Source of the DNA: an uncultured Acidobacteriota bacterium
Lineage (GTDB): Bacteria; Acidobacteriota; Vicinamibacteria; Vicinamibacterales; UBA2999
Assembly: GCA_963750995.1 (NCBI GenBank)
Contig: CAVVST010000003.1
Location: 217,018-281,017, forward strand
Direction: 5' to 3'
Length of the DNA: 64,000 nucleotides
In this document: in pieces, positions 1 through 64,000 of the stretch
Numbering within the stretch: the first letter of the stretch is position 1
How the letters are laid out: every line of letters starts with the position of its first letter
The notes under the pieces: model-generated
What the model was told of the DNA's origin: nothing
The model's input: only the letters and a program-made list of their open reading frames with translations
The model's database searches: none
Program-made: the position numbers and the translations under genes

Positions 1-61
1 CGCTGCCGGCGAGCAGGAGGAGAAGCAGCCGAAGATAGGCCGGGTGGGGACCGGTCTTCAT
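1..61 (-). CDS. 5' end of an exported-protein gene running off the left edge (partial)
   Basis: Minus-strand ATG at 61-59 reads MKTGPHPAYLRLLLLLLAGS..., signal-peptide-like. Only 20 codons are visible. Confidence 0.3.
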   Translation of the reverse strand, partial: MKTGPHPAYLRLLLLLLAGS

Positions 62-337
62 GTGACGAAACCTCACTCAGGTGGGGACCAATTGTATCGT
101 CGGCGTAGGGTGCAGACCGCGACGCGTCGGAGAGCCGCCGACAAAAGTCATCCGTCAGGGCGCATTCGGCTGCCGTCGCGGGACGCAGTCGGACATCCGG
201 CTCGAAGGCTCGGCAATTCGCCGCGAAAATGGCGCTTTGTCTGGCGAGACAATTGCGTTCAAGCCAAAGGGCGACGGGAGGCCGGCTCCCTGGGTTGAAC
301 GCACTACTACACGAAACCATCCAAAGGCACTGCGAGA

Positions 338-1772
338 ATGGGCACAAAGAGCATCTGTTGTATCGGGGCGGGGTACGTCGGTGGACCGACGATGGCGATG
401 ATTGCCTCCCGCTGCCCGGACATCTCGGTCACGGTCGTCGACCTGAATGCAGAACGCATTGCGGCCTGGAACTCGAACAGGCTCCCGATTTACGAACCAG
501 GTCTCGATGCGGTGGTTCGCTCGACGAGAAACAGGAATCTCTTCTTCTCGACCGATGTCGATGAAGGTATTCGACGCGCCGGAATGATTTTCGTGAGCGT
601 CAATACTCCGACGAAAAGCTACGGGATCGGCGCCGGCAGCGCGGCCGACCTCAAGAACGTCGAGTTGTGCGCCCGGCGCATTGCCGCCGTGGCGCAGGAT
701 GACAAAATCGTCGTGGAGAAGTCGACGCTCCCGGTAACGTACTGCTGAATCCTTGAAACGGGTTCTTCATGCCAACGCCTCAGGGCGCAGGTTCGAAATC
801 CTGTCCAATCCCGAGTTCCTCGCTGAAGGGACTGCCGTTGCCGATCTCGAGCACCCCGATCGCGTCTTGATCGGAGGCGAAACCACGCCGACCGGTGCTC
901 ACGCGGTTGAGCAGCTCGTGGATATCTATGCGCGATGGGTGCCGCGCGAGCGTATCTTGACCACAAATGTCTGGTCGAGCGAGCTCTCCAAGCTCGTCTC
1001 GAATGCCCTGCTTGCTCAACGGATATCCTCCGTAAATGCGCTTTCTGCCCTCTGTGAAGCTACCGGCGCCGACGTCGATGAAGTGGCTGCCGCGGCCGGG
1101 CGAGACAGCCGGATCGGATCCAAGTTTCTGAAGGCGTCGGTCGGGTTCGGCGGTTCTTGCTTCCAGAAGGACATCCTGAACCTTGTATACCTGTGCCGAC
1201 ACTACGGCCTGGAGGAAGTTGCCGATTACTGGGAGCAGGTCGTCGAGATCAACGTCTGGCAAAAGACACGATTCGTCCGCCGCATGATTCGAACGATGTT
1301 CGACAACATCGCGGGCAAGCGCATCGCCGTGCTGGGTTTCGCGTTCAAGAAGGACACTGACGACACGCGCGAATCGGCCGCGATCGACGTCTGCACCGCC
1401 CTGCTGGCTGAACAGGCCGAGCTTGCGATCTACGATCCACAGGTCGAGCCCGAGGTGATCCTGAGGGAACTTCAGCGCGCCACTGGACTGGAGCGGTCTG
1501 AGCTCAAGAACCGGGTCCAATGCGAGCCCGATGCATACCGGGCCGCGGCAGGCGCGCATGCACTTGCTGTGATGACGGAATGGGACGAGTTCAAGGCGTT
1601 GGATTTCGACCGTGTCTACCGCCGGATGAACAAGCCTGCTTTTGCGTTCGACGGAAGAAACATACTTCCCCATGCCGCGATGCGAGCCCTCGGCTTCGAG
1701 GTCCACGCCATTGGAAAGCCGGTGCCGGTCGAACGCGGTTCGGATTCTGGCGCACTTCGGCTTGTCGGCTAG
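338..1772 (+). pseudogene. ugd: UDP-glucose 6-dehydrogenase interrupted by a single-base frameshift (pseudogene or sequencing error)
   Basis: ORF 338-748 ([20 protein letters not shown]-binding GxGxxG) and ORF 753-1772 (FEILSNPEFLAEGTA, GFGGSCFQKD) are the N- and C-terminal parts of one UGDH. Removing one A at 736/737 (ccggtaAcgtact) restores ...[15 protein letters not shown]... Confidence 0.85.
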
Positions 1773-1789
1773 TGCTGCTCCGGTCGACG

Positions 1790-1972
1790 CTAACCTAGAC
1801 CGCGTTGAACGATGAGTTGAACCGTATATTGGCCGGTCTGCGTATAGGTCTGGGCGGGATGTGCCTGTGTGGAAGTGGCGGAATCGCCAAAGCCCACAGG
1901 TAGGTCAGCGGCTGCGGCTTCAGGATCTGCCGAACCGGCGCTGGAGAAGTTGACCGTCAGCGGCGCGGGGCC
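1790..1972 (-). pseudogene. orphan PKD-domain fragment (no start codon, no upstream partner)
   Basis: The last 60 codons of ORF 1790-2341 read GPAPLTVNFSSAGSADPEAAAADLPVGFGDSATSTQAHPAQTYTQTGQYTVQLIVQR. This fits the PKD pattern (PLTVxF...WDFGDG...HtY...GxYTVxLxV). The segment begins only after the MFS stop at 1978. Confidence 0.45.
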
Positions 1973-1977
1973 CTGTT

Positions 1978-3342
1978 CTATCGTCCTGCCGTCGCCACCG
2001 ACCGCGCGGCGCGGACGGCGACGTTCGACTGAATGTGGTTCCGGACCGCCGCCAGCGCTGCGAACACAATCGTCAGCGTCCCCGCGATCAGCGCGAACAT
2101 CCGCGACGGGCCGGATTCGAGCGCCCAGGCGCCCGCGTACGACGAACCGATACCGCCCACCCGCCCGATCGCGACCGCTGTGCCCACGCCCGTCGCGCGA
2201 ATGCCGGCGGGATACACGTGCGCTGCCAGGGCATACATCGTCGACTGGACCGCATTGATCAGTCCGCCGGTCCACGCGAGCATGGCGAGCACGGCGACAG
2301 TCGACTGTTCCCCGACCGGGACGCTGGCGAGCAGCAGGCATCCGCCGATCGCGCCCGCGGTCATGGCGAGCATCGTCAGGCGCGACCCGAGCCGGGCAAA
2401 CGCGATCGCCCCGACGATCGCGCCGACGACGCCGCCAAGATTGAACGCCGTCAGCCCATAGTTTGCCATCGCCACATCGAAGCCGGCGCTCGTGAGCAGC
2501 GACGGCACCCAGTTAACGCCTGTGTATGCGGACAGCAGGCAGAAGAAGAACGCCGCGGCGAGCGCCAGCGTGTCGCGGCGGAACTCCGGCGCGAAGAGCG
2601 ACGCGACCGACGCGCGCGCGACGGTGCGTTCGTGCGAATCGACGAACGCCGTGTCCGGGGAAATGTCGTGCCCGAGGCGCCGCAGGAGTGCCGCGAGCTC
2701 GGGCCAGCGCGACCGATCGCGGGCGAGATACCGCGGCGACTCAGGGAGCACCTTCCAGAGCAGCGCCGCCAAAACGAGCGGCAGCGCGCCGCCGATGAAG
2801 AACAGCGCCCGCCACCCGTAGGAGGGCAGAATCACAGCACCGGTGAACCCGGCGAGCGTGCCGCCAAGCGGAATGCACACAACCGTGAGCGTGACGGCGA
2901 ACGGGCGGCGGCGCAGCGGCACGTACTCAGAAGCGAGCGCGGCGGCGTTCGGCATCGCACCGCCGAGGCCAAGGCCCGCGACAAAGCGCAGCGCCGTCAG
3001 TGTCGTGACGTCGCCGGCAAACGCCATCAGGAGCGTCAACACGCCGAACGAGATGACGCTGCCGAGCAGCGCCATGCGGCGGCCGATCCGATCGCCGATG
3101 TAGCCGCCGATGAACCCGCCGATCATCATCCCGAAGAGCGCAGCCGCCAGGACCGTGGCGAAGGCGGGACGCGGCAGCGACCATTCGCGCATCATCGAGG
3201 GAATCGCGGCGCCGAGCAGCTGGTTGTCGAGGCCGTCGAAAATGATCGTCAACGCGGTGGCGGCGACGAGCAGCTTCTGATACCCGCTCCAGCTTCCTTC
3301 GTCGAGGAGCGCGCCGACGTCTGCGGTCGTGTTTCTGCTCAC
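1978..3342 (-). CDS. MFS transporter, aromatic acid:H+ symporter-like (PcaK/MhpT-type)
   Basis: 454 aa with about 12 hydrophobic spans. The N-terminus WSGYQKLLVAATALTIIFDGLDNQLLG and the motif GGYIGDRIGRR (MFS loop 2-3) are typical of the AAHS subfamily. Confidence 0.8.
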   Translation of the reverse strand: MSRNTTADVGALLDEGSWSGYQKLLVAATALTIIFDGLDNQLLGAAIPSMMREWSLPRPAFATVLAAALFGMMIGGFIGGYIGDRIGRRMALLGSVISFGVLTLLMAFAGDVTTLTALRFVAGLGLGGAMPNAAALASEYVPLRRRPFAVTLTVVCIPLGGTLAGFTGAVILPSYGWRALFFIGGALPLVLAALLWKVLPESPRYLARDRSRWPELAALLRRLGHDISPDTAFVDSHERTVARASVASLFAPEFRRDTLALAAAFFFCLLSAYTGVNWVPSLLTSAGFDVAMANYGLTAFNLGGVVGAIVGAIAFARLGSRLTMLAMTAGAIGGCLLLASVPVGEQSTVAVLAMLAWTGGLINAVQSTMYALAAHVYPAGIRATGVGTAVAIGRVGGIGSSYAGAWALESGPSRMFALIAGTLTIVFAALAAVRNHIQSNVAVRAARSVATAGR

Positions 3343-3485
3343 TGCTCCCCCTTGGAGTCCGGCTGAAGCCGGACACTACGACCAGTACCGAAGCCGGACA
3401 CTGCGACCAGTACACGTAGTGTCCGCCTTGAGGCGGACCGGTTCCGCGGATTCTACGTTATGCTTCGCGTTCACGGGTAGATCGA

Positions 3486-4466
3486 ATGGAGTCCACGATC
3501 CGGTCCTGCGACCTCGCGCACCTCGCCCACGTTGAGCTGCTGACGCCGACACTCGACGACAGCGTCCGCTTCTTTGCCGACGTGTTCGGCATGACGGAGT
3601 CGGGACGACGCGGAGAGTCAGTGTATTTGCGCGGCTGGGACGACTACGAGCATCACACGCTCAAGCTCACCGCGTCCCGGGTCGCCGGGATGGGGCATTT
3701 CGCGTATCGAGCGAGCAGTCCCGACGGGTTGGAGCGGCGCGTGGGTGTGATTGAAGCGTCAGGATTCGGGAAGGGTTGGACCGACGGCGATCTCGGCCAC
3801 GGGCGCGCGTATGCGTTCACGACGCCCGACGGCCACCACATGGAGATCTACTACGAAACGGAGTGGTACCAGCCGCCGCCGGCGCTGAAGCCCGCGCTCA
3901 AGAACCAGGCGCAGCGCTTTCCCGCGCGCGGCGTCAACGTGCGCCGGCTCGATCACATGAACCTGCTGACGTCGGACGTCGCGACGCTGCGCCGCTTCAT
4001 GGAGGACGTCGTCGGGCTTCGCACGACCGAGATGATCGTGCTCGACACGAAAGTGGAAGCCGGTGGCTGGGTCACATGCAACAACAAGAGCTACGACCTG
4101 GCGTTCACGCTGGATCATTACGGCGCGATGGGGCGCTTCCACCATGTCACCTACGCGGTCGATTCACGCGAGGACGTGCTGCGCGCCGCCGACATCTTCC
4201 TCGAAGCCGGCGTGCACATCGAAACGGGTCCGCACAAGCACGCGATTCAACAGACGTTCTTCCTCTACGTGTATGAGCCCGGCGGCAACCGTGTCGAGGT
4301 GGCGAATGCCGGCGCGCGGCTGGTGCTGGCGCCCGACTGGCAGCCGATCGTCTGGACCGAGGCCGATCGCAGGAAAGGACAGGCCTGGGGCTTGAAGACA
4401 ATCGAAAGCTTTCACACGCACGGCACGCCGCCGATCGATCAATACGAAGGTCCAAGAAAACGATGA
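3486..4466 (+). CDS. extradiol ring-cleavage dioxygenase (catechol 2,3-dioxygenase-like, two VOC modules)
   Basis: 326 aa. LAHVELLTPTLDDSVRFFADVFGM, HHMEIYYE, RLDHMNL, FHHVTYAV and FFLYVYEPGGNRVE are hallmarks of type I extradiol dioxygenases. Confidence 0.8.
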   Translation: MESTIRSCDLAHLAHVELLTPTLDDSVRFFADVFGMTESGRRGESVYLRGWDDYEHHTLKLTASRVAGMGHFAYRASSPDGLERRVGVIEASGFGKGWTDGDLGHGRAYAFTTPDGHHMEIYYETEWYQPPPALKPALKNQAQRFPARGVNVRRLDHMNLLTSDVATLRRFMEDVVGLRTTEMIVLDTKVEAGGWVTCNNKSYDLAFTLDHYGAMGRFHHVTYAVDSREDVLRAADIFLEAGVHIETGPHKHAIQQTFFLYVYEPGGNRVEVANAGARLVLAPDWQPIVWTEADRRKGQAWGLKTIESFHTHGTPPIDQYEGPRKR

Positions 4467-5563
4467 ACCCACCATTCCGCGCCGATCACGTAGGCAGTCT
4501 GCTGCGACCCCCGCATCTCAAGGATGCGCGCCAGCGGTTCAAGCAGAAGCAGATCCCGAAAGACGAGCTGCGCGCCGTCGAAGACGACGCGATCCGCGAG
4601 GTCGTGCGTCAACAGGAGGCGGTCGGGCTCCAGAGCATCACCGACGGCGAGTTCCGCCGCGAGTTCTTTCACCTCGATTTTCTCCAGCGGTTGCAGGGCG
4701 TGACGACGTCGGCCGGCGTCGGCGCGAAGTTTCACACGCGCGAAGGCGAGATCGATTTCGCGCCGCCCCGCGTGACCGTCACCGGCAAGCTGCGCCACGT
4801 GCAGGACATCCAGACGGCCGACTTCCAGTTTCTGCAATCGGTGACCACCAGGACGCCGAAGGTCGCGATCCCCTCGCCCACCATGGTGCACTTCCGCGGG
4901 GGGCGCAAAGGCATCGACATCACGGCCTACCCCGACCTCGATGAGTTCTTCGAAGATCTGGCGCAGGTCTACCGCGACGAAGTCGCCTCACTCTACGCAG
5001 CCGGGTGCCGCTACATCCAGTTCGACGACACCAACCTGGCCTACCTCTGCGACGAGCAGCAGCGGGCGCAGGCAAAGGCGCGGGGCGACGACCCGAACCA
5101 GCTGCCGCATGCCTACGCGGCGCTGATCAATGCGGTGATCGATGGCCGGCCGAACGATCTGACGGTTGCGGTGCATCTCTGTCGCGGCAACATGCAGAGC
5201 GCGTGGGTTGCCGAAGGAGGGTACGAGCCTGTCGCCGACGCCCTGTTCAATGAACTGCACGTCGATGCGTACTTTCTCGAGTACGACGATGCGCGATCGG
5301 GGGGATTCGAGCCGCTGCGGTTCGTGCCCGACGGCAAGGTGGTCGTGCTCGGCCTGATGACGACAAAAGTCGCCGAGATCGAACCGGTAAATGACCTGGC
5401 CCGCCGGATCGAGGAGGCGACCCGCTACGTACCGCTCGAACGGCTGTGCGTGAGCCCGCAGTGCGGCTTCTCGAGCACGGTGCACGGCAATCAGATTACC
5501 GAGGCGGATCAGTGGGCCAAGCTCGAGCGGCTGCTCGAGCTGACCCGCCAGGTCTGGAGATGA
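4463..5563 (+). CDS. MetE-like single-domain protein (cobalamin-independent methionine synthase C-terminal family)
   Basis: 366 aa with FRADHVGSLLRP..., ITDGEFRR, LCVSPQCGFSS. The start overlaps the upstream stop (ATGA at 4463-4466). Confidence 0.75.
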   Translation: MNPPFRADHVGSLLRPPHLKDARQRFKQKQIPKDELRAVEDDAIREVVRQQEAVGLQSITDGEFRREFFHLDFLQRLQGVTTSAGVGAKFHTREGEIDFAPPRVTVTGKLRHVQDIQTADFQFLQSVTTRTPKVAIPSPTMVHFRGGRKGIDITAYPDLDEFFEDLAQVYRDEVASLYAAGCRYIQFDDTNLAYLCDEQQRAQAKARGDDPNQLPHAYAALINAVIDGRPNDLTVAVHLCRGNMQSAWVAEGGYEPVADALFNELHVDAYFLEYDDARSGGFEPLRFVPDGKVVVLGLMTTKVAEIEPVNDLARRIEEATRYVPLERLCVSPQCGFSSTVHGNQITEADQWAKLERLLELTRQVWR

Positions 5564-6258
5564 TCGCGATTCGGTCGTCCGTTGGAACAACTGCCGCCTG
5601 TCTCCTCTCTTTGGTGGCGGTCGCGCAACCTGGCGAGGCGCAGCAGCTCAGAATTGAGAGCGCGTACCCCCGCCAACTGCCACCGGGTCAGACCACTGTG
5701 ATTCAGGTGGCCATTTCAAGCCGCGACCCCATCCAGACTGCCGAAATCTCTCCGGCGCAGGGCCTCAGGGTGTCACGGATTCAGCAGCGCGAAAGCGCTC
5801 AGGGTGCGCTCACCTGGTCTGAGCTGACGATAGATGTAGCCCAGGATGCGGCGCCTGGGACGCGCACGCTCGTGCTGGTAATGCCGCTGCCGACGGGGCG
5901 CACGGCGCCGCTGCCCCTGACGGTGCCGACGCACGCACCGAGCGTTGGCGACCTGCGTGTACTCTCGGCGTCATCAACGCAGGCAACGCTCGAATTGCAG
6001 CTGGCGGCGTCCGACGCCTCCGGCGATCTCAGCGAGCGGCCGTACGTCTGGTTCAGCCTTGGCTGCGGCGTCGAGCCGCTCGTCGGGGTTGTCCGCGGTC
6101 GAGTGACGCCGCAAAGTGCCGGGAACATCTTCGTCCGGGCGAGCCTCCCCAGCCCGCGCGCGCCAGCCAGCGGGACGTGCGATCTGCAGGTGAGGCTCAC
6201 CGACTCCGCAGGTATCGAGAGCAACACCTTGAAGACAACCGTCACCTTCAGGCCCTGA
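5560..6258 (+). CDS. secreted hypothetical protein (beta-rich, two Ig-like halves)
   Basis: Internal ATG at 5560 overlaps the MetE-like stop (ATGA). It gives MIAIRSSVGTTAACLLSLVAVAQPGEAQ, a signal peptide. The 5446 start in the ORF track lies inside the upstream gene. Confidence 0.55.
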   Translation: MIAIRSSVGTTAACLLSLVAVAQPGEAQQLRIESAYPRQLPPGQTTVIQVAISSRDPIQTAEISPAQGLRVSRIQQRESAQGALTWSELTIDVAQDAAPGTRTLVLVMPLPTGRTAPLPLTVPTHAPSVGDLRVLSASSTQATLELQLAASDASGDLSERPYVWFSLGCGVEPLVGVVRGRVTPQSAGNIFVRASLPSPRAPASGTCDLQVRLTDSAGIESNTLKTTVTFRP

Positions 6259-6295
6259 AAGCCGCGGTGCCGAACCGTTTGAGGAGGAATCCCTC

Positions 6296-6979
6296 ATGCG
6301 CACGCACTTGATCCCTCTCATGTCGGCGACCTTGGTACTCTCGCTGGGGCAACCTTCGTTCGCGCAGGAATGGGTGGAGGTTACGAGCCAGGAGGAACGC
6401 CTTTCCCTCGTCTTCCCTGGTCCACCCCAGGTCACCGAGACCCCATGGGTATCGCAGTTCGGCGCTATCCTGCCAGCGCGGGTCTACCGCGTGGCGCGTG
6501 GGCAGAGCCACTACTCAGCGACGGTGGTCGACTACAACCCGATCGAGCGCCTGCTCGTCGAGCGGTCCCGGTCCTGCCCACCGGGCACCAACACCTGTCA
6601 GGGCATCCCGGACTGGGGCATCGGCTATTGGAAGACCGACATGCGCGGCGCGCTCCTGTATGCCTTGTCGAAGTTCCTGGAACGCGATGCGAAGGCCACG
6701 TCCGTGATCTGGAACGGCATTGCGCTGGTCCAGGGGCTGGAACTGCGGCTGACCAACACGGCCGACCAGTCGCGCACCTTCGCGTCGATCTACATGCACG
6801 AGAACCGGCTCGTGATCATGGAGGCGACGGTGCCTCGTGGCGACCCGCCGCCGGTGGCCTTCAACGAGTCGCTCAACTGGCTCGACGAACAGGGCCGGGC
6901 GGTCCGCTACGTCTCAACCTACGTCAATATGCCGGACGTGCCCAAGCCCGCACCGCGCGGTGCGCCACCGGCGCAGTGA
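6296..6979 (+). CDS. secreted hypothetical protein
   Basis: GAGGAGG Shine-Dalgarno sequence lies 7 nt upstream. Signal peptide MRTHLIPLMSATLVLSLGQPSFAQ. No family recognised. Confidence 0.6.
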   Translation: MRTHLIPLMSATLVLSLGQPSFAQEWVEVTSQEERLSLVFPGPPQVTETPWVSQFGAILPARVYRVARGQSHYSATVVDYNPIERLLVERSRSCPPGTNTCQGIPDWGIGYWKTDMRGALLYALSKFLERDAKATSVIWNGIALVQGLELRLTNTADQSRTFASIYMHENRLVIMEATVPRGDPPPVAFNESLNWLDEQGRAVRYVSTYVNMPDVPKPAPRGAPPAQ

Positions 6980-6992
6980 TCAACCTTATGTG

Positions 6993-7376
6993 CTACCGGC
7001 GTTTTGCGGCCTCGTAGATGCTGGCCGATCCGCCGCCGATCGCCGCGCCGATGAGCGCGCCCTTCTTGCCATTGAGCACTGCCCCGACCCCGGCGCCGGT
7101 CGCGGCCCCTCCGGCGATCATCAGGGCGGACTTCGTCTTCGAGCGCTCTGGCGTGCGCTCGACGTACTGCTCCGTCGAACGCCGTGCGACGGTACGAGAC
7201 GTCCCGTACGTCGCCGGACGCGCCTGCCCCACGCGGTCGTTGTCGCAGCGGGCGACGACCGAAGGCTGACCGTCGCTCGCATATCTGTAACCCTGCGCCG
7301 AACTGACGGCCGGCGCGCCCAGCGTTCCCACGACGACGAGACCGACGGCGGCGATCTTCACGCTATTCCAAACCAT
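6993..7376 (-). CDS. small exported glycine-zipper protein
   Basis: Start taken at the internal M (MVWNSVKIAAVGLVVVGTLGAPAVSSAQG signal). The C-terminus ALMIAGGAATGAGVGAVLNGKKGALIGAAIGGGSASIYEA is a glycine-zipper motif. Confidence 0.55.
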   Translation of the reverse strand: MVWNSVKIAAVGLVVVGTLGAPAVSSAQGYRYASDGQPSVVARCDNDRVGQARPATYGTSRTVARRSTEQYVERTPERSKTKSALMIAGGAATGAGVGAVLNGKKGALIGAAIGGGSASIYEAAKRR

Positions 7377-7594
7377 GGCATCCACTCCTCTCGCGCACGA
7401 GCCTTGACGACTCCGATCGCGCGGTGAGACAGACGCGGCACCTGCCTCGGCGTTCTCCAAGGAAGGTGCCAGTCTCATGATCTGCGGCGAATGGCGGGAA
7501 TGACAGCGAATCGGCGAAGGCTCGCGCCGCGCCTGTACTGGTGAGCGGAATACGGATGAGCCCGGCTGGGGACGCGCGACGAAGTGACCTGCGC

Positions 7595-9778
7595 CTAGTT
7601 CACCGTCCGGCCACCCTTACGTTTCGGAGGCCCGCTGCTGGTGATTTCGTCGAGCTGTGCAACGACGGCGGCGAGACCAGGATCGAAGAAATCTGCGGCC
7701 CGTTCGCCCCGCCGACGCATTTTCTTCCGGTTCTTCTCGGCGACTGCAGGGTCCGTCTCGGCGGCTTCGACTTCCACAACCACCGGCGCGGCCTTGGCCT
7801 CCGTTTCACGCGTGGCCTCTCCAGGCCCGTTCGTGGCCTGGAAACGCAGACCGGCCGCACGCGCTACCTCGGCGGCCCGGGCCGCTTCCGCGGCTGCGAG
7901 CTCCTCCGCGGCCCTGGCGGCGGTGGCAGCACGGGAGGCCTCTCCCGCCGCGCGGTGCGCTTCGGCGGCTCGCCCCTCGGCCGCAACCCGCGCGGCTTCC
8001 TGGGCTGCGCGAATCTCCTGGTTCGCTTTCGCTTCCGCGGCCGCCCTCGCCGTCTCGGCGACGACGCGGCGCTCTTCGGCAGCATGTGCGTCGGCGAGCG
8101 CTTTCGCGCGCCGTTCTTCGGCCGCCTTGGCCGAAGCCGCGGCCTTCGCCGCGCCCAGTTCCTCCGTGATGCGTGCGTCGGCCGCCGCCTGCGTGGCCTG
8201 CTCGGCGGCGGTCCGCCGTGCCTCGACCTTCCTGGCTTCGACGACGGCCCTGGCCGCGCGCTGCTCTTCGGCGATGCGGACGTCGGTGGCAGCCTGCGCA
8301 GCCTGCTCGGCGGCGTGCTGTTGCTTGACGGCCCTGGAATCCGCCGCCGCCCACGCGGCTTCGGCGGCCGCCAGGCGTGCCTCCGCCTTCCTGGCTTCGA
8401 CGGCAGCCTTCGCGGCGCGCTGCTCTTCAGCGATGCGTACGTCGCTGGCCGCCTGCGCGGCCTGCTCGGCGGCACGCTGCTGCTTGACGGCCTTGGCTTC
8501 CGCCGCCGCCCACGCGGTTTCGGCGGCCGTCAGGCGTGCCTCCGCCTTCCTGGCTTCGGTCGCGGCCTTCGCCGCGCGCTCTTCTTCCGCAATTCGTACA
8601 TCGGTGGCAGCGTGCGCCGCTTGCTCGGCGGCTCGCTGCTGCTTCACGGCGCTGGCCTGCGACGCGGCGACCGCAGTTTCGGCGGCGGCGCGGCGTTCCT
8701 CGGCGGCATCCGCTTCCGCAGCAGCTCTTTCGGCCCGTTGCTCTTCGGCGACTCGCGCATCAGCTGCAGCGTGCGCCGCCTGCTCGGTGGCTCGCAGCCG
8801 ATCGATGGCTTTCTCCTCGGCCTCGGCCCACGCCGCTTCGGCCGCAGTCAGACGCGCCTCGGCCTTCCTCGCGTCGGCCGCGGCCTTCGCCGCGCGCTGC
8901 TCTTCGGCGATTCGTGTTTCAGCGGCAGCCTGGGCGGCAAGCTCGGCGACACGGTGCTGATCGAAGACTCCGGCCTCCGCCGTGGCCCACCCGGCCTGGG
9001 CGGCTGCCAGACGATCCTCGGCTCTCTGTGCTTCGGCCGCCACTTTCGCGGCGCGCTCTTCTTCCGCAGCCCGCATTTCGGCGGCGACCTGCGCCGCCTG
9101 CTCGGCGTCACGCTGCTGATTGACAGCCTTGGTCTCCGCGGCGGCGACCGCGGCCTCAGCGGCGGCGAGCGCCGCTTCGATCGCGGCAAGCCGCTCTTCG
9201 GCCGCCGCAGCTTCGGCCAAGGCCCCGGCAGCACGGCGCTCTGCGGCCGCGCGCGCATGGGTGGCGGCCTCGACGTCCCGGTCTTCGGCGGGTTCAGCCT
9301 CCACCACGGCTGCCGCGGGCACGTCCGGAGTCTGGATCAATGCCGCAGCCTGTCGCCTCTCTTCCACAGCGCGTTCGAGGTATTCCACGAGCTGTTCACC
9401 GAAGACTTCCGGTGCGCAACCCGCCGAGCGCTCTTTGCCTTTGCGCAGCATCGACAGCTTGCCGCGTGGTTTCTTCGCAGCCGACGGTGCCAGTATCGGA
9501 ATCGAGAGCGTTTGCACGTGCGCAGCGGCGGCGCCCAGTTCGCGTAGTCGAATCGTCAGAGCCGTCTCGTCCTGCGCCGACAGCAGTAAGGGGGTCAGCA
9601 GCAGATCGGGTACGCGATTCCGGAGCGCCTCGAGCGCATCGTCGACAGATTGCGCCAGCACGAGTTCTGCCCTGAGCCCCCGCGCTATGGCCGTGAGCTG
9701 GGTGATCTGTTGTCGGTTGTTCTCGATAGCGAGAATCAAAGGCATCAGGGAGTGGAGCCGGGGCAAGTCCCATACCAC
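7595..9778 (-). CDS. receiver-like (pseudo-receiver) domain protein with long Ala/Glu/Arg/Gln-rich tandem-repeat coiled-coil region
   Basis: The N-terminal ~110 aa follow CheY topology (PLILAIENN...DDALEAL...PDLLLTPLLL...SIPILAP). The acidic pair is EN, and Thr replaces the phospho-acceptor Asp. Six 53-aa repeats and a basic tail follow. Confidence 0.7.
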   Translation of the reverse strand: MVWDLPRLHSLMPLILAIENNRQQITQLTAIARGLRAELVLAQSVDDALEALRNRVPDLLLTPLLLSAQDETALTIRLRELGAAAAHVQTLSIPILAPSAAKKPRGKLSMLRKGKERSAGCAPEVFGEQLVEYLERAVEERRQAAALIQTPDVPAAAVVEAEPAEDRDVEAATHARAAAERRAAGALAEAAAAEERLAAIEAALAAAEAAVAAAETKAVNQQRDAEQAAQVAAEMRAAEEERAAKVAAEAQRAEDRLAAAQAGWATAEAGVFDQHRVAELAAQAAAETRIAEEQRAAKAAADARKAEARLTAAEAAWAEAEEKAIDRLRATEQAAHAAADARVAEEQRAERAAAEADAAEERRAAAETAVAASQASAVKQQRAAEQAAHAATDVRIAEEERAAKAATEARKAEARLTAAETAWAAAEAKAVKQQRAAEQAAQAASDVRIAEEQRAAKAAVEARKAEARLAAAEAAWAAADSRAVKQQHAAEQAAQAATDVRIAEEQRAARAVVEARKVEARRTAAEQATQAAADARITEELGAAKAAASAKAAEERRAKALADAHAAEERRVVAETARAAAEAKANQEIRAAQEAARVAAEGRAAEAHRAAGEASRAATAARAAEELAAAEAARAAEVARAAGLRFQATNGPGEATRETEAKAAPVVVEVEAAETDPAVAEKNRKKMRRRGERAADFFDPGLAAVVAQLDEITSSGPPKRKGGRTVN
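8174..9127 (-). repeat. six in-frame tandem repeats of 159 bp (53 aa) inside CDS 7595-9778
   Basis: Units look like AVKQQRAAEQAAQAA[ST]DVRIAEEQRAAKAAxEARKAEARLxAAExAWAAAExK. At DNA level, 'cgccgccgcccacgcgg' recurs at 8342 and 8501, exactly 159 bp apart. Confidence 0.8.
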
Positions 9779-10022
9779 CGCTTCCGGCGATGTCCCCTTC
9801 TAACCGCGCCTGATTCATGTCGACTGCCGAGGGTCCGGAGTTTCGAATCAGTGCGGCCCAGGCGAACGCGACTCAATTCCGCATGCCCAGTTACAAGCGT
9901 GTCAGTGGCTGCGTGTACCGGTTTGCCCCAGTTCCTACTACACTGTGCCCGTTCACAGGAACCACTGGTCCACGTGACGGACACGAAACGCGGGCTTATC
10001 GACAAATGTAAAGGAGACCCCG

Positions 10023-11096
10023 ATGGGTAGCAGCACGATCAGCAGGATCCTGATGGGTTTGGTCGCCGTGGCGATAGTGGCCTCAGAGGCCTTTGCCCAG
10101 GCGCCGCCGGCACAGGCGCCGCGTCGATCTATTGAGCAGATTAATGGTGGCGTTTACACCGCGTCGAACAACAACCACCGCACCGTCTTCCTGGTTACGC
10201 CGGAAGGCATTCTTCTATCGGACCCGATCAACGCCGACTTCGCCAAATGGCTCAAGGCGGAGTTGGCCACGCGTTTCAAGGTTCCGGTCAGGTATGTCGT
10301 CTACAGCCACCACCACTGGGACCACGCTTCCGGCGGCGAAGTCTTCGCCGACACGGCGCGGTTCGTCGGTCATGCCAACATGCTCTCGCACCTGGCAATG
10401 CCGCCGGCGTCCACCACGCTGGCGCAGGTCGTCGGGCAGTATCAGCCGGTGACGAAGTTCGATACCAATGGCAATGGACGGATTGAAAAGGCAGAAACGC
10501 CCGACGCCTTCCAGCGAGGCCAGTTCGACGCGTTCGACGCGAACAAGGACGGCGTGCTCACTGGCGCTGAGGTTGCACGTGGACCCGTGAGCTTCGTGCG
10601 CCCGCCCGAAATTACATACAAAGACAAGCATCAGCTCACCCTGGGCGGGAAGCGGGTGGACATCAGCTGGGTTGGCGAGATGAATCACTCGAGGGATTCG
10701 AGCTTCATAGCGTTTCCCGACGACAGCGTGCTGTTCCTGGTCGACTTCGTGTCGTTCCGGCGGCTTCCCAATCAGGAGATGGACTACGAGAACGGGCAGT
10801 GGCCGGAGTGGATGGCCGCGATCAAGAAAGGGGAAGCGTTGGCCGGGGGCTTCAAGTTCGTGGCGACCGGCCATGGACCGGTGGGCACCGTGAAGGACAT
10901 CACCGCGTGGCGGGTGTACTTCGAGAAGCTCCAGGACCAGGTGGCCGCCGGCATCAAGGCGGGCCAGACGCTGGAACAGATGCAGCAGAACATCAAGATG
11001 GCCGAGTACAGTCAGTGGGACGGCTTCAACTGGGTGCCCCTCAACGTCCTGGGGATGTACCACTTCCTGACGGAGGGCAAGCCGGCCGCCCGCTAA
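10023..11096 (+). CDS. secreted metallo-beta-lactamase-fold hydrolase with an inserted EF-hand pair
   Basis: AAGGAG Shine-Dalgarno sequence and a signal peptide ...ASEAFAQ. HxHxDH motif (YSHHHWDHASGG). Two canonical 12-residue EF loops, DTNGNGRIEKAE and DANKDGVLTGAE, at 10461-10571. Confidence 0.8.
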   Translation: MGSSTISRILMGLVAVAIVASEAFAQAPPAQAPRRSIEQINGGVYTASNNNHRTVFLVTPEGILLSDPINADFAKWLKAELATRFKVPVRYVVYSHHHWDHASGGEVFADTARFVGHANMLSHLAMPPASTTLAQVVGQYQPVTKFDTNGNGRIEKAETPDAFQRGQFDAFDANKDGVLTGAEVARGPVSFVRPPEITYKDKHQLTLGGKRVDISWVGEMNHSRDSSFIAFPDDSVLFLVDFVSFRRLPNQEMDYENGQWPEWMAAIKKGEALAGGFKFVATGHGPVGTVKDITAWRVYFEKLQDQVAAGIKAGQTLEQMQQNIKMAEYSQWDGFNWVPLNVLGMYHFLTEGKPAAR

Positions 11097-11175
11097 GGCT
11101 CAATCGTCTGCTCGGTGTCGCTCATCGCATTCGCGACGGGCGGCACCGGACTCGCGCATCAAGCTGCGCTCCGCG

Positions 11176-11679
11176 TCAGTTCGGACCCGCGGAAAGATAC
11201 GCGATCAGCGTTTGCCGTTCCGCCGCCGTCAGCGACGCGCCGAGGGTGACCATCTGGTCGAGGATCGTGTTCCAGTCGCCGGACGCTGACTTGATGCGCG
11301 CCCGCTCGAGGTCATGGCACTGTTGACAACGCCGGGCCAGGATTGCGGTCGCCTCGTCAGCCGCACCTCCTCCCTGGTTGGTCGCCGCCCTGCCGCCCTG
11401 TGGCTGGCCCCGGCCGGTGCCGGTCGCCAGGTAAGCGGTGATCGCGTCGATTTCGTCCGGATACACCTGGGCTCCCCGGCCGATCATGCGATAGACCGTG
11501 TCTTTCCACTCGTCCGCCGACTTCTTGCGCACCTCCAGCATCCGGTTGAGGCCGATGTGGCACGTGACGCACACCTGGTTGACGGCGACCCGCCCCTTCT
11601 CGATCTGGGCTTGTGACGGAGCCTGCCCGGCGAGGGCACGCGACGCGACGGCCTGTGTACCAGCTGCCATCCACACCAT
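11176..11679 (-). pseudogene. dihaem c-type cytochrome, paralogue of 17715-18353, with start codon/N-region lost at a rearrangement junction
   Basis: Two CxxCH motifs (CVTCH, CQQCH), each followed by a W-x3-[VI]-x-[RQ]M motif. An in-frame hydrophobic segment (..WLAAIVSFALWVAMVWMAAG) continues upstream of 11679 with no start codon, up to the junction at about 11720. Confidence 0.55.
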
Positions 11680-11726
11680 GGCAACCCAGAGCGCGAACGA
11701 GACGATGGCAGCCAGCCAGCGAGGTG

Positions 11727-12056
11727 GGAGATTCGATCGGCTGGTGGGAGGGCGACACGCTCGTGGTGGACACCACCTTCAACGGCAAGACGCGGATGGC
11801 GCTCGGTGGCGATTATTACAGCGCGAACGCGCACGTCGTCGAGCGCTTTACTATGAAGGATTCCGAAACCATCACCTGGACGATGACGGTGACCGACCCC
11901 ACCGTGTTCACGCGGCCCTGGACGTTCACGACGGCCGCGCCGATGGCGCGCCAGCGCGAGGGCAGCAACGACTGGAACCGCGCGTTACGACTGCTGGATC
12001 CCGCCTGGGAGTACGACTGTCACGAGGGGAATGTCGTGCTCAAGCACATGCAGAAC
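11727..12056 (+). pseudogene. 3' fragment of a 'GxWEGDTLVVDT'-family gene (paralogue of 22648-23598)
   Basis: GDSIGWWEGDTLVVDTTFNGKTRMALGGDYYSANAHVVERF...DPAWEYDCHEGNVVLKHMQN aligns residue-for-residue with the C-terminal third of 22648-23598. The 5' two-thirds and the last ~25 codons are absent. Confidence 0.7.
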
Positions 12057-12337
12057 GTCGGCGCCTCGACGGTCACCCGGCTGCCATCGAGCTTGTAGAC
12101 GGCCGCGAATGGTGATTGCCGCACGCTGCTGCGCTTCACCGAGAGCTCGGTCGGCGACTGGGCGACGACCATCTGGCTCGGAAAGGGCACGTCGGCCCCG
12201 TTCCCCGCGACTTCCGGCCCGCTCTTGTCGTAATTGAGCACCCAGGTTCCGCTGAGATCAGGCCTGCCCTCGGCGAGCGACCCCGGGGACGCCGCCAGCC
12301 CGAGGGTGGCGGCCAACATAATCAGCGCTCGATTCAT
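12057..12337 (-). pseudogene. 5' fragment of a lipocalin-like secreted protein gene (paralogue of 23629-24126 and 42890-43393)
   Basis: GGAGGGG Shine-Dalgarno sequence, then MNRALIMLAATLGLAASPGSLAEGRPDLSGTWVLNYDKSG...AVYKLDGSRVTVEAP. Homology stops at about 12057, where the convergent WEGDTL fragment abuts. Confidence 0.7.
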
Positions 12338-12491
12338 GGAGCCCCTCCACACAGCGCCGTAAGTCTAGACCCTGCCCCACTTGCAGACTTGACTCCTGCG
12401 CGGATCCTCTGTATCAGGGTGGTGCCGCGAAACGGCTCATGCGACATACTTGACGGTTCCGGCGGAGGAAGGATCTGAACGGAGGATAGTC

Positions 12492-15438
12492 GTGCTCAGA
12501 ATTGGCAAGGTTGGAGCGATTTTCGTGTTTGCGGTGTTCATGCCACTCGTGGCGTCCGCGCAGGCTGTGATCAGCGGCGTGGTGAGGGACGCGTCGGGCG
12601 CCGTGCTTCCGGGTGTGACCGTGGAAGCATCGAGTCCCGCACTCATTGAAAAAGTACGGACGACCGTGACCGACGGCACCGGCCAATATGCGATCGAGAA
12701 TCTGCGTCCCGGCCAGTACATGGTGACCTTTACGCTGCCGGGGTTTGCCACGGTGGAGCGCGAAGGGGTTGAGCTGTCGGGCAGCTTCAACGCCCGCATC
12801 AACGCCGACCTGCGAGTCGGCGCCGTGGAAGAAACCATCACCGTCACCGGAGAAACCCCGGTGGTCGACGTGGCCAGCACCCGGCAGCAGCGCGTGCTCG
12901 ACCGGGAAATTCTCGACGCTCTGCCGAATTCAGGCCTCCGCACCGGTCTCGGCGTGCTGATTCCGGCCGTGGACTTCCGGCGTCAGGACGTCGGCGGCGC
13001 CGGTGTCCGAGCAGTGACGGGCAACATGGTTGCCCATGGCGCCAGGTCGGAGGACGCGGGAACGACCCTGAACGGCATGACGATCGCGACGTTCGGCACT
13101 GGCGCGGCCACCGCGACGATCTTCCTGAACCCGATGGGACTCCAGGAAATGACGGTGTCGACCGGAGCCAATGATGCCGAGCTGCACGCCGGCGGTGTCC
13201 GCACGAACTACGTGCTGCGCGAGGGCGGCAACGCGTTCAACGGCGTCGTCTTCGGGGCGTACGCGCCGGGCAAGTGGCAGGCGGACAACCTGACCGATGA
13301 ATTGCGGAACCGCGGCCTCGCCGCGCCGAACAAGATCCGGGCGAACTGGGATATCAATCCAGCCTTCGGCGGCCCGATCATGCGGGACAAGATCTGGTTT
13401 TTTGGCGCCGCCCGCTACAACGTCAACGAAGACTACGTTGCGGGCCTCTTCTGGAATAAGAACGCCAACAACCCCAGCGCCTGGACCTACGAGCCCGACA
13501 CTACTCGCCGGGTCTGGAATGAGCAGAGACAGCCCGACACGCAGTTGCGCGTCACCTGGCAGGCGACACCGCGCAACAAGATTGGCGGCACTTATTACAA
13601 CACCAGCTACTGTTTCTGCCCGACCGACGCCTCCGGGGTTCTTTCATGGGAAGCGGGCCAGCGCGCCGAGTATCCCTATCAGCGCCTGTTCGCCGGCGAC
13701 TGGACGGCGCCACTCACCAACCGCTGGCTGCTCGAAGTGAGCGGACAGGTCTACAACTCTGAGAGCAACCGTTCGCCCTGGCCAGACCTGGCGGATGGGA
13801 TGATCCCGGTGCAGGAACAGAACACAGGCATGCGGTACCGCGCCCAGGAAATGTTCCGCATCCAGGATCAGGACGTCTATACGCTCCGCGGCACCTTCTC
13901 CTACGTGACCGGAGCGCATGCCATCCGGGTCGGCGGCTCCAACCGTAGCGGCAACCTCGGCCAGCTCGAGTACAGACATATCCCCGGTCAGCTATCGCCT
14001 GCGGGGCGGCGTGCCCAACCGGATCACCCAGCGGGCGCTCAGCTCATGGAGAGCCAATGTCGGTGCCGACCTGGGCTTGTTCGTCCAGGATCGCTGGACG
14101 CGGAACAAGATGACGCTGACCTACGGGCTGCGCTACGACTACTTCAGCAGCAGCTACCCCGAACAGCACATCGGTCCGACGACGCTGGCGCCGACGCGGA
14201 ACATCACGTTCCCGGAGCAACCAGCGCTTGGCACGCTGCACGATCTCTCGCCGAGACTGGGCGCCGCTTATGATCTGTTCGGCGACGGCAAGACCGCGAT
14301 CAAGGCGAGTCTCAACCGCTACGTGCTGGCGATGGGCCCGGACGTGAGCTTCATTCAGCTCGCCAATCCATCGCGCAACCTGGTCACCAGCGCGACCCGG
14401 ACCTGGAACGACGCCAACCGCAACTACGTGCCCGAGTGCGACCTGCTGAACAACCGCAGCAACGGCGAATGCGGCGCGTTGTCGAACGAAAACTTCGGCA
14501 CCGTGGTCACCAACCTCACCTACGACACCGAGACATTGACCGGCTGGGGCAAGCGGAACTTCAACTGGGAGGTGTCAGCCGGCGTGCAGCGTGAAGTGGC
14601 GCCCGGAATTTCGGCCGAGCTCAGTTACTTCCGCCGCTGGTATGGCAACTTCGTCCTGACCGACGACCTTGCCATCGGACCGGCAGACTTCGATCGCTTC
14701 GTCCTCACCGCGCCGACCGACCCGCGGCTGCCCGACGGCGGCGGGTACCAGATCGAGGGCTACGACATCAAGCCGGCCAAGTTCGGCGTCGCGGCGCAGC
14801 CCTATGTGACGCTCTCGCGGAAGTACGGCGATCAGACGGACAAGTGGAACGGCGTCGATGCGACGCTCAACGCGCGGCCGCGCCCCGGCCTGTTCTTCCA
14901 GGGCGGCGTGAGCACGGGAAAACGGGTTGAAGACAACTGCGACGTGATTGTAAAGGTCGACAATCCCAGCCCGCTGTATTGCCACCGCGACGAGCCCTGG
15001 CTCACGTTCGTGAAGGGCTACGGCTCCTACACGATTCCTCGCGTCGAGGTGCAGGTCAGCGGCACCTACCAGACCAAGCCAGGTCCGCTGGTGCTGGCGA
15101 TCTACACGGCGACCAACGCCGAGGTCGCGCCAAGCCTCGGGCGCAACCTGGCGGGCGCCGCGCCAAGCGTGGACGTCCACCTCTTGTCGCCAGGGCCATA
15201 CACCACCACCAATGGCGGTTCAGGACCCGTGCACGGCGCACGGCTCCACCAGGTCGACTTCCGGATCTCGAAGCTGCTGCAGTTCGGCGGCACCCGGACA
15301 CGGGCGAACATCGACATCTACAACGCCCTCAACTCGAGCGCGGTGCTGATCCAGAACGACACTTACGGAGATTGGCAGCGGCCGACCGAGATCCTGGTCG
15401 CACGGTTCCTGAAGTTCAGCGTGCAGTTTGATTTCTAG
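12492..15438 (+). pseudogene. TonB-dependent receptor (CarboxypepD_reg-type N-terminus), single frameshift (TBDR1)
   Basis: GTG start at 12492 after GGAGGA. It is highly similar by eye to intact TBDR2 and ends ...LVARFLKFSVQFDF. ORFs 12450-14273 and 13918-15438 join if the A at 13974 (gagtacAgacata) is removed, giving ..LEYDISPVSYRL.. Confidence 0.85.
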
Positions 15439-15515
15439 GTGGTAGCTGGTAGTTGGTAGCCGGTAGCAGGAACCGTGAAGTTTCTTGCTGCTGGCTGCCA
15501 ACTGCCGCCTACCGG
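15439..15515. terminator. long imperfect hairpin built from GGTAGNN heptads, between convergent genes
   Basis: Left arm 15441-15470 (GGTAGCT GGTAGTT GGTAGCC GGTAGCA GG) pairs with 15484-15513, allowing G:U pairs and a few mismatches, around a 13-nt loop. It starts 1 nt after the TBDR1 stop. Confidence 0.4.
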
Positions 15516-15605
15516 CTCGCTTTCTTAGGCGCATCTCAGGGGGACGTTCCTGAGAGTCATGTTCGCCGGTTTAGGGTAAATCAACCTCGCGGCGATCGCG
15601 CGCGA

Positions 15606-16019
15606 TCAGCGCGCGTCTGCGCCGACTTCGTCGCTCGTGAATTCCTTCTTCGACTCGACCAGCGTGAAGCTGCTTGCGTTCACTGTCGGCGTGCCGTCCT
15701 TCGCGAGGAAGCCCTTCACGACGACTTCGGCGCCGATGAAGTCCTCGCGGCGGAGGCCGGCGCGGAGCAGGTTGCTGGCTCCGGCGCTTTCGATTTCCCA
15801 GGTCACCATCTGGCCGGTGGTCGGGTTCTTCACGTCGATGTAGATGTGCGCGTGGGGATTCTGCCACCCCATCTTGCTCACCACGCCCCGCAGCGTGACC
15901 GGCTTGTTGCCGTCGTACACCGCCGAGAACGAGTGATGCGCCTCGACCGCAGCGACGGCTCCGAGCAGCGCCACCAGGGTTCCTGCGGCGAGTGCGGCGA
16001 ACGCGGACTTGCTACGCAT
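15606..16019 (-). CDS. small secreted 'A-HH / WxNPH' protein (DUF6152-like), copy 1
   Basis: GGAGG Shine-Dalgarno sequence. MRSKSAFAALAAGTLVALLGAVAAVEA|HHSFSAVY...GWQNPHAHIYIDV. Confidence 0.7.
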   Translation of the reverse strand: MRSKSAFAALAAGTLVALLGAVAAVEAHHSFSAVYDGNKPVTLRGVVSKMGWQNPHAHIYIDVKNPTTGQMVTWEIESAGASNLLRAGLRREDFIGAEVVVKGFLAKDGTPTVNASSFTLVESKKEFTSDEVGADAR

Positions 16020-16169
16020 AGTGCCTCCTGTTGCTCCGAGACTTTCCTGATGCCGCAGACGGCGTCGCCGGTTCTCAGATGAGGTCCTCATGATCAGCGG
16101 AGAGGACAGGCGCATTCCGGGGCGGCGTTTCCGCGGCCCGGAATGCGCTCGAGATGGCAGGCTCGATCG

Positions 16170-17114
16170 TTACTGGGCGCCGCCCCGCAGGCGCTCCTCG
16201 GCTTCTTTCCTCCCCTCCGGCGTCATCTTCTCGAAGGCGAACGCATCCTCGTTCGCCGTGCAGAGGTATTCCGACCAGACGTCGTTCGGATCCTGCGCCA
16301 GCGTCCAGGTGTGCGGCGCCGACACCAACGGCTTCAGAAGCACAACGGGATCGATGACGGTGTACTGGTAGGTCAGATAGTGCTTCGAGTTCCGGGTGAA
16401 GCGCTCGATCACGCGCTCCTCGGGGCTGTGCGTCCAGGCGTTGTTGTCTCCCCTCGCTCCGACCGAGATGTTCCGCATCCGCGTGTCGATCGCAATCGTG
16501 TCGACGACCAGCGTATCGCCTTCCCAGTGGCCGACGGACTCGCCGTTGAATGTGACGTCGGGGCTCTTCGAGTGCGGACGCCCATCGGTCGGGATGCGCC
16601 TGATGGTCTGCGGGAATTCAGTCAAGATCCAGACGGCGCCCGGCTTCTGGATGATCTCCATCGGGCCGTGCTCGGTGGCCTGCGTCGTGATCGACGTCGG
16701 CGTGCCGCCGGGCGCACAGGTCCCGTACGGCGTCGGAAACTGGTACTTCGCCTTCGTTTCCGGCCTGAACTCCGCCGCCGGCTGCGGCGTCACCGCGGGG
16801 TCGTACTGGCCCATGACGTCTTCGCCGAGCCGGTATCCGCCCTGGAGCATCCGTCCGGCTCGGTTCGGATAGTACCGCCCGGTGAGGTCCGGCTTCCCGT
16901 CTTCTGCGCGCGGGGCGGGGCCGCCGTTGGGCAATACCTTCACGTCGCCGAAGTTCCCGGCGATACGCGACCAGTCCTTGGCCTGCGCATCCTGTGCCGC
17001 CTGAGTGTTCTGTGCGTTCTGCGCTTCGATCGGCATCGACAGTACGACCGCCGCCGCCAGCCCGAGTCCCGCGCGCACCCACGGTCCGCAGCCCCGCCGT
17101 GTCATTCCTTGCAT
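16170..17114 (-). CDS. secreted 'GxWEGDTLVVDT'-family protein, copy 1
   Basis: GGAGGG lies 6 nt upstream of the ATG at 17114. Signal-like WVRAGLGLAAAVVLSMPIEAQ. Motif VGHWEGDTLVVDTIAID; C-terminal region HYLTYQYTVIDPVVLLKPL. Confidence 0.7.
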   Translation of the reverse strand: MQGMTRRGCGPWVRAGLGLAAAVVLSMPIEAQNAQNTQAAQDAQAKDWSRIAGNFGDVKVLPNGGPAPRAEDGKPDLTGRYYPNRAGRMLQGGYRLGEDVMGQYDPAVTPQPAAEFRPETKAKYQFPTPYGTCAPGGTPTSITTQATEHGPMEIIQKPGAVWILTEFPQTIRRIPTDGRPHSKSPDVTFNGESVGHWEGDTLVVDTIAIDTRMRNISVGARGDNNAWTHSPEERVIERFTRNSKHYLTYQYTVIDPVVLLKPLVSAPHTWTLAQDPNDVWSEYLCTANEDAFAFEKMTPEGRKEAEERLRGGAQ

Positions 17115-17175
17115 CTCCGACCCTCCATCCGGTTGCGCATGAATCCCGATACAGGTCACATCAGCGCGAGCGGCG

Positions 17176-17631
17176 CTATTTGTCCCAGAAACTGAGTTTC
17201 TCGGGCGTCATGTTCCGCTCGACCACCTGCCCGACGATACGAATGACACCGTCCGCCAGCTTGATATATTCCGCGGCGCCTCTGTTCGTGCCGTCAATCG
17301 TGAAGGCACCCGCCCTGGCGGCGCAGCCCCGGGCGTGCATCACCTTGCCTATTGCGCTCTCGAAGTGCTCGCGCGTCGTGCCGTTACGCCGCAGCGCGTT
17401 CGGCGTGATCATTTCCAGCCGCCAGGGCTGAACCTTGCCGCTGGGCTCCTTCACATCCATGCGCAGCCACGCGTGCGGGTTTTCCCATTCGATCCCGGTC
17501 AGCGGTCCTGTGAGGTCCATGCACTTGGTCGAATCGAACTCCACCCCGAATGAATGATGGGCAAGCGGCGAATTCGCGGCGCCGAGCAGAACCAGCAGGG
17601 CGGTAACAAAGGCGGCAAACTGAACTTTCAT
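17176..17631 (-). CDS. small secreted 'A-HH / WxNPH' protein, copy 2 (longer C-terminus)
   Basis: GGAGGA Shine-Dalgarno sequence. MKVQFAAFVTALLVLLGAANSPLA|HHSFGVEF...IEWENPHAWLRMDV. Confidence 0.7.
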   Translation of the reverse strand: MKVQFAAFVTALLVLLGAANSPLAHHSFGVEFDSTKCMDLTGPLTGIEWENPHAWLRMDVKEPSGKVQPWRLEMITPNALRRNGTTREHFESAIGKVMHARGCAARAGAFTIDGTNRGAAEYIKLADGVIRIVGQVVERNMTPEKLSFWDK

Positions 17632-17714
17632 GAGAGGTGTCTCCTCCGGGGGCGCGGTCCCCGGAAATACGCTATACGTTGCGCTGCTTAAACTACTTGC
17701 GGGTACGTCATCTG

Positions 17715-18353
17715 TCAATCAATCACCCTGCCGAGCGCGGCGGAAGGCGCTACTGCGGCCGGGCGTTCGAGATACGCGGTCAGCGTCTGGTGCTCCGCAG
17801 GGGTGACCGGGGCGCCCAGCTTCACCATGCGGTCGATGATCGAGTCCCAGCTCTCGGCGGTCGCCGGCTTCGTCGTCGCCATCGCGAGGTCGTGACAGAG
17901 CTGGCACCGGCGCGCGAGGATCGCGGTGGCGTCGCCATCGGTCGCCGCAGTCGTGGCCCCGGCGGCGCGACCGCGTCGACCTGCCGCGGCTGGGGCGCCA
18001 CCTGCCGGCTGCGGGGGGACCTGTCCCCCGGTCGCCGTGAGATACGCCGTGAGCGGCTCGATCTCGTCCGGGAAGACCTGCGCTCCCCGGCCGATCATGC
18101 GATAGACGGTGTCCCTCCACTCGTCCGCGGTCTTCTTTCGAACTGCCACCATCCGCATGATGGCGCCGCCGTCGTGGCACCCCACGCAGATCTGCGTCAC
18201 CGCGGCCTTCCCCTTCTCGATGTCAGCTTGCGGCGCAGGCACCGCCTGTACGGGAACGAGGACGCGCGGTGCGCCGCTCGTGCCTTCGACACCGGGCGCC
18301 GCCCACACGGCGACCATCCACACGGCGAGGCATACGGGAGTGATCTGTCGCAT
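17715..18353 (-). CDS. dihaem c-type cytochrome (exported)
   Basis: ATG at 18353 overlaps the stop of the upstream ThDP gene (TAATG). Signal MRQITPVCLAVWMVAVWAAPG. CVGCH and CQLCH, each followed by W-x3-[VI]-x-RM (WRDTVYRM, WDSIIDRM). Confidence 0.75.
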   Translation of the reverse strand: MRQITPVCLAVWMVAVWAAPGVEGTSGAPRVLVPVQAVPAPQADIEKGKAAVTQICVGCHDGGAIMRMVAVRKKTADEWRDTVYRMIGRGAQVFPDEIEPLTAYLTATGGQVPPQPAGGAPAAAGRRGRAAGATTAATDGDATAILARRCQLCHDLAMATTKPATAESWDSIIDRMVKLGAPVTPAEHQTLTAYLERPAAVAPSAALGRVID

Positions 18354-20335
18354 TACACAGTCCTCGCCTTGCGCTGGATCTCGGCGATCGAGTGCCGCTG
18401 GTACCACGTCGGCTGGGACAGCGACGGACCGTCTTCTTCCACCTCGATGTCCATCAGCACGGCCTTGCCGTCGCGCATGCTGTGGATGGCGCGCTGCAAG
18501 GCGGGGACGAGCTCGCCGGCGTTGCGCACCCTCTCGCCCCGCAGGCCGTAGGCTTCGCCAATCTTTGCGAAATCGACGTTGGGGTCGCCAAGGTAGCCGT
18601 TATAGTCGCGGCCCTCTTCGAAGAACCGCCCGCCGCCGTTCATGTTGCGGGCGCGCGTCTCGTTGTACAGGTGGTTGTTCATGATCACGAGGAGCATGGG
18701 CGCCTCGTACCGCGCGATGCTCCACAGGGCCTCCGACTGGCCGAACAGGAAGCCGCCGTCGCCCTGCAGCGCGACCACCTGGCGCTCGGGGAGCCCGAGC
18801 TGCACGCCGAACGACGCCGCGACGCCCCACCCGAGCGCGGAACCGATGGTGCGGCCGTACTTCGCCTTGTTGTCGCCGCCGAACGTGAATTGGTTCAGCA
18901 TCTTGTAGGCCTGCGTGCCGAGTTCAGGGACGATCACGGCATTCTTGTCGAGCAGGCGTTCGAGCTCGAAGCCGACGCGCTCCCAGCTGAGGGGGCTCCG
19001 ATCGAAGAAGGCGTGGCGGGCGATCTCCCTCGATTTCTTCAGCTCCGCGGTGTGGGCGGACACCTCCGCGAGCCGGGTCGCGCGAATCCGCGCGATGCGA
19101 TCTCTCGTCAGGAGACTGTCAACCGCGTCGGATAAGTCACGAATGGCCAGCCGGACGTCGGACGCGATGGCCAGCTCCACCGGATAGACGCGGCCGAGGA
19201 TCACGGGATCGTGGCTGATGTGCACCGTCGGCGTGCCGGGCTGCGGCTCGCGGCGCTTGAAGCCCTCGCCGAACCCGATCATGAGGTCGGTCTGGCGCGG
19301 ATAGCGCAGCGTGCGCATCTGGCCCATGTACAGCGGGTGATCTGTCGGAAAATTCGCGTAGAGATCGTCCTCGGTGTCCGTGACGGGGACCGACAGCTTT
19401 TCCGCAAGGGCGAGCAGATCCGCGGTCGCTCCGTCCTCGAACACTTCCGGTCCGACGACGAACACCGGGTTTTTCGCTTCGACCAGCCACCGGGCCGCCC
19501 GCTGGATCGCATCGGTGGGGGCGCGGAACTTGTGGCGCGCGTTCGCCAGGTCGATCTTGTCGACACGCTGGCGCACGCGCTCGCCCGCCTGCGCCGTTCC
19601 CCACACCATCGTGACCGGTCCGCTCGGCGGCCCGTACGCAAACCTGATGGCGCGCCGCGTGATCTCGGCCATCTCGTCAGTCAGCAGGTTCGCCGTCCAC
19701 ATCGTGAACGGCTCGGTGGGCCTGAGCGTATCGTCCCAGCTTTCGAAGCCGTCCTTCCCCTGTGCCGACAGGTTTCCGTGCGAGTACGTCACGAGGAGCG
19801 GGACACGGTCCTTCCAGGCGCAGTACAGGTTGCTGATGGAGTTGCCGACGCCTGCGCCGCTGCCGAAAAAGAAGCCGAGGCTGCGGCTCGCCATCGCGTA
19901 GCCCGCGGCCGCAGCCACGGCGTGCCCCTCGTGGGTGACGTTGATGACCTGCACGTCGCCGGCGGCGTCGACCGCCTCCCAGAGCGGACCGAATCCGCTG
20001 GTGTTCGTATGAAAGAGCGTGCGGACACCTGCCGCGCGGAGCTGTGCGAGGACGGCCCCGGCGGCCGTGCCGTCGTACATCTCGAACGTTTCGCCACTCG
20101 GCAACGGACTGGCCACGACGCCCTGCGCGGCGCCCCCCGCTGCGGGCGCCGACCCGGTGGTGTCCTGGGCGAGCGCGGAGACCGACGGCCCCGCCCCGAG
20201 CGCGATACCCGTCACCGCCGTGGCGGCAAGAAAGTCCCGCCGGGACACGGTTGCGGCGTCAGCGTTCCGGCTGGGCGACTGCCCGTCCGCGTCAGTGACA
20301 GGAACGTTCGATGCCGGCTTCTTCGTGGTGCTCAT
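18353..20335 (-). CDS. Tat-exported thiamine-diphosphate-dependent enzyme (ALS/BFD superfamily), copy 1
   Basis: 660 aa. Twin-arginine signal SRRDFLAATAVTGIALGAGPSVSALAQ. Pyr-domain THEGHAVAAAAGYA. ThDP motif LQGDGGFLFG...LLVIMNN. Confidence 0.85.
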   Translation of the reverse strand: MSTTKKPASNVPVTDADGQSPSRNADAATVSRRDFLAATAVTGIALGAGPSVSALAQDTTGSAPAAGGAAQGVVASPLPSGETFEMYDGTAAGAVLAQLRAAGVRTLFHTNTSGFGPLWEAVDAAGDVQVINVTHEGHAVAAAAGYAMASRSLGFFFGSGAGVGNSISNLYCAWKDRVPLLVTYSHGNLSAQGKDGFESWDDTLRPTEPFTMWTANLLTDEMAEITRRAIRFAYGPPSGPVTMVWGTAQAGERVRQRVDKIDLANARHKFRAPTDAIQRAARWLVEAKNPVFVVGPEVFEDGATADLLALAEKLSVPVTDTEDDLYANFPTDHPLYMGQMRTLRYPRQTDLMIGFGEGFKRREPQPGTPTVHISHDPVILGRVYPVELAIASDVRLAIRDLSDAVDSLLTRDRIARIRATRLAEVSAHTAELKKSREIARHAFFDRSPLSWERVGFELERLLDKNAVIVPELGTQAYKMLNQFTFGGDNKAKYGRTIGSALGWGVAASFGVQLGLPERQVVALQGDGGFLFGQSEALWSIARYEAPMLLVIMNNHLYNETRARNMNGGGRFFEEGRDYNGYLGDPNVDFAKIGEAYGLRGERVRNAGELVPALQRAIHSMRDGKAVLMDIEVEEDGPSLSQPTWYQRHSIAEIQRKARTV

Positions 20336-20374
20336 ATGGCGTCCTGTTTCTGGTGAACTCGATCACCCTGGTGC

Positions 20375-21693
20375 CTATCGTATGGCAGACAATTGCTCGA
20401 GCAATTTGCCCCGGGCACTGCTGGCGGGGACGAAGCGCTGAATACGCTGTCCGGCAAACACCTCACCCGTATATATATAGTCCCGGGAATCCACCTCCAC
20501 CATGTGCAGGCCGTAGAACAGGCCGCCCTGGTCGCCCATGGTTCCGACGTTGCCGAGGATCTTCCCGTCCGCCCGGTTGAGGAACCAGACGTGGCTGTTC
20601 GCCATGTCGGAAATGATCAGGTAGCGCTGCTCCTTGTCGGCCGAGAACGCCACGCCGCCGGCGGCGCCGCGGTCCGACGGTGTCATCGGCGAGATCATGA
20701 ACTCGCGGATGAACTTGCCGTCCTTCGTGGTGACGTCGATCCGGTTCGCCCGGCGATCGGCAGCGTATACGAGCCCGTCATTGGAGAAGGCGAGCGTCAG
20801 GTGACCGACGTAGTCCTTGGGGGGTGTACCGCCAGGGGTGTAGACATGATCGGCGTCGTTCGTGCTGATGTCCGCCAGCGGTTTGCCGCGGGCGCCCCAC
20901 CCGCGCTTGAACGCGAACGTGTCGAGGTCGAACACCATGACGCGGCCGCCCAGGTAGCTATCCGCGACAAAGAGCTCGCGCCCGGCTTCGTCGACTCGGA
21001 CCTCCTCGATGCCGCCGACGATCATCGGCGTCGTCGGGGGTACTTTGCGCGGAAGACCGCGGTCGCCGCCGCCGCGGCCGCCGCGTCCGCGTTGCCGCCG
21101 CCGCGGCCGCCGCGCCCGCGCCCGGCCGCGCCTGGAGGCTGCGGAAGAAACCCGGCGATCGGTCCCTGGCCGCCCTGGCCCGGCACCACTTGCGGGAGCG
21201 CCGCCGGCCGATTGGGACCGCCGCCCTCCCGTTCGGGAGCGCGGGGCACCTCGGCGACCATCCTGCCGGTCCTTACGTCGTACTTGCGGACGGTGTCCTG
21301 CCCCAGGTACGCGAAGCCCTTGCTGTCGGTGTCCATCCCGTGGCCCTGCGGGGCCACGAACGATCCGATCACGTTGCCGGTCGAATCGAAATGAATCATC
21401 GAGGGCGGCCGCACGCAGCACGCGGCAAGGGGCGGCGTCGTCTCGGCGCCGAGCTCGAGGTTCGTCAGATCGTTCGGGCGGTTGTAGACCCAGATGCTGT
21501 CGTCGGCCATGATCGAGATCCCCATGACGCCGCCGATCTTCCATTTGTTCGGAAGCGGCCGGGGAAAATCGGGATCGAACTTGTAGCGTGGGGCGGCGTC
21601 GTTCTGCGCCGCGGTTCCCGACTGCAGGAGCATAAGGCCGAGGCCGGCCGCAATGGCGACGGCGATGGGTCGCACGCTACCTGGATGTCTCAT
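20375..21693 (-). pseudogene. secreted NHL-repeat beta-propeller protein, frameshift in a homopolymer (copy 1)
   Basis: ORFs 21022-21693 and 20375-21544 together align end-to-end with intact paralogue 47125-48429. The frame breaks at AVFRAKYP|PTTPMIVGGIEE, where the coding strand has C5 (G-run 21036-21040) and C6 would keep the frame. Confidence 0.75.
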
Positions 21694-21794
21694 ACCTCTG
21701 CCCTCGCGCCTGATCGTGAAGGTCGTGCGCGCAGCTTAGGGCCCCGGAGAGGTCGTGTCAATACCTCGGGAGTTCGGTTAAACTCTGGGCGTTT

Positions 21795-22634
21795 ATGCGT
21801 TTCATTACCCTCGTCATGATCGCAGCCGCGACCGCTGCCGCCGTGCCGCCCGTCTCACCCGCCGTGGGGGCCCAGGCCCCCGCCGGCGCCGCGTATACCC
21901 CGGGCCGAACGCCCGACGGCCATCCGGACCTGCAGGGCGTGTGGCGCGCCTGGAACCTGGCGAAATACGACCTCGAGGATCACAGCGCGAAGCCGGGGAT
22001 TCCGGCGGGGCGCGGGTTCGTCGTCGATCCGGCCGACGGCAGGATCCCGTACCGGCCCGAGATGTTGGCCCGGCGCCAGAAGAACTACGAGGGCACGCTG
22101 ACGCCGGACCCGATTGCGAACACGGATCCGCTGGCCAAGTGCTACATGCCGGGCGTTCCGCGGCTGACCTATCTCGGGTGGCCGTTTCAGATTATCCAAG
22201 ACCAGCGGGACGTGAACTTCACGTACGAGTGGAGCCACAAGAAGCGGATCGTCCCGATTGGTGACACCAGTCCCCTGCCGGATCCCGACGGCGGCCTGAA
22301 CCTGCGATGGAACGGCATGGCCCGCGGACGCTACGACGGCAACTCGCTCGTCGTCACGCTGGGGAATTTCAACGCCTATAGCTGGTTCGACATGGCGGGC
22401 AACTTCCACAGCGACGCCCTCACGGTCGTGGAGCGCTACACCCCGATCGGCCCCGACACCCTCCAGTACGAAGCGACGATGACCGATCCGAAGGTATTCA
22501 CGCGCCCGTGGACCATTCGTATGGTGCTGCAGCGCCAGAAAGAAGTCGGCCTGCTCGATTACGAGTGCACCGCCATGCTCGATGACCTCGGCATTCATCA
22601 CACCTTTCCGAGAGACTTCGATGTCCAGCAATAG
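21795..22634 (+). CDS. secreted 'WEGDTLVVDT'-family protein, divergent copy 2
   Basis: Signal MRFITLVMIAAATAAAVPPVSPAVGAQ. PDLQGVW...; the motif is degenerate (RGRYDGNSLVVTLGNF). C-terminal region LQYEATMTDPKVFTRPW is shared with the family. Confidence 0.65.
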   Translation: MRFITLVMIAAATAAAVPPVSPAVGAQAPAGAAYTPGRTPDGHPDLQGVWRAWNLAKYDLEDHSAKPGIPAGRGFVVDPADGRIPYRPEMLARRQKNYEGTLTPDPIANTDPLAKCYMPGVPRLTYLGWPFQIIQDQRDVNFTYEWSHKKRIVPIGDTSPLPDPDGGLNLRWNGMARGRYDGNSLVVTLGNFNAYSWFDMAGNFHSDALTVVERYTPIGPDTLQYEATMTDPKVFTRPWTIRMVLQRQKEVGLLDYECTAMLDDLGIHHTFPRDFDVQQ

Positions 22635-22647
22635 GGTAAGGAGCGTC

Positions 22648-23598
22648 ATGCAGAATCGGGCTTCGATCGTCCTGTTGATCGCGGTGCTCCTGGCCGGAGT
22701 GGCCGTCGTCTCCACGCCTGCCCTCGCTCAGGGACGCGGCGGCGGCGCGGGACGCGGCGGCGGCGCGCCCAGGGTGGCGCCGGCCCTTCCCCCGGCCGGG
22801 CCGATCCCGCGCACTGCGGACGGCAAACCTAACCTCGAAGGCGTCTTCAGCGGCATGGGCTCGGGCCTGACGCACACGGTGATTCTCGAGGATCACACCT
22901 CGGGGTTCGGCATTCGCGGCGGCAAGAGCCTGATCATCGACCCGCCCGACGGCGTCATCCCGTACCAGCCGTGGGCGCTCGTCGAGCGGAACAAGCGCCG
23001 GGAAGACGTCAATGCCTATGAGGATCCCGTGGGGCACTGCGAGTTCTACGACATCGGACGCCTGCACTCGTTCGCGCAGCGGTTCATGTACACCGGCGGC
23101 AACATCGCGATCGCGGGCCAGGAGCAGATCGTCCGCATCATCGACATGAACCGCAAACAGCACCTGCCCGCGAGCATTCGACTCTGGAACGGCGACCCGA
23201 TTGGCCGGTGGGAGGGGGACACGCTGGTCATCGACACGACCAATTTCAACGGCAGGACTCGCATGGCGCTCGGCGGCGACTTCTACAGCGTGAACGCGCA
23301 CGTCGTCGAGCGCTACACGATGACCGATTCCAACACCATCACGTGGACGATGACGATCACTGATCCGACGGTGTTTACGCGTCCGTGGACCTTCACCACC
23401 GCGGCGCCGATGACGCGGCAGGTCGAAGGCAGCAACGACTGGAACCGCGCTCTGCGTCTCCTCGACCCGGCGTGGGAACACGACTGCCATGAAGGCAACG
23501 TGGTGCTGCGGCACATGCGGAACCTGTACGACAAGGCGTATGGCGGCAAGCCGCGCCAGCAGACCATACCGGGATCAGTGCCGGCCACCGCGCCCTGA
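22648..23598 (+). CDS. secreted 'GxWEGDTLVVDT'-family protein, copy 3
   Basis: TAAGGAG Shine-Dalgarno sequence 4 nt before the ATG at 22648. Signal MQNRASIVLLIAVLLAGVAVVSTPALAQ. A GRGGG-rich linker, then IGRWEGDTLVIDTTNFNG and TWTMTITDPTVFTRPW. Confidence 0.7.
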   Translation: MQNRASIVLLIAVLLAGVAVVSTPALAQGRGGGAGRGGGAPRVAPALPPAGPIPRTADGKPNLEGVFSGMGSGLTHTVILEDHTSGFGIRGGKSLIIDPPDGVIPYQPWALVERNKRREDVNAYEDPVGHCEFYDIGRLHSFAQRFMYTGGNIAIAGQEQIVRIIDMNRKQHLPASIRLWNGDPIGRWEGDTLVIDTTNFNGRTRMALGGDFYSVNAHVVERYTMTDSNTITWTMTITDPTVFTRPWTFTTAAPMTRQVEGSNDWNRALRLLDPAWEHDCHEGNVVLRHMRNLYDKAYGGKPRQQTIPGSVPATAP

Positions 23599-23628
23599 CC
23601 GACACGCGGGGACGCAACGTCCCAGCGG

Positions 23629-24126
23629 CTACGACCTGTCGTATACGGCCGTCTCGGTATCGGATCCGCCGTCCTGCGTCACGGTTTTCCTGATCGAGAG
23701 CTCTTTGCCGGTCAGGGTCCAGACCTCCCGGAACTCGATCACCGTATCGCCGGCGGGCGAGGAGAACGACCGGCGCGACGTGATGATCAGGGTGGCGCCG
23801 TCGAACTTGGCCTCGGCGGTTTCCGTGATGCCTTCGGGCGCAGCCACGTTGACGCGGCTGCCATCGAGCTTGTAGACCGCCTTGAACGGATCCTGGCGAA
23901 CGCTCGTGCGCTCGACCGTCAGTTCCGTCGGCGTCTGCACGATGACCATCTGGCTGGGAAACGGCACGTCAGCGCCGTTGCCCGCGATGCGATCGCCGCT
24001 CTTGTCGAAGTTGAGGCGCCACGTGCCGGCAATATTCGGCGTCGATTGCGCCAATGCCGCCGGAGCCGTCGAGGCCAGCACCGCCGCCGCGAAGAGTACC
24101 GTCGCCCATGTCCGCCTGTTCTGCAT
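23629..24126 (-). CDS. secreted lipocalin-like beta-barrel protein
   Basis: Signal MQNRRTWATVLFAAAVLASTAPAALAQ, then GTWRLNFDKSG..., a typical lipocalin-like start. Two paralogues are in the window. Confidence 0.65.
   Translation of the reverse strand: MQNRRTWATVLFAAAVLASTAPAALAQSTPNIAGTWRLNFDKSGDRIAGNGADVPFPSQMVIVQTPTELTVERTSVRQDPFKAVYKLDGSRVNVAAPEGITETAEAKFDGATLIITSRRSFSSPAGDTVIEFREVWTLTGKELSIRKTVTQDGGSDTETAVYDRS
23729..23788 (-). repeat. 60-bp segment with an exact ectopic copy at 35612-35671
   Basis: cggaactcgatcaccgtatcgccggcgggcgaggagaacgaccggcgcgacgtgatgatc is identical at both sites in the same orientation. Here it lies inside the lipocalin-like CDS. Confidence 0.9.
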
Positions 24127-24149
24127 GATGGCCAGAGTTTACACCCGGT

Positions 24150-24340
24150 CGTTCGTAACTCGTGGGGTGTCGCCGGGATGTTTCCGGGCGGGTTTTTCGG
24201 CCCCCACCAGGTTGCCGTGGACCAGGAAGGCAACTTCTACACGGCTGAGGTCAATGGGGGGCCTTTTCAAAAAGTACCGGCCGCGGCGCGGCGCGAACCC
24301 CGCGTTGATGCTGGCCCCTACCCGCGAGCGGCGCTGAAGC
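24150..24340 (+). pseudogene. orphan C-terminal NHL-repeat stub
   Basis: The frame reads ...GMFPGGFFGPHQVAVDQEGNFYTAEVNGG.FQK.., matching the last blade of the NHL proteins (GGQFFGLELAATDSRGYIYTGEVFSGERVQR). There is no upstream coding partner: the lipocalin gene starts at 24126 on the other strand. Confidence 0.3.
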
Positions 24341-24426
24341 CCGAACGCATTGACGCCGCCGCCGTTTGCCGGGACCACCAACGGCCAGCGCGACAGAAGG
24401 TGCCCCGGCGCCGCCACCGGAAAAAA

Positions 24427-24455
24427 TTGACATGGCGTCGATCCAAGTGTATCTA
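24427..24455 (+). promoter_or_regulatory. sigma70-like promoter candidate (TTGACA-N17-TATCTA)
   Basis: -35 TTGACA at 24427-24432, a 17-nt spacer, and -10 TATCTA at 24450-24455, preceded by an A-tract. It lies about 410 nt upstream of the amidase start. Confidence 0.3.
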
Positions 24456-24865
24456 TGCCGCGCCTAACCCGTCAGTCCCTCTGCCCTGCCGCACATGACG
24501 GACGCGGCCTCCGTGTGTGTCGCACCGGCAGGCATCTGACGGGGAAATGCTATGAAGTTTTAGCGGCCATCCGCGCGACGGCGCCGATGCGTGTTCAGGG
24601 TCGCAATGTTGTTCCCGGCATGGCGTCCGCGCAGGCCGTGATCGGGGCCGGGCAAGCAAGCGCGCAAAGCCATCGGAGCCAGAGGGGACGCAAAGCGCGA
24701 TCTGAGCGGTATCGCTAGGACGAGCGCAATTTCACATGTGGCCTGTCCGATTTAACGGAGAGCTCCAAGGCCTAGGGGGGTGAAATGTTATCTACATCCC
24801 AGTGGGCAAAAAGAGTCAGCTTCACCGAAAGGTGGATGCGTCCGTCCCGCAAGAAGAATCAATCT

Positions 24866-26434
24866 ATGAATAGGGGAACAATGCAGACAATGGCGGCGTT
24901 GGGCGGACTGGTTATCGTCTTGATTCTCCTGCCACCGCAACCCTTGCAAAGCCAGGACGAGTCTTTCCCGGTGATGGAGACGACGATCACGGATGTACAC
25001 AATGCGTACAAATCCAGGAGGTTGACTGCCCGGCAGCTCGTTCAGATGTACCTGGATCGGATTGACGCCTACGACAAGAACGGGCCGATGATCAACTCGG
25101 TCATCAACATCAATCCGAAGGCGCTGGAGGAAGCCGACAAGCTTGATGCAGCGATGAGGTCTGGGTTCGTCGGTCCCTTGCACGGAATCCCCGTCGTGCT
25201 CAAGGACATGATCGACGTGGCCGGGTTGCCGACGACGTACGGTTCGTCGATCATGAAGAATTTTGTACCCACCAAGGACGCGTTTGTCGTGGAGAAGCTA
25301 AAGAAGGCGGGTGCGATCATTCTGGCCAAGGTCACTCTGGGTGAGTTCGCCGGAGGAGACACTTATGGTTCGTTGTTTGGCGAGACCCGCAATCCTTATG
25401 ATCCATTGCGTACCGTCGGCGGTTCCTCCGGTGGCACGGGCGCGAGTGTGGCGGCGAACTTCAGCACGATTGGCATCGGCCAGGAGGGCTTTGCTTCTAT
25501 CAGCCGGCCGGCCGCCTGGAACAACATCGTCGGCCTCAGGCCGACTCCAGGCCTGGTCAGTGGTGGCGGATTGGGACCGATGACGCGCACGGTGACGGAT
25601 CTCGCCACCGTGCTGGATGTGATTGCCGGCTATGACCCGGAGAGCCCGGAGACGGCGCTGGGCGTCACACAGGTTCCGGAGAGTTACACCAAGTTTCTGG
25701 ACGCGAACGGCCTGAAGGGTGCGCGCATCGGAGTCCTGCGCGAGCCAATGGGATATTTCAGTGACCCGCAGTCAGCGGACTTCAAAACTGTTACCGGTGT
25801 CTTCGACAAAGCCGTTGCCGAACTGAAGGCCGCCGGCGCCGACGTCGTGGATCCCATAGTGATTCCTCACTTGAACGCTCTCCTGGCCAAGAGACGTCAG
25901 GGCGGCGGAAGACCTTCAGGCATGAGAACGGGCAGCAGGGCGGCCCAGGAACGCAACGACGAGATCAGGCGGTATCTCGGTCAGATACCGAACTCCCCGT
26001 ATAAAACAATGCAGGAGGCTCAGAACGGGCCGGAAAGACGCAGCAAGGGAACGGTGGGCTTTGACGGGGACTACGCCGACTATCGTGTCGCGCAGGATGA
26101 TTTGCTGATCAACACCTTGAAGGTGATGGCAGACCATAAATTAGACGCCATTGTTCACAAGACCGTCGAGCATACGGCGACCTTGATCCGGGACTACACC
26201 AATCCGCCGTACTCGAACATGAAAGGCACTACTCATCTGAGCACATTCCTGGGTCCTATCGCGACGGTCACGGTGCCGGCAGGATTTACACCGGAAGGAC
26301 TGCCGGTAGGGATTACCTTCTTCGGCCGCGCGTATAGCGAGGCAACAATGATCAAGCTGGCCTATGCCTACGAGCAGTCCACTCATCATCGGAAGCCCCC
26401 AAAAACCACGCCGGCACTTTTGGCCAGGCCGTGA
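24866..26434 (+). CDS. secreted amidase (amidase-signature family, GatA-like)
   Basis: LHGIPVVLKDMIDVAGLPTTYGS and GGSSGGTGASVAA are amidase-signature motifs. N-terminal signal MQTMAALGGLVIVLILLPP. Visibly AT-richer than its neighbours. Confidence 0.85.
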   Translation: MNRGTMQTMAALGGLVIVLILLPPQPLQSQDESFPVMETTITDVHNAYKSRRLTARQLVQMYLDRIDAYDKNGPMINSVININPKALEEADKLDAAMRSGFVGPLHGIPVVLKDMIDVAGLPTTYGSSIMKNFVPTKDAFVVEKLKKAGAIILAKVTLGEFAGGDTYGSLFGETRNPYDPLRTVGGSSGGTGASVAANFSTIGIGQEGFASISRPAAWNNIVGLRPTPGLVSGGGLGPMTRTVTDLATVLDVIAGYDPESPETALGVTQVPESYTKFLDANGLKGARIGVLREPMGYFSDPQSADFKTVTGVFDKAVAELKAAGADVVDPIVIPHLNALLAKRRQGGGRPSGMRTGSRAAQERNDEIRRYLGQIPNSPYKTMQEAQNGPERRSKGTVGFDGDYADYRVAQDDLLINTLKVMADHKLDAIVHKTVEHTATLIRDYTNPPYSNMKGTTHLSTFLGPIATVTVPAGFTPEGLPVGITFFGRAYSEATMIKLAYAYEQSTHHRKPPKTTPALLARP

Positions 26435-26447
26435 CACGGAGGGAATC

Positions 26448-29390
26448 GTGCTGAGCATTGGCAAGATTGGATTGGTCTTCGGGTTCGCGGTGTTGTTGCC
26501 GGTCGTGGCGTCCGCGCAGGCGACGATCAGCGGCGTGGTGAGAGACGCGTCGGGCTCTGTGCTTCCCGGCGTCACGGTCGAAGCGGCGAGTCCGGCGCTG
26601 ATTGAAAAAGTCCGGACGGCCGTGACGGACGGCACCGGACAGTACGCGATCGAGAATCTGCGGCCCGGGCTGTACACGGTGACGTTCACGTTGCCGGGTT
26701 TCGCGGTCGTGCAGCGGGAAGGAGTCGAGCTGTCGGGGAGCTTCACCGCTCGCATCAATGCCGACCTGCGCGTGGGCGGGATCGAAGAAACCATCACGGT
26801 CACTGGAGAGTCACCGGTGGTTGACGTGCAGAGCACACGGCAGCAGCGGGTGCTGGATCGTGAGGTCCTCGATGCGCTACCCAGTTCAGGACTCAGAACT
26901 GCTCTGGGCGTGCTGATCCCGAGCGTCGATTTCCGGCGGCAGGATGTCGGTGGGGCGGGGGTGAGGGCCGTGACCGGAAACATGACCGCCCATGGCGCCA
27001 GGTCGGAAGATGCCGGGACGACCTTGCATGGAGTGTCGATTGCCACGTTCAGTACCGGCGCCGCGACCGCGACCATCTTCTTGAATCCGATGGGCCTTCA
27101 GGAAGTGACCATTGACACCGGGTCGAACAATGCCGAGCTGCACGCGGGAGGTGTCCGCTCCAATTACACCCTTCGCGAAGGGGGCAACACGTTCAACGGG
27201 GTCATTTTTGGCGCCTACGCACCCGGCAAGTTGCAGACCGACAACCTGACCGACGACCTGCTCGCCCGCGGACTGAGCACGCCGAACAGCATTAAAGCGA
27301 ACTGGGACATCAATCCCGCCTTCGGCGGCCCGATTCTGCGCGACAAGATCTGGTTTTTCGCGGCGGCGCGGTACAACGTGACCGCCGACTACGTGGCCGG
27401 ACTGTACTGGAATCGCAACACCAACAATCCCAATGCCTGGACGTACGAACCCGATACCAGCCGCCGGGTATGGAACGAGCAGAAGCAGCCGGACACGCAG
27501 CTTCGCCTCAGCTGGCAGGCGACCCCCCGGCACAAGCTGGGGTTCACTTGGTACGACACTACCTATTGCTTCTGCCCGACCGACGCTTCGCTCACGCGCT
27601 CCTGGGAAGCCGGCGTCGGCCAAGACTACCCGCTGCAGCGCCTGGTCGCCGGCGACTGGACGTTTCCGGCCACCAACCGCATGCTCTTCGAGGGGAACGG
27701 GCAGGTCTACAAGTCGGAAAGCAACCGTTCGCCCTGGAATGGTCTGGCTGCGGGGATGATCCCGGTGCAGGAGCAGTCGACGGGCATGTTTTATCGCGCC
27801 GGCGACCAGTACCGGATCCAGCCTCAGAGCATTTACACGCTCCGAGGCGCCTTCTCGTACGTGACCGGTGCGCACGCGTTCAAGGTCGGAGCCGCCAACA
27901 AGAGCGGTGGCACCGACCTGGCCGATTACGACCTCGTGCCGGTGAGCTATCGCTTTAGAAACGCGGTACCCAACCGCATCACCCAGCGTGCTCTGGGGGG
28001 ATGGAGTGCAGACGTCGATGCCGATCTGGGACTCTACGTCCAGGACCGCTGGACGCTCAGCAACCTGACGCTGAATTACGGGCTGCGGTACGACTTCTTC
28101 AGCAACAGCTACCCAGAACAGCACATCGGTCCGACGACCCTCGCGCCGACGCGGAACATCACCTTCCCTGCGCAGGATGGCTGGACCCTTCACGACCTGT
28201 CGCCGAGGCTCGGGGCTGTGTACGACCTCACCGGCACGGGGAAGACCGCGCTCAAGGCGAGTCTGAATCGCTACGTGATCGCCATGGGGCCGGATGTCAG
28301 CTTCATCCAGCTCGCCAACCCGTCGCGCAATCTGGTCACATCGGCGACCCGGACGTGGACGGACGCCAACCGCAATTACGTCCCCGAGTGCGATCTCCTC
28401 AACGTCAGATCGAACGGGGAGTGCGGCGCGCTGTCCAACGAGAACTTCGGCACCGTAGTCACGAACCTGACCTACGACGAAGAGACGCTGACCGGATGGG
28501 GCAAGCGGAATTTCAACTGGGAGGTCTCGGCGGGTGTGCAGCAGGAGTTGTTGCCGCTGGTCTCCGCGGAGATCAATTACTTCCGCCGCTGGTACGGCAA
28601 CTTCGTCATCGTCGACAATCTCGCGGTGGGGCCGGCGGACTTCGATCGGTTCGTCATCACCGCGCCGCAGGATCCACGGCTGCCCGGCGGCGGCGGCTAC
28701 CAGGTGGAAGGGTATGACATCAAGCCGGCGAAATTCGGCGTCGCGGCGCAGCCGTACGTGACGCTCTCGCGCAAGTACGGGCAGCAGCAGGACTACTGGC
28801 AGGGCATGGACTTCATCGTGAACGCGCGGCCGCGTCCTGGCGTGATGTTCCAGGGCGGCCTGAGCACGGGACGGCGCGTGGAAGACAACTGCGACGTCAT
28901 AACGAAGGTGGACAACCCGAGCGCCTTGTATTGCCACCGCACCGAGCCGTGGCTCACCCAGGTCAAGGGATACGGCTCGTACACAATTCCGCGGGTGGAC
29001 GTGCAGTTCAGCGGGACCTACCAGACCAAGCCGGGCCCGCTGGTCCTGGCCATCTATACAGCGACCAACGCCGAAGTGGCGCCGAGTCTTGGCCGCAATC
29101 TGGCGGGCGCCGCACCGAACGTCGACATGCACCTCGTCTCGCCTGGCCCGTACACGACCACCAACGGCGGATCAGGGGAGATGTACGGAGAACGGCTCCA
29201 CCAGGTCGACCTGCGCGTCTCGAAGCATCTGAGCGTCGCCGGCACACGCACGCGGCTGAACGTCGATATCTACAACGCCCTCAACTCGAGCGCGGTGCTG
29301 TCGCAGAACAACACCTTTGGCGCCTGGCAGACTCCGCTCGAGATCCTGGTGGCCCGGTTCTACAAGTTCAGCCTGCAGTTTGACTTCTAG
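26448..29390 (+). CDS. TonB-dependent receptor (CarboxypepD_reg-type N-terminus), intact (TBDR2)
   Basis: GTG at 26448 follows GGAGGG and lies after the amidase stop at 26432-26434. Signal ...LLPVVASAQA, then ISGVVRDASGSVLPGVTVEA. C-terminal ...LVARFYKFSLQFDF with terminal Phe. Confidence 0.9.
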   Translation: MLSIGKIGLVFGFAVLLPVVASAQATISGVVRDASGSVLPGVTVEAASPALIEKVRTAVTDGTGQYAIENLRPGLYTVTFTLPGFAVVQREGVELSGSFTARINADLRVGGIEETITVTGESPVVDVQSTRQQRVLDREVLDALPSSGLRTALGVLIPSVDFRRQDVGGAGVRAVTGNMTAHGARSEDAGTTLHGVSIATFSTGAATATIFLNPMGLQEVTIDTGSNNAELHAGGVRSNYTLREGGNTFNGVIFGAYAPGKLQTDNLTDDLLARGLSTPNSIKANWDINPAFGGPILRDKIWFFAAARYNVTADYVAGLYWNRNTNNPNAWTYEPDTSRRVWNEQKQPDTQLRLSWQATPRHKLGFTWYDTTYCFCPTDASLTRSWEAGVGQDYPLQRLVAGDWTFPATNRMLFEGNGQVYKSESNRSPWNGLAAGMIPVQEQSTGMFYRAGDQYRIQPQSIYTLRGAFSYVTGAHAFKVGAANKSGGTDLADYDLVPVSYRFRNAVPNRITQRALGGWSADVDADLGLYVQDRWTLSNLTLNYGLRYDFFSNSYPEQHIGPTTLAPTRNITFPAQDGWTLHDLSPRLGAVYDLTGTGKTALKASLNRYVIAMGPDVSFIQLANPSRNLVTSATRTWTDANRNYVPECDLLNVRSNGECGALSNENFGTVVTNLTYDEETLTGWGKRNFNWEVSAGVQQELLPLVSAEINYFRRWYGNFVIVDNLAVGPADFDRFVITAPQDPRLPGGGGYQVEGYDIKPAKFGVAAQPYVTLSRKYGQQQDYWQGMDFIVNARPRPGVMFQGGLSTGRRVEDNCDVITKVDNPSALYCHRTEPWLTQVKGYGSYTIPRVDVQFSGTYQTKPGPLVLAIYTATNAEVAPSLGRNLAGAAPNVDMHLVSPGPYTTTNGGSGEMYGERLHQVDLRVSKHLSVAGTRTRLNVDIYNALNSSAVLSQNNTFGAWQTPLEILVARFYKFSLQFDF

Positions 29391-29719
29391 AATGTCTGGC
29401 GGCGGGAGGGCCCAGCGGCCTTTCCCGCCGCCCGTCCGCCAACCTCGTTAGCAATCCACTCTTCGTTCATCTGGTCGCAGTAGTGGTGCGACTCCATCTG
29501 CATGTTTGGGTCGTCCTTCGCGGCGTGGAAACCGTTCAGGTAGGTGGAAATCTTTTCGATGGGAGCCTTGCTCTGAAGCAGGTTTGCGCCGGTCTCGAGG
29601 GTCGCGGTCGTCACCGCACGGTCCTCACCGGGCTCGTCCGCCTGCGGTTCTGTGTTGCCACCACGGCATGCGACCGCGAGCAACGTCATCAGCAGGGGGG
29701 TGCACTTGAGGATCGACAT
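29387..29719 (-). pseudogene. truncated DUF1264-like putative lipoprotein
   Basis: GGAGG Shine-Dalgarno sequence. MSILKCTPLLMTLLAVAC (lipobox-like). IEKISTYLNGFHAAKDDPNMQMESHHYCDQMNEE fits my recollection of the DUF1264 core. Similarity ends about 70 nt before the convergent TBDR2 stop, so the C-terminal half is missing. Confidence 0.4.
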
Positions 29720-29877
29720 GACGGCCTCCGCGGTGTTTCTTAGCACGCGGTGCGCCATTCCGAATCCGGTTGAAACTTGCCATCATTAACTGTCGGCGGC
29801 ACATGCGGGATGGGCGCGCTTGGGTTCTGAACGTCTAGCCGTCTGCCTCAGGGGACCGTCGCGGGCATCCCGCGAGC

Positions 29878-30249
29878 CTACGGCTGGAGCAGCGGGATGC
29901 TCTCGATCGGCCGCGGCATGGGACGCGACTGTAGATACGCGTGAATGTGCCCGAGCTGCTCGTCTGAGACGACCCTCTCCGGATAGTTCGGCATCCGCTC
30001 CGGCGGTCGCCGAACGTATGTCGTGAACGCCGCGCGGGGAAGCGGTCGCGGGGCGATTCTCGGCGCGGCGCCCCCTTGGCCCTCGTAGCCATGGCACGTC
30101 CAGCAGCCCAAGCTGACGAACAGCTTCTTGCCGGCGTCGGCGTCGCCGGCCGGCGTCGTTTGCGCTGGCGTTTGCGCTGGCGTCTGGGCCGCGGCGCCTG
30201 CCGCCGCGAGCACGAGCACCGCGAGCAACATCAACATCCAGGTCTTCAT
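29878..30249 (-). CDS. monohaem class I c-type cytochrome (exported)
   Basis: GGAGG Shine-Dalgarno sequence. MKTWMLMLLAVLVLAAAGAAAQ signal, CWTCH haem site, and a distal Met candidate in RMPNYP. The start is 11 nt after the ThDP2 stop. Confidence 0.8.
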   Translation of the reverse strand: MKTWMLMLLAVLVLAAAGAAAQTPAQTPAQTTPAGDADAGKKLFVSLGCWTCHGYEGQGGAAPRIAPRPLPRAAFTTYVRRPPERMPNYPERVVSDEQLGHIHAYLQSRPMPRPIESIPLLQP

Positions 30250-30260
30250 GCCGTGACCTC

Positions 30261-32165
30261 CTACCGGGGTTGCGTCACCACGTCGATGAGCGACGGCTCG
30301 CCGCTCTTCACGACCTCGAGCGCGCGGCGGATCGCCGGTCCGAGTTCGTTCGGGTTGGTAATCGGCCCCTGCGCGTGGACACCCATCCCCTGCGCGATCC
30401 TCGCGAAGTCGACGTTCGGGTTCTCGATCGTCGTTCCGATGTGCGCACGTGTCATGTCGCGATTGCGCCAACTGGCCATGCGCTGGAGGTGCATGATCTC
30501 CTGGTGGTAGGCGCGGTTGTTGTGCATCACCGACAGCAACGGAATTCGATGATGCGCGGCCGTCCACCAGACGCCGGGCGCGTAGAGAAAGTCACCGTCG
30601 CTCTGAATGTTCACCGAGATGCGCCCGTGTTTCTTGTTGGCGAGCGCGCCGCCCACCCCCGCCGGTGCGCCATAGCCGACGCCCGTGGCGCCCGATGAGT
30701 TGCCCGGGTTGTGGTACGGCTGGGTGAAGTTCCACAGACGGAACACCCAGTCGCTGGTGTTGCCGCTTTCGGACACAAACGACCAGTCCTCGTTCCGGAC
30801 CTGCGCCCAGACCTCGGCGGCCAGGCGCGCCGTGCTGATTGGCGACGCGTCCCAGGCGTATGCGGCCTCCGCGCGCGCCGCCTCCAGACCTCGAACGTGC
30901 GCCTGCTCCAGCCGCTGCCGGCGTTCTCCAAAGGCGCGGCGCCGGTCGTCGGTGACCAGACGTCGACACGCGTCGATGAGCGCCGGGAGCGTGGCCTCTG
31001 CGTCGGCGGCCATTGCCACGTCCACCTCCGCGTAGCGCTGGAAGTCCTGATAGTTGCTCTTCATGTAGAGGGCGGTCGACTCGATACTGATGAGCCGGAC
31101 GCCCGGCCTGGCGCGGGGGAAGGCCGTCAACTCGAGGCCCAGAATGACATCGGCATCGGCCATCGGCTGACGGCTTGCGGTCTGGTTCAGCGGATGGCGA
31201 GAGGGAAAGTTCATCCGCCCGCGCTGATCGATGACCGACGCCTGTAGCGTCTCGGCCAGCTCGATCAGCAAGGCCATCCCGGCTGGCGTCCGCGCGGCGC
31301 GATCGGCCACGATGACGGGGTTCTGAGCGTTGACGAGCAACCGTGCGGCTTCGGCAACCGCCCCCGAATCGCCCTGGGGCGGAGTCGCCACCGTCAGGCG
31401 TGGCACACGCAGCCGCGAGGCAACCTCCGGTGCAATGGGATCTTCCTGGAGATGGGCGTCGATGACGATCACGACCGGCCCCATCGGGGGCGTCATCGCG
31501 ATCTTGTAGGCGCGCACGGCCGACTCGGCGAAGTGCCCCAACGAGGCCGGCGTATCGTCCCACTTGACGAAGTCGCGGACCAGGGCAGCCGCGTCCTGCA
31601 CGCTGTGCTGCCACTCCACGCTCCCTCCCCGCTCCGCCGCATCCAGGTGGTTGCCCGCAAGGATGAACACCGGGACGCGGTCACAGTACGCGTTGTAGAC
31701 GGCCATCGTCGCGTGCTGGAGCCCGACCGTCCCATGACACAGCACGGCCATCGGCTTGCCTTCGACCTTGTAGTAGCCATGGGCCATCGCGACGGACGAT
31801 TCCTCGTGGCAGCAGGTAAGGAACTCGGGCGACTGGTTGTTGCCGTAGTTGATGATCGACTCGTGGATGCCGCGGAAGCTCGAGCCGGCGTTCGACGCAA
31901 CGTATTCGAAGTCGAGCGACTTGAGGACGTCCAGCATGAAGTCGCTGCCCGGCCGGCCGGTCGGACCCGCCTCGACCTCGACCACCGGGTCGACCTCGCG
32001 GACCCCCACCGGCGGCGTGGTGGGCCCGGCCCCCTGGGCTGGCGCGGCCTGAGGTACCGCGGCGGGTGCGGCGTTCGCAGCCGCGTCCGGCACCAGCGCC
32101 GCAGCGCCGGTCACGGCGGCACCTTTCAGAAAGCTCCGGCGATCGACGGCAGGTTTCCTCGACAT
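30261..32165 (-). CDS. Tat-exported thiamine-diphosphate-dependent enzyme, copy 2
   Basis: Start at the internal ATG 32165: MSRKPAVDRRSFLKGAAVTGAAALVPDAAANA (RRxFLK). CCHEESSVAMAHGYY; IQSDGDFLYA...LSVMHNN. The longer ORF-track start (32516) overlaps divergent TBDR3. Confidence 0.85.
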   Translation of the reverse strand: MSRKPAVDRRSFLKGAAVTGAAALVPDAAANAAPAAVPQAAPAQGAGPTTPPVGVREVDPVVEVEAGPTGRPGSDFMLDVLKSLDFEYVASNAGSSFRGIHESIINYGNNQSPEFLTCCHEESSVAMAHGYYKVEGKPMAVLCHGTVGLQHATMAVYNAYCDRVPVFILAGNHLDAAERGGSVEWQHSVQDAAALVRDFVKWDDTPASLGHFAESAVRAYKIAMTPPMGPVVIVIDAHLQEDPIAPEVASRLRVPRLTVATPPQGDSGAVAEAARLLVNAQNPVIVADRAARTPAGMALLIELAETLQASVIDQRGRMNFPSRHPLNQTASRQPMADADVILGLELTAFPRARPGVRLISIESTALYMKSNYQDFQRYAEVDVAMAADAEATLPALIDACRRLVTDDRRRAFGERRQRLEQAHVRGLEAARAEAAYAWDASPISTARLAAEVWAQVRNEDWSFVSESGNTSDWVFRLWNFTQPYHNPGNSSGATGVGYGAPAGVGGALANKKHGRISVNIQSDGDFLYAPGVWWTAAHHRIPLLSVMHNNRAYHQEIMHLQRMASWRNRDMTRAHIGTTIENPNVDFARIAQGMGVHAQGPITNPNELGPAIRRALEVVKSGEPSLIDVVTQPR

Positions 32166-32352
32166 GGCGCTCCCCTTATGAGTCCGACGCGCAGTGTATC
32201 CGAATCGGTACCCGGTTGCGGCAGGCCAGGGGGGGCCCGATTGACTCCGTCCAGCATTGATGATACCTACGCTGGCGCGGGCGGCCGGCCATTGGCGTGG
32301 GTCGCCTGACACGGAAGCGGAATCCAAGATAGCGGAGATGGGCGTGCAAAAA

Positions 32353-35333
32353 ATGAACAGAATCGGAGCGATGTTCGTGATCGCGCTGCTGCTTCCGGCT
32401 GCGGCGTTCGCACAGGCCGCGATCAGCGGCGTGGTGCGAGGACGCGTCGGGAGCGGTACTGCCGGGCGTGACGGTCGAGGCGACGAGCCCGGCGCTAATC
32501 GAGAAGGTCCGGTCAACCGTGACGGACGGCACCGGTCAGTACGTAATCGAGAACCTGCGGCCCGGCGAGTACACGGTGACGTTCACGCTCCCGGGTTTCG
32601 CGGTCGTGCGGCGTGAAGGCGTTGCCCTGCAGGGCACCTTCAACGCCCGGATCAACGCCCAGCTCCGCGTCGGCGGCCTTGAAGAGACGATCACGGTCAC
32701 CGGAGAGACGCCGATGGTCGACCTGCAGAGCGCCACCCGGCAGGAGGTGCTGGATCGTGAAATCCTCGATACCCTCCCGTCGAGCGGATCCAGAACGGCG
32801 TTGGGCGCGCTGATCGCGGGGGTCGACTTCCGGCGGCAGGACGTCGGCGGCGCGGGGACGGCCGCCCCCACCGGCAACATGACCGCCCATGGCTCCTACT
32901 CTGAAGATGCAGCGACGACGCTGAATGGCATTTCGATCGCCAGTTTCGGGGTCGGTGCCGCGACCTCGGTCCTCTCCATGAATCCGATGGGCGTCGAGGA
33001 GATCCAGATTGACACGGGGTCGAACAACGCCGAGCTGCACGCGGGCGGGGTCCGTACCAACTACATCCTCAAGGAAGGGGGCAATGCGTTCCACGGGGTC
33101 GTGTTCGGCGCGTACGCCCCCGGCGGACTTCAGAGCGACAACCTGACGGACGACCTGAGAGCCCGCGGCCTCCCCACGCCGAACAGTATCAAGGCGAACT
33201 GGGACATCAATCCCGGGTTCGGCGGCCCGATTCTGCAGGACCGCATCTGGTTTTATTTCGCCGCGCGGTACAACGAGAACTCCGAGTACGCGGCGGGACT
33301 CTACGAGAACAAGAACCTCAACAATCCCAATGCCTGGACGTTCGAACCCGACACCACGCGCCCGGTGGCGAACGAGCAGAGGCAGCCGGATGCGCAGCTT
33401 CGCGTGACGTGGCAGGCGACGCCTCGGAACAAGGTCGGATTCACGTCGTACAACACCACCTATTGCTTCTGCCCGAGCAGCGCCTCCTCCACGACTGCCA
33501 GGGAGGCCTCTTCGCATGCCGACTACCCGGAACAGCGTCTGATCGCGGGCGACTGGACGATGCCGGCGACGGACCGACTGCTGTTCGAAGTGAAGGGGCA
33601 GTTCTACGGAGCGCAAAGCAACCGTTCGCCCGCGAGCGGCCTGGATCCGTCGATGATCAACGTGCAGGAGCAGGCCACGGGCATGTCGTACCGCGCAGGC
33701 AACGCGTACCGGTACCAGTTTCAGGATATGGGCAATATCGCGGGGTCCACGTCATACGTGACCGGTGCCCATGCGTTCAAGACCGGATTCAATTGGAAGC
33801 TGGGCACCCTCCACTTCATCGACTACGACCTCCAGCCGGTGAGCTATCGGTTCGAGAAACGCGGTACCCAACCGGATCACACAGCGCGCGCTGGGCGAGT
33901 GGAAGGCCACCGTCGATGCCGATCTGGGGTTCTTCGTGCAGGATCGCTGGGCGTTCCGCAACCTGACCATGACCTATGGGCTGCGGTACGACTACTTCAC
34001 CTTCCACTACCCTGAACAGCACATTGGTCCGGCGGTGCTCGCGCCGAATCGCGACATCACATTTCCCAGGATGGACGGCTGGAGCCTGCAGGACCTGTCG
34101 CCGCGATTCGGGGCGGTGTACGACCTCGGCGGCACGGGGAAAACCGCGCTGAAGGGCAGTCTGAATCGCTACCTGCTCGCCATGGGGCCGGACGTGGGCT
34201 TCGTCCAGCTGGCCAACCCGGCCCGCAATCTTGTGACACAGGCCACCCGGTCGTGGGCTGACGCCAACCGAGACTACGTGCCGAACTGCGATCTCACCAA
34301 TCCGAGGGGGAACGGGGAATGCGGCGCGTTGTCGGACCTGAACTTCGGCACCACCGTTTCGAGGGTGAGCTTCGACGAGGAGACGCTGACAGGGTTCGGC
34401 AAACGGACTTACAACTGGGAGGTCTCCGCCGGTGTGCAGCATGAGCTGCTCCCGACCGTCTCGGCGGACGTCACCTACTTCCGCCGCTGGTACGGCAATC
34501 ACGTGGTCACAGACGATCTCGCGGTAGGGCCTGAGGATTTCGATCGGTACAGCATCACCGCGCCGCTGAATCCGGGACTCCCCGGCGGCGGCGGCTACGT
34601 GGTCGACGGACTCTACGACATCAAGCCGGAGAAATTCGGCGTGTCGGCCGATCCGTTGATCACGCTCGATCGCCGGTTTGGGAAGATCAAGGACCAGTGG
34701 GATGGCGTCACCGCCTCGGTGAACGCCCGGCCGGGTGGGGACATATTCTTGCGGGCGGGGGTGAGCACGGGGCGGCGGCTGGAGGACATCTGCAGCGTCG
34801 TCGCAGCGACGGCGAGAGGTGAATCGCCAAATTACCGTTACGTGTGGGACAGCCCCAGCCAGCTCTACTGCGAACGCAAGGAGCCACTGCAGACGCAATT
34901 CAAGGCATTCGGTGCGTACACGATTCCCCAGCCGTTCGATGTCCAGTTCAGCGCGACCTACCAGGGCAAGCCGGGCCCGCTGATCCTGGCCGCGTACACG
35001 GCAACCAATGCGGAAGTGCGGCAGAGCCTCGGCCGGGATCTGGCAGGGGGCACGCAGAACGTCGACGTGCACCTCATGGCGCCGGGCCAGTTCAGCCGCG
35101 GGGACATGGGCATTGGGGCAGGGGAGCGCTTGGACCGACTCCACCAGGTCGACGTGCGGGTTTCGAAACTCCTCCGCTTCGCAGGGACCCGCGTCAGAAC
35201 GAACGTCGATATCTACAACGCCCTCAACTCGGCGGCGGTGCTGAGTCACAATGTCGCGTACGGCAACTGGCTGGCACCCACCGAGGTCCTGCTGGGGCGG
35301 TTCTTCAAGTTCAGCGTCCAGTTGGATTTCTGA
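32353..35333 (+). pseudogene. TonB-dependent receptor with two single-base frameshifts (TBDR3)
   Basis: Three ORF pieces: 32257-32616, 32468-34015 and 33936-35333. Removing the G at 32440 (gtgcgaGgacgcg) restores ISGVVRDASGAVLPGVTVEA. Removing one A of the aaa at 33857-33859 restores SYRFENAVPNRITQRALGEW. It ends ...FFKFSVQLDF. Confidence 0.85.
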
Positions 35334-35342
35334 TCGAATGTG

Positions 35343-35382
35343 CCGGGGACGGGAAGGTCACGCAGGGCCTTTCCGTCGCCGG
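35343..35382 (+). terminator. hairpin downstream of TBDR3
   Basis: ccggggacgggaagg (35343-35357) pairs with cctttccgtcgccgg (35368-35382): 14 of 15 positions including one G:U, with a 10-nt loop. There is no clear U-tract. Confidence 0.3.
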
Positions 35383-35433
35383 GATGTTGCCGCAACCGCC
35401 AGAACGAGCGCAGCCTCTTAGCGTGAGTCGGAT

Positions 35434-35580
35434 TCACTCCTCCCGCCAGATGATTGCCTCGATCACGTCCGTCTTGGCATTCGCATAGTCGTTCACGGCC
35501 GCCCATTCACGTCTGGTCAGTTCTCGCTTGGTCTGCTCGTAGAGACGCTTATCTTCCGATGCCCAATCGCTGCCCGGTTC
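35434..35580 (-). pseudogene. GrpB-family C-terminal remnant
   Basis: ...DKRLYEQTKRELTRREWAAVNDYANAKTDVIEAIIWREE* resembles the C-terminal ~45 aa of GrpB-family proteins. No N-terminal domain is present upstream. Confidence 0.3.
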
Positions 35581-35611
35581 GTGGACAAACGGTGGACAAG
35601 AAGATGACCGA

Positions 35612-35671
35612 CGGAACTCGATCACCGTATCGCCGGCGGGCGAGGAGAACGACCGGCGCGACGTGATGATC
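35612..35671 (-). repeat. ectopic 60-bp exact copy of an internal segment of lipocalin-like gene 23629-24126
   Basis: Identical to 23729-23788. Here it is non-coding, lying between the GrpB remnant and the aldolase upstream region. Confidence 0.9.
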
Positions 35672-35682
35672 TCCGAGAAATC

Positions 35683-35712
35683 TGGACTTGCGGAGAAGAG
35701 GTTGGGTATAAA
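35683..35712 (+). promoter_or_regulatory. conserved upstream element / promoter candidate of the aldolase gene
   Basis: gagaAatctggacttgcggagaag...ataaaggtgc...acaggagaaca is conserved with 42256-42311, upstream of the decayed copy. A possible reading is TGGACT-N18-TATAAA. Confidence 0.25.
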
Positions 35713-35745
35713 GGTGCCGGCCGAGCGCCCGACAGGAGAACATCA

Positions 35746-36700
35746 ATGACAAAGACGATGCAACTGAGGCTGATGAGTGGTGTGATAGCCCTCGTGGTCG
35801 GGGCAGGTACCTTGTGGGGACAGGGCAACCCCACGACCGGTGGCCCCCTGGATCCGCTGCTGCTGGAAGATCTCGCCCTGATCGTACCGCATCCTCACCG
35901 ACCATGACGTCATGGACGGCCTCGGACACTCGAGCATCAGACACCCACAGAATCCGAACCGCTACTGGATCTCGCGCAATCGCGCGACCGGGTTGGTCAG
36001 ACCCGAGGATCTGATGGAGATGGACCTCGACTCGCGTCCGGTCGATCCGGACGCGCGGTCCTACAGCGAAGTGGCCATTCACGCGGAGATCTACAAGCTG
36101 CGACCCGACGTCCATGCGGTCATCCACCATCACGCGCCGGGCACGGTGTCGTGGGGCATGGGAAAAATCCCGATGATGCCGATGAACCAGAGCTCCCGCT
36201 GGATGCTCGACGGCGTGCCCTTCTTCGACTACCGCGACCTGAGTAAGCTGATTCCGGGCGACAAGGGCTGGGAGGACACGAACCTGATCGACACGCAAGC
36301 CCGCGGCACTGCCGTGGCCCGGGCGCTCGGTGCGAGCCCGGCGCTACTGCTGGTCAATCACGGCGCTGTGGTGGTCGGCGCCTCGATCTACGAGGCGGTC
36401 GGCCGCAGCATCTACATGGAAATCAACACCGGAGTGCAGACCGCCGCCATGCTGAGAGGCGGAGAGGTCACCTATTACGACGCCGCGGGTGAGCTGAGAG
36501 CGACCGGCGCGCGCAGCGACTTTGCGCGCCAGTGGGACCTCTGGAAGGCCGAGTCATGCGCCAAGGCCGGCTTCTGCAAGCCCGAGCTCGAGGCCGGGCG
36601 TGGAGCCGGCGGGCGTGGCGGACGTGCCGGCGGCGCGGGGGGACGCGGCGGCGGCGGAGGTGGACGCGGACGCGGCGGACGCGGAGCCCCTCCCGAATAA
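35746..36700 (+). pseudogene. class II aldolase/adducin-family protein with signal-like N-terminus and RGG-rich tail; single frameshift
   Basis: AGGAGA Shine-Dalgarno sequence. ATG 35746: MTKTMQLRLMSGVIALVVGAGTLWGQ... runs to a stop at 35905. ORF 35912-36700 carries GLGHSSIRHP...EVAIHAEIYKLRPDVHAVIHHHAP. Removing the A at 35881 (ctgAtcgtacc; the decayed copy has ctgtcgtacc) joins them. Confidence 0.75.
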
Positions 36701-36758
36701 TATGCCGTCGCCCGCGCCGGGAGCGCGCTTCACACAAGGCGGGCTCCTCAGCGCGTCT

Positions 36759-37190
36759 CTAATGCAGCAGCGGAATAGTAGAAACGTCCGGCGGCTTGGG
36801 CACCGTCTGCAAGAACGCATAGATATCCGCCAATTGCTGGTCGGACAGCACTTTCGCGGTGTACGGCGGCATTGAATTGACGGGGACGCGGGCTCGCTGC
36901 ACGAACACCTTGAACGCCAGCATGCCCGGGTTCGGTGCGAGTCGCGGCCCGGGACCGCCACCCTGGCCCTCACCGTTGTGGCATAGCTCACAGCCGGCAC
37001 TGACGTAGAGTCGCTTGCCGTTTTCGACGTTCCCGGCGGGCGCCGCGGGTGTGGGCGTCTGTTCCGCCGGTTTGTCCTGCGCCAGCGCAGAGGGGTGTCC
37101 GAGGATCGAGGCCCCGACGGCTGCGGCCAGCGCCAGGGACCACGCTGCGCCCAGCGCGCCGGTCTGCCGCCGGAAACGTTCGGTCGTCAT
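36759..37190 (-). CDS. monohaem class I c-type cytochrome (exported)
   Basis: Signal ...AAWSLALAAAVGASILGHPSALAQ. CELCH haem site, with a distal Met candidate in SMPPYT. The start is 21 nt after the ThDP3 stop. Confidence 0.8.
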   Translation of the reverse strand: MTTERFRRQTGALGAAWSLALAAAVGASILGHPSALAQDKPAEQTPTPAAPAGNVENGKRLYVSAGCELCHNGEGQGGGPGPRLAPNPGMLAFKVFVQRARVPVNSMPPYTAKVLSDQQLADIYAFLQTVPKPPDVSTIPLLH

Positions 37191-37211
37191 GAGAACCTCC
37201 TTCGGCTGCCT

Positions 37212-39119
37212 TCAGCGAGGCTGCGTCACCACATCCAGCAACGCGGGTTCACCCTTCTTTACGACGGCAATCGCCCGCCGAAGCGCGGGTCCGAGGTCGT
37301 TGGGGTTGGTGATCGGCCCCTCGGCGTACAGGCCCATGCTCTGGCCCATCTTGGCGTAATCGATGTTCGGCTCCGTGATTGCGGTCCCGATGCCGGCCCG
37401 GTCGAAAATGCCACGCTCGCGCCGGTTGCCCATGCTCTGGATGTGCATCACCTCCTGGTGATAGGCGCGGTTGTTGTGCATGACGGAGAGCAACGGAATG
37501 CGGTGATGCGCGGCCGTCCACAGCGCACCGGGCGCGTACATCAGGTCTCCGTCTTTCTGGAAGTTCACGTAGAGTCGTCCGTGCTTCCGATGCGCCAGGG
37601 CAGCCCCCACGGCGGCGGGTAACCTGCCGCCGGAGCCCTGCGCGCTCCGGAAGTGATCGTACCGGTAGTATTTGTCGTAATCCCACTGAAAATTTGCGAG
37701 CTCGCGTCCTCCGGCCCAGTCCTCGTTCTTCACCTGCGCCCACACCTCGGCCGCGATGCGCGCCAGGCTGATGGGACTGGAATTCCACCCGTACGTCGCC
37801 TCCACCCGCTCGCGCTCGATGGCCTTCTGCCTCGCCTCGGCCAGCATCCTGCCCCGGTTCTGAAACGCCGTCCTGTGATTGGAGGTCAGCAGGCGATTGA
37901 CCGCCTCGGTCAATACAGGCAGCGTCGCCTCCGCGTCGGCGGTGATGGATAGATCGAACTCTTGATAGCGCTGGAAATCCTGGTAGTTGGTTCGCAGCGG
38001 AGACTCGGCGATGCTGATGTTGAGCACCTTCACGCCGGGCCTGGTGACAGACCGTGTGGTGCGCTCCTGCTGGTCGCGAACAGTGTGCAGCATGCCCCAG
38101 AAATCCTCGACCTCGAGGCCCAGGATCACATCCGCGTCGCGCAGCGCCGCCCGGCTCGTTATGAGGGGATGGCGTGACGGCAGATTGCTCTCTTGATCCA
38201 CCACCGGCACCTGCAGCGCCTCGACAAATGTAATGAGGCGCTCCATGCCCTCCTGGCTGCGCGTGGCGCCCCCGGCGATGACCACCGGGTTCTCCGCGGT
38301 TACGAGCAGACGGGCCACTTCCGCCACCGACCCGGCATCCCCCCAGGGAGGCGCATCGAGCGCCAGCTTCGGGATGCGCAGGTTCGCATCCTTGGGAACC
38401 GGCCGTTCCTGCAGTTCGCTGTCCGCCACCAATACGACTGGCTCCCGCGGCAGCGCCATGGAGATCTTGTACGCGCGCACCGCGGACTCCGCGAAATGAG
38501 GCAGGGACACCGGGTTGTCGTCCCACTTGGTGAAATCGCGGACGATCGCCGCGGCGTCCTGCGCGCTGTGCCTCCACTCCACTCCAGGCCGCCGCATCGT
38601 CGCATCCAGGGTGTTGCCGAGCACCAGGAAGACCGGTACGCGGCCCACCCAGGCGTTGTAAATGTTCATCGCGGCGTGTTGAAGGCCCACGGTGCTGTGG
38701 GCCATCACCAGCATGGGCTTTCCTTCGACGTTGGCGTAGCCATGCGCGATGCCGACCGACGACTCTTCGTGACAGCACGTCAGCAGCTCCGGCGATCGGT
38801 TGCCGCCGTAGTTGATCAACGACTCGTGCAGTGAGCGGAAGCTCGATCCGGGGTTGGCGGCCGCGTACTCGAAGCCCAGCGACTTCAGCACATCCACCAT
38901 GAAATCGGATCCCGGGCGGTCCGTCGTCAACACCTGGACCTGGCCGACGGGATCACCTTCGGCCGGTCCCGGCCCCAGCTTGGGAGCCGGAGGAGCCGCC
39001 ACTTGCGGTGCCGCGATCGCGCCTGTCCCCATGGCCAGCGTGCCGATACCGCCGGCTGCGGCGCCCTTCAGAAATCCACGACGACCCGGCAGATCAGTGT
39101 CTTTTCTGGAATTTGCCAT
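37212..39119 (-). CDS. Tat-exported thiamine-diphosphate-dependent enzyme, copy 3
   Basis: Start at the internal ATG 39119: MANSRKDTDLPGRRGFLKGAAAGGIGTLAMGTGAIAAPQ. CCHEESSVGIAHGYA; FQKDGDLMYA...LSVMHNN. Close paralogue of copy 2. Confidence 0.85.
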   Translation of the reverse strand: MANSRKDTDLPGRRGFLKGAAAGGIGTLAMGTGAIAAPQVAAPPAPKLGPGPAEGDPVGQVQVLTTDRPGSDFMVDVLKSLGFEYAAANPGSSFRSLHESLINYGGNRSPELLTCCHEESSVGIAHGYANVEGKPMLVMAHSTVGLQHAAMNIYNAWVGRVPVFLVLGNTLDATMRRPGVEWRHSAQDAAAIVRDFTKWDDNPVSLPHFAESAVRAYKISMALPREPVVLVADSELQERPVPKDANLRIPKLALDAPPWGDAGSVAEVARLLVTAENPVVIAGGATRSQEGMERLITFVEALQVPVVDQESNLPSRHPLITSRAALRDADVILGLEVEDFWGMLHTVRDQQERTTRSVTRPGVKVLNISIAESPLRTNYQDFQRYQEFDLSITADAEATLPVLTEAVNRLLTSNHRTAFQNRGRMLAEARQKAIERERVEATYGWNSSPISLARIAAEVWAQVKNEDWAGGRELANFQWDYDKYYRYDHFRSAQGSGGRLPAAVGAALAHRKHGRLYVNFQKDGDLMYAPGALWTAAHHRIPLLSVMHNNRAYHQEVMHIQSMGNRRERGIFDRAGIGTAITEPNIDYAKMGQSMGLYAEGPITNPNDLGPALRRAIAVVKKGEPALLDVVTQPR

Positions 39120-39136
39120 GATGGATAATCGGCGCC

Positions 39137-42128
39137 TCAGAAGTCGAACAGGACGCTGAACTTGACGAACCGGGCCATCAGAACCGCGGTGGGCCGCTGC
39201 CACGCGGGCCCGTAGGTGAAGTTCTGCGCCTGCACCGCGTTCGAGTTCAACACGTTGAAGATATCGGCGCTCACCGTCGTGCGGCTGCCGCCGAACCGAA
39301 GGATCTTCGCCAGGCGCAGGTCGACCTGGTTCGCCCGCTCCCCATACTGCGTCCCCGGCGCGAGGAGGTTCACCGTCACGTTGCGCGTGCCACCCGCGAG
39401 ATCGCGGCCCAGCGACGCTCGCACCTCGGCCGTCGTCGCCTGGTAGTTCGCCGCGATCTCCTGACGTGGGGTCCGCTCGCCCGGTGCCGGCTCGCTCCGA
39501 AGCGATCCGCTCACCTGCACGTCCGCGCGCGGGATCGTGTACACCCCGGAGAACTTGACCCTCGTGAGCCACGCTTCCGCGACATGGCAGTACAACGGGC
39601 TCGGATTACCCAGCAGCGGCCGGATCTGGCAGTCGTCCCTGACGGCCCTCCCAGGTACTGGTACCGCCCTGCAGCAGCACGCCCGCCCTGGGGCGCGCGT
39701 TGAGGGTGACATCGACGCCGTGCCAGTACTCGGTTTTCTTCCCGATGTTGGACGCGCGCGTGATGAAGTTGTCCACCTGGCCGAACTTTTCCGGCTTGAT
39801 GTCGAACAGGCCGTCAATCACGAAGCCGCCGCCGCCCGGCAGCCGCGGGTCCACCGGCGCCGTGATGCTGAACGGATCGTAGTCGGCCGCGGTCGTCGCC
39901 CGGTTCTGCGTGACGACGAGGTTACGGTACATCCGGCGGTTGTAGTTGACCTCCGCTGACACTCGCGGCAGCAGCTCGTGCTGCACGCCCGCCATGAACC
40001 CCCAGGTATACTCGCGCCGCCCCCACCCACGCAGCATATCGGGGTCGTTGAGGGACACGACGCCCCCGCGCCCCACCACGGCACCGGGCGCCACATCGGC
40101 GACCGCCCCGAACCCGGCGTTCGCCATGGCCCCGCACTCACCGTTCGCGCGCGGGTTGAGGAGGTCGCACTCAGGGACGAAATTGCGATTCGCGTCGGTC
40201 CAGGACCGCGTGGTCTCCGTGGCGAGATTTCTGATGGGGTTGACCGCGTCAAGTTTGATCCCCCCGATGCTGTCCGGATACCTGCCGAACGTCGACTTGA
40301 TGGCGGTCTTTCCCGTCCCAAACAGGTCGTAGGAGATCCCCATCCGAGGCGAGATGTCGTGATAGTTCATCACCCCGCGGGTCTCAGGGAACGTGAGGTT
40401 TCGTGTGGGCGCCAGCAGCGCAGGCCCGGCGTGCTGCTCGGGGAAGCCAGCCAGGAAACGATCGTACCGCAGGCCATAGTTCAGCGTCGCGCGTTGGAGG
40501 GTCCACTGATGATGGGCGAACACCCCCATGTCATGCTGCATCTCGTACTCGGAGGTCAACGGCAGCGACCGCTGGGTGAGTTGATTGGGCACGCCTCCGC
40601 TGAACCGGAACTCAAGCGGGTTGAGGTCGAAAGAGCGCTCACTCACGTAGCCGAACCTGTCGGTGATGCCCGCCTTGAATGTGTGGGCTCCGAGGATGTA
40701 CGACGCCACGCCCCGTAAGCCGATCGATTCTGTCGCCTCAAACGCATAATCGGCCGCGGTGGGCGCACGGTAGGACAACCCGATCGATTGTTCCACGACG
40801 CCAATCATGGCCGGGTTCAGCTCTCCATAGGGCGCCACTTCACGGCCCGTCTTGACGAGAGATGCGTTTGCCTCGATCAGGAAGCGAGTCGTCGCCGGGA
40901 CGGTCCAATCGGCGACCACGGTTCGCCGCGGGGCGTACACTCGCCTTTCTGAGGCTTCGAAGGCGATGGCCGTACTGGCGTTGTTCGGGGTGTGGGCGGC
41001 GGTCGCCTCCATCCACGTCAGCCCGATCTTGTGCCGCGGTGTCGCCTGCCATGTCAGGCGGGCCTGCCCGTCTTTTTGCCACTGGGTATTGGTGACGGGC
41101 CGACTGACGTCGGGGTCGTATGTCCAGACGGCAGGATTGTTGAAGTTGCGGTCCTCGAACACGCCGCCCGCAAACATCGACCCGGACCTGTTCTGATACG
41201 CGCCAAAGAACCAGAGCCGGTCGCGCAGCACGGGGCCGCCGAGCCCCACATTGAGGTTCCAGTTGCTATCGACGGCATCGGGCGTGGGCAGCCCACGATC
41301 CTTCAGATCCTGCGTCAGATTGCTGCCCTGCATCGCGCTGTTCGCGCCGGTGGCGAAGAACGTGCCGTTGAAGCGGTTGCCGCCCTCCCGCGGAATGCGA
41401 TGGAGCCGCACGCCACCCACCATGCTTTCAGTGTCGCCCGCCGCGATGTCCACGACGACTTCCTCGGTGGCGGCCTGGTTCATCAAGATGCCAAAAGCAC
41501 TGCCGGATCCGTTGAGCATGCTGATCTCCGCACCGGCGATGGTGTGGCGCGCCTCCGTCGATCGGCCCTCGTGCATCCGTACAGAGGGGTTTGCCGGTCT
41601 CCCCCCGGCGCCGCCCACGTCGTGCCCGCCGCTGTTCACGGCCCCGGGGATGAGGGAGGCCGCGTCGTACTCCGACCGGCCGGTCGGAATGAGTTGGAGC
41701 ACCTCGCGGTTCAGCACCTGCTGCCGCGTGGCGCTCTGCACGTCCACGACCGGCGTTTCGCCCGTCACGGTAATCGTTTCGTCGAGCGACCCCACGCGCA
41801 GGTCGGCGTTCACCGTCGCCACGAACGAGCCCGTCAGCTCAATCCCCTCGCGCTTCACGACGGCGAACCCGGGCAGTGTGAATCTCACGCCGTAGACACC
41901 GGGTGCCAGCTCCACGATGCGGTACTGGCCATTCCCATCGGTCACGACCGTCCTGACGCCTTCAATCAGCGCCGGACTCGACGCCTCGACCGTGACACCA
42001 GGCAGCACCGCGCCCGAGGTGTCCCTCACGACTCCCGTAATGGACGCCTGGGCGTACGCCGCCGCCGGAACGACCGCCAGCCATGTGAGCACCATGAACG
42101 CGAGTCGTAGATATGGACGTAGACTCAC
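39137..42128 (-). pseudogene. TonB-dependent receptor, single frameshift near the 3' end (TBDR4)
   Basis: GTG at 42128 after GAGGAGG. ASITGVVRDTSGAVLPGVTVEASSPALIEG.... ORFs 39606-42158 and 39137-39817 join if plus-strand A 39653 is removed (QGGTSTGRAVRDDCQI...). It ends ...MARFVKFSVLFDF. Confidence 0.85.
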
Positions 42129-42313
42129 CCTGACCTCCTCGCACCAGTTAAACGGCAACGTACGACGGGCATCTTACGCCCGTCGTCGACCAAGTCAACC
42201 AGAAGTTCAATAGAAGTTCGGCCTTCCCCTTCGCCCCATGCCACGACAGCGTCCTGAGAATCTGGACTTGCGGAGAAGGCGTGGAATAAAGGTGCGCTCA
42301 ACAGGAGAACACG

Positions 42314-42828
42314 ATGACCAAGACGATGCGAGTGAGGTTGGTGAGCGCCGTGATCGGGGAACCCTACGACCGCAGGTCCGGTGGATCCGCTGCTGCTCCA
42401 AGATCTCGCCCTGTCGTACCGCATCCTGACTGACCGCGGCGTCATGGATGGCCTCGGGCACGGGAGCATCAGACACCCGGCGAATCCGACGCACTACGTC
42501 ATTTCGCGTAACCGGGCGACCGGATTGGTCTCACCCGGCGATCTCATCGAGATGGACCTCGACTCGCGCCCCGTCGATCCGAACGCGAGGTTGTACGGCG
42601 AAGTGGCCATACACGCGGAACACCTACTATGACGCCGCGGGTGAACTGAGAGCGACCGGTGCGCGCAGCGACTTTGCGCGCCAGTGGGACCTCTGGAAAT
42701 ACGAGTCGTGCCTGAAGGCCGGGTTCTGCAAGCCGGAGCTCGAGGCCGGGCGTGGAGCTGGCGGGCGCGGCGGACGTGCCGGTGTCGCGGGAGGACGCGG
42801 CGGCGGACGCGGCGCAGCACCCGAATAA
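42314..42828 (+). pseudogene. decayed copy of the class II aldolase gene (internal ~380-bp deletion plus frame breaks)
   Basis: Shares the upstream element and start (MTKTMRVRLVS) with 35746-36700. The pieces lie in three frames: DPLLLQDLALSYRILTDRGVMDGLGHGSIRHP...EVAIHAE is joined directly to YYDAAGELRATGARSDFARQWDLW...GRGGRAG... The catalytic core is missing. Confidence 0.8.
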
Positions 42829-42889
42829 GCCGTCCACGGGAAGCCCACCTCACCCGAGGCGGGCTTCGTTCTCCATCCGGGCTCGCGCG

Positions 42890-43393
42890 CTATTTTTTCA
42901 GACCGCTATTTCGGTCGTACGCGGCGCTTGCGGCCTGGGATTCGCCGTCCTGGGTCACGGTCTTCTTCACCGTGAGGACGTTGCCGCTGACGACCCAGGT
43001 TTCCCTGAACTCCGCGACCGTGTCGCCGGCAGGCGAAGGAAACGAGCGGCGCGACGTGATGACGAGCGCCGCGCCCTCGAACCTGGCTTCTCCTGTCTCC
43101 GTGATTCCGGCCGGCGCTTCCACGCTCACCTTGCTCCCATCGAGCCTGTAGACCGCCGCGAATGGCGCCTGCCGCACGCTACGTCGCGTGACCGACAGCT
43201 CGGTCGGCGACTGCGCGACGACCATTTCGCTCGGGAACGGAACGTCAATCCCACCTCCACCGACCGGTGACTCGCTGAGGTCGTAGTTGAGCCGCCAGGT
43301 ACCGGACAGGTCGGGTCTCGCCTGGGCGAAGGTGCCTGGAGAGGCTGCCAGGACGAGAATGATCGAGGCGGCGAACGCCATCGGTCTACGCAT
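42890..43393 (-). CDS. secreted lipocalin-like beta-barrel protein
   Basis: AGGAGA Shine-Dalgarno sequence. MRRPMAFAASIILVLAASPGTFAQARPDLSGTWRLNYDLS.... Full-length paralogue of 23629-24126. Confidence 0.7.
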   Translation of the reverse strand: MRRPMAFAASIILVLAASPGTFAQARPDLSGTWRLNYDLSESPVGGGGIDVPFPSEMVVAQSPTELSVTRRSVRQAPFAAVYRLDGSKVSVEAPAGITETGEARFEGAALVITSRRSFPSPAGDTVAEFRETWVVSGNVLTVKKTVTQDGESQAASAAYDRNSGLKK

Positions 43394-43474
43394 GTTGTTC
43401 TCCTGTATCCGGCCCGAACCCGGGCTGATTTCCGCGTCTGCCGCACCCGCGGACCACGTTGACATTCCCACTGA

Positions 43475-43591
43475 TTCGGACGTAACTATAGCGCCGCCGA
43501 ACCGGGCGAAATTCTCAGCAGGGCGACGAAGCGGGGAAACCACATGATGCTCGCGCGCTTCTTCAAGTTCAGCATGCAGTTTGATTTCTAG
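43475..43591 (+). pseudogene. TonB-dependent receptor C-terminal stub
   Basis: The frame reads FGRNYSAAEPGEIL[SRATKRGNHMM]LARFFKFSMQFDF*, matching the last ~30 residues of TBDR1-4 (..YGxWQxPxEILVARFxKFSVQFDF). There is a stop codon immediately upstream. Confidence 0.6.
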
Positions 43592-43700
43592 AAAGTAGAA
43601 GGAGGGTGGCGGGAAAAGCATGGCCTTTCCCCCCGTTCGATGCGGTGTTACGGCGAAGCCGTCGATGGCCTGTGCGGAAGAGACGAAGGAGTAAGGTGTT

Positions 43701-44558
43701 ATGTCGAGGTTAATTCGAACCGTAGGTGTGTGGGGTCTCCTGGGTCTCGGTCTGGCCGGTTTGCCCGCCCATGCGGAGGGTCAGGGCGGTGTGTCGGCAC
43801 CCCCACCGCCGAGACAGGAGCCGCAGCGGTCGATCGAAATCGACGAGGTGCCGGTGTTCTTCCGGGAGGACTGGCGGTACGATCCCAGCGGGCCTAACGT
43901 CAATAGTCCGAGGGAGCCGGAGCATCCAGTCTCGCAAGGGGACGTCTTGAACCCGAACCTGGAAGTGCGCGTGTACGGCGACGCGGTTGGCACCCGGACT
44001 GTCCTGCAGCCGGAGAACCGGGACACGAAGCCCGGCGGTGGCGAGGGACTGGTCTATGTGATGTCGCTGCTGTGCGGAACCAACCTCGATCGCGACGACC
44101 AGTCCGGAAAGGTGGTTCTCGGTCCCTCGACGCATGCGAACTGCTTGATCACGCTCAGGCACAGGAACAACGACGTGGATCTGTCTGGAGTGGCCACCAT
44201 CAAGTGGCGCACGAGGGTGAGCGGGTTTCACTGCCTTCGTCCCGTCCTGAAGCTCGCCAGCGGACAATGGCTCGTTGGCGACAAGTGTACCCAGGGCCCC
44301 CAGACGAGCTGGGCGGAGCAGGAGATTCAATTAGTTGACGTGCGATGGCGGAATCTGAACATCAACGAGGTCGTCGAGGCCCGCGACGGGTACTGGGTGG
44401 ATTTCCCGGACCTCAGCCGGGTGGAAGAAATCGGGTTTACTGATCTGATGAGGGGCGCCGGTCACGGATCCGGCGGCGGCTCCCGCATCGACTGGATCGA
44501 GGTCCACGGCAAGCCGGTTCCACGCGGGGCCTCGCGCGGCACGGGCGCCACCCGGTAG
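43701..44558 (+). CDS. secreted hypothetical protein
   Basis: GAAGGAG Shine-Dalgarno sequence. Signal MSRLIRTVGVWGLLGLGLAGLPAHAEG. No family recognised. Confidence 0.6.
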   Translation: MSRLIRTVGVWGLLGLGLAGLPAHAEGQGGVSAPPPPRQEPQRSIEIDEVPVFFREDWRYDPSGPNVNSPREPEHPVSQGDVLNPNLEVRVYGDAVGTRTVLQPENRDTKPGGGEGLVYVMSLLCGTNLDRDDQSGKVVLGPSTHANCLITLRHRNNDVDLSGVATIKWRTRVSGFHCLRPVLKLASGQWLVGDKCTQGPQTSWAEQEIQLVDVRWRNLNINEVVEARDGYWVDFPDLSRVEEIGFTDLMRGAGHGSGGGSRIDWIEVHGKPVPRGASRGTGATR

Positions 44559-44615
44559 AATCCGGGGGGTTGAATCTTCACAAGGAGTTACCCGGAATGG
44601 TCGGATCGCGTCCAG

Positions 44616-45473
44616 ATGTTGATGGTCGGCCTGTTGGGTGCGGTGTTGGTCGTTCCCGTTCACGCCTTCGCGCAGAGCAGCTCGACGACGACCTGGCCCG
44701 ATCCGGTTCCCGATCGGCGGCCAGTCGCCGAGAAGGACAAGAAGCCGGCGCCGCGGCGCACCATTGCCGGAATGTGGGGCTCGAGGCTGGGCAACCAGGC
44801 AAAAGGCGTGCAGTTGAGGCCCAACGACGGCAGTCCGGAAAACGAACTGCCGTACACGCCCCTCGGCCTGGAACTGTACAAATCCCATAAGGCCCTCGAA
44901 GGGGCCAACGCCGTTCCCCCGGCCCAGACCAACGATCCCAGGGTTGCCTGCGAGCCGTTGGGGTTTCCCCGCTATAACCACTACGACCTCGGGGTTCAGA
45001 TCTTCCAGGACGAGTTCAAGGTGGCGATTCTGTACCACTACGACTACCGGTGGCGCATCATCTGGACCGACGGCCGGTCATTCCCGAAGCTGGTGGACGG
45101 CGGCGTGGAAATAGACGGCCAGTATCGAGAGCAGCGGTTCTTCGGATATTCGGTCGGCAGATGGATAGACGATTACACGCTCGAGGTTCAAACGGTCGGG
45201 ACGTTGCCCGAAGACCGGGTATGGCTCGACAACACCGGCCGGCCGATCAGCGACCAGGCGCGCATCACCGAAACGTTCCGGCGGTTGGACAACGACACCC
45301 TCGAGTGGTCGGAGACGATCGACGACCCGAAGATCTATACGCGGCCGTGGCAGACGATGAAGATACCGATGACGTTGCAGGATCCCCGCACCGACGTGCT
45401 GACGCGCTACTGTTCGCCATATGAAACCGATGCCTACAACAAGGCGTATGGCGATTCCGCGAGCGGCAAGTAG
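44616..45473 (+). CDS. secreted 'WEGDTLVVDT'-family protein, divergent copy 4
   Basis: MLMVGLLGAVLVVPVHAFAQ. The motif is degenerate (VGRWIDDYTLEVQTVG). C-terminal region LEWSETIDDPKIYTRPW fits the family. The start is uncertain: the SD-proximal ATG at 44597 is out of frame by 1. Confidence 0.6.
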   Translation: MLMVGLLGAVLVVPVHAFAQSSSTTTWPDPVPDRRPVAEKDKKPAPRRTIAGMWGSRLGNQAKGVQLRPNDGSPENELPYTPLGLELYKSHKALEGANAVPPAQTNDPRVACEPLGFPRYNHYDLGVQIFQDEFKVAILYHYDYRWRIIWTDGRSFPKLVDGGVEIDGQYREQRFFGYSVGRWIDDYTLEVQTVGTLPEDRVWLDNTGRPISDQARITETFRRLDNDTLEWSETIDDPKIYTRPWQTMKIPMTLQDPRTDVLTRYCSPYETDAYNKAYGDSASGK

Positions 45474-45506
45474 TCTCGGAGAACACAAGGGACAAGGGGA
45501 CGGACA

Positions 45507-45923
45507 ATGAGAAACAGGCTGGTCATCGTGTTCACTCTGGCTGCGGCGATCCTGGCTTCGACTCCGTTAATCGCGCACCACACCGGATCTACTCTGTTGT
45601 CCGAAACCACCGTGACGCTGAAGGGCGTGGTGAAGACATGGCTGTGGTCCAATCCGCATTGTTTGCTGACGCTCGAGGTCACCGGGGCTGACGGCCAGGT
45701 CGTGCAGTGGGTGGTGGAAGCCCAGGCGCCGAACAGCATCTATCCCGCCGGCTATCGCAATAACACCTTCAAGCCCGGGGACCAGGTGACCGTCACATTG
45801 AACCCGGTTGCGAATGGCCGTCCCTACGGTCGCATCGCGCGGGTCGTGCTCGCTGATGGGACCACACTGGGCGGTGGGGGCGATGGAGGCGGAGCCCGCG
45901 GCCGCGGCGCAGCAGCGCAGTAA
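45507..45923 (+). CDS. small secreted 'A-HH / WxNPH' protein, copy 3
   Basis: MRNRLVIVFTLAAAILASTPLIA|HHTGSTLL...WLWSNPHCLLTLEV. Gly-rich tail. Confidence 0.7.
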   Translation: MRNRLVIVFTLAAAILASTPLIAHHTGSTLLSETTVTLKGVVKTWLWSNPHCLLTLEVTGADGQVVQWVVEAQAPNSIYPAGYRNNTFKPGDQVTVTLNPVANGRPYGRIARVVLADGTTLGGGGDGGGARGRGAAAQ

Positions 45924-46122
45924 CCCGACGCGGGCATCCCGTTTCATTCCCCGACACGCCGGGCTCCTCCTGACCCGGCGCGCGCGCTCCTCTGCCGAAA
46001 AATCTACCTCGTCTGCCAGCACCGCGAGCCCTTCAGTTATCGTCTGCCGCGGTTGGACAGGAAATTGAAAGCTGCTCCCCATAACTGTCACGAGGTAACG
46101 TCCACACGGGGGAGGCGCTCCA

Positions 46123-46602
46123 ATGTCTACTGCCACTACGACTGACATGACGATCACGCGCCAGATGCTGATTGAGAAACTCAACGAGGACCTGGCGCGC
46201 GAGTACCAGGCAATCATTGCGTATGTCACCTACTCTCAGGTGCTGAAGGGCGCGGAATACATGGCAATCGCCGCGGAGCTCGAGGTCCACGCCGGCGAGG
46301 AACTGAAGCACGCGTTGACCATTGCTAAACAGATTGACTACCTCGGCGGAACGCCGGGCACCACTGCCCTGCCGGTCAAGCAGACCGACGATGCGCGCGA
46401 GATGTTGCGGGCGGACCTGGACAATGAGACCGCGACGATTCGCGCCTATCGTGAGCGTGTCGTTCAGTGTGAAGCGCTACAGGAGTACGCGATCGCCGAG
46501 GACATCCGCGAGATCCTGCGGCAGGAGCAGGAGCACCAGATCGATCTGGCGACCGCGCTTGGTGAAAACGTGCCCGACATGTCGAAGCGAAGCGCTCGCT
46601 GA
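46123..46602 (+). CDS. ferritin-like / bacterioferritin-family di-iron protein
   Basis: LNEDLAREYQAIIAYVTYS...ELEVHAGEELKHA...DLDNETATIRAYRE...EQEHQIDL carries ExxH-type four-helix-bundle ligand motifs. Confidence 0.75.
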   Translation: MSTATTTDMTITRQMLIEKLNEDLAREYQAIIAYVTYSQVLKGAEYMAIAAELEVHAGEELKHALTIAKQIDYLGGTPGTTALPVKQTDDAREMLRADLDNETATIRAYRERVVQCEALQEYAIAEDIREILRQEQEHQIDLATALGENVPDMSKRSAR

Positions 46603-46612
46603 CGCCACGACG

Positions 46613-47071
46613 CTACAACCATCGTCGAACGCGTACTTGATAGGCTGCATACTTCTGTCCGAACAACGCCGTCAGAACGCGCTCCTCCGGTGCGATTTGG
46701 AAGCGATTTATATAGAGGAAGTAGACAGGAAGAAACAGGAAGGCAAGTCCGTTCGACAAGAAGAGCGCCCAACCCAACAACATCGTGAGACCGCCCAGGT
46801 ACATGGGATTACGAGAAATCGCGTAGACACCCCAGGTGACCAGGGACGACGCGCGAGGCTTCATCGGATTGACTGTCGTCTTCGCTTTCCGGAACGTTGT
46901 GACACCGAGAATGCCGGTAGCGAATCCGGCCACGCCAAGAACGGCGGCGAGCCAGTTGTGCGCGGGTAAGTCAAAGTGAAGTAGTGGTGCAGCCCGCGAG
47001 ATCAGCCACATGGACACCGCCAGGACCAGCAAGAGTGCCGGTGGCGGGATTTTCGATTCAAGTGAAGGCAT
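46613..47071 (-). CDS. isoprenylcysteine carboxyl methyltransferase (ICMT/PEMT)-family membrane protein
   Basis: Four to five TM spans. LVTWGVYAISRNPMYLGGLTMLLGWAL and EERVLTALFGQKYAAYQVRVRRWL are typical of the family. Confidence 0.75.
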   Translation of the reverse strand: MPSLESKIPPPALLLVLAVSMWLISRAAPLLHFDLPAHNWLAAVLGVAGFATGILGVTTFRKAKTTVNPMKPRASSLVTWGVYAISRNPMYLGGLTMLLGWALFLSNGLAFLFLPVYFLYINRFQIAPEERVLTALFGQKYAAYQVRVRRWL

Positions 47072-47124
47072 GCCGCATACTACTCGATCGGATTGAGCCG
47101 AATCGCGGCGCGGCAGCGCAGTAA

Positions 47125-48429
47125 CTACGGCAGCTGCGAGAGCTGCTCGAGGAGCTTGCCGCGCGCGCTGTCAGCCGGCACCAGCCGCTGCACGCGCTCG
47201 CCGGAGAACACCTCGCCCGTGTAGATGTAGCCACGCGAGTCGGTCGCCGCCAGCTCCAGGCCGAAGAACTGCCCGCCGTTGTCGCCCATGCTCCCGTAGC
47301 GGCCGGCGATGGCGCCGTCGGCGCGGTTGACGAACCAGATCGTGTTGTTCTTCATGTCGGCGACGTAGAGATACTTCTGCTCCTTGTCAGCCGAGAACGT
47401 GACGCCCCCGGCGACGCCACGGCTCCCGGTCTCGCCGCGCTTCGTCCCCGGCGGCGAGAAGACCAGCTCTTTCACGAACTTCCCTTCCCTCGTTGTCACG
47501 TGAATGCGATCCGCCATGCGGTCGGCGGCATACACGAACCCGTCCCGGGAGACGTTGATCGTCAGGTGCGACTGGAACTCTTTCGGCGGGGTGCTGCCCA
47601 CCCACTCGTGATCGGCGGGGTCGAGCGAGATGTCCGCCAGCTTGTGCCCGTAGGCGCCCCAGCCGCGCTTGAACGCCAGCGTGTCGAGGTCGAACACGAG
47701 CACGCGCCCGCCGAGATAGTTGTCCGCGACGTAGATCTCGTTGTGCGCCTCGTCGACGCGAATCTCCTCGATCGTGCCGACCACCATCGGCGTGGACGGC
47801 GGATACTTCGCATGGAACGCTGACATCGCCTTCGCCGCCGCGGCCGGCTCCGGCGCGCTGGCGGCCGCCGCGGCCGGCGGCAGCAGGAACCTGGTGATCG
47901 GCGCGGGACCGCCGCGCCCCGCGACGCGCGGCGCAATCGAGGCCGGCTGGTTCGGACCGCCGCCAAGGCGCTCGGGGATACGGGCGATCTCCCCCACCAG
48001 CTTGCCGGTCCGCGTGTCGTACTTCCGGACCGTATCCTGCCCCAGGTAGGCGAACCCGCGGTCGTCAACGTCCATGCCGTGGCCCTGCGGCGCGTCGAAT
48101 GAGCCGAGCACGGTTCCATCCTTGCCGAGGTGAATCATCGCCGGTGCGCGCACGCAGCAATCGGAGACGCCGAGCTCGGCCTCGAGCTCGAGGCTCGTCA
48201 GGTCGCCCGGTCGCTGATAGATCCAGACGTTGTCGTCCCTGTCGATGCCCAGTCCGATGACGCCGCCGATCTTCCATCTGTTCGGCAGCGGCTTCGGCCA
48301 GTCGGGGTCGAACTTGTAGCGCGGCGCGTTCGGGCCCTGGGCCCCCACACCGACGAGCAGCCCCGTCGCACCCAGCGCAACGGCAAGGACGACAGCATTC
48401 ACGCGCGCGCGATCAACACTCTTCTTCAT
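47125..48429 (-). CDS. secreted NHL-repeat beta-propeller protein (copy 2, intact)
   Basis: Start at the internal ATG 48429 (MKKSVDRARVNAVVLAVALGATGLLVGVGAQ). YKFDPDWPKPLPNRWKIGGVIGLGIDRDDNVWIYQRP and repeated ...YVAD/YTGEV blades. The ORF-track start at 48858 lies inside the upstream gene. Confidence 0.75.
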   Translation of the reverse strand: MKKSVDRARVNAVVLAVALGATGLLVGVGAQGPNAPRYKFDPDWPKPLPNRWKIGGVIGLGIDRDDNVWIYQRPGDLTSLELEAELGVSDCCVRAPAMIHLGKDGTVLGSFDAPQGHGMDVDDRGFAYLGQDTVRKYDTRTGKLVGEIARIPERLGGGPNQPASIAPRVAGRGGPAPITRFLLPPAAAAASAPEPAAAAKAMSAFHAKYPPSTPMVVGTIEEIRVDEAHNEIYVADNYLGGRVLVFDLDTLAFKRGWGAYGHKLADISLDPADHEWVGSTPPKEFQSHLTINVSRDGFVYAADRMADRIHVTTREGKFVKELVFSPPGTKRGETGSRGVAGGVTFSADKEQKYLYVADMKNNTIWFVNRADGAIAGRYGSMGDNGGQFFGLELAATDSRGYIYTGEVFSGERVQRLVPADSARGKLLEQLSQLP

Positions 48430-48458
48430 GCACACTCTCTGTCCCAGCGAATAGAGGA

Positions 48459-49232
48459 TTACCGTCGAATGGGAATCGGCGACGGCACGCCGAGGAAGCG
48501 TTCGCGAAAACGCAGCTCGTCGGAGATGGTGTAGATCGTCTCGATCATCGCGCCGTCCTCGACCCGCTGGTACTGTATCTCGGCCGACCACGGCTTTGTG
48601 AACGCGACCGGATCCTCGAACGTGAAGTGCATCGTCAGGGTGTTGCCGTCGCGCCGGATACGCTCGACGATGTGCAGGTCCTCGCTGTGGGGAACGCCCT
48701 GTCCCGTGATCCAGGTCGAGGGCTTGTACCCGGTTGAATCGACGACCAGCGTGTCGCCCTCCCACTTGCCGACCGCGTTGCCGTACCACGTCGGCGGGTC
48801 GTCTGGCGAGTGCTCCTTGTTGATCGCGATCTGACGCCAGTTCTGGTTGTATTCCCACAGGTGGTAGACGTAGTCGTCGGTCTGCACCAGCTTGAACTTC
48901 ATCGGATGCATCTGGATCCGCGGGTACCCATTCGGGTCGGCGTACAGGACCGCGGGGTCGGTCGTCTCGCGGAAGTCATTGGTCGAGAATGTCGGCTTCT
49001 CCAACTTCATCTTTTCGGTGGCCCATGGTGTGAGCGGGAAGCCCTCAGCCGGACGCAATGAGGCGCCGCCCGGGCCGGCGGGGTGAACCCAGGTACCAGA
49101 AATATCCGGACGCTGAGCTTCGGGCGCCGAAGCCTCGGCGGAGGCGGCCGGCGGTGCACTCTCCCCCGCACAGCCGGCCACGGCTGTTGCCAGGAGTCCC
49201 GCCGTCACGAAGAGAAGACCGTGCGCCCTCAT
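48459..49232 (-). CDS. 'GxWEGDTLVVDT'-family lipoprotein, copy 5
   Basis: MRAHGLLFVTAGLLATAVAGC (lipobox). PDISGTWV...VGKWEGDTLVVDSTGY...TFEDPVAFTKPW. The start overlaps the upstream stop (ATGA). Confidence 0.7.
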   Translation of the reverse strand: MRAHGLLFVTAGLLATAVAGCAGESAPPAASAEASAPEAQRPDISGTWVHPAGPGGASLRPAEGFPLTPWATEKMKLEKPTFSTNDFRETTDPAVLYADPNGYPRIQMHPMKFKLVQTDDYVYHLWEYNQNWRQIAINKEHSPDDPPTWYGNAVGKWEGDTLVVDSTGYKPSTWITGQGVPHSEDLHIVERIRRDGNTLTMHFTFEDPVAFTKPWSAEIQYQRVEDGAMIETIYTISDELRFRERFLGVPSPIPIRR

Positions 49233-49597
49233 GCCTGCAGTTCCTTGCCGTTCGCGAGGACCACCTTGACGAGTTTGCCGACGCGGGTCCCGCGCAGTCC
49301 GGGGTTGAACGTGACCGTCACCACGTCTCCCACCTTCAGCGACTTGCTGGTCCAGCCCCGGTTGGCAATGTTCGGTGGAGAACCGAGCTCGAGCAGCCAG
49401 CGCGCGCTCTTGTCATCAACAGATGCGATCCCGATCTCCACGTGTGGATTCGTCCACACGAATTCGGTAATCGTCACCTTCAGCGTGGTTTCCTTGTTGA
49501 CGTCGTAGAGCGATGCCGCTCCATGATGGGCACGCGTAGACATCGAGAGAAGAAGGAGGGTGACGACTCCGGCCAGTACTGACACGCGGCTGCGCAT
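49229..49597 (-). CDS. small secreted 'A-HH / WxNPH' protein, copy 4
   Basis: MRSRVSVLAGVVTLLLLSMSTRA|HHGAASLY...FVWTNPHVEIGI. Confidence 0.7.
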   Translation of the reverse strand: MRSRVSVLAGVVTLLLLSMSTRAHHGAASLYDVNKETTLKVTITEFVWTNPHVEIGIASVDDKSARWLLELGSPPNIANRGWTSKSLKVGDVVTVTFNPGLRGTRVGKLVKVVLANGKELQA

Positions 49598-49741
49598 AAG
49601 ACCCTCGTTTGCATGCCGGGTAAACGACGGAAATCGAAGCAGAGTATACAGTGGCAGGTCTGGCCCGGTGCCGGCCAGCTCGGTGGACCAACCCGATCTC
49701 AACCTTGGGGAGATTCGGTAGAATCGCGGTGGAGGTGTCGC

Positions 49742-50119
49742 GTGAACGTTGGACTCCGGACTCTCGCGGTTTTCGTAGGCGTCCTCTGGGTCTCCGCCTC
49801 GCTCTCAGCACATCACTCGTGGCCTGTCAGCTACTCGAAAATGGTGACGGTCAAGGGAACGGTCACGGCGTTGTCCTGGGAGAACCCGCATCCCATGATC
49901 TCCCTCGATGTCCGTGGTACCGACGGGAAGATCGAAAAATGGAGTGTCGGCGGCCCCGCCATCACCCGCATGGAGGCGAGCGGCTGGACCAGGACCACCC
50001 TCAAGGTAGGCGATGTGATTACGGGCATCGGCTATCAGTTTGCCGATGGCGCGAAGACCGTCCGCCTCGAGAAGGTGGTGATGGCCGACGGAAAGGAACT
50101 GCTCGTCTACGGTCGTTGA
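49742..50119 (+). CDS. small secreted 'A-HH / WxNPH' protein, copy 5
   Basis: GTG at 49742 after GGAGGTG. VNVGLRTLAVFVGVLWVSASLSA|HHSWPVSY...LSWENPHPMISLDV. Confidence 0.7.
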   Translation: MNVGLRTLAVFVGVLWVSASLSAHHSWPVSYSKMVTVKGTVTALSWENPHPMISLDVRGTDGKIEKWSVGGPAITRMEASGWTRTTLKVGDVITGIGYQFADGAKTVRLEKVVMADGKELLVYGR

Positions 50120-50332
50120 TCGTCCTCGCGACTGCCGTTCATGACCTCGAGTACGCCGGTGCCGGTTTCGCCGAGATCCTTGGTGACGGCGAGTGCCGCG
50201 ACGCGTACTTCATCGACGTGAGCGAAGCTCACAAACACGCGCATCCCACGATTCTCAGCCAGTGGAGTCGTGAGTGCGTCGCGGCGGATTCAGACGGCGC
50301 TTACCTGTGCCTAAACGCGCGAGTCAGCTGGC

Positions 50333-50710
50333 TCAGCGGCCGTAGACGCGGATCTCCCGGCCGTCGGCGAGCATCACGCGCTCGAGCCGGACGATCTTCT
50401 GCCCGTCGGCGAACTGGTAGCCGGTGCCCGTGATCACGTCGCCCAGCTTCACCGTCGTTCGGGTCCAGCCATTGGCCTCCATCCGGTTGAGGGCTGGCCC
50501 TCCGATCAGCCACTTCTCCTTTTGCCCGCCGTCGGCCTGGACCTCGACCGTGATCATCGGGTGCGGGTTCGCCCACACGAACTCCGTCACCGTGCCCTTG
50601 ACCGTCACGAGCCGCGTGCGGCTCACCGGCCACTGGTGATGGGCGGACAGCGGCACTGCCGCAGAGAGCAGCGTCAGCACAAGAAATCCTGGAATCAGTA
50701 CAGCCTTCAT
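50333..50710 (-). CDS. small secreted 'A-HH / WxNPH' protein, copy 6
   Basis: MKAVLIPGFLVLTLLSAAVPLSA|HHQWPVSR...FVWANPHPMITVEV. Closest paralogue of copy 5, and convergent with it. Confidence 0.7.
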   Translation of the reverse strand: MKAVLIPGFLVLTLLSAAVPLSAHHQWPVSRTRLVTVKGTVTEFVWANPHPMITVEVQADGGQKEKWLIGGPALNRMEANGWTRTTVKLGDVITGTGYQFADGQKIVRLERVMLADGREIRVYGR

Positions 50711-50802
50711 GGAACGCGCTCCTTTCGTCAGCGATTCTAAGACAGAACCGAGGCCGTACGCGCAATCCGCCCAAACCCAGGACAGAGGGTCCTCCTGCTC
50801 CA

Positions 50803-52035
50803 CTATTTGCGCAGTGATCTGAAGCCGGCGCGAACCTCTTCCGAGAACAGTTGCGGCTGTTCCCATGCCGCAAAGTGCCCGCCTTTCTCAACCTTGTGGT
50901 AGTGGATCAGTTTCGGATACGCCCGCTCCGCCCAGCTCCGCGGGGCTGGATAAAGTTCGTCAGGGAAGACGCTCACGGCAACCGGGATGGAGACGCCTTT
51001 GGCAGTGAAATACCCGAGTTTGCCCCAATTCTCCCAATAGAGACGGGCGCCAGAAAGCGCCGTATTCGTCAACCAGGTGACCGTGATGTTGTCGAGGATG
51101 TCGTCGCGCGTGAGGCCCTCGGCTTTTCCTTGAAAGACGCGTGAGATCAGCTCGTAGCTGCGTGCGTCGTGATCAAGGAAATACGCCGCCAGGCCGACGG
51201 GTGAATCCGCGATTCCGTACAACGTCTGCGGGCGCAGCCCCATCTGGAACCCGTAGGCGATTCCCTTTTGATAGACGAACTGCAGACGCTCGTAAGCGAG
51301 TTTCTCATCGGCTGAGAGACCCGATGGCGCCGGCGCGCCGGAAAAGGCCGCCCCGTCAATGTCGGCTGGAAAGATGCCAGGCATGTTGGTGTGAATGCCG
51401 AGCAATTCCGGGGGTGCCAGGACTCCCATCATGTCGACGACCACCGCGCCCCAATCACCGCCTTGCGCCACGAACTTCTTGTATCCGAGGCGCTTCATCA
51501 GCAGGACCCAGGCACGCGCGATGTGGGGAACATCCCACCCGGTGGTGGTCGGTTTGCCGGAGTATCCGTAGCCCGGCATCGACGGGATCACCAGGTGGAA
51601 GGCATCGGATGCATTTCCGCCGTGTGCGGTGGGATTGGTCAGCGGATCGATGATCTTCATCTGTTCGATGATCGAGCCGGGCCATCCGTGCGTAACGATC
51701 AGCGGCAGCGCATTTTCGTGTTTTGAACGGACGTGAATGAAATGAATGTCCAGTCCATCGATCTCGGTCATGAACTGGGGCAGGGCGTTCATTTTTGCCT
51801 CGATCTTGCGCCAGTCATAATCTGTCGCCCAATAGCGCGCCAGCGCCTGCATCGTCGCGAGCTGCACGCCTTGCGTTGCGTCCCGGACTGTCTCCCTTTC
51901 GGGCCACGCGGTCGTCTTGACGCGCCTGCGCAATTCGGTAAGTTCCGCTTCCGGGACGTTTACACGAAAAGGACGAAGAGCGGTCTTGGCAGCCGCCTGC
52001 TCGCGGCCTTCTTCTGTAGCAATGGCCTGTGCCAT
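50803..52035 (-). CDS. epoxide hydrolase (microsomal-EH N-terminal domain + alpha/beta hydrolase)
   Basis: LRPFRVNVPEAELTELRRRV...IDGLDIHFIHVRS...LIVTHGWPGS...VAQGGDWGA (nucleophile Asp context). Confidence 0.85.
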   Translation of the reverse strand: MAQAIATEEGREQAAAKTALRPFRVNVPEAELTELRRRVKTTAWPERETVRDATQGVQLATMQALARYWATDYDWRKIEAKMNALPQFMTEIDGLDIHFIHVRSKHENALPLIVTHGWPGSIIEQMKIIDPLTNPTAHGGNASDAFHLVIPSMPGYGYSGKPTTTGWDVPHIARAWVLLMKRLGYKKFVAQGGDWGAVVVDMMGVLAPPELLGIHTNMPGIFPADIDGAAFSGAPAPSGLSADEKLAYERLQFVYQKGIAYGFQMGLRPQTLYGIADSPVGLAAYFLDHDARSYELISRVFQGKAEGLTRDDILDNITVTWLTNTALSGARLYWENWGKLGYFTAKGVSIPVAVSVFPDELYPAPRSWAERAYPKLIHYHKVEKGGHFAAWEQPQLFSEEVRAGFRSLRK

Positions 52036-52105
52036 GGTGTCCTCCCTCTGGTTTGAAAAGGTACGAGTGTCCGCGCTCCTGTCCCGCGCGGCACTGTGAA
52101 CGGCG

Positions 52106-53020
52106 TCATACCTGCAGCTGTAGAGTGAAGCGAGGCGCCGGCATGGTAATCACGGGAGCTTTCCTGGCTCCGAAGTTGAGAAACTCGAGCGTCGCGCGCG
52201 TCTGGGCGTGCAGCGTGATCCGCGTCAAGAAGTAGTTGTCGTCGTCGCTATGGATGTCCGGTTGCGTACCTCGCCATGCGACGTCGTGGCCGCGTCCACC
52301 GGCGCCGTTGACGACGATGTGAATGCCGCGCGCAAAGTCGACCGAACTCGTCTCGGGCTTGTTCCGCGGGCGCGGACCGTAGACGCTCAGGTTGTGATCG
52401 TGTCCGGCCATGGTGAGCGCCGCGAGCGGTACTCCCTGGTCGTCGAATAGCGCCCGCCACAGACCATCGACCTCGTCGATGTCACCGTGCTTGCCGTAGC
52501 TGAGGCGGCTGTGGTGGGCGAACACGAGCTTGGCGCGACCAGGCGTTGCGAGCGCCTGCTTCAACCACTGAAGCCGGCTGGCATCACCCATAGGCCACGG
52601 CGCCTTGTGGTCCTTGCATGGACCGGTGTCGAGGAAGATCAGACGCCACCCGGCGAGGTCGATGTAGTGTTCGTAGCGGCCGCCGGCGGCCTTCGACGTG
52701 TCAATCGGCTGGGCCGAAGCCGGTGGCGGAAACTGTTTCCAGAACCCCTCATAACCCGAGGGGTACCGGCCCCCGTTGGCGCCGAGTTTCATCGTGCGCC
52801 AGCAGTGATTGCCAGGCGTGTGGCAGACCTTCGACACGTCGCTCCCCATCTCGGCGAGCATCAACTGGAACTCCTCGGGCGTGCCGTCGTTGTAGACGTC
52901 GCCACCGTAGACGATCAGGTCGGGCGCGGCGTTGGCGCGGATCCACCGCATCAGCGGTCCCTGCACTCCGTTCACGTCGCGGCCGTAGCCGTCGGCTGAG
53001 TAGAAGACGACCGCCATCAC
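52106..53020 (-). CDS. calcineurin-like metallophosphoesterase
   Basis: GGDVYNDG, PGNHC, FAHHS and AGHDHN motifs appear in the canonical order. Confidence 0.75.
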   Translation of the reverse strand: MMAVVFYSADGYGRDVNGVQGPLMRWIRANAAPDLIVYGGDVYNDGTPEEFQLMLAEMGSDVSKVCHTPGNHCWRTMKLGANGGRYPSGYEGFWKQFPPPASAQPIDTSKAAGGRYEHYIDLAGWRLIFLDTGPCKDHKAPWPMGDASRLQWLKQALATPGRAKLVFAHHSRLSYGKHGDIDEVDGLWRALFDDQGVPLAALTMAGHDHNLSVYGPRPRNKPETSSVDFARGIHIVVNGAGGRGHDVAWRGTQPDIHSDDDNYFLTRITLHAQTRATLEFLNFGARKAPVITMPAPRFTLQLQV

Positions 53021-53325
53021 GCACCCGCCTTCCGCGGCGCCGGACGCGACGGCGCGTTGGCTTCGAGGGACTTCGCCACCGGCCGCGGGGTGGGGTCGAT
53101 GAGCACGGTCGCCTCACCGAACGCTCCACTGCGCACCAGCTCGATGGCGTCCTCGACCAGCTGCTTGGGCGACGCCGACTGGTACGAGACCAGCGTCAAG
53201 TCGCCCTGGTCATTTTCGAAGGTCAGCTGGCAATCGCCGGTTTCGTCGTACGACACGTGAAAACGCGCCACGGTCCCTCTTCCTTTGAATTTGAAAGTAC
53301 GAGTGTCCACATTCCTGCCCGCCAC
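53017..53325 (-). CDS. hypothetical protein (coupled to the metallophosphoesterase)
   Basis: 102 aa. The stop overlaps the downstream start by 4 nt. No family recognised. Confidence 0.5.
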   Translation of the reverse strand: MAGRNVDTRTFKFKGRGTVARFHVSYDETGDCQLTFENDQGDLTLVSYQSASPKQLVEDAIELVRSGAFGEATVLIDPTPRPVAKSLEANAPSRPAPRKAGA

Positions 53326-53857
53326 TCGTCGCGGCGGTCACCAAGGACTGTGACCGCCACAGGCGAATGACGCGTTCGCCTCGGGAATTTCGCCGGCTGG
53401 GAATGAGTTGGACTCGGCGAGCACACGGCGTGCCCGCTGGGGTGGGCTCACTTCTGCAATCGCAAAGTGCAGGGTTCGGTTGCCGCTTCGACCCCTCATG
53501 TCACGATACGGTTGAAGTTCCTGCACACCTTACCCTGACCCAGCCGACGCGGCGACCCGACGACTCATGTTCGTGAAGGTGTTCGCGATGATTCTGCATA
53601 TCAACCGCGGTGAAATCGTCTCAGACTGAATCTGCTTCGATCATCGACAACGTTTCCAGTGGAGCTGGCGAGGTGGATGGTGTTCGATTCGCTGTCTGGT
53701 TCAACCGACCTCACGCATGGTCGTTCGCGTCTCGACGGTTTCGGGCTCATGAGTGGCCCGGTGAGCTCGCAGCGCGCGAGCCGTTCCACAGCAGTACGCG
53801 CGGGAACCGTATGGCCCACGCGCCGGCGCCTTCAGGAACGGACGAAGGGAGGGCATT

Positions 53858-55030
53858 GTGGCCACTAGTCTCATTACTCAGCTGATCAACGACTTCAAAG
53901 GCGACACGCTCAGCACGGCTGCTTCGGCAATCGGAGAAACTCCAGCGCGAACAGAGAACGCGCTCGGTAGCGTGCTGCCGGCGTTGATCAGTGGCCTCGC
54001 CAACAAGGCGTCAACCTCTGGCCAGGCCACCGATCTTCTCGACATCATCAGGAGCAATGATCTGGACTCGGGCAGGTTGGCCGACGCGGCCACTGCGCTC
54101 AAGGATCCTGGCCGCATCACAGGACTGGGTAACACCGGGCGGTTCTTGATGGAGTCGATCTTCGGTGGACGTGCAGGATCACTCGCTGATTGGGCGGCCT
54201 CACGCTCCGGTATCAGCCGTTCGTCGGCGTCTTCGCTCCTGAACCTGTCCTTGCCGATCGTCCTTGGCATGATAGGCAAGCGCGTGAAGAGCGCCGGATG
54301 GAGCGCATCGAACCTGATGGCACTGCTCGAGGAGCAGCGGTCGTCGCTGCCGGATATGCCGGGGCTTGCGGCCGCCCTCAACCCCGACGCGGGGCGCGTC
54401 GAAACCTACAAGAGGGCAAGTGCGCCCTACGTGAGCACCCCGGAGCGTGAGCGTGTGCACGCCGCTCCGGTTGTCCATCAGCCCGTGCCCACATCGCGGC
54501 GAGCCTGGCTCTGGACCCTGCCGCTGGTGTTCCTGATTCCGCTGTTCACGTATCTGATCACGCGTGGCGACGAGCCGCGGCGCGTAGCCGAGACGACGAC
54601 GGCGCCGCAAGTAGCGATCCCGAGAGCGCCGAGCCCGGAACCGTCGAAGCCCGTGGGGACGAGTGGCTTCTTCTCGTCACGGGTTGTCCGTGAATCCGGT
54701 CCGTATCGGATCGAATTCCAAGCCGGCTCGTCTGGTATCACGTCGGCATCGGAGAACGAGCTGCGTGACGCCGCCGCCGTCCTCAACGCCAATGTGCGGA
54801 CACGTGCCGACATCAACGGTTACACCGGTAATGCCGGCGACGCCGAGGCTAACCGCAGGCTGTCGGAGGCGGATGCGACGGCCATGATGAACAAGCTCGT
54901 CAGCCTCGGAGTAGATCGCTCGCGCCTGAAGGCACAGGGGTACGGCGAGGAGGCACCGGTGGCCGACAACACCACGGCGGAGGGCCGGCAGCGCAATCGT
55001 CGTGTCGAAATCCGCGTGATGACCGAATAG
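53858..55030 (+). CDS. DUF937-like N-terminal domain / OmpA-family C-terminal domain protein
   Basis: GTG start after GGGAGGG. The N-terminus (ALGSVLPALISGLANKAS...LPIVLGMIGK) is DUF937-like. There is a TM span in the middle. C-terminal OmpA motif NGYTGNAGDAEANRRLSEADATAMMNKL...GRQRNRRVEIRV. Confidence 0.8.
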   Translation: MATSLITQLINDFKGDTLSTAASAIGETPARTENALGSVLPALISGLANKASTSGQATDLLDIIRSNDLDSGRLADAATALKDPGRITGLGNTGRFLMESIFGGRAGSLADWAASRSGISRSSASSLLNLSLPIVLGMIGKRVKSAGWSASNLMALLEEQRSSLPDMPGLAAALNPDAGRVETYKRASAPYVSTPERERVHAAPVVHQPVPTSRRAWLWTLPLVFLIPLFTYLITRGDEPRRVAETTTAPQVAIPRAPSPEPSKPVGTSGFFSSRVVRESGPYRIEFQAGSSGITSASENELRDAAAVLNANVRTRADINGYTGNAGDAEANRRLSEADATAMMNKLVSLGVDRSRLKAQGYGEEAPVADNTTAEGRQRNRRVEIRVMTE

Positions 55031-55108
55031 GTAGCGCTCGACCTGTCTCTCAGGGAGCGGACAAACGGTGCTTGCCCGCTCCTTGGACCGCACCGAGATC
55101 CCGCCGCG

Positions 55109-56191
55109 TCAGTCGGCGAGGCCGAGAAACGTGCCCAAACGAGCGCGCTCGTCGGCAAGTGCCTGGCCGAATCGACGATCGCGTGGCGGCTTCCCGGCGA
55201 CGTAGTCAGCATCGATGGTCAAGATGCCGCCGGCGACCGACACGTTCGCCCAGCCTATGACGCCTTCGCGCCACAACAGGGGCAGCGCATAGTAGCCCCA
55301 CCGGCGTTTCGGCACTGGCGTATACGCCTCGAATCGATACGCCCAGTTCCACAGCAGCTCGAACCGTCGTCGGTCCCAGACCACGGGATCGAATGGCGCC
55401 AGTAGACGGACGGTGTCGTCCGGTTCGGCGACACCTGGCTTTTCGCTGGCCGGCCAGTACCAGTCGACGCCGTCGACACGCGCATGCGCGAGCCGGTGTC
55501 GCGCGCGTTGCAGCGCACCGGTGAGCTCGCTGCTCCATTGCGGAACCGCGTATCGCAGGCGCCGGACTGCATACGACAGGCTCGCGGCCGGTAGCGGCGC
55601 ATAGACGTTCACGACCACCTCGACCAGCGCGTCGAGGCGGCGGCGGCGCTCGCGTGGGTCCAATCGGCCAGGACCGGGCTCGTTCAACCCGTAGATTCTG
55701 ATGCCGGCCTCGCGGCGCACGACACGCAGCAGGCCGCGGTAATGCATCGCATCCAGGAGATGGGTCGTCGCGCTCGACGAGCCACCCCAATAGTTCGTCA
55801 CGCTGCCGAGCGAGAAATGATCGTCAACCTCGCGCGGGTGCACAGGACCGCGAACGCGAATGAACTCCAGCAGGCCCTTGACGTGCCTGCCGCGGGTGAC
55901 GCTCCACGGCGCCTGACCACGGCGAGGATGCATCAGGCGGAACACGCGCTCGGTGACAAAGCCGTAGTTGATGAAGAAGTCCTCGTGGACCCCCAGGCGG
56001 GGGTACTGGCGCTCCAGGTCGCCCGCGCGGTAGTTCGTCACCCGGTGCCGCAGTGTCAGATCCTGAGCGCGGGCCGGCGCTCGAATCGGATCGGCCTGCA
56101 CGAACCCGAATGCATCGAGCGCCTTCCGCAGGGACGTCGGCGGAAAGAGGCTCCGCGTGACTGCGTGTCGGCGCAGTTCGTCGATGGTCAA
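55109..56191 (-). CDS. YcaQ-family winged-helix DNA glycosylase-like protein (DUF1006)
   Basis: LDAFGFVQADPIRAPARAQDLTLRHRV..YRAGDLE...YALPLLW..IGWANV are typical of YcaQ/AlkZ-like proteins. Confidence 0.75.
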   Translation of the reverse strand: MTIDELRRHAVTRSLFPPTSLRKALDAFGFVQADPIRAPARAQDLTLRHRVTNYRAGDLERQYPRLGVHEDFFINYGFVTERVFRLMHPRRGQAPWSVTRGRHVKGLLEFIRVRGPVHPREVDDHFSLGSVTNYWGGSSSATTHLLDAMHYRGLLRVVRREAGIRIYGLNEPGPGRLDPRERRRRLDALVEVVVNVYAPLPAASLSYAVRRLRYAVPQWSSELTGALQRARHRLAHARVDGVDWYWPASEKPGVAEPDDTVRLLAPFDPVVWDRRRFELLWNWAYRFEAYTPVPKRRWGYYALPLLWREGVIGWANVSVAGGILTIDADYVAGKPPRDRRFGQALADERARLGTFLGLAD

Positions 56192-56197
56192 TCGACG

Positions 56198-56848
56198 TCA
56201 ATTATCACGGAGGGGCGGACACGGCGCGTTAGAGTAGCCGGAGCGGAACGGCACGACGGCACCCGACGCTGGATCGAACTTGTGCCGCCAGACGCACGCG
56301 GTGTCGTTAGCCAGGAGATGGATGGAAATCGACGGCTCGTCCGACACCGTCTGTACGTAGTGAATGTCCTCGGCCGGCGGCAACAGCGTGTAGAACTCGC
56401 CGGCGCCAAGCGTCCGCTGGGTGGTCAGTTCCAGGTCGGCGCGCGTCGGGTCGCTCCCGTCGTCGCGCCGCTCGTAAATCGTCTCGTTCTGACGGCCTCG
56501 GTAGATGCCGACGATCCCCCAGGCGAGGTGGTCGTGGACCGGCGTCGCCGCGGCGACCGGGACGACGAGAGAGAACAGGCACAGCGAGCCGTCGTGAGCG
56601 CGATACAGGGCGTATTGGGCGATGCCGCCTCCCATCCTGCTCCGCTCGTCGGGCCGCGCGCACGAGTCGGGCAGCCAGCCGTCGGCGGCCAGCAGCTTCG
56701 CGAACGCGGGGCGAAGCGCATCGACGCGCTCCGCATCGCTCGGGATCGTGCGGCGAAGGCGTTCGGTCTCCTCAATCAGCGCGCGGATCTCGTGCGTGTC
56801 AACCAGATATCCAAACCCCTCGGTACGGAAGTGGCCCATGTCGCACAT
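56198..56848 (-). CDS. cysteine dioxygenase type I-like cupin (thiol dioxygenase family)
   Basis: TPVHDHLAWGIVGIYRGRQNETIY...IHYVQTV: HxH...H cupin metal ligands in a CDO-like arrangement. Confidence 0.65.
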   Translation of the reverse strand: MCDMGHFRTEGFGYLVDTHEIRALIEETERLRRTIPSDAERVDALRPAFAKLLAADGWLPDSCARPDERSRMGGGIAQYALYRAHDGSLCLFSLVVPVAAATPVHDHLAWGIVGIYRGRQNETIYERRDDGSDPTRADLELTTQRTLGAGEFYTLLPPAEDIHYVQTVSDEPSISIHLLANDTACVWRHKFDPASGAVVPFRSGYSNAPCPPLRDN

Positions 56849-56935
56849 CGAACGCCTCCGCGGTTACAGGATTGAGCAGAAAGAGAAGCTGCGTCAGAAC
56901 GAGCGGTGCATTGTGCAGCACATCGAGCGGGCAGT

Positions 56936-58249
56936 TCAAGACACTGGGCCGGTTATGGCGCGCCAGCGCCGCGCCGTCGCCAGATAGAACAGTAGACCGC
57001 CTGTGGCCGCGATGGCCACGAGCAGGGCGTCAGATGCGTTGCTGCTCGAGAACAGCCAGCCAATCAGAGCCAGCGCCACGACGGCGACGATGTTGCCGGC
57101 GGGCGCGATGAACTGCGCCGGCCGGTCAGCCCTCCGGCGCAGCATCGGGAGCGCCGCACAGGTGACAGCGTAGGTCGTCAGTCGAATCACCGTGCTGAGC
57201 CGCGCCGCGGTGAGGAACGTGCCGGTAACGGTCAGCAGCGCGACGCCGATCGCCGTGACAACGATCGCGACATGCGGCGTGCGGAAGCGGACGTGGGTCG
57301 CCACCAGGGTTGGCGGCAGCTGCCCCTGCTCCGCCATTGCGAAGAGGAGTCGCGAGCCGGCAAGCAGCACGGCATTGAGCGTGCCGAGAATCGAGACGAG
57401 CGCGCCGACGGCGATGAACGCCGCGCCGGAGCCGCCGAAGATGCGCGCGCCAACGTCGGCCAGCGGACGCGACGACACGGCGAGATCCGGGACGACGCCG
57501 ATCGACACCGCCTGAATCGCGACGTAGAGGACGGTGGCCATCGCCGTGCCGATGATCAGCGCGAAGGGCAGATCGCGGCGCGGGTCGCGCGCCTCGCCCG
57601 CCGGGATGACCGCATTCTCGAACCCGGTAAACGCGAACACGAGCAGCAGCACCGCCGACGAAAAGCCCGCGTAGGTCGCCGGGCCCGCGGCCGAGTATGC
57701 CGCGGGGTCGATGAAGAAGCTGCCGCCGATGACCAAGAACAGCAGCGGCAACAGTTTCCCGAGTGTGAAGACATTGTTGAAGGTCGCCGCCTGCCGCACC
57801 CCGCGAACATTGACGATCGTCAGGGCGAGCACGACGGCGACGATTGACGCCGTCCGGGCGGGGCCGGGCGCCGACACCGGCAAGAACGCGCCGAGATAGT
57901 CAGCAAAGAGATTGCAGAGCGCCGCAAAGCCGGTGAGCCGCGCCAGCCAGGCGAGCCAGCCGATCTCGAAGCCGACGAGGGGGCCGAAGGTCGCGCGTCC
58001 GTAAAGATACAGCCCGCCGGTTTCGGTGAAGCGGCTGCTCACCTCGGCGAAGCACAGGATGATCAGGAAGATTGCGACCGCGCAGGCGACGTAGGCGAGG
58101 AGACTGTAGTCAGCAGCGAGCGTGTACACGCGCGACGGCAGCCCGAAGATGCCGGCGCCGACGGTCACATTGAGGACGAGCGCGACCAGGTCCCACTTCC
58201 GGATCGCGCGAAGCAGCCCGGTCCCGGCGGCCGGTTCCGTACGCGTCAT
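56936..58249 (-). CDS. APC-superfamily amino acid permease
   Basis: 437 aa, about 12 TM spans. LRAIRKWDLVALVLNVTVGAGIFGLPS...CFAEVSSRFTETGGLYLY. Confidence 0.85.
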   Translation of the reverse strand: MTRTEPAAGTGLLRAIRKWDLVALVLNVTVGAGIFGLPSRVYTLAADYSLLAYVACAVAIFLIILCFAEVSSRFTETGGLYLYGRATFGPLVGFEIGWLAWLARLTGFAALCNLFADYLGAFLPVSAPGPARTASIVAVVLALTIVNVRGVRQAATFNNVFTLGKLLPLLFLVIGGSFFIDPAAYSAAGPATYAGFSSAVLLLVFAFTGFENAVIPAGEARDPRRDLPFALIIGTAMATVLYVAIQAVSIGVVPDLAVSSRPLADVGARIFGGSGAAFIAVGALVSILGTLNAVLLAGSRLLFAMAEQGQLPPTLVATHVRFRTPHVAIVVTAIGVALLTVTGTFLTAARLSTVIRLTTYAVTCAALPMLRRRADRPAQFIAPAGNIVAVVALALIGWLFSSSNASDALLVAIAATGGLLFYLATARRWRAITGPVS

Positions 58250-58298
58250 GCCGAAGCACTGACTCTACCCGCAGTCCCTCGCGGCGCAAAGAGATGGT

Positions 58299-58748
58299 AT
58301 GGTGCCTCCAACGTCCAGCCGCTATAATCGCGCGTTCATGGACACGTTCGGTACCGATGACAACACGGAATTGAAGTTGCGGCTCGGCGGGTATCTGCAG
58401 CCGAACCAGCAGTTGCATCGCAACGTGTTGTTCGAGCAGCTTTTCGCGTCGATTCCGAAGGATCCACAGGTCGCCGTCCTGATCTACAACGCGGAGATTG
58501 CTCCCGGCGGCTATACCAACTGGCATTGCCACAACGGCCCGACGTTTTTCGTCGCGTTGCAGGGTATCTTCGAAGCGCACTTCGATGACGGCTTCGTCCT
58601 GAACGCAAGAGCCGGCGACGTCTACTCGGAGCCGATTGGTCGGTTCCACCGTGGACACAACCCGCATCGGGAGCTGCCCTACCTGTGCATCGCCTTTTGT
58701 CTCACCTCACCCGATCTTCCGCACGTAACGAATCGAGAGATGCCCTGA
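58299..58748 (+). CDS. cupin-domain protein
   Basis: GGYTNWHCHNGPTFFVALQG...GDVYSEPIGRFHRGHNP is a cupin motif pair. The start may instead be at M14 (58338). Confidence 0.6.
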   Translation: MVPPTSSRYNRAFMDTFGTDDNTELKLRLGGYLQPNQQLHRNVLFEQLFASIPKDPQVAVLIYNAEIAPGGYTNWHCHNGPTFFVALQGIFEAHFDDGFVLNARAGDVYSEPIGRFHRGHNPHRELPYLCIAFCLTSPDLPHVTNREMP

Positions 58749-59031
58749 CATCCGCCGTAGCTCGCCTGAACTGACGCGAGCGAGGCCTCGCTAGTACCTG
58801 CAGGGTCATCACGGCATTGCGAACCAGCGAGATCACGTTCACGCCGCCGGTCAAGCCGCAGCAGCCTGCAAACAGGACGTCCACTTTGTGCGTGCCTGGC
58901 CCGATGGAGGCGAAAAAGCTATACGCCACCATCCGCGTCAGATTCTTGTCGGTTTCCTCAGGGTCCCACACGACTGGCGCCTGAACGGTCGGTACCGAAT
59001 AAGGACGCGCGGGTGACGCGAAGCGCGTCAA
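58702..59031 (-). CDS. hypothetical protein (weak call)
   Basis: 109-aa ORF in an AT-richer stretch. Its 3' end overlaps the convergent cupin gene by 47 nt. No family recognised. Confidence 0.3.
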   Translation of the reverse strand: MTRFASPARPYSVPTVQAPVVWDPEETDKNLTRMVAYSFFASIGPGTHKVDVLFAGCCGLTGGVNVISLVRNAVMTLQVLARPRSRQFRRATADVRASLDSLRAEDRVR

Positions 59032-59163
59032 TCACTGCCGATAAAGCCGCTGTCTGTTGCCGCTGACTCGGGTATCAGAGGAAAGAGCCAGCGAAGGAGG
59101 GAAGAGAAGTGGCGCCAAACTCCTCGACTCGGCACCCCTTCTCCGCCCGGCTGTTGACCGTTC

Positions 59164-59712
59164 TCAGCGAGCTGCGCCCGGGGAAGTAATGGTGCCGTGG
59201 AATGAGCCGAAGATATCGTGCATTTCGACGCCACCGGCTACACTACTGACTTCGAACTTGTGGAAGAGCTCCACGGTAAAGCTCCCCTGCGCTTCCGTTA
59301 ATCGACCGGTCCCTCCAGTAATGGTGTGAATTTCAGTGACTTTAAGGAACCCGCCGGGTAAATCCGAAAGTTCTGCCTGTCCGACAACTGTCGTATAGAT
59401 GCTGTCTCCATTGGCCGCGACCAAATGAGCCGACCCTGTGGCACTGAAGTTCAGGAGGTTTCCCGTAACTTCCCGATTCAGTGAAAATCGACCGAGCTGG
59501 GCACCAACTCCCCGGGCGGTTGTGCTGATCACTACCGAGGTCGCCTCTGGCGGCAGAATGTCATGGGCGTCATATCCTTGGAAGGTGCCCTTGAAGCATC
59601 CTGGCGCGTCGCTTGAGCACGAAGTCTGTGCCGCCGCCGGGACGGCAAGCGCCGCCGTCAGAATCATCGCCGCGATTGATACGTAGATCTGGGACCTCGT
59701 TCTGGTTGTCAT
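59164..59712 (-). CDS. secreted hypothetical beta-rich protein
   Basis: Signal MTTRTRSQIYVSIAAMILTAALAVPAAAQ. GGTGRLTEAQGSFTV-type strand patterns. AT-richer than the window average. Confidence 0.6.
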   Translation of the reverse strand: MTTRTRSQIYVSIAAMILTAALAVPAAAQTSCSSDAPGCFKGTFQGYDAHDILPPEATSVVISTTARGVGAQLGRFSLNREVTGNLLNFSATGSAHLVAANGDSIYTTVVGQAELSDLPGGFLKVTEIHTITGGTGRLTEAQGSFTVELFHKFEVSSVAGGVEMHDIFGSFHGTITSPGAAR

Positions 59713-59822
59713 ATGCGCACCTCAAAGCCAGCGGTCGCCAATCCCTGGATTCGCGTTTGATTTCACCGCAACCTACAAGTCGCTGATGCCAAACGCGTTG
59801 TTCTGGAGGACATTGTGACCGC

Positions 59823-60482
59823 GTGTTCTCCCTTTCACTGGTACAGGCGGAAGCAGGCAACAAAAGCGGCCATGTCTCCTGGATATTTCTTGTGCCCAAC
59901 AGAGAGAACGGGCCACCGATCGAGGAACCCTCCGGAGAAATCACGAATCTACTGAGGGCCTGGAGCGGGGGCGATGACGCTGCGCTCGATCGGCTGGCGG
60001 AGCAGGTCTATCCGGAATTGCGTCGGATGGCTCGCCGGTACATGAAGAACGAACGCCAGGCGAACACACTGCAGTCCACGGGGTTGGTCCACGAGGTGTA
60101 CCTCCGCCTCGTGGACGTGCGCAAGGTCGACTGGCGCGCGCGCGCACAGTTTTATGCGATGGCGGCGCAGATGATGCGGCGCATCCTCGTGGACGCGGCG
60201 CGCGCCCGTGCTTCTACGAAGCGCGGCGGTTCGGCAGCCAAAGTGAACATCGACGACACCGCGGTGTTGTCTCCGGCGCCGGACCGATCGATTCTGGCGT
60301 TGGACGAGGCGCTCACGGCGTTCTCGCGCCTCGCGCCGCGGCAGGCCAGGGTTGTCGAGTTGCGTTATTTTGGCGGCCTGACGGAGGAGGAGATTGTCGC
60401 GGCGCTCGACATCTCACCGCGCACGATCAGGCGCGACTGGGATATTGCCAAAGCGTGGCTGGCGCGCGAGCTGAATCGGTAG
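59823..60482 (+). CDS. ECF-type RNA polymerase sigma factor (kinase-associated, TIGR02999/ECF43-like)
   Basis: [36 protein letters not shown]...[16 protein letters not shown]...[38 protein letters not shown]. The start is uncertain (GTG at 59823 or downstream). Confidence 0.85.
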
Positions 60483-60505
60483 AATCGGTGTCATTGTTTC
60501 ACCCC

Positions 60506-63376
60506 ATGACCCCGGAGCGGTTTCGGCACATTGAAGAGCTCTATCATGCTGCGCGTGAAGCGACTGCCGACGAGCGGGCGGCGCTGCTGGCGCGGGCAGA
60601 TCCCGAACTGCGCCATGAAGTCGAATTGCTGCTCGCGGAGCGCAAAGGGGTCGAATTCCTCGATCGGCCCGCCATCCAGCACGCCTTCGACCTTCTAGAG
60701 GACTCGACGGCCGTCCCCTTGGCCGCGGGCGCGCGCCTGGGTCCATACCGCATCGAACACAAGCTCGGCGAAGGCGGCATGGGCGAAGTCTTTCACGCGG
60801 TCGACACGCGGTTGGGCCGCGCCGTCGCGATCAAGATTACCCACGAGCAGTTCAGCGCGCGGTTCCAACGCGAAGCGCGCGCGATTGCCTCCCTGAACCA
60901 TCCGAACATCTGCACGGTCCACGACGTTGGCCCGAACTATCTCGTCATGGAGCTGGTGGAGGGCGAAACGTTAGCGGCACGGCTCAAGAGCGGACCGCTC
61001 CCGATCAACACGGCGCTGCTGTATGCCTCACAGATTGCCGCTGCACTAGCCGAAGCGCACGCCAAGGACATCGTTCACCGCGATCTCAAACCGGGCAACA
61101 TCATGGTCGCGCGATCCGGCATCAAGGTGCTGGATTTCGGGCTGGCCAGATCGGGCCAGGATCAGACGGTCACGGTCAGCCGCACGGTGATGGGCACGCC
61201 CGGCTACATGGCACCAGAGCAGCGTGAAGGCACACCGGCCGATGCGCGCGCGGACATCTATTCGTTCGGCTGCGTCCTCTACGAAGTGTTCACCGGCGCA
61301 ACAGTCGCCGCCCGAAGACGGCGCTTCCCCTCGCGGAAGCTGGAACAAATCGCGAGCCGGTGTCTCGAAGAGGACCCGGGACGCCGGTGGCAATCTGTCG
61401 CCGAGTTGCAGCGCGAACTGGCCGGCATCACCGCCACCAGCACGCATGGCACACGCGTCTTTGCCGCCGCCGTAGCGACGCTGGCGTCGTTCGCCGCGGC
61501 GTATTTCTATTTCCAGCCCGCTCCGAGACTCACCGACAAGGACCTCATCGTCCTTGCCGACTTCACGAATCGGACGGGCGACCCAGTGTTCGACGAAACA
61601 CTGCGACAAGGACTGGCCGTGCAGTTGGAGCAGTCGCCGTTCCTCAGTCTCCTGTCCGACCAACGCATCCGAAGAACGCTGCCTTTGATGAACGTGCCGG
61701 CGGACGCGCGATTGACTCCGGAGATCGCGCAGGGGGTATGCGTCCGGACAGCGAGCGCGGCCGTGCTCGAAGGATCGATCGCCACGCTCGGAAGTCAGTA
61801 CGTCCTCGGCCTGCGCGCGAAGAACTGTACGACCGGCGACGTTCTCGCCGACGAGCAGGTACAGGCGGCAAGGAAGGAAGATGTCCTCGGCGCGCTGGGC
61901 CAGATGGTGAAACGGTTCAGGACACGAGTGGGTGAATCGCTCGCCACCGTCGAAAAACACTCGACGCCGCTCCAGGAAGCGACGACCCCGTCACTGGAAG
62001 CCCTGCAGGCCTACAGCACCGCGTTACGAGTGGTCATGTCATCCGGATCATGGTTGCCGGCCCGGCCGCTGTTGGAGCGCGCGATCGCCATCGACCCGGA
62101 CTTTGCGATCGCCCATGCGTGGCTCGGATTCAGTTACAGCGGTCTCGGAGAGTCGACGCTGGCGCGGCAGAGCACGCTGAAGGCGTACCAATTGCGCGCT
62201 CGAGCCAGCGACGTCGAGCGGTTCTGGATCGAGACGCTGTACGACCGCCAGGTGACCGGCAATCTGGAGCGGGAGCAGCGGACGCTCGAGTCGTGGGCGC
62301 GGACGTATCCGCGCGATTCCGTTCCTCCCGGATTGCTGTCAGGTTTCGCCACAGGGAGCACCGGCAGATACGAACTGTCGATCGCCGAAGCCGGCAAGGC
62401 CATCGCGCTCGATCCTGACCTGGCACCCGCATACAGCAGCAAGGCGCTCGGCGAGCTCCGCCTGAATCGGCTGGCCGATGCCGAGGGGACCGTTCGTCGA
62501 GCGACGGAACGCAACCTCGACTCCCCAGAGTATTTCCTGGTGCGGTACTTCATCGCCTTCTTGCACGGCGATGGCGAGAACATCAAGCGAAAGGCGGCGC
62601 TGGCCAGGGGAAAGCCTTTCACGGAAGACATGATTTCACACGTGGAGGCGCTCGTTCTGGCTCGTGCCGGCCGATTGCAGGACGCGAGACGGACGGCCGC
62701 GGTCGCCGTCGACATCGCGACGCAGAAGGGTCAGCGTGAACGGGCGGCTTCGTTCGAAGCGGCAACCGCGGTGTGGGAGGGCTTCTACGGGAATGCGGCC
62801 GCAGCAAGACGGCGGGCAACCACGGCTCTCGAGCTTGCCAGGGGGCGCGACGTGGACTACACCGCCGCGTTCGCACTGGCCCTCGCTGGCGACGTCGCTC
62901 GATCGCGGGCGCTTGCCGACGGCCTCGCCAGGAATTTTCCTGAAGATACGTCGGTGCAATACATGTATCTGCCGACGCTTCGGGCGCTGCTCTCGTTACA
63001 CGCGCATGATCCGGCAGCGGCGATTCAATCGCTGCAGACCGCTTCCCGCTTCGACCTCGCCGTGGGCGGCATCGGCTTCAATGCGCTCTTCGGTGCGCTG
63101 TATCCGGTCTACGTTCGCGGCCAGGCGTACCTCGCCGGACGTCAACCCGCCGACGCCGCCGGCGAGTTCCAGCGCATTCTCGATCATCGAAGCATCGTCC
63201 TGGTCGATCCCATGGATGCGATGGCGCGCCTGCAGCTGGCGAGAGCGCTCGTGCTCTCGGGCGAAACCGCGAAGGCGAAAAGCGCCTACAACGATCTCTT
63301 TGCACTGTGGAAAGATGCCGACCCCAAAATCCCGATCGTCAACGAGGCACGAGCGGAATACGCAAAACTACAGTGA
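60506..63376 (+). CDS. Hanks-type Ser/Thr protein kinase with TM segment and long C-terminal TPR region
   Basis: ATG at 60506: [16 protein letters not shown].... [41 protein letters not shown] segment [19 protein letters not shown], followed by TPR-like repeats. Confidence 0.9.
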
Positions 63377-63452
63377 GCCCGGTCCGAGAAAGGCCGGCTT
63401 CAAACCTGCTTCTCGATCAACCCGTAACGCTCGGACCTGCAGTGTCCCTCCG

Positions 63453-63995
63453 CTATTCCACGACATCAAAGCGCAGACCGCTCGATCCTTCGCCGCGGCC
63501 GACCGTCTTGCGGCGGCCGATCCATAGTAACGGGCTGCCGTCGAACCAGCGGGCGTATTGATAGGAACGGGTGACCCGGCAGCCTTCGCGTGGGATCTCC
63601 TCTTCAAAAATATCGAGCGGGCCGACGCTGGGTTTCAGGATTTGACTCAGCGCGGGTTGAGGTTGCAGCGTTCCGTCCTGACGTAATGTCGCGCCGCGGC
63701 GGAAACGGATCGCTTTTTGGCCCGGCCGAATCTGAACCGGGATGAGGGGAATCCAGTAGCCGGGGACTTCTGTCGACAGCCGCCACGTCAGTGCCCCGTC
63801 ATTGGAGGGTGCGGGCGTGGCGGGCTCGTTGCGGCGCTGTCGGGCGAGGTCGTCGTCGCGTCGATTCAGCGGGCGGCCGGATACGCCTTCGGCAATTCGC
63901 TCCACACCCCAGGCGAGGTTGGCCATTTCATCGCGCAGGAACAGCACCTCGTCGAGCGGTGTGCCTTCCATCGTGCGCTTCAGTGTCGGCGCCAA
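63453..63995 (-). CDS. hypothetical protein at the window edge (possibly 5'-truncated by the window end)
   Basis: 180-aa ORF with a plausible protein-like composition (LFLRDEMANLAWGVE..., WIPLIPVQIRPG...). No family recognised. The reading frame is still open at base 64000. Confidence 0.45.
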   Translation of the reverse strand: MAPTLKRTMEGTPLDEVLFLRDEMANLAWGVERIAEGVSGRPLNRRDDDLARQRRNEPATPAPSNDGALTWRLSTEVPGYWIPLIPVQIRPGQKAIRFRRGATLRQDGTLQPQPALSQILKPSVGPLDIFEEEIPREGCRVTRSYQYARWFDGSPLLWIGRRKTVGRGEGSSGLRFDVVE

Positions 63996-64000
63996 GAATA

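Follow-up and report, generated by a model that had tools for sequence, protein, structure and literature searches.

In the periplasmic two-subunit enzymes sulfite dehydrogenase SorAB, flavocytochrome c sulfide dehydrogenase FccAB and p-cresol methylhydroxylase PchCF, a Tat-exported subunit that carries the cofactor, a Mo-pterin or FAD, is encoded next to a small Sec-exported mono- or dihaem cytochrome c that accepts its electrons. Oxidative reactions that feed the respiratory chain are also carried out by decarboxylases of the PoxB type with thiamine diphosphate (ThDP) and FAD; PoxB and its kin are found in the cytoplasm or at the cytoplasmic face of the membrane, contain FAD and reduce O2 or quinone. 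Benzoylformate decarboxylase, MdlC, is cytoplasmic, catalyses a non-redox reaction and has no cytochrome partner. Polysaccharide-utilisation loci of the SusC/SusD type combine genes for outer-membrane receptors with those for periplasmic enzymes, in their case glycoside hydrolases, and for small accessory proteins that are exported. Among small exported proteins, CusF has an OB fold (cf. the BOF/YgiW family), and histidine-brace proteins such as LPMO and CopC carry an invariant histidine immediately after the signal cleavage site, on a beta-sandwich of the immunoglobulin-like or cupredoxin-like kind.

We analysed a 64-kb stretch of DNA (65% GC), here called the window, from a soil member of the Acidobacteriota, order Vicinamibacterales. 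Bacteria of this order are abundant in soil, and little is known about their feeding; a literature search with Vicinamibacter and TonB gave nothing useful. A preliminary description of the window had reported six minus-strand genes at 15606-21693, separated by 39, -1, 83, 61 and 150 nt, whose products would all be exported and act in one periplasmic pathway. All of these coordinates were reproduced (Table 1). When the N-termini were read by eye from the sequence, five Sec-type signal peptides and one Tat signal peptide were recognised. The antisense ORFs over the cluster, which are those expected in DNA of 65% GC, had no family match, in agreement with the claim that no opposite-strand gene interrupts it. 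With regard to the single pathway, we consider it somewhat probable that two envelope modules, each conserved on its own, have instead come to lie side by side in this lineage, a ThDP-cytochrome pair (module A) and a DUF6152-WEGDTL pair (module B), within an island that holds many genes for TonB-dependent receptors.

Table 1. Features of the six-gene cluster and its flanks, with positions in the window
Feature	Position	Strand	Remarks
Putative NHL-repeat beta-propeller gene, exported	21693->20375	-	split ORFs 21022..21693 and 20375..21544; 439 aa once repaired
ThDP enzyme, predicted Tat-exported, 660 aa	20335->18353	-	Tat motif SRRDFL
Dihaem c-type cytochrome, 212 aa	18353->17715	-	CVGCH and CQLCH, signal peptide
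83-nt spacer, cytochrome/DUF6152 #1	17632..17714	-	candidate internal promoter TTGACA-N17-TAGTTT, GC hairpin, ribosome-binding site GGAGGAG
DUF6152 #1, exported, predicted OB-fold family	17631->17176	-	PF19649, 70.6 bits
WEGDTL family protein, exported, 314 aa	17114->16170	-	predicted calycin-like beta-barrel C-terminal domain
Conserved hairpin	16110..16148	-	starts 21 nt past WEGDTL stop
DUF6152 #2	16019->15606	-	PF19649, 82.5 bits
Two divergent WEGDTL-like paralogues	21795-22634 and about 22648-23598	+	HMM 211 and 245 bits
Convergent Oar-like TonB-dependent receptor gene	12450..15438	+	Pfam CarboxypepD_reg and OMP_b-brl_4

The ThDP enzyme has the three-domain fold of pyruvate oxidase/PoxB and shares its Pfam domains; TPP_enzyme_N, _M and _C exceeded their cutoffs with 65, 66.7 and 91.8 bits. 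Together with the catalytic Glu and the motif GDG-X(24-27)-NN, these domains place it in the ThDP-dependent decarboxylase/ALS/POX superfamily, and E136 (the catalytic residue), G525-D526-G527 and N553-N554 were invariant in 20 orthologues. The nearest solved structure by sequence is that of benzoylformate decarboxylase (E 8e-34). Residues 93-619 could be aligned with MdlC, and the catalytic Glu, GDG...NN and H333, which corresponds to His281, are retained; in contrast, Gly or Ser stands opposite the active-site His70 in the alignment, and the score against NF005485 was 181 bits, below the cutoff of 493. What distinguishes the enzyme from PoxB and its kin is its Tat signal and its cytochrome c partner. 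By its twin-arginine motif, hydrophobic region and AxA cleavage site (SRRDFLAATAV...SALA) it is a predicted Tat substrate, with S31, R32, R33 and F35 nearly invariant in the 20 orthologues.

The start of the cytochrome gene overlaps the stop of the ThDP gene (TAATG). The CXXCH motifs and signal peptide mark its product as a c-type cytochrome, and Pfam Dehyd-heme_bind (34.2 bits, cutoff 25.2) and Cytochrome_CBB3 (31.7 bits, cutoff 27) were both matched; the second haem domain weakly resembles SorB (NF052246, 49.1 bits, below the equivalog cutoff of 93). A cytochrome gene was found directly downstream of the ThDP gene in 23 of 27 informative related loci (46-93% identity), all from Acidobacteriota MAGs. 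The window itself contains three Tat-ThDP paralogues with about 26% mutual identity, each with a cytochrome c gene behind it (at -1, 11 and 21 nt), and one of these pairs belongs to a tight receptor-ThDP-cytochrome run at 36762-42158. In four orthologous loci (L012-L015), a dienelactone hydrolase gene replaces the cytochrome gene after the ThDP gene.

From these genes we infer a periplasmic ThDP-dependent dehydrogenase that would reduce cytochrome c. The ThDP enzyme would bind its cofactor in the cytoplasm and then be exported in folded form via Tat, and the cytochrome would be exported via Sec and acquire its haem in the periplasm. A ThDP-type substrate, imported via an outer-membrane receptor, would be oxidised in the periplasm, most simply by decarboxylation of a 2-oxo acid, and electrons would pass from the ThDP enzyme to cytochrome c and on to the respiratory chain. 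Such an arrangement would be similar to that of SorAB, FccAB and PchCF, although with ThDP as the cofactor. A literature search for ThDP enzymes that are periplasmic or exported by Tat and go with a cytochrome c found nothing relevant, and the exported pair is apparently undescribed. If the prediction is true, ThDP would join PQQ, flavin and Mo-pterin as a cofactor of periplasmic respiratory oxidation. An electron route from a ThDP intermediate to haem would also be implied, of which we found no description in the literature; we know of no precedent for such a transfer occurring directly. No Rfam family was found in the window, and thus no TPP riboswitch.

One of the two uncharacterised families of the preliminary description, there called A-HH, is Pfam DUF6152 (PF19649, cutoff 27 bits); the other is WEGDTL. 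In 51 of 80 unbiased metagenomic loci, a DUF6152 gene adjoined the WEGDTL gene on the same strand, as it did in 25 of the 37 loci with flanks on both sides. A ThDP gene was present in only two of the 80 WEGDTL-centred loci. The suggested recurrence of the families together was confirmed, with two tightly conserved pairs, ThDP-cytochrome and DUF6152-WEGDTL. TonB-dependent receptor genes were found in 14 of the 80, and in L046 they are operon-tight, with gaps of 34-43 nt. Module B consists of an exported OB-fold protein and a predicted calycin-like barrel, often encoded beside Oar-like TonB-dependent receptor genes. This is reminiscent of SusC/SusD-type loci, although the receptors here are Oar-like (CarboxypepD_reg and OMP_b-brl_4) with no SusD, and redox enzymes and hydrolases take the place of glycoside hydrolases. 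PQQ quinohaemoprotein dehydrogenases are among the other neighbours.

In the orthologue group to which the WEGDTL gene of the cluster belongs, a gene for a cytochrome with two CXXCH motifs precedes DUF6152-WEGDTL in every checkable locus, and two unrelated dihaem cytochrome families fill this slot. Family-wide, no enrichment of cytochromes near DUF6152/WEGDTL was found (CXXCH ORFs, 0.059 vs 0.048 per kb); the association is limited to this orthologue group.

Signal cleavage of the DUF6152 proteins was predicted as ...SPLA|HHSF for the first, which gives a mature N-terminus of His-His, and as ...VEA|HHSF for the second. Among 130 sequences, H1, H2, P28 and H29 were conserved in 100%, W25, N27 and E50 in 98%, the alanine at -1 in 98-100% and W47 in 93%. 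The His-His, the W-x-N-P-H motif and Glu50 probably form a metal or cofactor site. The fold was predicted on DUF6152 #2, whose AF2 model is an OB fold (pLDDT 83.3). As in the histidine-brace proteins, an invariant histidine directly follows the cleavage site. H29 is fully conserved too; the N-terminus is modelled at low confidence (pLDDT below 50), so that the model does not place H1, H2 and H29 relative to one another. The predicted OB fold differs from the beta-sandwich of those proteins. DUF6152 also resembles CusF in being a small exported OB-fold protein, but without a detectable sequence relation, and kinship with CusF was rejected (hhalign probability 12.5%). No solved relatives of DUF6152 or of WEGDTL were found by a PDB profile search, and literature searches by the name DUF6152 and for a histidine brace combined with an OB fold found no papers. 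An apparent DUF6152-WEGDTL fusion (P0180) proved to be a read-through of gene calling, since its WEGDTL portion retains its own signal peptide.

At E<=1e-3, the WEGDTL family comprises 15,824 representatives of clusters formed at 50% identity. It gave no Pfam, NCBIfam or PDB sequence match, and no conserved histidine was found in it. The AF2 model had a mean pLDDT of 74.7, with values of 78-95 in most of the beta-rich C-terminal half (residues ~150-275). Its top Foldseek matches were the barrels of FABP, CRABP and SAHS, at a weak E of 1.5e-3, and the best of them aligned with 130 residues of that C-terminal domain at a TM-score, normalised by the target, of about 0.5, which weakly suggests a calycin-like barrel. 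WEGDTL and DUF6152 would serve in periplasmic capture or handling of a ligand or a metal. The two are near-obligate partners, and WEGDTL, with about 15,800 clusters, has no Pfam model; since neither has a known function or structure, they clearly invite biochemical study.

The warning in the preliminary description that the larger gaps may hold internal promoters was apt. In the 83-nt gap, 58 of 83 columns, including TTGACA, are invariant among the window, L114, L115 and L005, and the promoter-like motif TTGACA-N17-TAnTTT, a match to the consensus only, is invariant in all four. A simple scan of the gaps for promoters and terminators found nothing above chance. The hairpin in the 150-nt gap has a perfect 12-bp stem (folding z of the spacer, -2.6) and is conserved in a different set of loci (the window, L114, L115 and L007), with one compensatory change from U-A to C-G and wobble changes. 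It was ruled out as a repeated element, since it occurs in a single copy in the window. Colinearity with L114 stops at 16104, so that a synteny breakpoint lies by the hairpin, which is likely a transcript end or a processing site. It seems probable that module B is transcribed from a promoter of its own within the 83-nt gap as far as the hairpin, which would leave DUF6152 #2 as a separate transcription unit. The preliminary description is to be corrected in that this sixth gene lies beyond both the conserved hairpin and the breakpoint. Its distance is 17-35 nt in L005, 150 nt in the window and 715 nt in L115, it is 12 kb off in L007, and it belongs to an orthologue group different from that of the usual third gene of the triple.

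The complete six-gene order was retained in one relative (L115/L116, ThDP enzyme 87% identical), while L114 and L005 each keep five of the six; DUF6152 #2 is absent from L114 (ThDP enzyme 93% identical) and the NHL gene from L005 (90%). The order is held only at ThDP identities of at least 87%, and even there with losses of the NHL gene or the sixth gene. In relatives with ThDP enzymes 62-81% identical, the modules stand on either strand and on either side of each other, 0-8 kb apart, and around ThDP-cytochrome pairs at 46-52% identity no DUF6152, WEGDTL or NHL gene was found within 10 kb. Modules A and B are joined in close relatives only, in several arrangements. The flanks of the cluster, namely the divergent WEGDTL-like pair and the convergent receptor gene, are part of a conserved block, and the divergent pair is placed identically in L005, L007, L114 and L115. 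This pair and the cluster have a common control region of 101 nt.

A single six-gene operon for one dedicated periplasmic pathway, in which all the families act on the same substrate, seems unlikely to us. It would explain the common strand, the short gaps and the six exported products, as well as the order in L115/L116 and the near-complete sets in L114 and L005. NHL, WEGDTL and DUF6152 also occur together again in L055, in L105 and at 47125-49597 in the window, where the earlier report of a second group was confirmed (in the order DUF6152, WEGDTL lipoprotein, NHL; the WEGDTL paralogue at 48459-49232 is the lipoprotein). Moreover, six different arrangements (the window, L005, L006, L010, L031 and L040) have a DUF6152/WEGDTL pair directly next to ThDP-cytochrome with both on one strand. 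An operon of this kind is, however, difficult to reconcile with distant ThDP-cytochrome pairs that lack the other families, with the near absence of ThDP genes from WEGDTL loci, with the loss of NHL and of DUF6152 #2 each in a close relative, with the variable order and orientation at 62-81% identity, and with the hairpin and synteny break before gene 6 and the promoter-like motif before gene 4. The proposed linked pathway is supported in part, by the conservation of the two pairs, and is not supported as an obligatory one. In more general terms, what looks like a tidy "operon" can be a patchwork of mobile modules, which bears on the annotation of gene clusters. It is rather unlikely, on the other hand, that the modules are chance neighbours without a functional relation, brought together merely by the large number of DUF6152, WEGDTL and receptor genes. 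The window does hold six DUF6152 and six to seven WEGDTL genes, their density by a rough count is about 0.125 per kb within 3 kb of ThDP genes and no lower, about 0.14 per kb, at a distance of 3-10 kb, and CXXCH ORFs are not enriched by these genes family-wide. Yet the orthologue group stays near ThDP-cytochrome from 62% to 93% identity despite rearrangements, two unrelated dihaem cytochromes share the slot upstream of DUF6152-WEGDTL, and same-strand WEGDTL-receptor-ThDP units are repeated in L012-L015. The L115 order, the same-strand abutments and the preceding cytochrome argue to some extent for a real functional link between modules A and B and so count against their reading as separable modules.

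A more specific link, which we regard as very improbable, would be an electron relay in which the ThDP dehydrogenase reduces the dihaem cytochrome and this in turn a histidine-brace-like copper in DUF6152, where O2 or H2O2 would be activated against a substrate held by WEGDTL, similar to the fungal pair of cellobiose dehydrogenase and LPMO. The mature N-terminal His-His (130 of 130 sequences), the conservation of H29 and E50, the constant position of a cytochrome gene of one or the other family ahead of the orthologous DUF6152-WEGDTL, and the PQQ dehydrogenases among other neighbours would all fit such a relay, but the OB fold is unlike that of known histidine-brace proteins, cytochromes are not enriched by the family as a whole, WEGDTL has neither a conserved histidine nor any sign of catalysis, and the profile comparison with CusF was negative (probability 12%). 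The boldest formulation, also distinctly improbable, is that the Tat-exported ThDP enzymes with their adjacent cytochromes would be the first ThDP:cytochrome c oxidoreductases of the periplasm and that DUF6152, as an OB-fold His-His metalloprotein, would take electrons from the cytochrome together with WEGDTL, a bacterial counterpart of the dehydrogenase-LPMO system acting on recalcitrant soil organic matter imported via TonB-dependent receptors.

An NHL gene adjoins DUF6152-WEGDTL in 5 of the 80 loci, and NHL is a dispensable, optional accessory to the ThDP-cytochrome pair. The product of the first gene of the cluster matched the NHL domains of Thin and TRIM71 when searched with phmmer against the PDB (E 1e-8 to 1e-6), Pfam NHL was matched below the cutoff (E 0.2), and the score against the equivalog NF035926 of ScyF, the scytonemin NHL protein, was 37 bits with a cutoff of 350. 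The frameshift reported for this gene was found to be a single base missing in the C-run at 21036-21040, with TACCC-CCG in the window and TACCCGCCG or TACCCACCG in relatives. It is probably an assembly error, and genuine pseudogenisation is unlikely, since the complete run would be six C long, the window has three receptor genes that are likewise split, loci of related Acidobacteriota MAGs are split at differing places and the NHL gene is intact (438 aa) on the Illumina contig L115. The repaired junction, KYP|PTTPM, agrees with the intact paralogue at 47125-48429 (62% identical). Similarly, the convergent receptor gene next to the cluster is split by a frameshift near 13924-13985, seen as a switch of frame in tblastn against an intact paralogue.

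The six co-directional minus-strand genes of the preliminary description were borne out by an ORF listing and by a reading of the minus strand, and the intergenic gaps of 39, -1, 83, 61 and 150 nt were reproduced exactly. It was also correct that no opposite-strand gene interrupts the cluster, the antisense ORFs there having no family support. Pfam recognised TPP_enzyme_N/M/C and cytochrome domains, and PF19649 (DUF6152) on both genes previously called 'A-HH'; WEGDTL and NHL were left without any assignment. NCBIfam gave only weak matches below cutoff, to ScyF (NHL), SorB (cytochrome) and many models (ThDP enzyme).

Genes of the cluster and related features of the window
Feature	Position	Strand	Remarks
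NHL	21693->20375	minus	split into two ORFs
ThDP enzyme	20335->18353	minus	660 aa; Tat motif SRRDFL
Dihaem cytochrome c	18353->17715	minus	start overlaps ThDP stop (TAATG); CVGCH + CQLCH
DUF6152 #1	17631->17176	minus	RBS GGAGGAG; cleavage SPLA/HHSF
WEGDTL	17114->16170	minus	no Pfam or NCBIfam model
DUF6152 #2 (gene 6)	16019->15606	minus	RBS AGGAGG; cleavage VEA/HHSF
ThDP2 + monohaem cytochrome c	32165->30261 + 30249->29878	minus	gap 11 nt
ThDP3 + monohaem cytochrome c	~39125->37212 + 37190->36762	minus	gap 21 nt
Receptor-ThDP3-cytochrome run	36762-42158	minus	tight
Split receptor genes	12450-15438, 32435-35330, 39140-42158		frameshifted
Small exported protein	42890-43621	minus	N-terminal RPDLSGTW
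WEGDTL-DUF6152 pair	44616-45923	plus	
DUF6152-WEGDTL-NHL run	47125-49597		WEGDTL a lipoprotein, lipobox VAGC
NHL paralogue	47125-48429		intact
Additional DUF6152	49748-50119	plus	
Additional DUF6152	50333-50710	minus	
Orphan dihaem cytochrome	11176-11679		52% identical to that of the cluster
WEGDTL-like fragment	11613-12098		truncated; adjoins orphan cytochrome
Catabolic genes	3486-5563, 10023-11096, 24785-26434, 35912-36700, 50803-52035		

The homopolymer frameshift reported in the NHL gene was found again, as one base absent from a would-be C6 run at 21036-21040. The two ORFs join at KYP|PTTPM, where the intact paralogue reads KYPPSTPM, and this stretch reads TACCCGCCG in L114 and TACCCACCG in L007, two homologous loci from related genomes, against TACCC-CCG in the window. 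Could the split be a biological feature? In L115, a related locus from an Illumina assembly, the NHL gene is intact (438 aa), and the splits seen in related loci of Acidobacteriota MAGs fall elsewhere. Three Oar-like TonB-dependent receptor genes of the window are also split by frameshift, and four split genes within 64 kb point to indel errors in the assembly. Taken together, these findings make an assembly error, rather than a biological feature, the most probable explanation of the NHL frameshift.

Homologues of the ThDP enzyme were abundant, and their source names, where given, were all Acidobacteriota or Vicinamibacterales. The locus set comprised 29 species-level genome loci and one further contig, 27 of them with sufficient downstream sequence. 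A cytochrome gene lay directly 3' of the ThDP gene in 23 of the 27, including all loci at 46-52% identity to the cluster enzyme; in the four exceptions (L012-L015) a dienelactone hydrolase gene occupies this position. The same four loci contain repeated same-strand (DUF6152)-WEGDTL-receptor-ThDP units, for example at 4727-11887 and 14019-21385 of L014. Among ThDP orthologues the catalytic Glu and the ThDP/Mg motif were invariant and the Tat motif nearly so; Tat would be used because the enzyme must receive its cofactor in the cytoplasm. The closest solved structure was benzoylformate decarboxylase (E 8e-34), although the His70 of that enzyme is not conserved in the cluster type. The conserved cytochrome c encoded next to the ThDP enzyme implies a redox reaction, the simplest of which would be oxidative decarboxylation with cytochrome c as acceptor. 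A search of the available literature library found no account of such a Tat-exported ThDP enzyme paired with cytochrome c, and the pair would be a new variation on the theme of a periplasmic dehydrogenase with cytochrome c.

Copies in the window were counted by BLASTP and custom HMMs, which gave two NHL genes, three Tat-ThDP genes (about 26% identical to one another), two dihaem cytochromes of the cluster type, six DUF6152, six to seven WEGDTL and four Oar-like receptor genes. Both other ThDP genes have the Tat motif, with a monohaem cytochrome c gene directly behind each; ThDP3 itself comes immediately 3' of a receptor gene.

DUF6152 and WEGDTL make up a second, independent pair, a large family pair without known function. 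The WEGDTL profile search returned 15,824 representatives of 50%-identity clusters at E<=1e-3, and 8,630 remained when the cutoff was tightened to E<=1e-10; Pfam gave no meaningful family match for 39 aligned members, and a PDB search found no related sequence. In a WEGDTL-centred metagenome scan (80 loci, 524 kb in total), DUF6152 was present somewhere in 61 loci and was adjacent on the same strand in 51, a TonB-dependent receptor was present in 14, NHL in 5, ThDP in 2 and a cytochrome of the cluster type in 1. Where WEGDTL was flanked on both sides (37 loci), DUF6152 stood on both sides in 8, only upstream in 16, only downstream in 1 and on neither side in 12. PQQ quinohaemoprotein dehydrogenases, metallo-beta-lactamases and a dihaem cytochrome of about 400 aa were further recurrent neighbours. 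An apparent DUF6152-WEGDTL fusion in the database (P0180, 405 aa) was rejected as a gene-calling read-through, its WEGDTL part retaining its own signal peptide; in it, too, DUF6152 comes before WEGDTL, at 61% identity.

For DUF6152 an OB fold was predicted (AF2, pLDDT 83), with Foldseek matches to the lysyl-tRNA synthetase anticodon-binding domain, PriB and SSB (E ~5e-4); comparison with CusF gave no match. Across 130 sequences His1, His2, Pro28 and His29 were each 100% conserved, Trp25, Asn27, Glu50 and the Ala at -1, the final residue of the signal peptide, each 98%, and Trp47 93%. An invariant first residue in the mature exported protein suggests that its free N-terminus may join a putative metal or cofactor site; the N-terminus of the model is of low confidence. 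The WEGDTL model (pLDDT 74.7, with most of residues 150-275 at 78-95) gave weak calycin matches in Foldseek, to FABP/CRABP/SAHS barrels (E 1.5e-3). Its conserved residues (ORF numbering) are a Cys pair, R177, W202-x-x-D-T-L-V, E242, R243 and D260, and no conserved His was present in the alignment.

The preliminary description had taken all these families to be functionally linked as one periplasmic pathway. Among close relatives, the full six-gene set was found in L115/L116 (ThDP identity 87%); L114 (93%) has five genes and then receptor genes replacing gene 6, L005 (90%) lacks NHL, and in L007 (81%) an aldolase gene is inserted after the cytochrome and the gene-6 orthologue is 12 kb off. At 62-75% identity, DUF6152/WEGDTL pairs were 0-8 kb distant, on either side of the ThDP gene or on the opposite strand, and at 46-52% no such pair was found inside 10 kb. 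By a rough count, WEGDTL genes were no denser in the first 3 kb around ThDP than at 3-10 kb, which points to association at the level of the island and not of the operon. In orthologues of the cluster WEGDTL, wherever upstream sequence suffices, a two-CXXCH cytochrome gene precedes DUF6152-WEGDTL on the same strand. The window, L005, L114 and L115 have the ThDP-linked dihaem cytochrome there, and L006, L008, L010, L016, L031, L035 and L036 have an unrelated CytoC_RC-like protein of about 400 aa. Such constancy favours a possible functional link between the two pairs; no cytochrome enrichment near WEGDTL/DUF6152 was found across the whole family. The single-pathway reading is thus supported in part: the families are linked as two robust gene pairs, which occur in common receptor-rich islands and in this lineage share a cytochrome junction, but do not form a fixed six-gene pathway.

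The spacers bear on how the cluster may be transcribed. In the 83-nt spacer between cytochrome and DUF6152, 58 of 83 columns are invariant in four loci and take in a promoter-like TTGACA-N17-TAGTTT/TAATTT and a ribosome-binding site. The 150-nt spacer has a perfect 12-bp hairpin (z = -2.6) beginning 21 nt past the WEGDTL stop. The hairpin recurs in L114, L115 and L007; its loops differ there, and its stem shows wobble changes as well as one compensatory U-A to C-G change. Colinearity with L114 stops just beyond the hairpin. In L115 the spacer before DUF6152 #2 is 715 nt long (8286-9000), and contains the hairpin together with a degenerate fragment left from the C-terminal domain of the ~400-aa CytoC_RC-like cytochrome; downstream of gene 6 comes a DDE transposase gene (9447-10016). 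The gene-6 end of the cluster is a rearrangement hot spot. The promoter-like motif, the hairpin, the end of L114 colinearity and the L115 spacer together make three predicted units likeliest, namely NHL-ThDP-cytochrome, DUF6152-WEGDTL, with read-through from the first unit possible, and DUF6152 #2 alone.

Elsewhere in the window, NHL, WEGDTL and DUF6152 do occur together a second time, as had been noted. Pieces of the stretch 11176-12257 align at 67-80% nt identity with cluster parts in L005, L007 and L115, and the stretch resembles a partial, rearranged copy of the cluster locus. The small exported protein upstream of the receptor-ThDP-cytochrome run shares its N-terminal motif with WEGDTL proteins and is missed by the WEGDTL HMM. 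The neighbouring catabolic genes encode an extradiol-dioxygenase-like protein, a metallo-beta-lactamase with EF-hand, an amidase, a class II aldolase and an epoxide hydrolase; in related loci, genes for lactonases and aldolases turn up repeatedly.

Follow-up and report, generated by a model that had tools for sequence, protein, structure and literature searches.

The question raised by this locus is whether enzymes of the ThDP superfamily can work in the periplasm and pass their electrons to a c-type cytochrome encoded beside them. To our knowledge, every characterised enzyme of this superfamily is cytoplasmic, and the electron outlets we know of are FAD, lipoamide, NAD+ and iron-sulfur clusters. 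The window (the whole stretch of DNA analysed, 64,000 nucleotides from an uncultured Acidobacteriota bacterium) carries three ThDP genes, each accompanied by a cytochrome c gene, and all six open reading frames lie on the minus strand at the positions given in the initial annotation. ThDP1 (18353..20335) encodes a 660-aa Tat-signal enzyme of a separate lineage and is paired with cyt c1 (17715..18353), a 212-aa dihaem cytochrome c with CVGCH and CQLCH motifs. ThDP2 (30261..32165) encodes a 634-aa Tat-signal enzyme with PYR, M and PP domains and is paired with cyt c2 (29878..30249), a 123-aa monohaem class I cytochrome c with a CWTCH motif and a Sec-type signal peptide. ThDP3 (37212..39119; 635 aa, Tat signal) is paired with cyt c3 (36759..37190), a 143-aa monohaem cytochrome c with a CELCH motif and a signal peptide. 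Each cytochrome gene sits directly 3' of its ThDP gene, as had been described, with junctions of -1 nt (a one-base overlap of the ThDP1 stop and the cyt c1 start, TAATG), 11 nt (ThDP2 to cyt c2) and 21 nt (ThDP3 to cyt c3). ThDP2 is 59% identical to ThDP3 and 28% identical to ThDP1. Neither a TPP riboswitch nor a member of any other Rfam family was detected anywhere in the window, a terminator scan of the window returned nothing of note, and a promoter scan gave a single promoter-like site before the receptor-type gene TBDR4 (42198-42171), a count no higher than chance expectation. The reading favoured here, with a probability of roughly 55%, is that each pair forms a two-component periplasmic oxidoreductase in which the ThDP enzyme reduces its own cytochrome c.

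The placement of all three enzymes in the ALS/BFDC branch of ThDP proteins is confirmed by their Pfam domains and by an invariant catalytic Glu and GDG...NN motif. TPP_enzyme_N, TPP_enzyme_M and TPP_enzyme_C score above the Pfam cut-offs in every one of them, in the order PYR, middle and PP (ThDP1 also has a weak, sub-threshold POR_N match), and the Mg-ThDP motif GDG-X(24-27)-NN is present, reading D523-G524...N549-N550 in ThDP2. Residues E121, D523, G524, N549 and N550 (ThDP2 numbering) are invariant among 67 family members, and E121 and H144 of ThDP2 align with E47 and H70 of benzoylformate decarboxylase (BFDC). The AF2 model of ThDP2 (pLDDT 74.7) has a DC-family fold that Foldseek matches at E values of ~1e-30 to BAL, GCL, BFDC, HACL and OXC; these five are not separated by the search, which consequently offers no clue to the substrate.

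The middle domain bears on the possible presence of a flavin. Its strand-loop, which in FAD-binding members bears a glycine-rich dinucleotide motif, reads NPVIVADRAAR in ThDP2, NPVVIAGGATR in ThDP3 and NPVFVVGPEVF in ThDP1, resembling that of FAD-free BFDC, NPAIVLGPDVD, which agrees with the alignment. If this domain nevertheless bound FAD as in pyruvate oxidase/PoxB, electrons would flow from ThDP through FAD to haem c in a periplasmic flavo-ThDP dehydrogenase. Such an arrangement would suit the presence of a TPP_enzyme_M domain, the FAD carried by the characterised redox-active superfamily members known to us (POX, PoxB, CDH), and the ability of Tat export to accommodate a second cofactor; it is considered improbable, given the loop sequences, the FAD-free BFDC and BAL as best sequence relatives, and pyruvate oxidase models that score far below their cut-offs (47-126 bits against 638-742). 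The predicted absence of FAD is read solely from the lack of a glycine-rich motif in the middle domain.

The pairing of ThDP enzyme and cytochrome is not a local accident. It is conserved across hundreds of genomes, well beyond the source genome and including cultured Proteobacteria. Among 82 homologous loci, 60 have a CxxCH-containing open reading frame starting between -30 and +200 nt from the ThDP stop, often with overlapping junctions or gaps below 20 nt; most of the remaining loci have a cytochrome c nearby, and about six related loci lack one within 6 kb. Cytochrome c is the sole conserved neighbour of the ThDP gene among the related loci, and the enzyme and its cytochrome have diverged in step (Mantel r = 0.72, a value reached by 0 of 999 permutations). 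In Burkholderia sp. SFA1 and Caballeronia, a Tat-ThDP gene comes with one for a dihaem cytochrome that shows homology to cyt c2 and cyt c3 in its first domain, and in Novosphingobium such a gene is accompanied by two cytochrome c genes. On plasmids of cultured strains, no ThDP1-type homologue closer than 27% identity was found. None of the 150 best representatives, which reach at most 665 aa, is a ThDP-cytochrome fusion protein.

The partner proteins themselves have the features of class I c-type cytochromes, namely a CxxCH motif for haem attachment, Met as the distal ligand and a signal for export. In Pfam, the three window cytochromes match Cytochrome_CBB3/Cytochrom_C (scoring above the cut-offs) or Dehyd-heme_bind: cyt c2 matches both Cytochrome_CBB3 and Cytochrom_C and combines its CWTCH with a conserved MP.Y Met-ligand motif, and cyt c1 matches Dehyd-heme_bind and Cytochrome_CBB3, its C-terminal half being weakly SorB-like (NF052246, 49.5 bits, below the cut-off of 93). 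Identity between cyt c2 and cyt c3 is 44-48%. Across about 60 aligned partner cytochromes, GC(Y/W/E)xCH and (Q/R)MPxY are conserved and N-terminal hydrophobic signal peptides are present, and each of three distant cyt c2 homologues that were looked up independently is encoded immediately 3' of a Tat-ThDP gene. The ThDP1-type genes at related loci (L083, L084, L086-88) are followed by the same dihaem partner type as cyt c1. An orphan dihaem cytochrome c gene in the window (11176..11679, minus strand), 52% identical to cyt c1, has no adjoining ThDP gene, which indicates that the dihaem cytochrome is not strictly tied to one.

Export of the enzymes to the periplasm is suggested by their N-termini. 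The twin-arginine motifs, read directly, are VSRRDFLAATAVTGIALGAG in ThDP1, VDRRSFLKGAAVTGAAAL in ThDP2 and GRRGFLKGAAAGGIG in ThDP3, and in all three proteins S/T-R-R-x-F-L-K precedes a hydrophobic region and, beyond it, an AxA-type cleavage site. RRxF/L is found in 118 of 119 full-length ThDP2-type and 111 of 115 full-length ThDP1-type homologues, and the motif is kept in 80 of the 82 related loci, so that homologues in general begin upstream of it and the Tat signal proposed initially for the window proteins is a trait of both families. When relatives were compared by identity, length and Tat signal in a search of 1.84 billion representative proteins, full-length relatives of at least 45% identity were mostly 620-665 aa long and nearly all had the RR motif, and those of at most 42% identity were mostly 560-617 aa and lacked it. 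It is highly improbable that the motif fails to direct export, with the enzyme staying in the cytoplasm or anchored to the membrane on its cytoplasmic face and the neighbouring cytochrome having no functional meaning. The Pfam TAT_signal model does exceed its cut-off in just one of the three window proteins (ThDP2, 26.3 against 22.7 bits), but S/T-R-R-x-F-L with the hydrophobic stretch and AxA-type site occurs in more than 95% of both families, a sister clade lacks the motif and its shorter length corresponds to the missing signal, and the adjacency and co-divergence of the cytochrome described above also speak against it.

That sister clade, annotated as 'thiamine pyrophosphate-binding/requiring protein' and near NCBIfam NF006203/PRK08327, is cytoplasmic and uncharacterised. 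It shows 35-42% identity across the entire catalytic core and shares nearly all conserved active-site positions, but it has no Tat signal, is about 60 residues shorter and, in the two cases examined, has no cytochrome c neighbour. NF006203 is the best-scoring model for the window enzymes, at 213, 258 and 218 bits, below its cut-off of 456. In a neighbour-joining tree, 99 of 100 bootstraps place the ThDP2/3 clade within the cytoplasmic sisters, and none of the 100 groups it with the ThDP1 clade, which stands apart. Since the ThDP1 lineage is separate and has a different, dihaem Dehyd-heme_bind cytochrome, the combination of exported enzyme and cytochrome occurs in two lineages. Among the cytoplasmic relatives, the Salipiger gene is flanked by genes for aldehyde dehydrogenases, an alpha-hydroxy-acid oxidase and TTT carboxylate transporters, and the Phyllobacterium gene by those for a TTT transporter and an NAD(P) oxidoreductase; these neighbourhoods fit the logic of a 2-oxoacid decarboxylase pathway. 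Conserved differences between the periplasmic clade and its cytoplasmic sisters are confined to N371, E556 and E102, which are uninformative as markers of an electron path. With so few clade-specific residues, no new electron-transfer path is visible, and simple decarboxylation could be the core reaction.

This similarity is the starting point for an alternative in which the exported protein would be a non-redox decarboxylase, lyase or carboligase and the cytochrome c would accept electrons from some other periplasmic dehydrogenase (a Mo-hydroxylase, an aldehyde oxidoreductase or a PQQ-like enzyme) that either oxidises the aldehyde formed or supplies the 2-oxoacid substrate. The exported enzymes have almost the same active site as the sisters, which are apparently ordinary decarboxylases with separate dehydrogenases. 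A Mo-hydroxylase large subunit lies beside the pair at about 11 related loci and a PQQ-like propeller at 8, so the cytochrome could serve one of these instead of the ThDP enzyme; CoxL/M/G-like Mo-hydroxylase subunits recur near the pair in Vicinamibacterales, some operons have the order ThDP-cyt c-MoCo, and Mo-hydroxylases that use cytochrome c are known, such as membrane aldehyde dehydrogenase and NicAB. On balance this alternative is judged unlikely, though it is the most serious of those weighed: at most loci, among them the three of the window, the cytochrome is present and no such second dehydrogenase lies nearby, the ThDP and cytochrome genes are translationally coupled (TAATG overlap or gaps of 2-20 nt), and the same pairing recurs in the second ThDP lineage with another cytochrome family.

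The outer-membrane genes of the window call for a separate assessment. TBDR4 (39137..42158, minus strand; frameshift near 39652) is co-directional with ThDP3 and lies 17 nt upstream of it, TBDR3 (32381..35333, plus strand; frameshift near 33855) belongs to the same family and is divergent from ThDP2, and a third copy of this type (12450-15438) is likewise broken by one frameshift. Outer-membrane barrel genes do stand beside ThDP2 and ThDP3 as initially described; their designation as TonB-dependent receptors is less secure, as the products match CarboxypepD_reg and OMP_b-brl_4 and not Plug/TonB_dep_Rec. The further proposal that the enzymes are fed by TonB-dependent uptake was abandoned as a family trait, because TBDR-like genes occur within ~6 kb in just ~4-9 of 81 related loci and an adjacent co-directional one, as in the window, in none of the 81. 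TBDR3 and TBDR4 are local neighbours and not conserved parts of the module.

Returning to the oxidoreductase reading, the activity that best fits the sequences is a ThDP-dependent oxidative decarboxylase or aldehyde oxidase, probably flavin-free; export itself, electron transfer to the cytochrome, the absence of flavin and the substrate class are all features that we infer. The ThDP enzyme would fold, bind ThDP-Mg and oligomerise in the cytoplasm before being exported in folded form via Tat, and the small cytochrome c would leave via Sec and receive its haem in the periplasm. There, the ThDP ylide would add to a carbonyl substrate, most likely a polar 2-oxoacid (losing CO2) or an aldehyde, yielding the C2-alpha carbanion/enamine. 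Rather than being protonated and released as aldehyde, this intermediate would be oxidised by the dedicated cytochrome c in two one-electron steps, probably directly and without a flavin, after which hydrolysis of the acyl-ThDP would give the carboxylic acid and the reduced cytochrome would deliver its electrons to the respiratory chain. A periplasmic enzyme with its cytochrome c might in this way replace the cytoplasmic sequence of ThDP decarboxylase and NAD-dependent aldehyde dehydrogenase. One-electron acceptors, ferricyanide among them, oxidise the enamine intermediates that ThDP forms in transketolase, PDC and BFDC, and PFOR works through a ThDP radical; direct oxidation by haem is therefore plausible on chemical grounds.

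The pairs probably mark an undescribed type of periplasmic oxidising enzyme. If so, they would give ThDP catalysis a new compartment, the periplasm, and a new electron acceptor, cytochrome c, and would add ThDP as a new cofactor type among periplasmic dehydrogenases. A bolder formulation, advanced tentatively and with somewhat less than even odds, is that these are the first ThDP:cytochrome c oxidoreductases, an EC 1.2.2-type class, flavin-free and iron-sulfur-free, in which enamine electrons pass singly via a ThDP radical to haem c. The arrangement would then have arisen in at least two ThDP lineages with two cytochrome families, and soil Acidobacteriota would contain a large, so far overlooked set of respiratory 'fuel' enzymes of this kind. 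The family comprises at least 8000 clusters at 90% identity, is matched by at least 583 stretches of the species-representative genomes, and is concentrated in Acidobacteriota (Vicinamibacterales, Terriglobia and Bryobacterales), abundant and poorly understood soil bacteria; given this size and distribution, it could contribute substantially to the extracytoplasmic oxidation of organic acids or aldehydes. Because the pair is present in cultured strains of Burkholderia, Caballeronia and Novosphingobium, the hypothesis is directly testable.

Searches of sequence and structure databases and of the full-text literature found no characterised orthologue or family member and no paper on an exported ThDP enzyme:cytochrome c system, as the initial annotation had supposed; two leads, a Nitrotoga genome paper and an acetone-induced ThDP enzyme of Desulfococcus that has no signal peptide, proved irrelevant. 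The closest solved relative is BFDC (MdlC, EC 4.1.1.7), at ~22% identity, which with benzaldehyde lyase has the same three-domain ThDP fold as the window enzymes (best Foldseek TM ~0.75-0.8, normalised to target). The best PDB sequence matches are 4q9d (1e-29 to 6e-33) and 1bfd (~1e-19 to 1e-24). BFDC residues E47, H70 and S26 are conserved in ThDP2/3, and in ThDP1 a Gly stands in place of H70; no alignment is possible around H281, and the hydrophobic pocket residues A460/L461/F464 of BFDC are replaced by the polar Q555/E556/H559, so that the catalytic and pocket set of BFDC is not found as a whole. Scores against the BFDC model NF005485 (181, 164 and 128 bits) lie below its equivalog cut-off of 493. 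Like the window enzymes, BFDC has no FAD-type motif; unlike them, it is cytoplasmic and has neither signal peptide nor cytochrome partner.

A further related system is pyruvate oxidase/PoxB (pyruvate:quinone oxidoreductase, formerly 'pyruvate dehydrogenase (cytochrome)'), a member of the same superfamily. PoxB carries out the reaction proposed here, in which a 2-oxoacid is oxidatively decarboxylated to yield the acid and the electrons pass to the respiratory chain, but it employs FAD as intermediate carrier and a quinone as acceptor, and is a cytoplasmic peripheral membrane protein. A mechanistic precedent for electrons leaving the ThDP intermediate directly is provided by the PFOR family, including oxalate oxidoreductase, in which flavin-free ThDP oxidative decarboxylation proceeds in one-electron steps through a ThDP radical; these enzymes belong to another branch of the ThDP superfamily, use [4Fe-4S] clusters and ferredoxin, and are cytoplasmic and oxygen-sensitive. 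In gene organisation, the closest parallels are the periplasmic dehydrogenase:cytochrome c pairs, such as PQQ methanol dehydrogenase/cyt cL, SorAB sulfite dehydrogenase, flavocytochrome c enzymes and quinohaemoprotein amine dehydrogenase, which share an operon logic where the gene for the exported catalytic subunit comes first and that for its own small c-type cytochrome next. SorA, as proposed for the ThDP enzymes, is exported via Tat as a cofactor-loaded subunit, and cyt c1 weakly resembles both SorB and the QH-AmDH haem domain. The catalytic cofactor in these known pairs is PQQ, Mo, flavin or CTQ, and in the pairs described here it would be ThDP.

Three thiamine-diphosphate (ThDP) enzymes with a twin-arginine (Tat, RR) signal, ThDP1 (18353-20335, 660 aa), ThDP2 (30261-32165, 634 aa) and ThDP3 (37212-39119, 635 aa), are each followed at the 3' side by a small same-strand cytochrome c ORF, namely cyt c1 (17715-18353, 212 aa), cyt c2 (29878-30249, 123 aa) and cyt c3 (36759-37190, 143 aa). 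All six lie on the minus strand, at the positions reported in the initial annotation. The Pfam models TPP_enzyme_N, _M and _C match the three enzymes above curated cut-offs, and the N-terminal motifs SRRDFLAAT (ThDP1), DRRSFLKGA (ThDP2) and GRRGFLKGA (ThDP3) precede a hydrophobic stretch and then an Ala-rich cleavage region. Each cytochrome features a hydrophobic signal peptide and CxxCH. The dihaem cyt c1 (CVGCH and CQLCH), whose start overlaps the ThDP1 stop in TAATG, matches Dehyd-heme_bind; the small proteins match Cytochrome_CBB3/Cytochrom_C, with cyt c2 (CWTCH) and cyt c3 (CELCH) lying 11 and 21 nt from ThDP2 and ThDP3, respectively. ThDP2 shares 59% identity with ThDP3 and 28% with ThDP1. 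Additionally, an orphan dihaem cytochrome c (11176-11679, minus strand; CVTCH and CQQCH), 52% identical to cyt c1, adjoins no ThDP gene; it may be left over from a fourth module, or it may show that cytochromes of this kind also have other partners.

The combination of a Tat-signal ThDP enzyme and a cytochrome c is a conserved module and no local coincidence. With ThDP2 as query, 5.8 billion proteins yielded at least 8000 matches, all at E of 1e-20 or better; among the 120 matches listed, lengths are about 650 aa, most carry a precomputed TAT_signal match, and the named ones come from Acidobacteria/Vicinamibacterales. A genome scan with a single representative for each species confirmed at least 583 matches; of the best 80, all are labelled Acidobacteriota (Vicinamibacterales, Terriglobia, Bryobacterales), apart from two records naming other taxa. 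In these 80 loci together with two metagenome loci, the RR motif is kept in 80/82, and a CxxCH ORF starts between -30 and +200 nt from the ThDP stop in 60/82. Among 19 of the remaining loci that were examined, 13 have a cytochrome c-like ORF that is convergent, upstream or slightly farther away, and about six have none. All-against-all clustering of about 870 neighbouring ORFs identified the cytochrome as the sole conserved neighbour (49-60 loci; next family, 19 loci). The pairwise identities of enzyme and cytochrome are correlated (Mantel r = 0.72, a value reached by 0/999 permutations). The reverse search from cyt c2 recovered 261 homologues, and three of three distant ones on long contigs (58-67% identity) lie directly downstream of a Tat-ThDP gene. 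The RRxF/L motif is present in 118/119 full-length ThDP2-type and 111/115 ThDP1-type homologues, and the reading that these enzymes are not exported at all, which ranks below both direct oxidation by the cytochrome and a non-redox role, is considered highly improbable.

An exhaustive HMMER search with ThDP2 over 1.84 billion cluster representatives showed that full-length relatives of at least 45% identity are mostly 620-665 aa long, align from about residue 2-8 and nearly all carry RR; relatives of 42% identity or less are mostly 560-617 aa, align from about residue 66-74 and lack the signal. In a neighbour-joining tree rooted on benzoylformate decarboxylase (BFDC; 525 columns, 100 bootstraps), the ThDP2/3 Tat clade is monophyletic (bootstrap 95) and groups with its signal-less sisters (99). 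The ThDP1 clade is likewise monophyletic (100), and its joining to the ThDP2/3 clade has a bootstrap of 0. ThDP1-type genes looked up for three proteins occupy three different genomic neighbourhoods with wholly unlike flanks, and in all three cases the next gene encodes a dihaem cytochrome of about 190 aa that, like cyt c1, is of the Dehyd-heme_bind type. The tree and these neighbourhoods thus place a Tat signal and an adjacent cytochrome c in two separate ThDP lineages, each paired with a different cytochrome family, which we consider the strongest comparative argument that enzyme and cytochrome work together.

The window's ThDP proteins reach no NCBIfam model at its cut-off; they score highest with NF006203, 'thiamine pyrophosphate-requiring protein' (213-258 bits, cut-off 456), and next highest with BFDC (128-181, cut-off 493). 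BFDC is also the best solved relative (4q9d at 1e-29; 1bfd at about 1e-19 to 1e-24), with benzaldehyde lyase (BAL) among the best. The AF2 model of ThDP2 (mean pLDDT 74.7, the signal region disordered as expected) resembles BAL, GCL, BFDC, HACL and OXC about equally. The catalytic Glu (E121, equivalent to BFDC E47), GDG and NN are invariant, and BFDC H70 and S26 are kept in ThDP2/3; the H281 region does not permit alignment. After the NN motif the family has R-A-Y-H-Q-E-x-M-H, unlike G-T-Y-G-A-L-R-W-F in BFDC, and these residues suggest a substrate pocket that is polar rather than aromatic. At the position corresponding to the H281 region, ThDP3 and most 645-655-aa members have a loop of about 13-16 residues (WGxxxTVRDxxxRT...); it is missing from ThDP2 (about residues 349-354) and from the relatives of 634-636 aa that share 90-95% identity with ThDP2. 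In addition, adjacent cysteines directly precede the catalytic His-Glu at ThDP2 residues 118-119 and in the ThDP3 equivalent (TCCHEESS); the pair is not Tat-clade-wide, other members having TCL, TAL or TVT. It is reminiscent of methanol dehydrogenase, where a vicinal disulfide lies beside PQQ. The middle-domain loop is glycine-rich in FAD-binding superfamily members; in ThDP2 it reads NPVIVADRAAR, resembling FAD-free BFDC, so the enzyme probably binds no flavin, and a variant mechanism with a flavin as mediator appears improbable, less so than non-export yet behind both the cytochrome-direct mechanism and a non-redox role.

Tat cargo includes folded, cofactor-loaded and oligomeric proteins, and haem c is attached in the periplasm. 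One-electron acceptors are able to oxidise ThDP enamines: ferricyanide does so in assays of transketolase, PDC and BFDC, and PFOR works by a radical mechanism. In the module, an intact ThDP enzyme with a conserved Tat signal is tightly coupled to a conserved cytochrome c with predicted Sec export. The proposed mechanism, to which we assign a probability of roughly 0.55, is that the periplasmic enzyme would decarboxylate a polar 2-oxoacid or add to an aldehyde, the enamine would be oxidised by the partner cytochrome in two one-electron steps, and the acyl-ThDP would then be hydrolysed to the acid. In the main rival reading, the enzyme would act in the periplasm as a decarboxylase or lyase with no redox role, and the neighbouring cytochrome would serve another enzyme. 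In its favour, the periplasmic clade shares an unchanged active site with its cytoplasmic sisters, from which it differs at very few distinguishing positions (N371, E556 and E102), and some lineages repeatedly have genes for Mo-hydroxylases (CoxL/M/G-like) and PQQ-like propellers close to the pair; given the pairing in two lineages, this rival is rated unlikely, albeit the most serious competitor to oxidation by the partner cytochrome.

In one Vicinamibacterales sub-clade (loci L004-L009, L014, L094, L095 and L098-L100), a conserved cluster of alpha/beta-hydrolase, MFS transporter, Tat-ThDP and cyt c is flanked by CoxG, CoxM (FAD), Amidohydro_2 and CoxL (MoCo), and the whole may amount to a complete catabolic pathway that includes the module. 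A class II aldolase gene immediately follows the ThDP(-cyt c) genes in several Bryobacteraceae loci (L063-L069, L079); in the window, a class II aldolase/adducin-family gene (35912-36700, plus strand) is convergent with cyt c3. An 83-aa fragment duplicating its N-terminal part lies just beyond TBDR4 (42381-42632, plus strand), and the full copy seemingly lacks about 22 N-terminal residues found in the fragment. Copies in Caballeronia and Burkholderia adjoin a Rieske dioxygenase/PdxA-type dehydrogenase/MFS/porin cluster. These neighbours offer weak substrate hints and, speculatively, point to the breakdown of carboxylated aromatic or heterocyclic compounds, which would be pre-processed in the periplasm and then taken up by the MFS transporter.

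The window also encodes six DUF6152 paralogues (15606-16115, 17176-17718, 45507-45923, 49229-49702, 49613-50119 and 50333-50866), small secreted proteins whose predicted mature N-terminus begins with a conserved H-H-(S/T/Q) reminiscent of an N-terminal histidine metal site. Their genes often adjoin an uncharacterised secreted family of about 290 aa, and the same pairs occur in related genomes (L001, L083, L086). This family has no Pfam match, carries a conserved W-x-G-D-T-L-V-V-D-T motif and is present in five copies (16170-17159, minus; 21795-22634, 22582-23598 and 44616-45473, plus; fragment 11613-12098, plus); it is the commonest ThDP-gene neighbour after the cytochrome (19/82 loci). ThDP1, cyt c1, a DUF6152 gene, a gene for the 290-aa family and another DUF6152 gene form a co-directional run. 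An uncharacterised paralogue pair without Pfam match (20375-21544 and 47125-48858, both minus), possibly a beta-propeller, belongs to a family recurring near ThDP genes in five other loci (cluster 11).

Uptake through TonB-dependent receptors had been proposed as part of the system. The genes concerned encode CarboxypepD_reg plus OMP_b-brl_4 proteins, and the co-directional arrangement TBDR4-ThDP3-cyt c3, with gaps of 17 and 21 nt, is borne out; a weak promoter-like site before TBDR4 is no more than expected by chance. Only about 4-9 of 81 related loci have a receptor-like gene at a distance of up to about 6 kb, never in the window's arrangement, and the one other directly adjacent receptor is in Novosphingobium; owing to this rarity, the receptor link is treated as local and outside the system. 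Three of the window's four genes of this receptor-like type are each broken by a single frameshift: 12450-15438 (plus; near 13924-13985), TBDR3 at 32381-35333 (plus; near 33855) and TBDR4 at 39137-42158 (minus; near 39652). Past each site the frame changes, yet homology to the intact copy (26364-29390) runs on without a break, and none of the three sites has a homopolymer run; assembly error, pseudogenes or something programmed could be responsible.

Full-text literature searches brought up no account of ThDP enzymes in the periplasm or of any ThDP:cytochrome c system, and database names are generic ('acetolactate synthase large subunit-like', 'twin-arginine translocation signal domain-containing protein', 'thiamine pyrophosphate-binding protein'). 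The component families are familiar; their combination is new. Relatives in cultured strains, detected by tblastn against plasmids, make the hypothesis testable there. A 51%-identical protein is present in Burkholderia sp. SFA1 (BSFA1_84730, N-terminus MTARRTFLKEAIAAGAS) and Caballeronia zhejiangensis (WP_244808613), in both cases with a 206-aa dihaem cytochrome 8 nt downstream (BSFA1_84740 and WP_244808614, the latter annotated 'c-type cytochrome') that shares homology with cyt c2/3 in its first domain (GCYECHG...QMPLYS...IHAYL). Novosphingobium sp. KACC 22771 has a 47%-identical protein (TRRNFL); two separate cytochrome c genes come next, and after them a TonB-dependent receptor. Among the more distant, signal-less relatives on plasmids, that of Salipiger has as neighbours two aldehyde dehydrogenases, an alpha-hydroxy-acid oxidase, a TTT transporter and a LysR regulator, and that of Phyllobacterium adjoins a TTT transporter and an NAD(P) oxidoreductase. 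This setting is the layout of a mandelate-type pathway, from hydroxy acid through 2-oxoacid and aldehyde to acid; in the proposed periplasmic system, a single enzyme with its cytochrome would take the place of the cytoplasmic pair of decarboxylase and NAD-dependent aldehyde dehydrogenase.

Follow-up and report, generated by a model that had tools for sequence, protein, structure and literature searches.

The window, by which we mean the whole 64-kb stretch of DNA analysed, contains six genes for small proteins of the family DUF6152 (Pfam PF19649), with the coordinates and strands claimed for them in an earlier note on this DNA. They are listed below with the support for each; the slash marks the predicted cut of the signal peptide.

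15606..16019, minus strand: DUF6152 copy 1, 137 aa, ...AVEA/HHSF, WQNPH (ORF; PF19649, E 1.4e-23; AGGAGG upstream)
17176..17631, minus strand: DUF6152 copy 2, 151 aa, ...SPLA/HHSF, WENPH (ORF; PF19649; signal-peptide anatomy)
45507..45923, plus strand: DUF6152 copy 3, 138 aa, ...PLIA/HHTG, WSNPH (ORF; PF19649; signal-peptide anatomy)
49229..49597, minus strand: DUF6152 copy 4, 122 aa, ...STRA/HHGA, WTNPH (ORF; PF19649; signal-peptide anatomy)
49742..50119, plus strand: DUF6152 copy 5, 125 aa, GTG start, ...SLSA/HHSW, WENPH (ORF; PF19649; AF2 model)
50333..50710, minus strand: DUF6152 copy 6, 125 aa, ...PLSA/HHQW, WANPH (ORF; PF19649; signal-peptide anatomy)

The family name had been offered as a guess, and it was right: the Pfam HMM search placed all six copies in PF19649 with scores of 69.7-83.2 bits (E 1e-19 to 1e-23; gathering score 27 bits), covering at least 90 of the 98 profile positions, and this was their sole Pfam match at E <= 0.01. 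The family comprises 15,864 clusters at 50% identity. A six-frame regular-expression search of the window ORFs of at least 50 codons returned W.NPH exactly six times, each time within a DUF6152 copy. Pairwise identity among the copies was 24-36%, except for copies 5 and 6 at 59-67%, and this low identity marks the six as old paralogues, not recent duplicates. The alanine at -1, H1, H2 and the W, N, P and H of the motif were invariant across the alignment of the six, whose likeness is, as judged from that alignment, homology rather than chance. Copies 5 and 6 are convergent genes. A Shine-Dalgarno-like purine-rich run was found upstream of every copy, while a scan of positions 47000-51000 for promoters and terminators gave nothing exceeding shuffle expectation. 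Searches of annotated plasmids by tblastn yielded zero matches, and NCBIfam yielded none for the DUF6152 copies or for the partner family described below. The term "DUF6152" was absent from the literature searched, and no description of the family was found in the literature on the histidine brace and the OB fold.

All six copies start with a canonical Sec signal peptide (positive n-region, h-region of 12-18 residues, Ala at -1), which bears out the secretion claimed earlier. The cleavage site had been described as AxA-type and directly followed by HH; the Ala at -1 directly before HH was indeed present in six of six, but position -3 is V, P, L, T, L and L in copies 1 to 6, respectively. Cleavage at A/HH is strongly predicted by the sequence pattern. 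The site of copy 2 is less certain due to Pro at -3 (ANSPLA/HH), and an alternative cut, GAA/NS, may occur there. The mature proteins are small (99-127 aa) and beta-rich in the AF2 model, and W-x-N-P-H follows 20-22 residues past A-H-H in each of the six. Over the wider family, Ala was found directly before HH in 122 of 132 representatives, and the spacing from HH to the W of WxNPH was fixed at 20-22 residues. If the newly made N-terminus has a role of its own, HH would be expected to be held at +1 as strictly as this.

In an alignment of 135 diverse members, the only invariant columns were H1, H2, P26 and H27; Trp23 and Trp44 were near-invariant, and no Met or Cys column was conserved. HH…NPH was complete in 485 of 490 members. 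Mature copies 3-6 contain exactly three His each, i.e., H1, H2 and the NPH His, and Met is absent altogether from mature copies 3 and 4. CxxCH does not occur in the DUF6152 copies, most of which are without any Cys. Judged by these columns, the invariant H1, H2 and NPH His look like a metal or active site, and three invariant His unaccompanied by other invariant polar residues would be a typical metal-site signature. Where members carry two domains in tandem, the second, internal one in no case retained HH and NPH together. Internal HH was retained in the second domain of four of the seven tandem proteins, showing that HH can persist without a free amine. No genes of copper, nickel or zinc homeostasis were found adjoining DUF6152 genes. 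Cu is not to be assumed, since N-terminal-His proteins characterised of late preferred Ni to Cu (PMC12537917).

The AF2 model of mature copy 5 was an OB fold (pLDDT 93.5, pTM 0.84) with strand order b1-b2-b3-helix-b4-b5 and with NPH located in loop L12. All 50 of the 50 Foldseek matches listed for this model were OB domains, including those of LysRS, PriB and SSB. The kinship with LPMOs suggested earlier found no support, as the predicted fold is OB and not an immunoglobulin/fibronectin-like sandwich, and none of the six copies matched LPMO_10, Glyco_hydro_61, CopC or CusF_Ec in Pfam. Mean-field DCA (Neff 178, noisy) indicated an antiparallel ladder between the N-terminal half of b1 and b4, with i+j = 86 as its register, and coupled N25 to G80 at the 99.5th percentile. 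The two together indirectly place the start of the chain where L45 meets L12. Covariation and the OB-fold topology are the sole, indirect support for a putative convergence of the three His. Couplings H1-H27 and H2-H27 were discarded, since invariant columns make such values artefacts. Matches of the 6- and 135-sequence DUF6152 profiles to PDB sequences were likewise discarded as spurious; those to "Cake" designer propellers were weak repeats summed, and the remaining matches had E values of at least 0.1.

The WEGDTL family, to which the earlier note had assigned three members, is represented in the window by six genes according to the WEG HMM:

16170..17159, minus strand: WEGDTL partner, 329 aa, GHWEGDTLVVDT, between copies 2 and 1 (WEG HMM E 5e-76; no Pfam/NCBIfam match)
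44616..45473, plus strand: WEGDTL partner, 285 aa, GRWIDDYTLEVQT, 33 nt upstream of copy 3 (WEG HMM E 4e-77)
48459..49232, minus strand: WEGDTL partner, 257 aa, lipobox VAGC, GKWEGDTLVVDS (ORF; homologue clusters; AF2 model)
11613..12098, plus strand: short WEGDTL paralogue, central part of the profile only, no adjacent DUF6152 (WEG HMM E 2e-18)
21795..22634, plus strand: WEGDTL paralogue, no adjacent DUF6152 (WEG HMM E 3e-32; no Pfam match)
22582..23598, plus strand: WEGDTL paralogue, no adjacent DUF6152 (WEG HMM E 3e-25; no Pfam match)

The partner at 48459..49232 has 1,253 homologue clusters without any Pfam domain. A Pfam scan of 62 members at E <= 1 gave scattered noise only, and the PDB sequence search with the WEGDTL profile gave no match. 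The AF2 model of the same protein (pLDDT 83) had 9-10 strands, and Foldseek returned weak CRBP/FABP matches (E ~1e-3; TM 0.5-0.63 when target-normalised, TMq 0.3-0.36), from which a calycin/FABP-like barrel is predicted. The conserved motifs are G-x-W-x-G-D-T-L-V-V-D, E-R and D-P, and the invariant residues, Arg, Glu and Asp, are not classic soft-metal ligands. Calycins (FABP/CRBP, lipocalins) are closed anti-parallel beta-barrels around an internal ligand cavity, and the WEGDTL proteins would resemble them by a putative barrel of anti-parallel strands, with a helical segment at its N-terminal end. However, they are about twice the size of FABPs, are exported (one copy as a lipoprotein), have their own conserved motifs and resemble no Pfam or PDB entry in sequence.

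The proposed pairing of the two families was found for copies 1-4, which are directly paired, but not for copies 5 and 6. Copy 2 sits 16 nt upstream of the WEGDTL gene 16170..17159, and the stop codon of copy 4 overlaps the start of WEGDTL 48459..49232 as ATGA, so these two genes are apparently translationally coupled. Across 80 DUF6152 loci WEGDTL was the top neighbour family (31 loci), and 15 of 34 WEGDTL genes lay no further than 300 bp from a DUF6152 gene, unlike the background families. The pair was retained in orthologous loci despite differing flanks. Six independent contigs (47-56% GC) carried an intact gene for a DUF6152-WEGDTL fusion of 336 aa, and every one retained RNPH and SA/HH (ST/HH in one). 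Conserved adjacency and these natural gene fusions thus give strong support to the partner role suggested in the earlier note. Of about 190 flanking positions across the loci, 104 were occupied by unrelated singletons, and consequently no single enzyme partner is conserved except WEGDTL.

Three further genes of the neighbourhood accompany the pairs in the window:

17715..18407, minus strand: dihaem c-type cytochrome directly upstream of copy 2 (two CxxCH; PF09098, PF13442)
18353..20335, minus strand: exported TPP-dependent enzyme, benzoylformate-decarboxylase-like (Pfam TPP_enzyme N/M/C; PDB match 8e-34)
47125..48429, minus strand: NHL-repeat beta-propeller, signal peptide present (NHL repeat domains as PDB sequence matches)

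The TPP enzyme, whose best PDB match is benzoylformate decarboxylase, heads a same-strand string of genes in the order TPP enzyme, cytochrome c, DUF6152, WEGDTL, DUF6152. At the orthologues of copy 1 this five-gene order was not conserved, and the DUF6152/WEGDTL part alone was kept. The NHL propeller is the third gene of the copy 4 operon, 29 nt downstream of WEGDTL 48459..49232. TonB-type barrels, Ser/Thr kinases, MacB/FtsX and histidine kinases were considered and rejected as specific partners, having no distance clustering to DUF6152. The region is best read as an Acidobacteriota stretch rich in periplasmic oxidative enzymes.

We give an even chance to the reading in which DUF6152 is a periplasmic N-terminal-His metal-binding module (Cu, Ni or Zn), not an LPMO, that acts in complex with its barrel partner. 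The product of each gene, about 100 aa long and made up of one OB-fold domain, would be exported by Sec and cut by signal peptidase after the invariant Ala, which would leave a mature chain starting with His1-His2. Together with the NPH-turn His of L12, these residues would converge in a metal site on the face by which OB barrels canonically bind their ligands. The near-invariant Trp23 and Trp44 would flank the site, and the free alpha-amine of His1 would probably also participate. The metal would most likely be Cu(II), Ni(II) or Zn(II). The protein would stand in physical complex with the calycin/FABP-like WEGDTL barrel, encoded next to it or fused at its C-terminus, and would probably supply that barrel with a metal ion or a metal-bound small ligand, by holding, delivering or presenting it. 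We infer that the pair may be a portable periplasmic module, which has gained copies in Acidobacteriota and is set between oxidative enzymes of the periplasm.

In another reading the histidines are no metal site at all. They would act on an organic or anionic ligand (for example an aromatic acid, a quinone, a phosphate or sulfate ester), binding or processing it on the OB ligand face, and DUF6152 and the calycin barrel together would carry or sense, in the periplasm, the substrates that the abundant TonB-type outer-membrane barrels import. The b2-b3 face, where the near-invariant Trp23 and Trp44 lie, is the classical place at which OB folds bind oligomers or small ligands. The FABP-like partner with its conserved Arg/Glu/Asp set also fits this reading, as do the many uptake barrels of the window and its many catabolic enzymes, among them the epoxide hydrolase, the benzoylformate-decarboxylase-like enzymes and a class II aldolase. 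We nevertheless regard it as unlikely. A plain pocket needs no HH exactly at +1, yet more than 90% of the members have it there, and three invariant His without another invariant polar residue are typical of a metal site. Moreover, the occurrence of TonB-type barrels did not depend on the distance to DUF6152 (1 of 18 within 300 bp), and for this reason the link to them may be background.

The N-terminal His and the distal invariant His also invite a further reading, in which the pair forms a periplasmic unit of two subunits, either a copper redox enzyme or an electron-transfer unit, with a histidine-brace Cu in DUF6152 (NH2 and N-delta of His1, and His27); we hold this to be distinctly improbable. 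DUF6152 would oxidise a small hydrophobic or aromatic substrate in the calycin barrel, the Cu centre lying over the barrel mouth, or would alternatively receive electrons from neighbouring periplasmic PQQ, TPP or flavin dehydrogenases, much as fungal LPMOs take electrons from PQQ and CDH partners. The barrel partner does resemble lipid and retinoid carriers, and the neighbours include PQQ dehydrogenases (4 of 10 within 300 bp), GSDH, FMN dehydrogenase, TAT-exported benzoylformate-decarboxylase-like enzymes and c-type cytochromes. Against this, the OB fold is unlike any known brace protein, no copper chaperone or copper-resistance gene lies nearby, and only WEGDTL, and no single enzyme, is conserved as partner. 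A newly recognised two-component periplasmic copper enzyme or redox relay, massively expanded in soil Acidobacteriota and with a histidine-brace-type Cu centre on an OB fold, a scaffold that would be new for such a site, is a prospect to which we attach equally little weight. It is very unlikely indeed that DUF6152 handles haem or another tetrapyrrole, with two His as axial ligands and a porphyrin-carrying calycin barrel of nitrobindin or nitrophorin type serving nearby c-type cytochromes: calycin barrels are able to bind haem, cytochrome genes adjoin the copy 2 operon and occur elsewhere in the window, and PSCyt and cytochrome-domain proteins were present in 8 of 80 loci, but for the cytochrome families no dependence on distance was seen at close range (0 of 8 within 300 bp), DUF6152 is without CxxCH and mostly without Cys, haem-uptake or cytochrome-maturation genes are not adjacent, and the need for the N-terminal position is left unexplained.

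A His1 that is made by signal peptidase and grips a metal was first seen in LPMOs and CopC, and later in several unrelated folds. In the histidine brace, a T-shaped Cu is bound by NH2 and N-delta of His1 and by N-epsilon of a second His; LPMOs carry it on an immunoglobulin/fibronectin-III-like beta-sandwich with a flat substrate face. The metal-binding module preferred here for DUF6152 resembles the brace proteins (LPMO AA9-AA17, CopC, PmoD, YcnI/DUF1775, X325/Bim1) in that cleavage would expose His1, with a second conserved His further along, and in being small, secreted or periplasmic and beta-rich. It differs in its predicted five-stranded OB barrel, as opposed to their immunoglobulin/fibronectin/cupredoxin-like sandwich, and in the extra invariant His at position 2. 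With the Cu(I)/Ag(I) metallochaperones CusF/SilF it shares a small periplasmic OB fold, which for DUF6152 is a predicted one, and a Trp close to the metal site, which for DUF6152 is a putative one. CusF binds the metal on the barrel face by a His-Met-Met set with Trp capping and no N-terminal His, and its partners are CusB/CusCBA. DUF6152, in contrast, has no conserved Met or Cys, no match to CusF_Ec and a calycin-barrel partner. Secreted N-terminal-His families that bind Ni or Cu have been described under the term "signal strapping", among them the Ni-binding DUF4198 protein, DUF6702 and the anglerases Ang-1/Ang-2; DUF4198 binds Ni via NH2 and imidazole of His1 and another His in a facial N3 set, and DUF6152 was not among these families (PMC12537917). 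As is predicted for DUF6152, a conserved His follows the signal peptide at +1 in these bacterial families of unknown function, and it is the chelator in that study (PMC12537917). They differ from it by a beta-sandwich in place of the OB fold, by the HH doublet of DUF6152 and by context, being encoded with a permease or with TonB/NikR, whereas DUF6152 occurs with, or fused to, a calycin partner.

New here are the OB-fold model, the location of NPH in L12, the placement of the N-terminus by covariation, the six WEGDTL genes, the predicted calycin/FABP-like barrel of that large family, which has no Pfam model, the recurrent adjacency and the fusion. They turn a domain of unknown function into a hypothesis open to direct test, which names three residues and a partner and can draw on natural fusions for expression as one chain. 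If the preferred reading is true, DUF6152 would bring to the His1-metal proteins a very large family (~16,000 clusters at 50% identity) and a new scaffold, the OB fold, and with it an obligatory partner family named in no database. Acidobacteriota, in which both families abound, are a dominant phylum of soils and a poorly understood one. From the location of the two families among periplasmic oxidative enzymes there, their function would bear on soil metal economy or carbon turnover.

Six genes for small exported proteins of the DUF6152 family were found in the window, and their coordinates and strands agreed with those of six paralogous open reading frames in an earlier note.

15606-16019, minus strand, DUF6152 copy 1
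17176-17631, minus strand, DUF6152 copy 2
45507-45923, plus strand, DUF6152 copy 3
49229-49597, minus strand, DUF6152 copy 4
49742-50119, plus strand, DUF6152 copy 5
50333-50710, minus strand, DUF6152 copy 6

The family name proposed in the earlier note was supported by the Pfam HMM search, where all six matched PF19649 with 70-83 bits (E 1e-19 to 1e-23; gathering score 27); no NCBIfam model was found for them. A six-frame regular expression scan returned W-x-N-P-H exactly six times in the window ORFs, each time 20-22 residues past A-H-H, and both scan and alignment agreed with the invariant WxNPH reported earlier. Invariant across the copies were A(-1), H1, H2, W, N, P, H, one more Trp and three Gly. 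Pairwise identity was 24-36%, and 59-67% for copies 5 and 6; the copies are old paralogues. A purine-rich ribosome-binding stretch preceded each gene. The products all began with Sec signal peptides of canonical build, in which a positive n-region is followed by an h-region 12-18 residues long and Ala stands at -1. The cleavage site had been described as AxA-type directly before HH; the Ala at -1 and the HH stood, while the motif proved to be x-x-A. Mature chains of copies 3-6 contained exactly three His, namely H1, H2 and the NPH histidine, and Cys was mostly absent. Copy 2 was atypical: its mature chain had two Cys and two additional His, its C-terminal part was longer than that of copies 4-6 by an insertion and an extension of together approximately 25 residues, and its cleavage site is less certain because of a Pro at -3.

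DUF6152 is a very large family: an exhaustive profile search (E <= 1e-3) gave 15,864 clusters at 50% identity, and at 90% identity more than 5,800 were recorded. The literature search found the term DUF6152 in no paper, and no solved structure was detectable by sequence search of the PDB. Among 135 diverse members the sole invariant columns were H1, H2, P26 and H27 (numbering of mature copy 5), with A(-1), G16, W23, N25, G39, W44, G58, G67 and G94 near-invariant. The pattern HH-x(20-22)-W-x-N-P-H was present in 132 of 150 representatives, the remainder having the Trp alone replaced or being truncated. Residue -1 was Ala in 122 of these 132, and residue -3 was always a permitted small or aliphatic one. 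HH…NPH was complete in 485 of 490 collected members. Seven representatives (P0241, P0242, P0248, P0258, P0273, P0284 and P0292) were tandem two-domain proteins, and the second domain of each lacked HH, the NPH histidine, or both. Such internal domains kept either HH or an NPH-like turn, never the two together, and the full motif set is therefore retained only with a free N-terminus. The gene of P0282 was apparently mis-assembled or rearranged.

The joint working of DUF6152 with a second exported family, named WEGDTL after its motif, is the best-evidenced of the new results. The earlier note had paired the two families; the pairing held for copies 1-4, and the profile found six WEGDTL members in the window, not three.

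16170-17159, minus strand, WEGDTL partner
44616-45473, plus strand, WEGDTL partner
48459-49232, minus strand, WEGDTL partner, with lipobox
11613-12098, plus strand, WEGDTL paralogue without adjoining DUF6152 gene
21795-22634, plus strand, WEGDTL paralogue without adjoining DUF6152 gene
22582-23598, plus strand, WEGDTL paralogue without adjoining DUF6152 gene, in tandem with the preceding one (overlap of about 50 nt)

Copy 4 ends in an ATGA that overlaps the start codon of its partner, copy 2 lies 16 nt upstream of a WEGDTL gene with copy 1 downstream of the same gene, and copy 3 follows another at 33 nt. The proposed partner role was backed by adjacency across loci and by gene fusions. In 80 loci collected with a query of the copy 5/6 type, almost entirely from Acidobacteriota (Vicinamibacterales, Bryobacteraceae, Terriglobia), WEGDTL was by far the commonest neighbour family (31 loci). 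Of 34 WEGDTL genes, 15 had a DUF6152 gene at a distance below 300 bp, and 11 were on the same strand; background families did not cluster in this way (TonB-type barrels 1/18, Ser/Thr kinases 1/21). Further DUF6152 copies in these loci mostly had a WEGDTL gene as direct neighbour, as a rule in the same orientation. WEGDTL orthologues of 55-78% identity retained the upstream DUF6152 gene while the remaining flanks differed, and the order DUF6152-WEGDTL(-DUF6152) was seen again around copy 1 orthologues. One locus, L081, encoded a single 336-aa protein in which a signal peptide and ASA|HH…WRNPH are followed by some 65 linker residues and then by a WEGDTL domain (E 1e-20 for DUF6152, 4e-18 for WEGDTL). 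Full-length relatives at 70-76% identity were intact ORFs on five more independent metagenome contigs (47-56% GC), and each retained RNPH as well as HH at the cleavage site. The recurrence of such a fusion, with its domains in operon order, is classic evidence of physical cooperation. Transposase genes at L081 (3037-4260 and 14535-15752; DDE_Tnp_ISAZ013, rve) flank the stretch that contains both the fusion gene and another DUF6152/WEGDTL pair, a hint that the module may be mobile.

Mature copy 5 was modelled with AlphaFold2 from the 135-sequence alignment (pLDDT 93.5, pTM 0.84), giving the order b1(6-22)-b2(29-35)-b3(41-47)-helix(51-56)-b4(69-77)-b5(83-91)-b6. The predicted topology is an OB fold without close solved relative; the Foldseek matches listed were OB domains (LysRS anticodon-binding domain, PriB, SSB, Stn1-Ten1) at TM 0.5-0.65 and 10-19% identity. 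Kinship with LPMOs was not supported by the model, which is not the sandwich fold of LPMO, CopC or YcnI. W-x-N-P-H forms the b1-b2 loop (L12), HH stands ahead of b1, and the near-invariant G16 is the usual b1 bend. Mean-field DCA of 436 non-identical sequences (Neff 178) gave noisy output, which recovered the b4-b5 and b2-b3 pairings and a ladder in which the N-terminal half of b1 runs antiparallel to b4 (17-69, 13-71, 11-76, 7/8/9-78; best register i+j = 86). Coupling of N25 in L12 with G80 in the b4-b5 loop (L45) reached the 99.5th percentile. By ladder and coupling together, residue 6 is a neighbour of residue 80 and L45 of L12, and therefore the 4-5 residues before b1 would emerge next to the NPH loop. 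This gives indirect support for an N-terminus on the face that canonically binds ligands in OB folds and that also carries W44. Couplings of H1/H2 with H27 were discarded as artefacts of invariant columns.

The best-supported reading, to which we give about an even chance, is that DUF6152 is an exported OB-fold protein in which His1-His2 and the L12 histidine would build a metal site, and which would act in complex with the calycin-like WEGDTL partner. Candidate geometries are a brace, a GHK-like NH2/amide/imidazole chelate and a facial N3 site. A metal site is argued for by three invariant His with essentially no further invariant polar residue, by HH strictly at +1, by the incomplete motif of internal domains, and by precedent, as N-terminal-His DUFs of other families bind Ni or Cu (PMC12537917). 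The partner proteins (257-329 aa; more than 1,250 homologue clusters at 90% identity) had no Pfam match even at E <= 1, no NCBIfam model and no PDB sequence match. Their AlphaFold2 model (pLDDT 83) was an anti-parallel barrel with short helices ahead, and its best Foldseek matches were cellular retinol-binding and fatty-acid-binding proteins, although weak (E ~1e-3, TM 0.5-0.63 on target). WEGDTL is best described as a new sequence family with a predicted calycin-like barrel; its invariant polar residues are single Arg, Glu and Asp residues. That the two families form a non-metal ligand-binding or carrier pair we consider unlikely. The surroundings of DUF6152 genes showed no gene dedicated to Cu, Ni or Zn homeostasis, the only metal-handling gene seen near any copy being a ferritin-like one (Dps/bacterioferritin-type, 46123-46602, plus strand, 200 nt downstream of copy 3), and no single enzyme was conserved beside the pair across the window and related loci. 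At other loci, 4 of 10 PQQ dehydrogenases were encoded less than 300 bp away from a DUF6152 gene, GSDH proteins sometimes abutted one, and at L081 an FMN dehydrogenase gene comes after the pair. A genuine copper redox enzyme or relay is quite improbable in our judgement, and haem handling very improbable.

The window, whose GC content of 64.7% fits an Acidobacteriota origin, is a mosaic of periplasmic modules, including the following.

18353-20335, minus strand, TPP enzyme
30261-32516, minus strand, TPP enzyme
37212-39572, minus strand, TPP enzyme
17715-18407, minus strand, c-type cytochrome
36759-37190, minus strand, c-type cytochrome
11176-11679, minus strand, c-type cytochrome
12450-14273 and 13918-15438, plus strand, CarboxypepD_reg + OMP_b-brl_4 barrel, split ORF pair
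32468-34015 and 33936-35333, plus strand, CarboxypepD_reg + OMP_b-brl_4 barrel, split ORF pair

The TPP enzymes are paralogues of the benzoylformate-decarboxylase type that are extended far at the N-terminus. The Pfam model TAT_signal matches one of them, the N-terminus of another contains RR, and a cytochrome gene directly adjoins two of the three. It is unusual for a periplasmic TPP enzyme to be coupled to cytochrome c, and these genes may form an undescribed periplasmic 2-oxo-acid-oxidising system. The CarboxypepD_reg/OMP_b-brl_4 outer-membrane barrels of the window number four, and it also has an NHL propeller and an epoxide hydrolase. In the two split barrels, one Pfam model is divided between overlapping ORFs in different frames, its N-terminal half in one and its C-terminal half in the other, which suggests frameshifts by sequencing error or a pseudogene. 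Inserted in an MBL-fold protein (10023-11096, plus strand) is a calcium-binding loop that resembles an EF-hand; in 3 of the 80 other loci, a DUF6152 gene has an MBL-fold gene directly beside it. The product of 43701-44558 (plus strand; signal peptide, no Pfam match), 57 nt upstream of the WEGDTL/copy 3 pair, may belong to that operon as its third component, and 42890-43621 (minus strand) likewise lacks a Pfam match. A DUF1264 fragment-like ORF (29387-29758, minus strand, 123 aa), matching the first 38 model positions only, sits between an outer-membrane barrel gene and the TAT-TPP enzyme gene.

DUF6152 showed neither the fold of LPMO and CopC nor the HMM signature of LPMO, CopC or CusF and is therefore not to be filed under them; its putative working mode is nearest to that of N-terminal-His metalloproteins (histidine-brace proteins, DUF4198, anglerases). 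Already known is the family as a catalogued DUF. New are the predicted OB scaffold for an N-terminal-His putative metal site, together with the HH doublet, and an apparently obligate, unnamed barrel partner with natural fusions. The computational case for DUF6152 is solid and readily testable.
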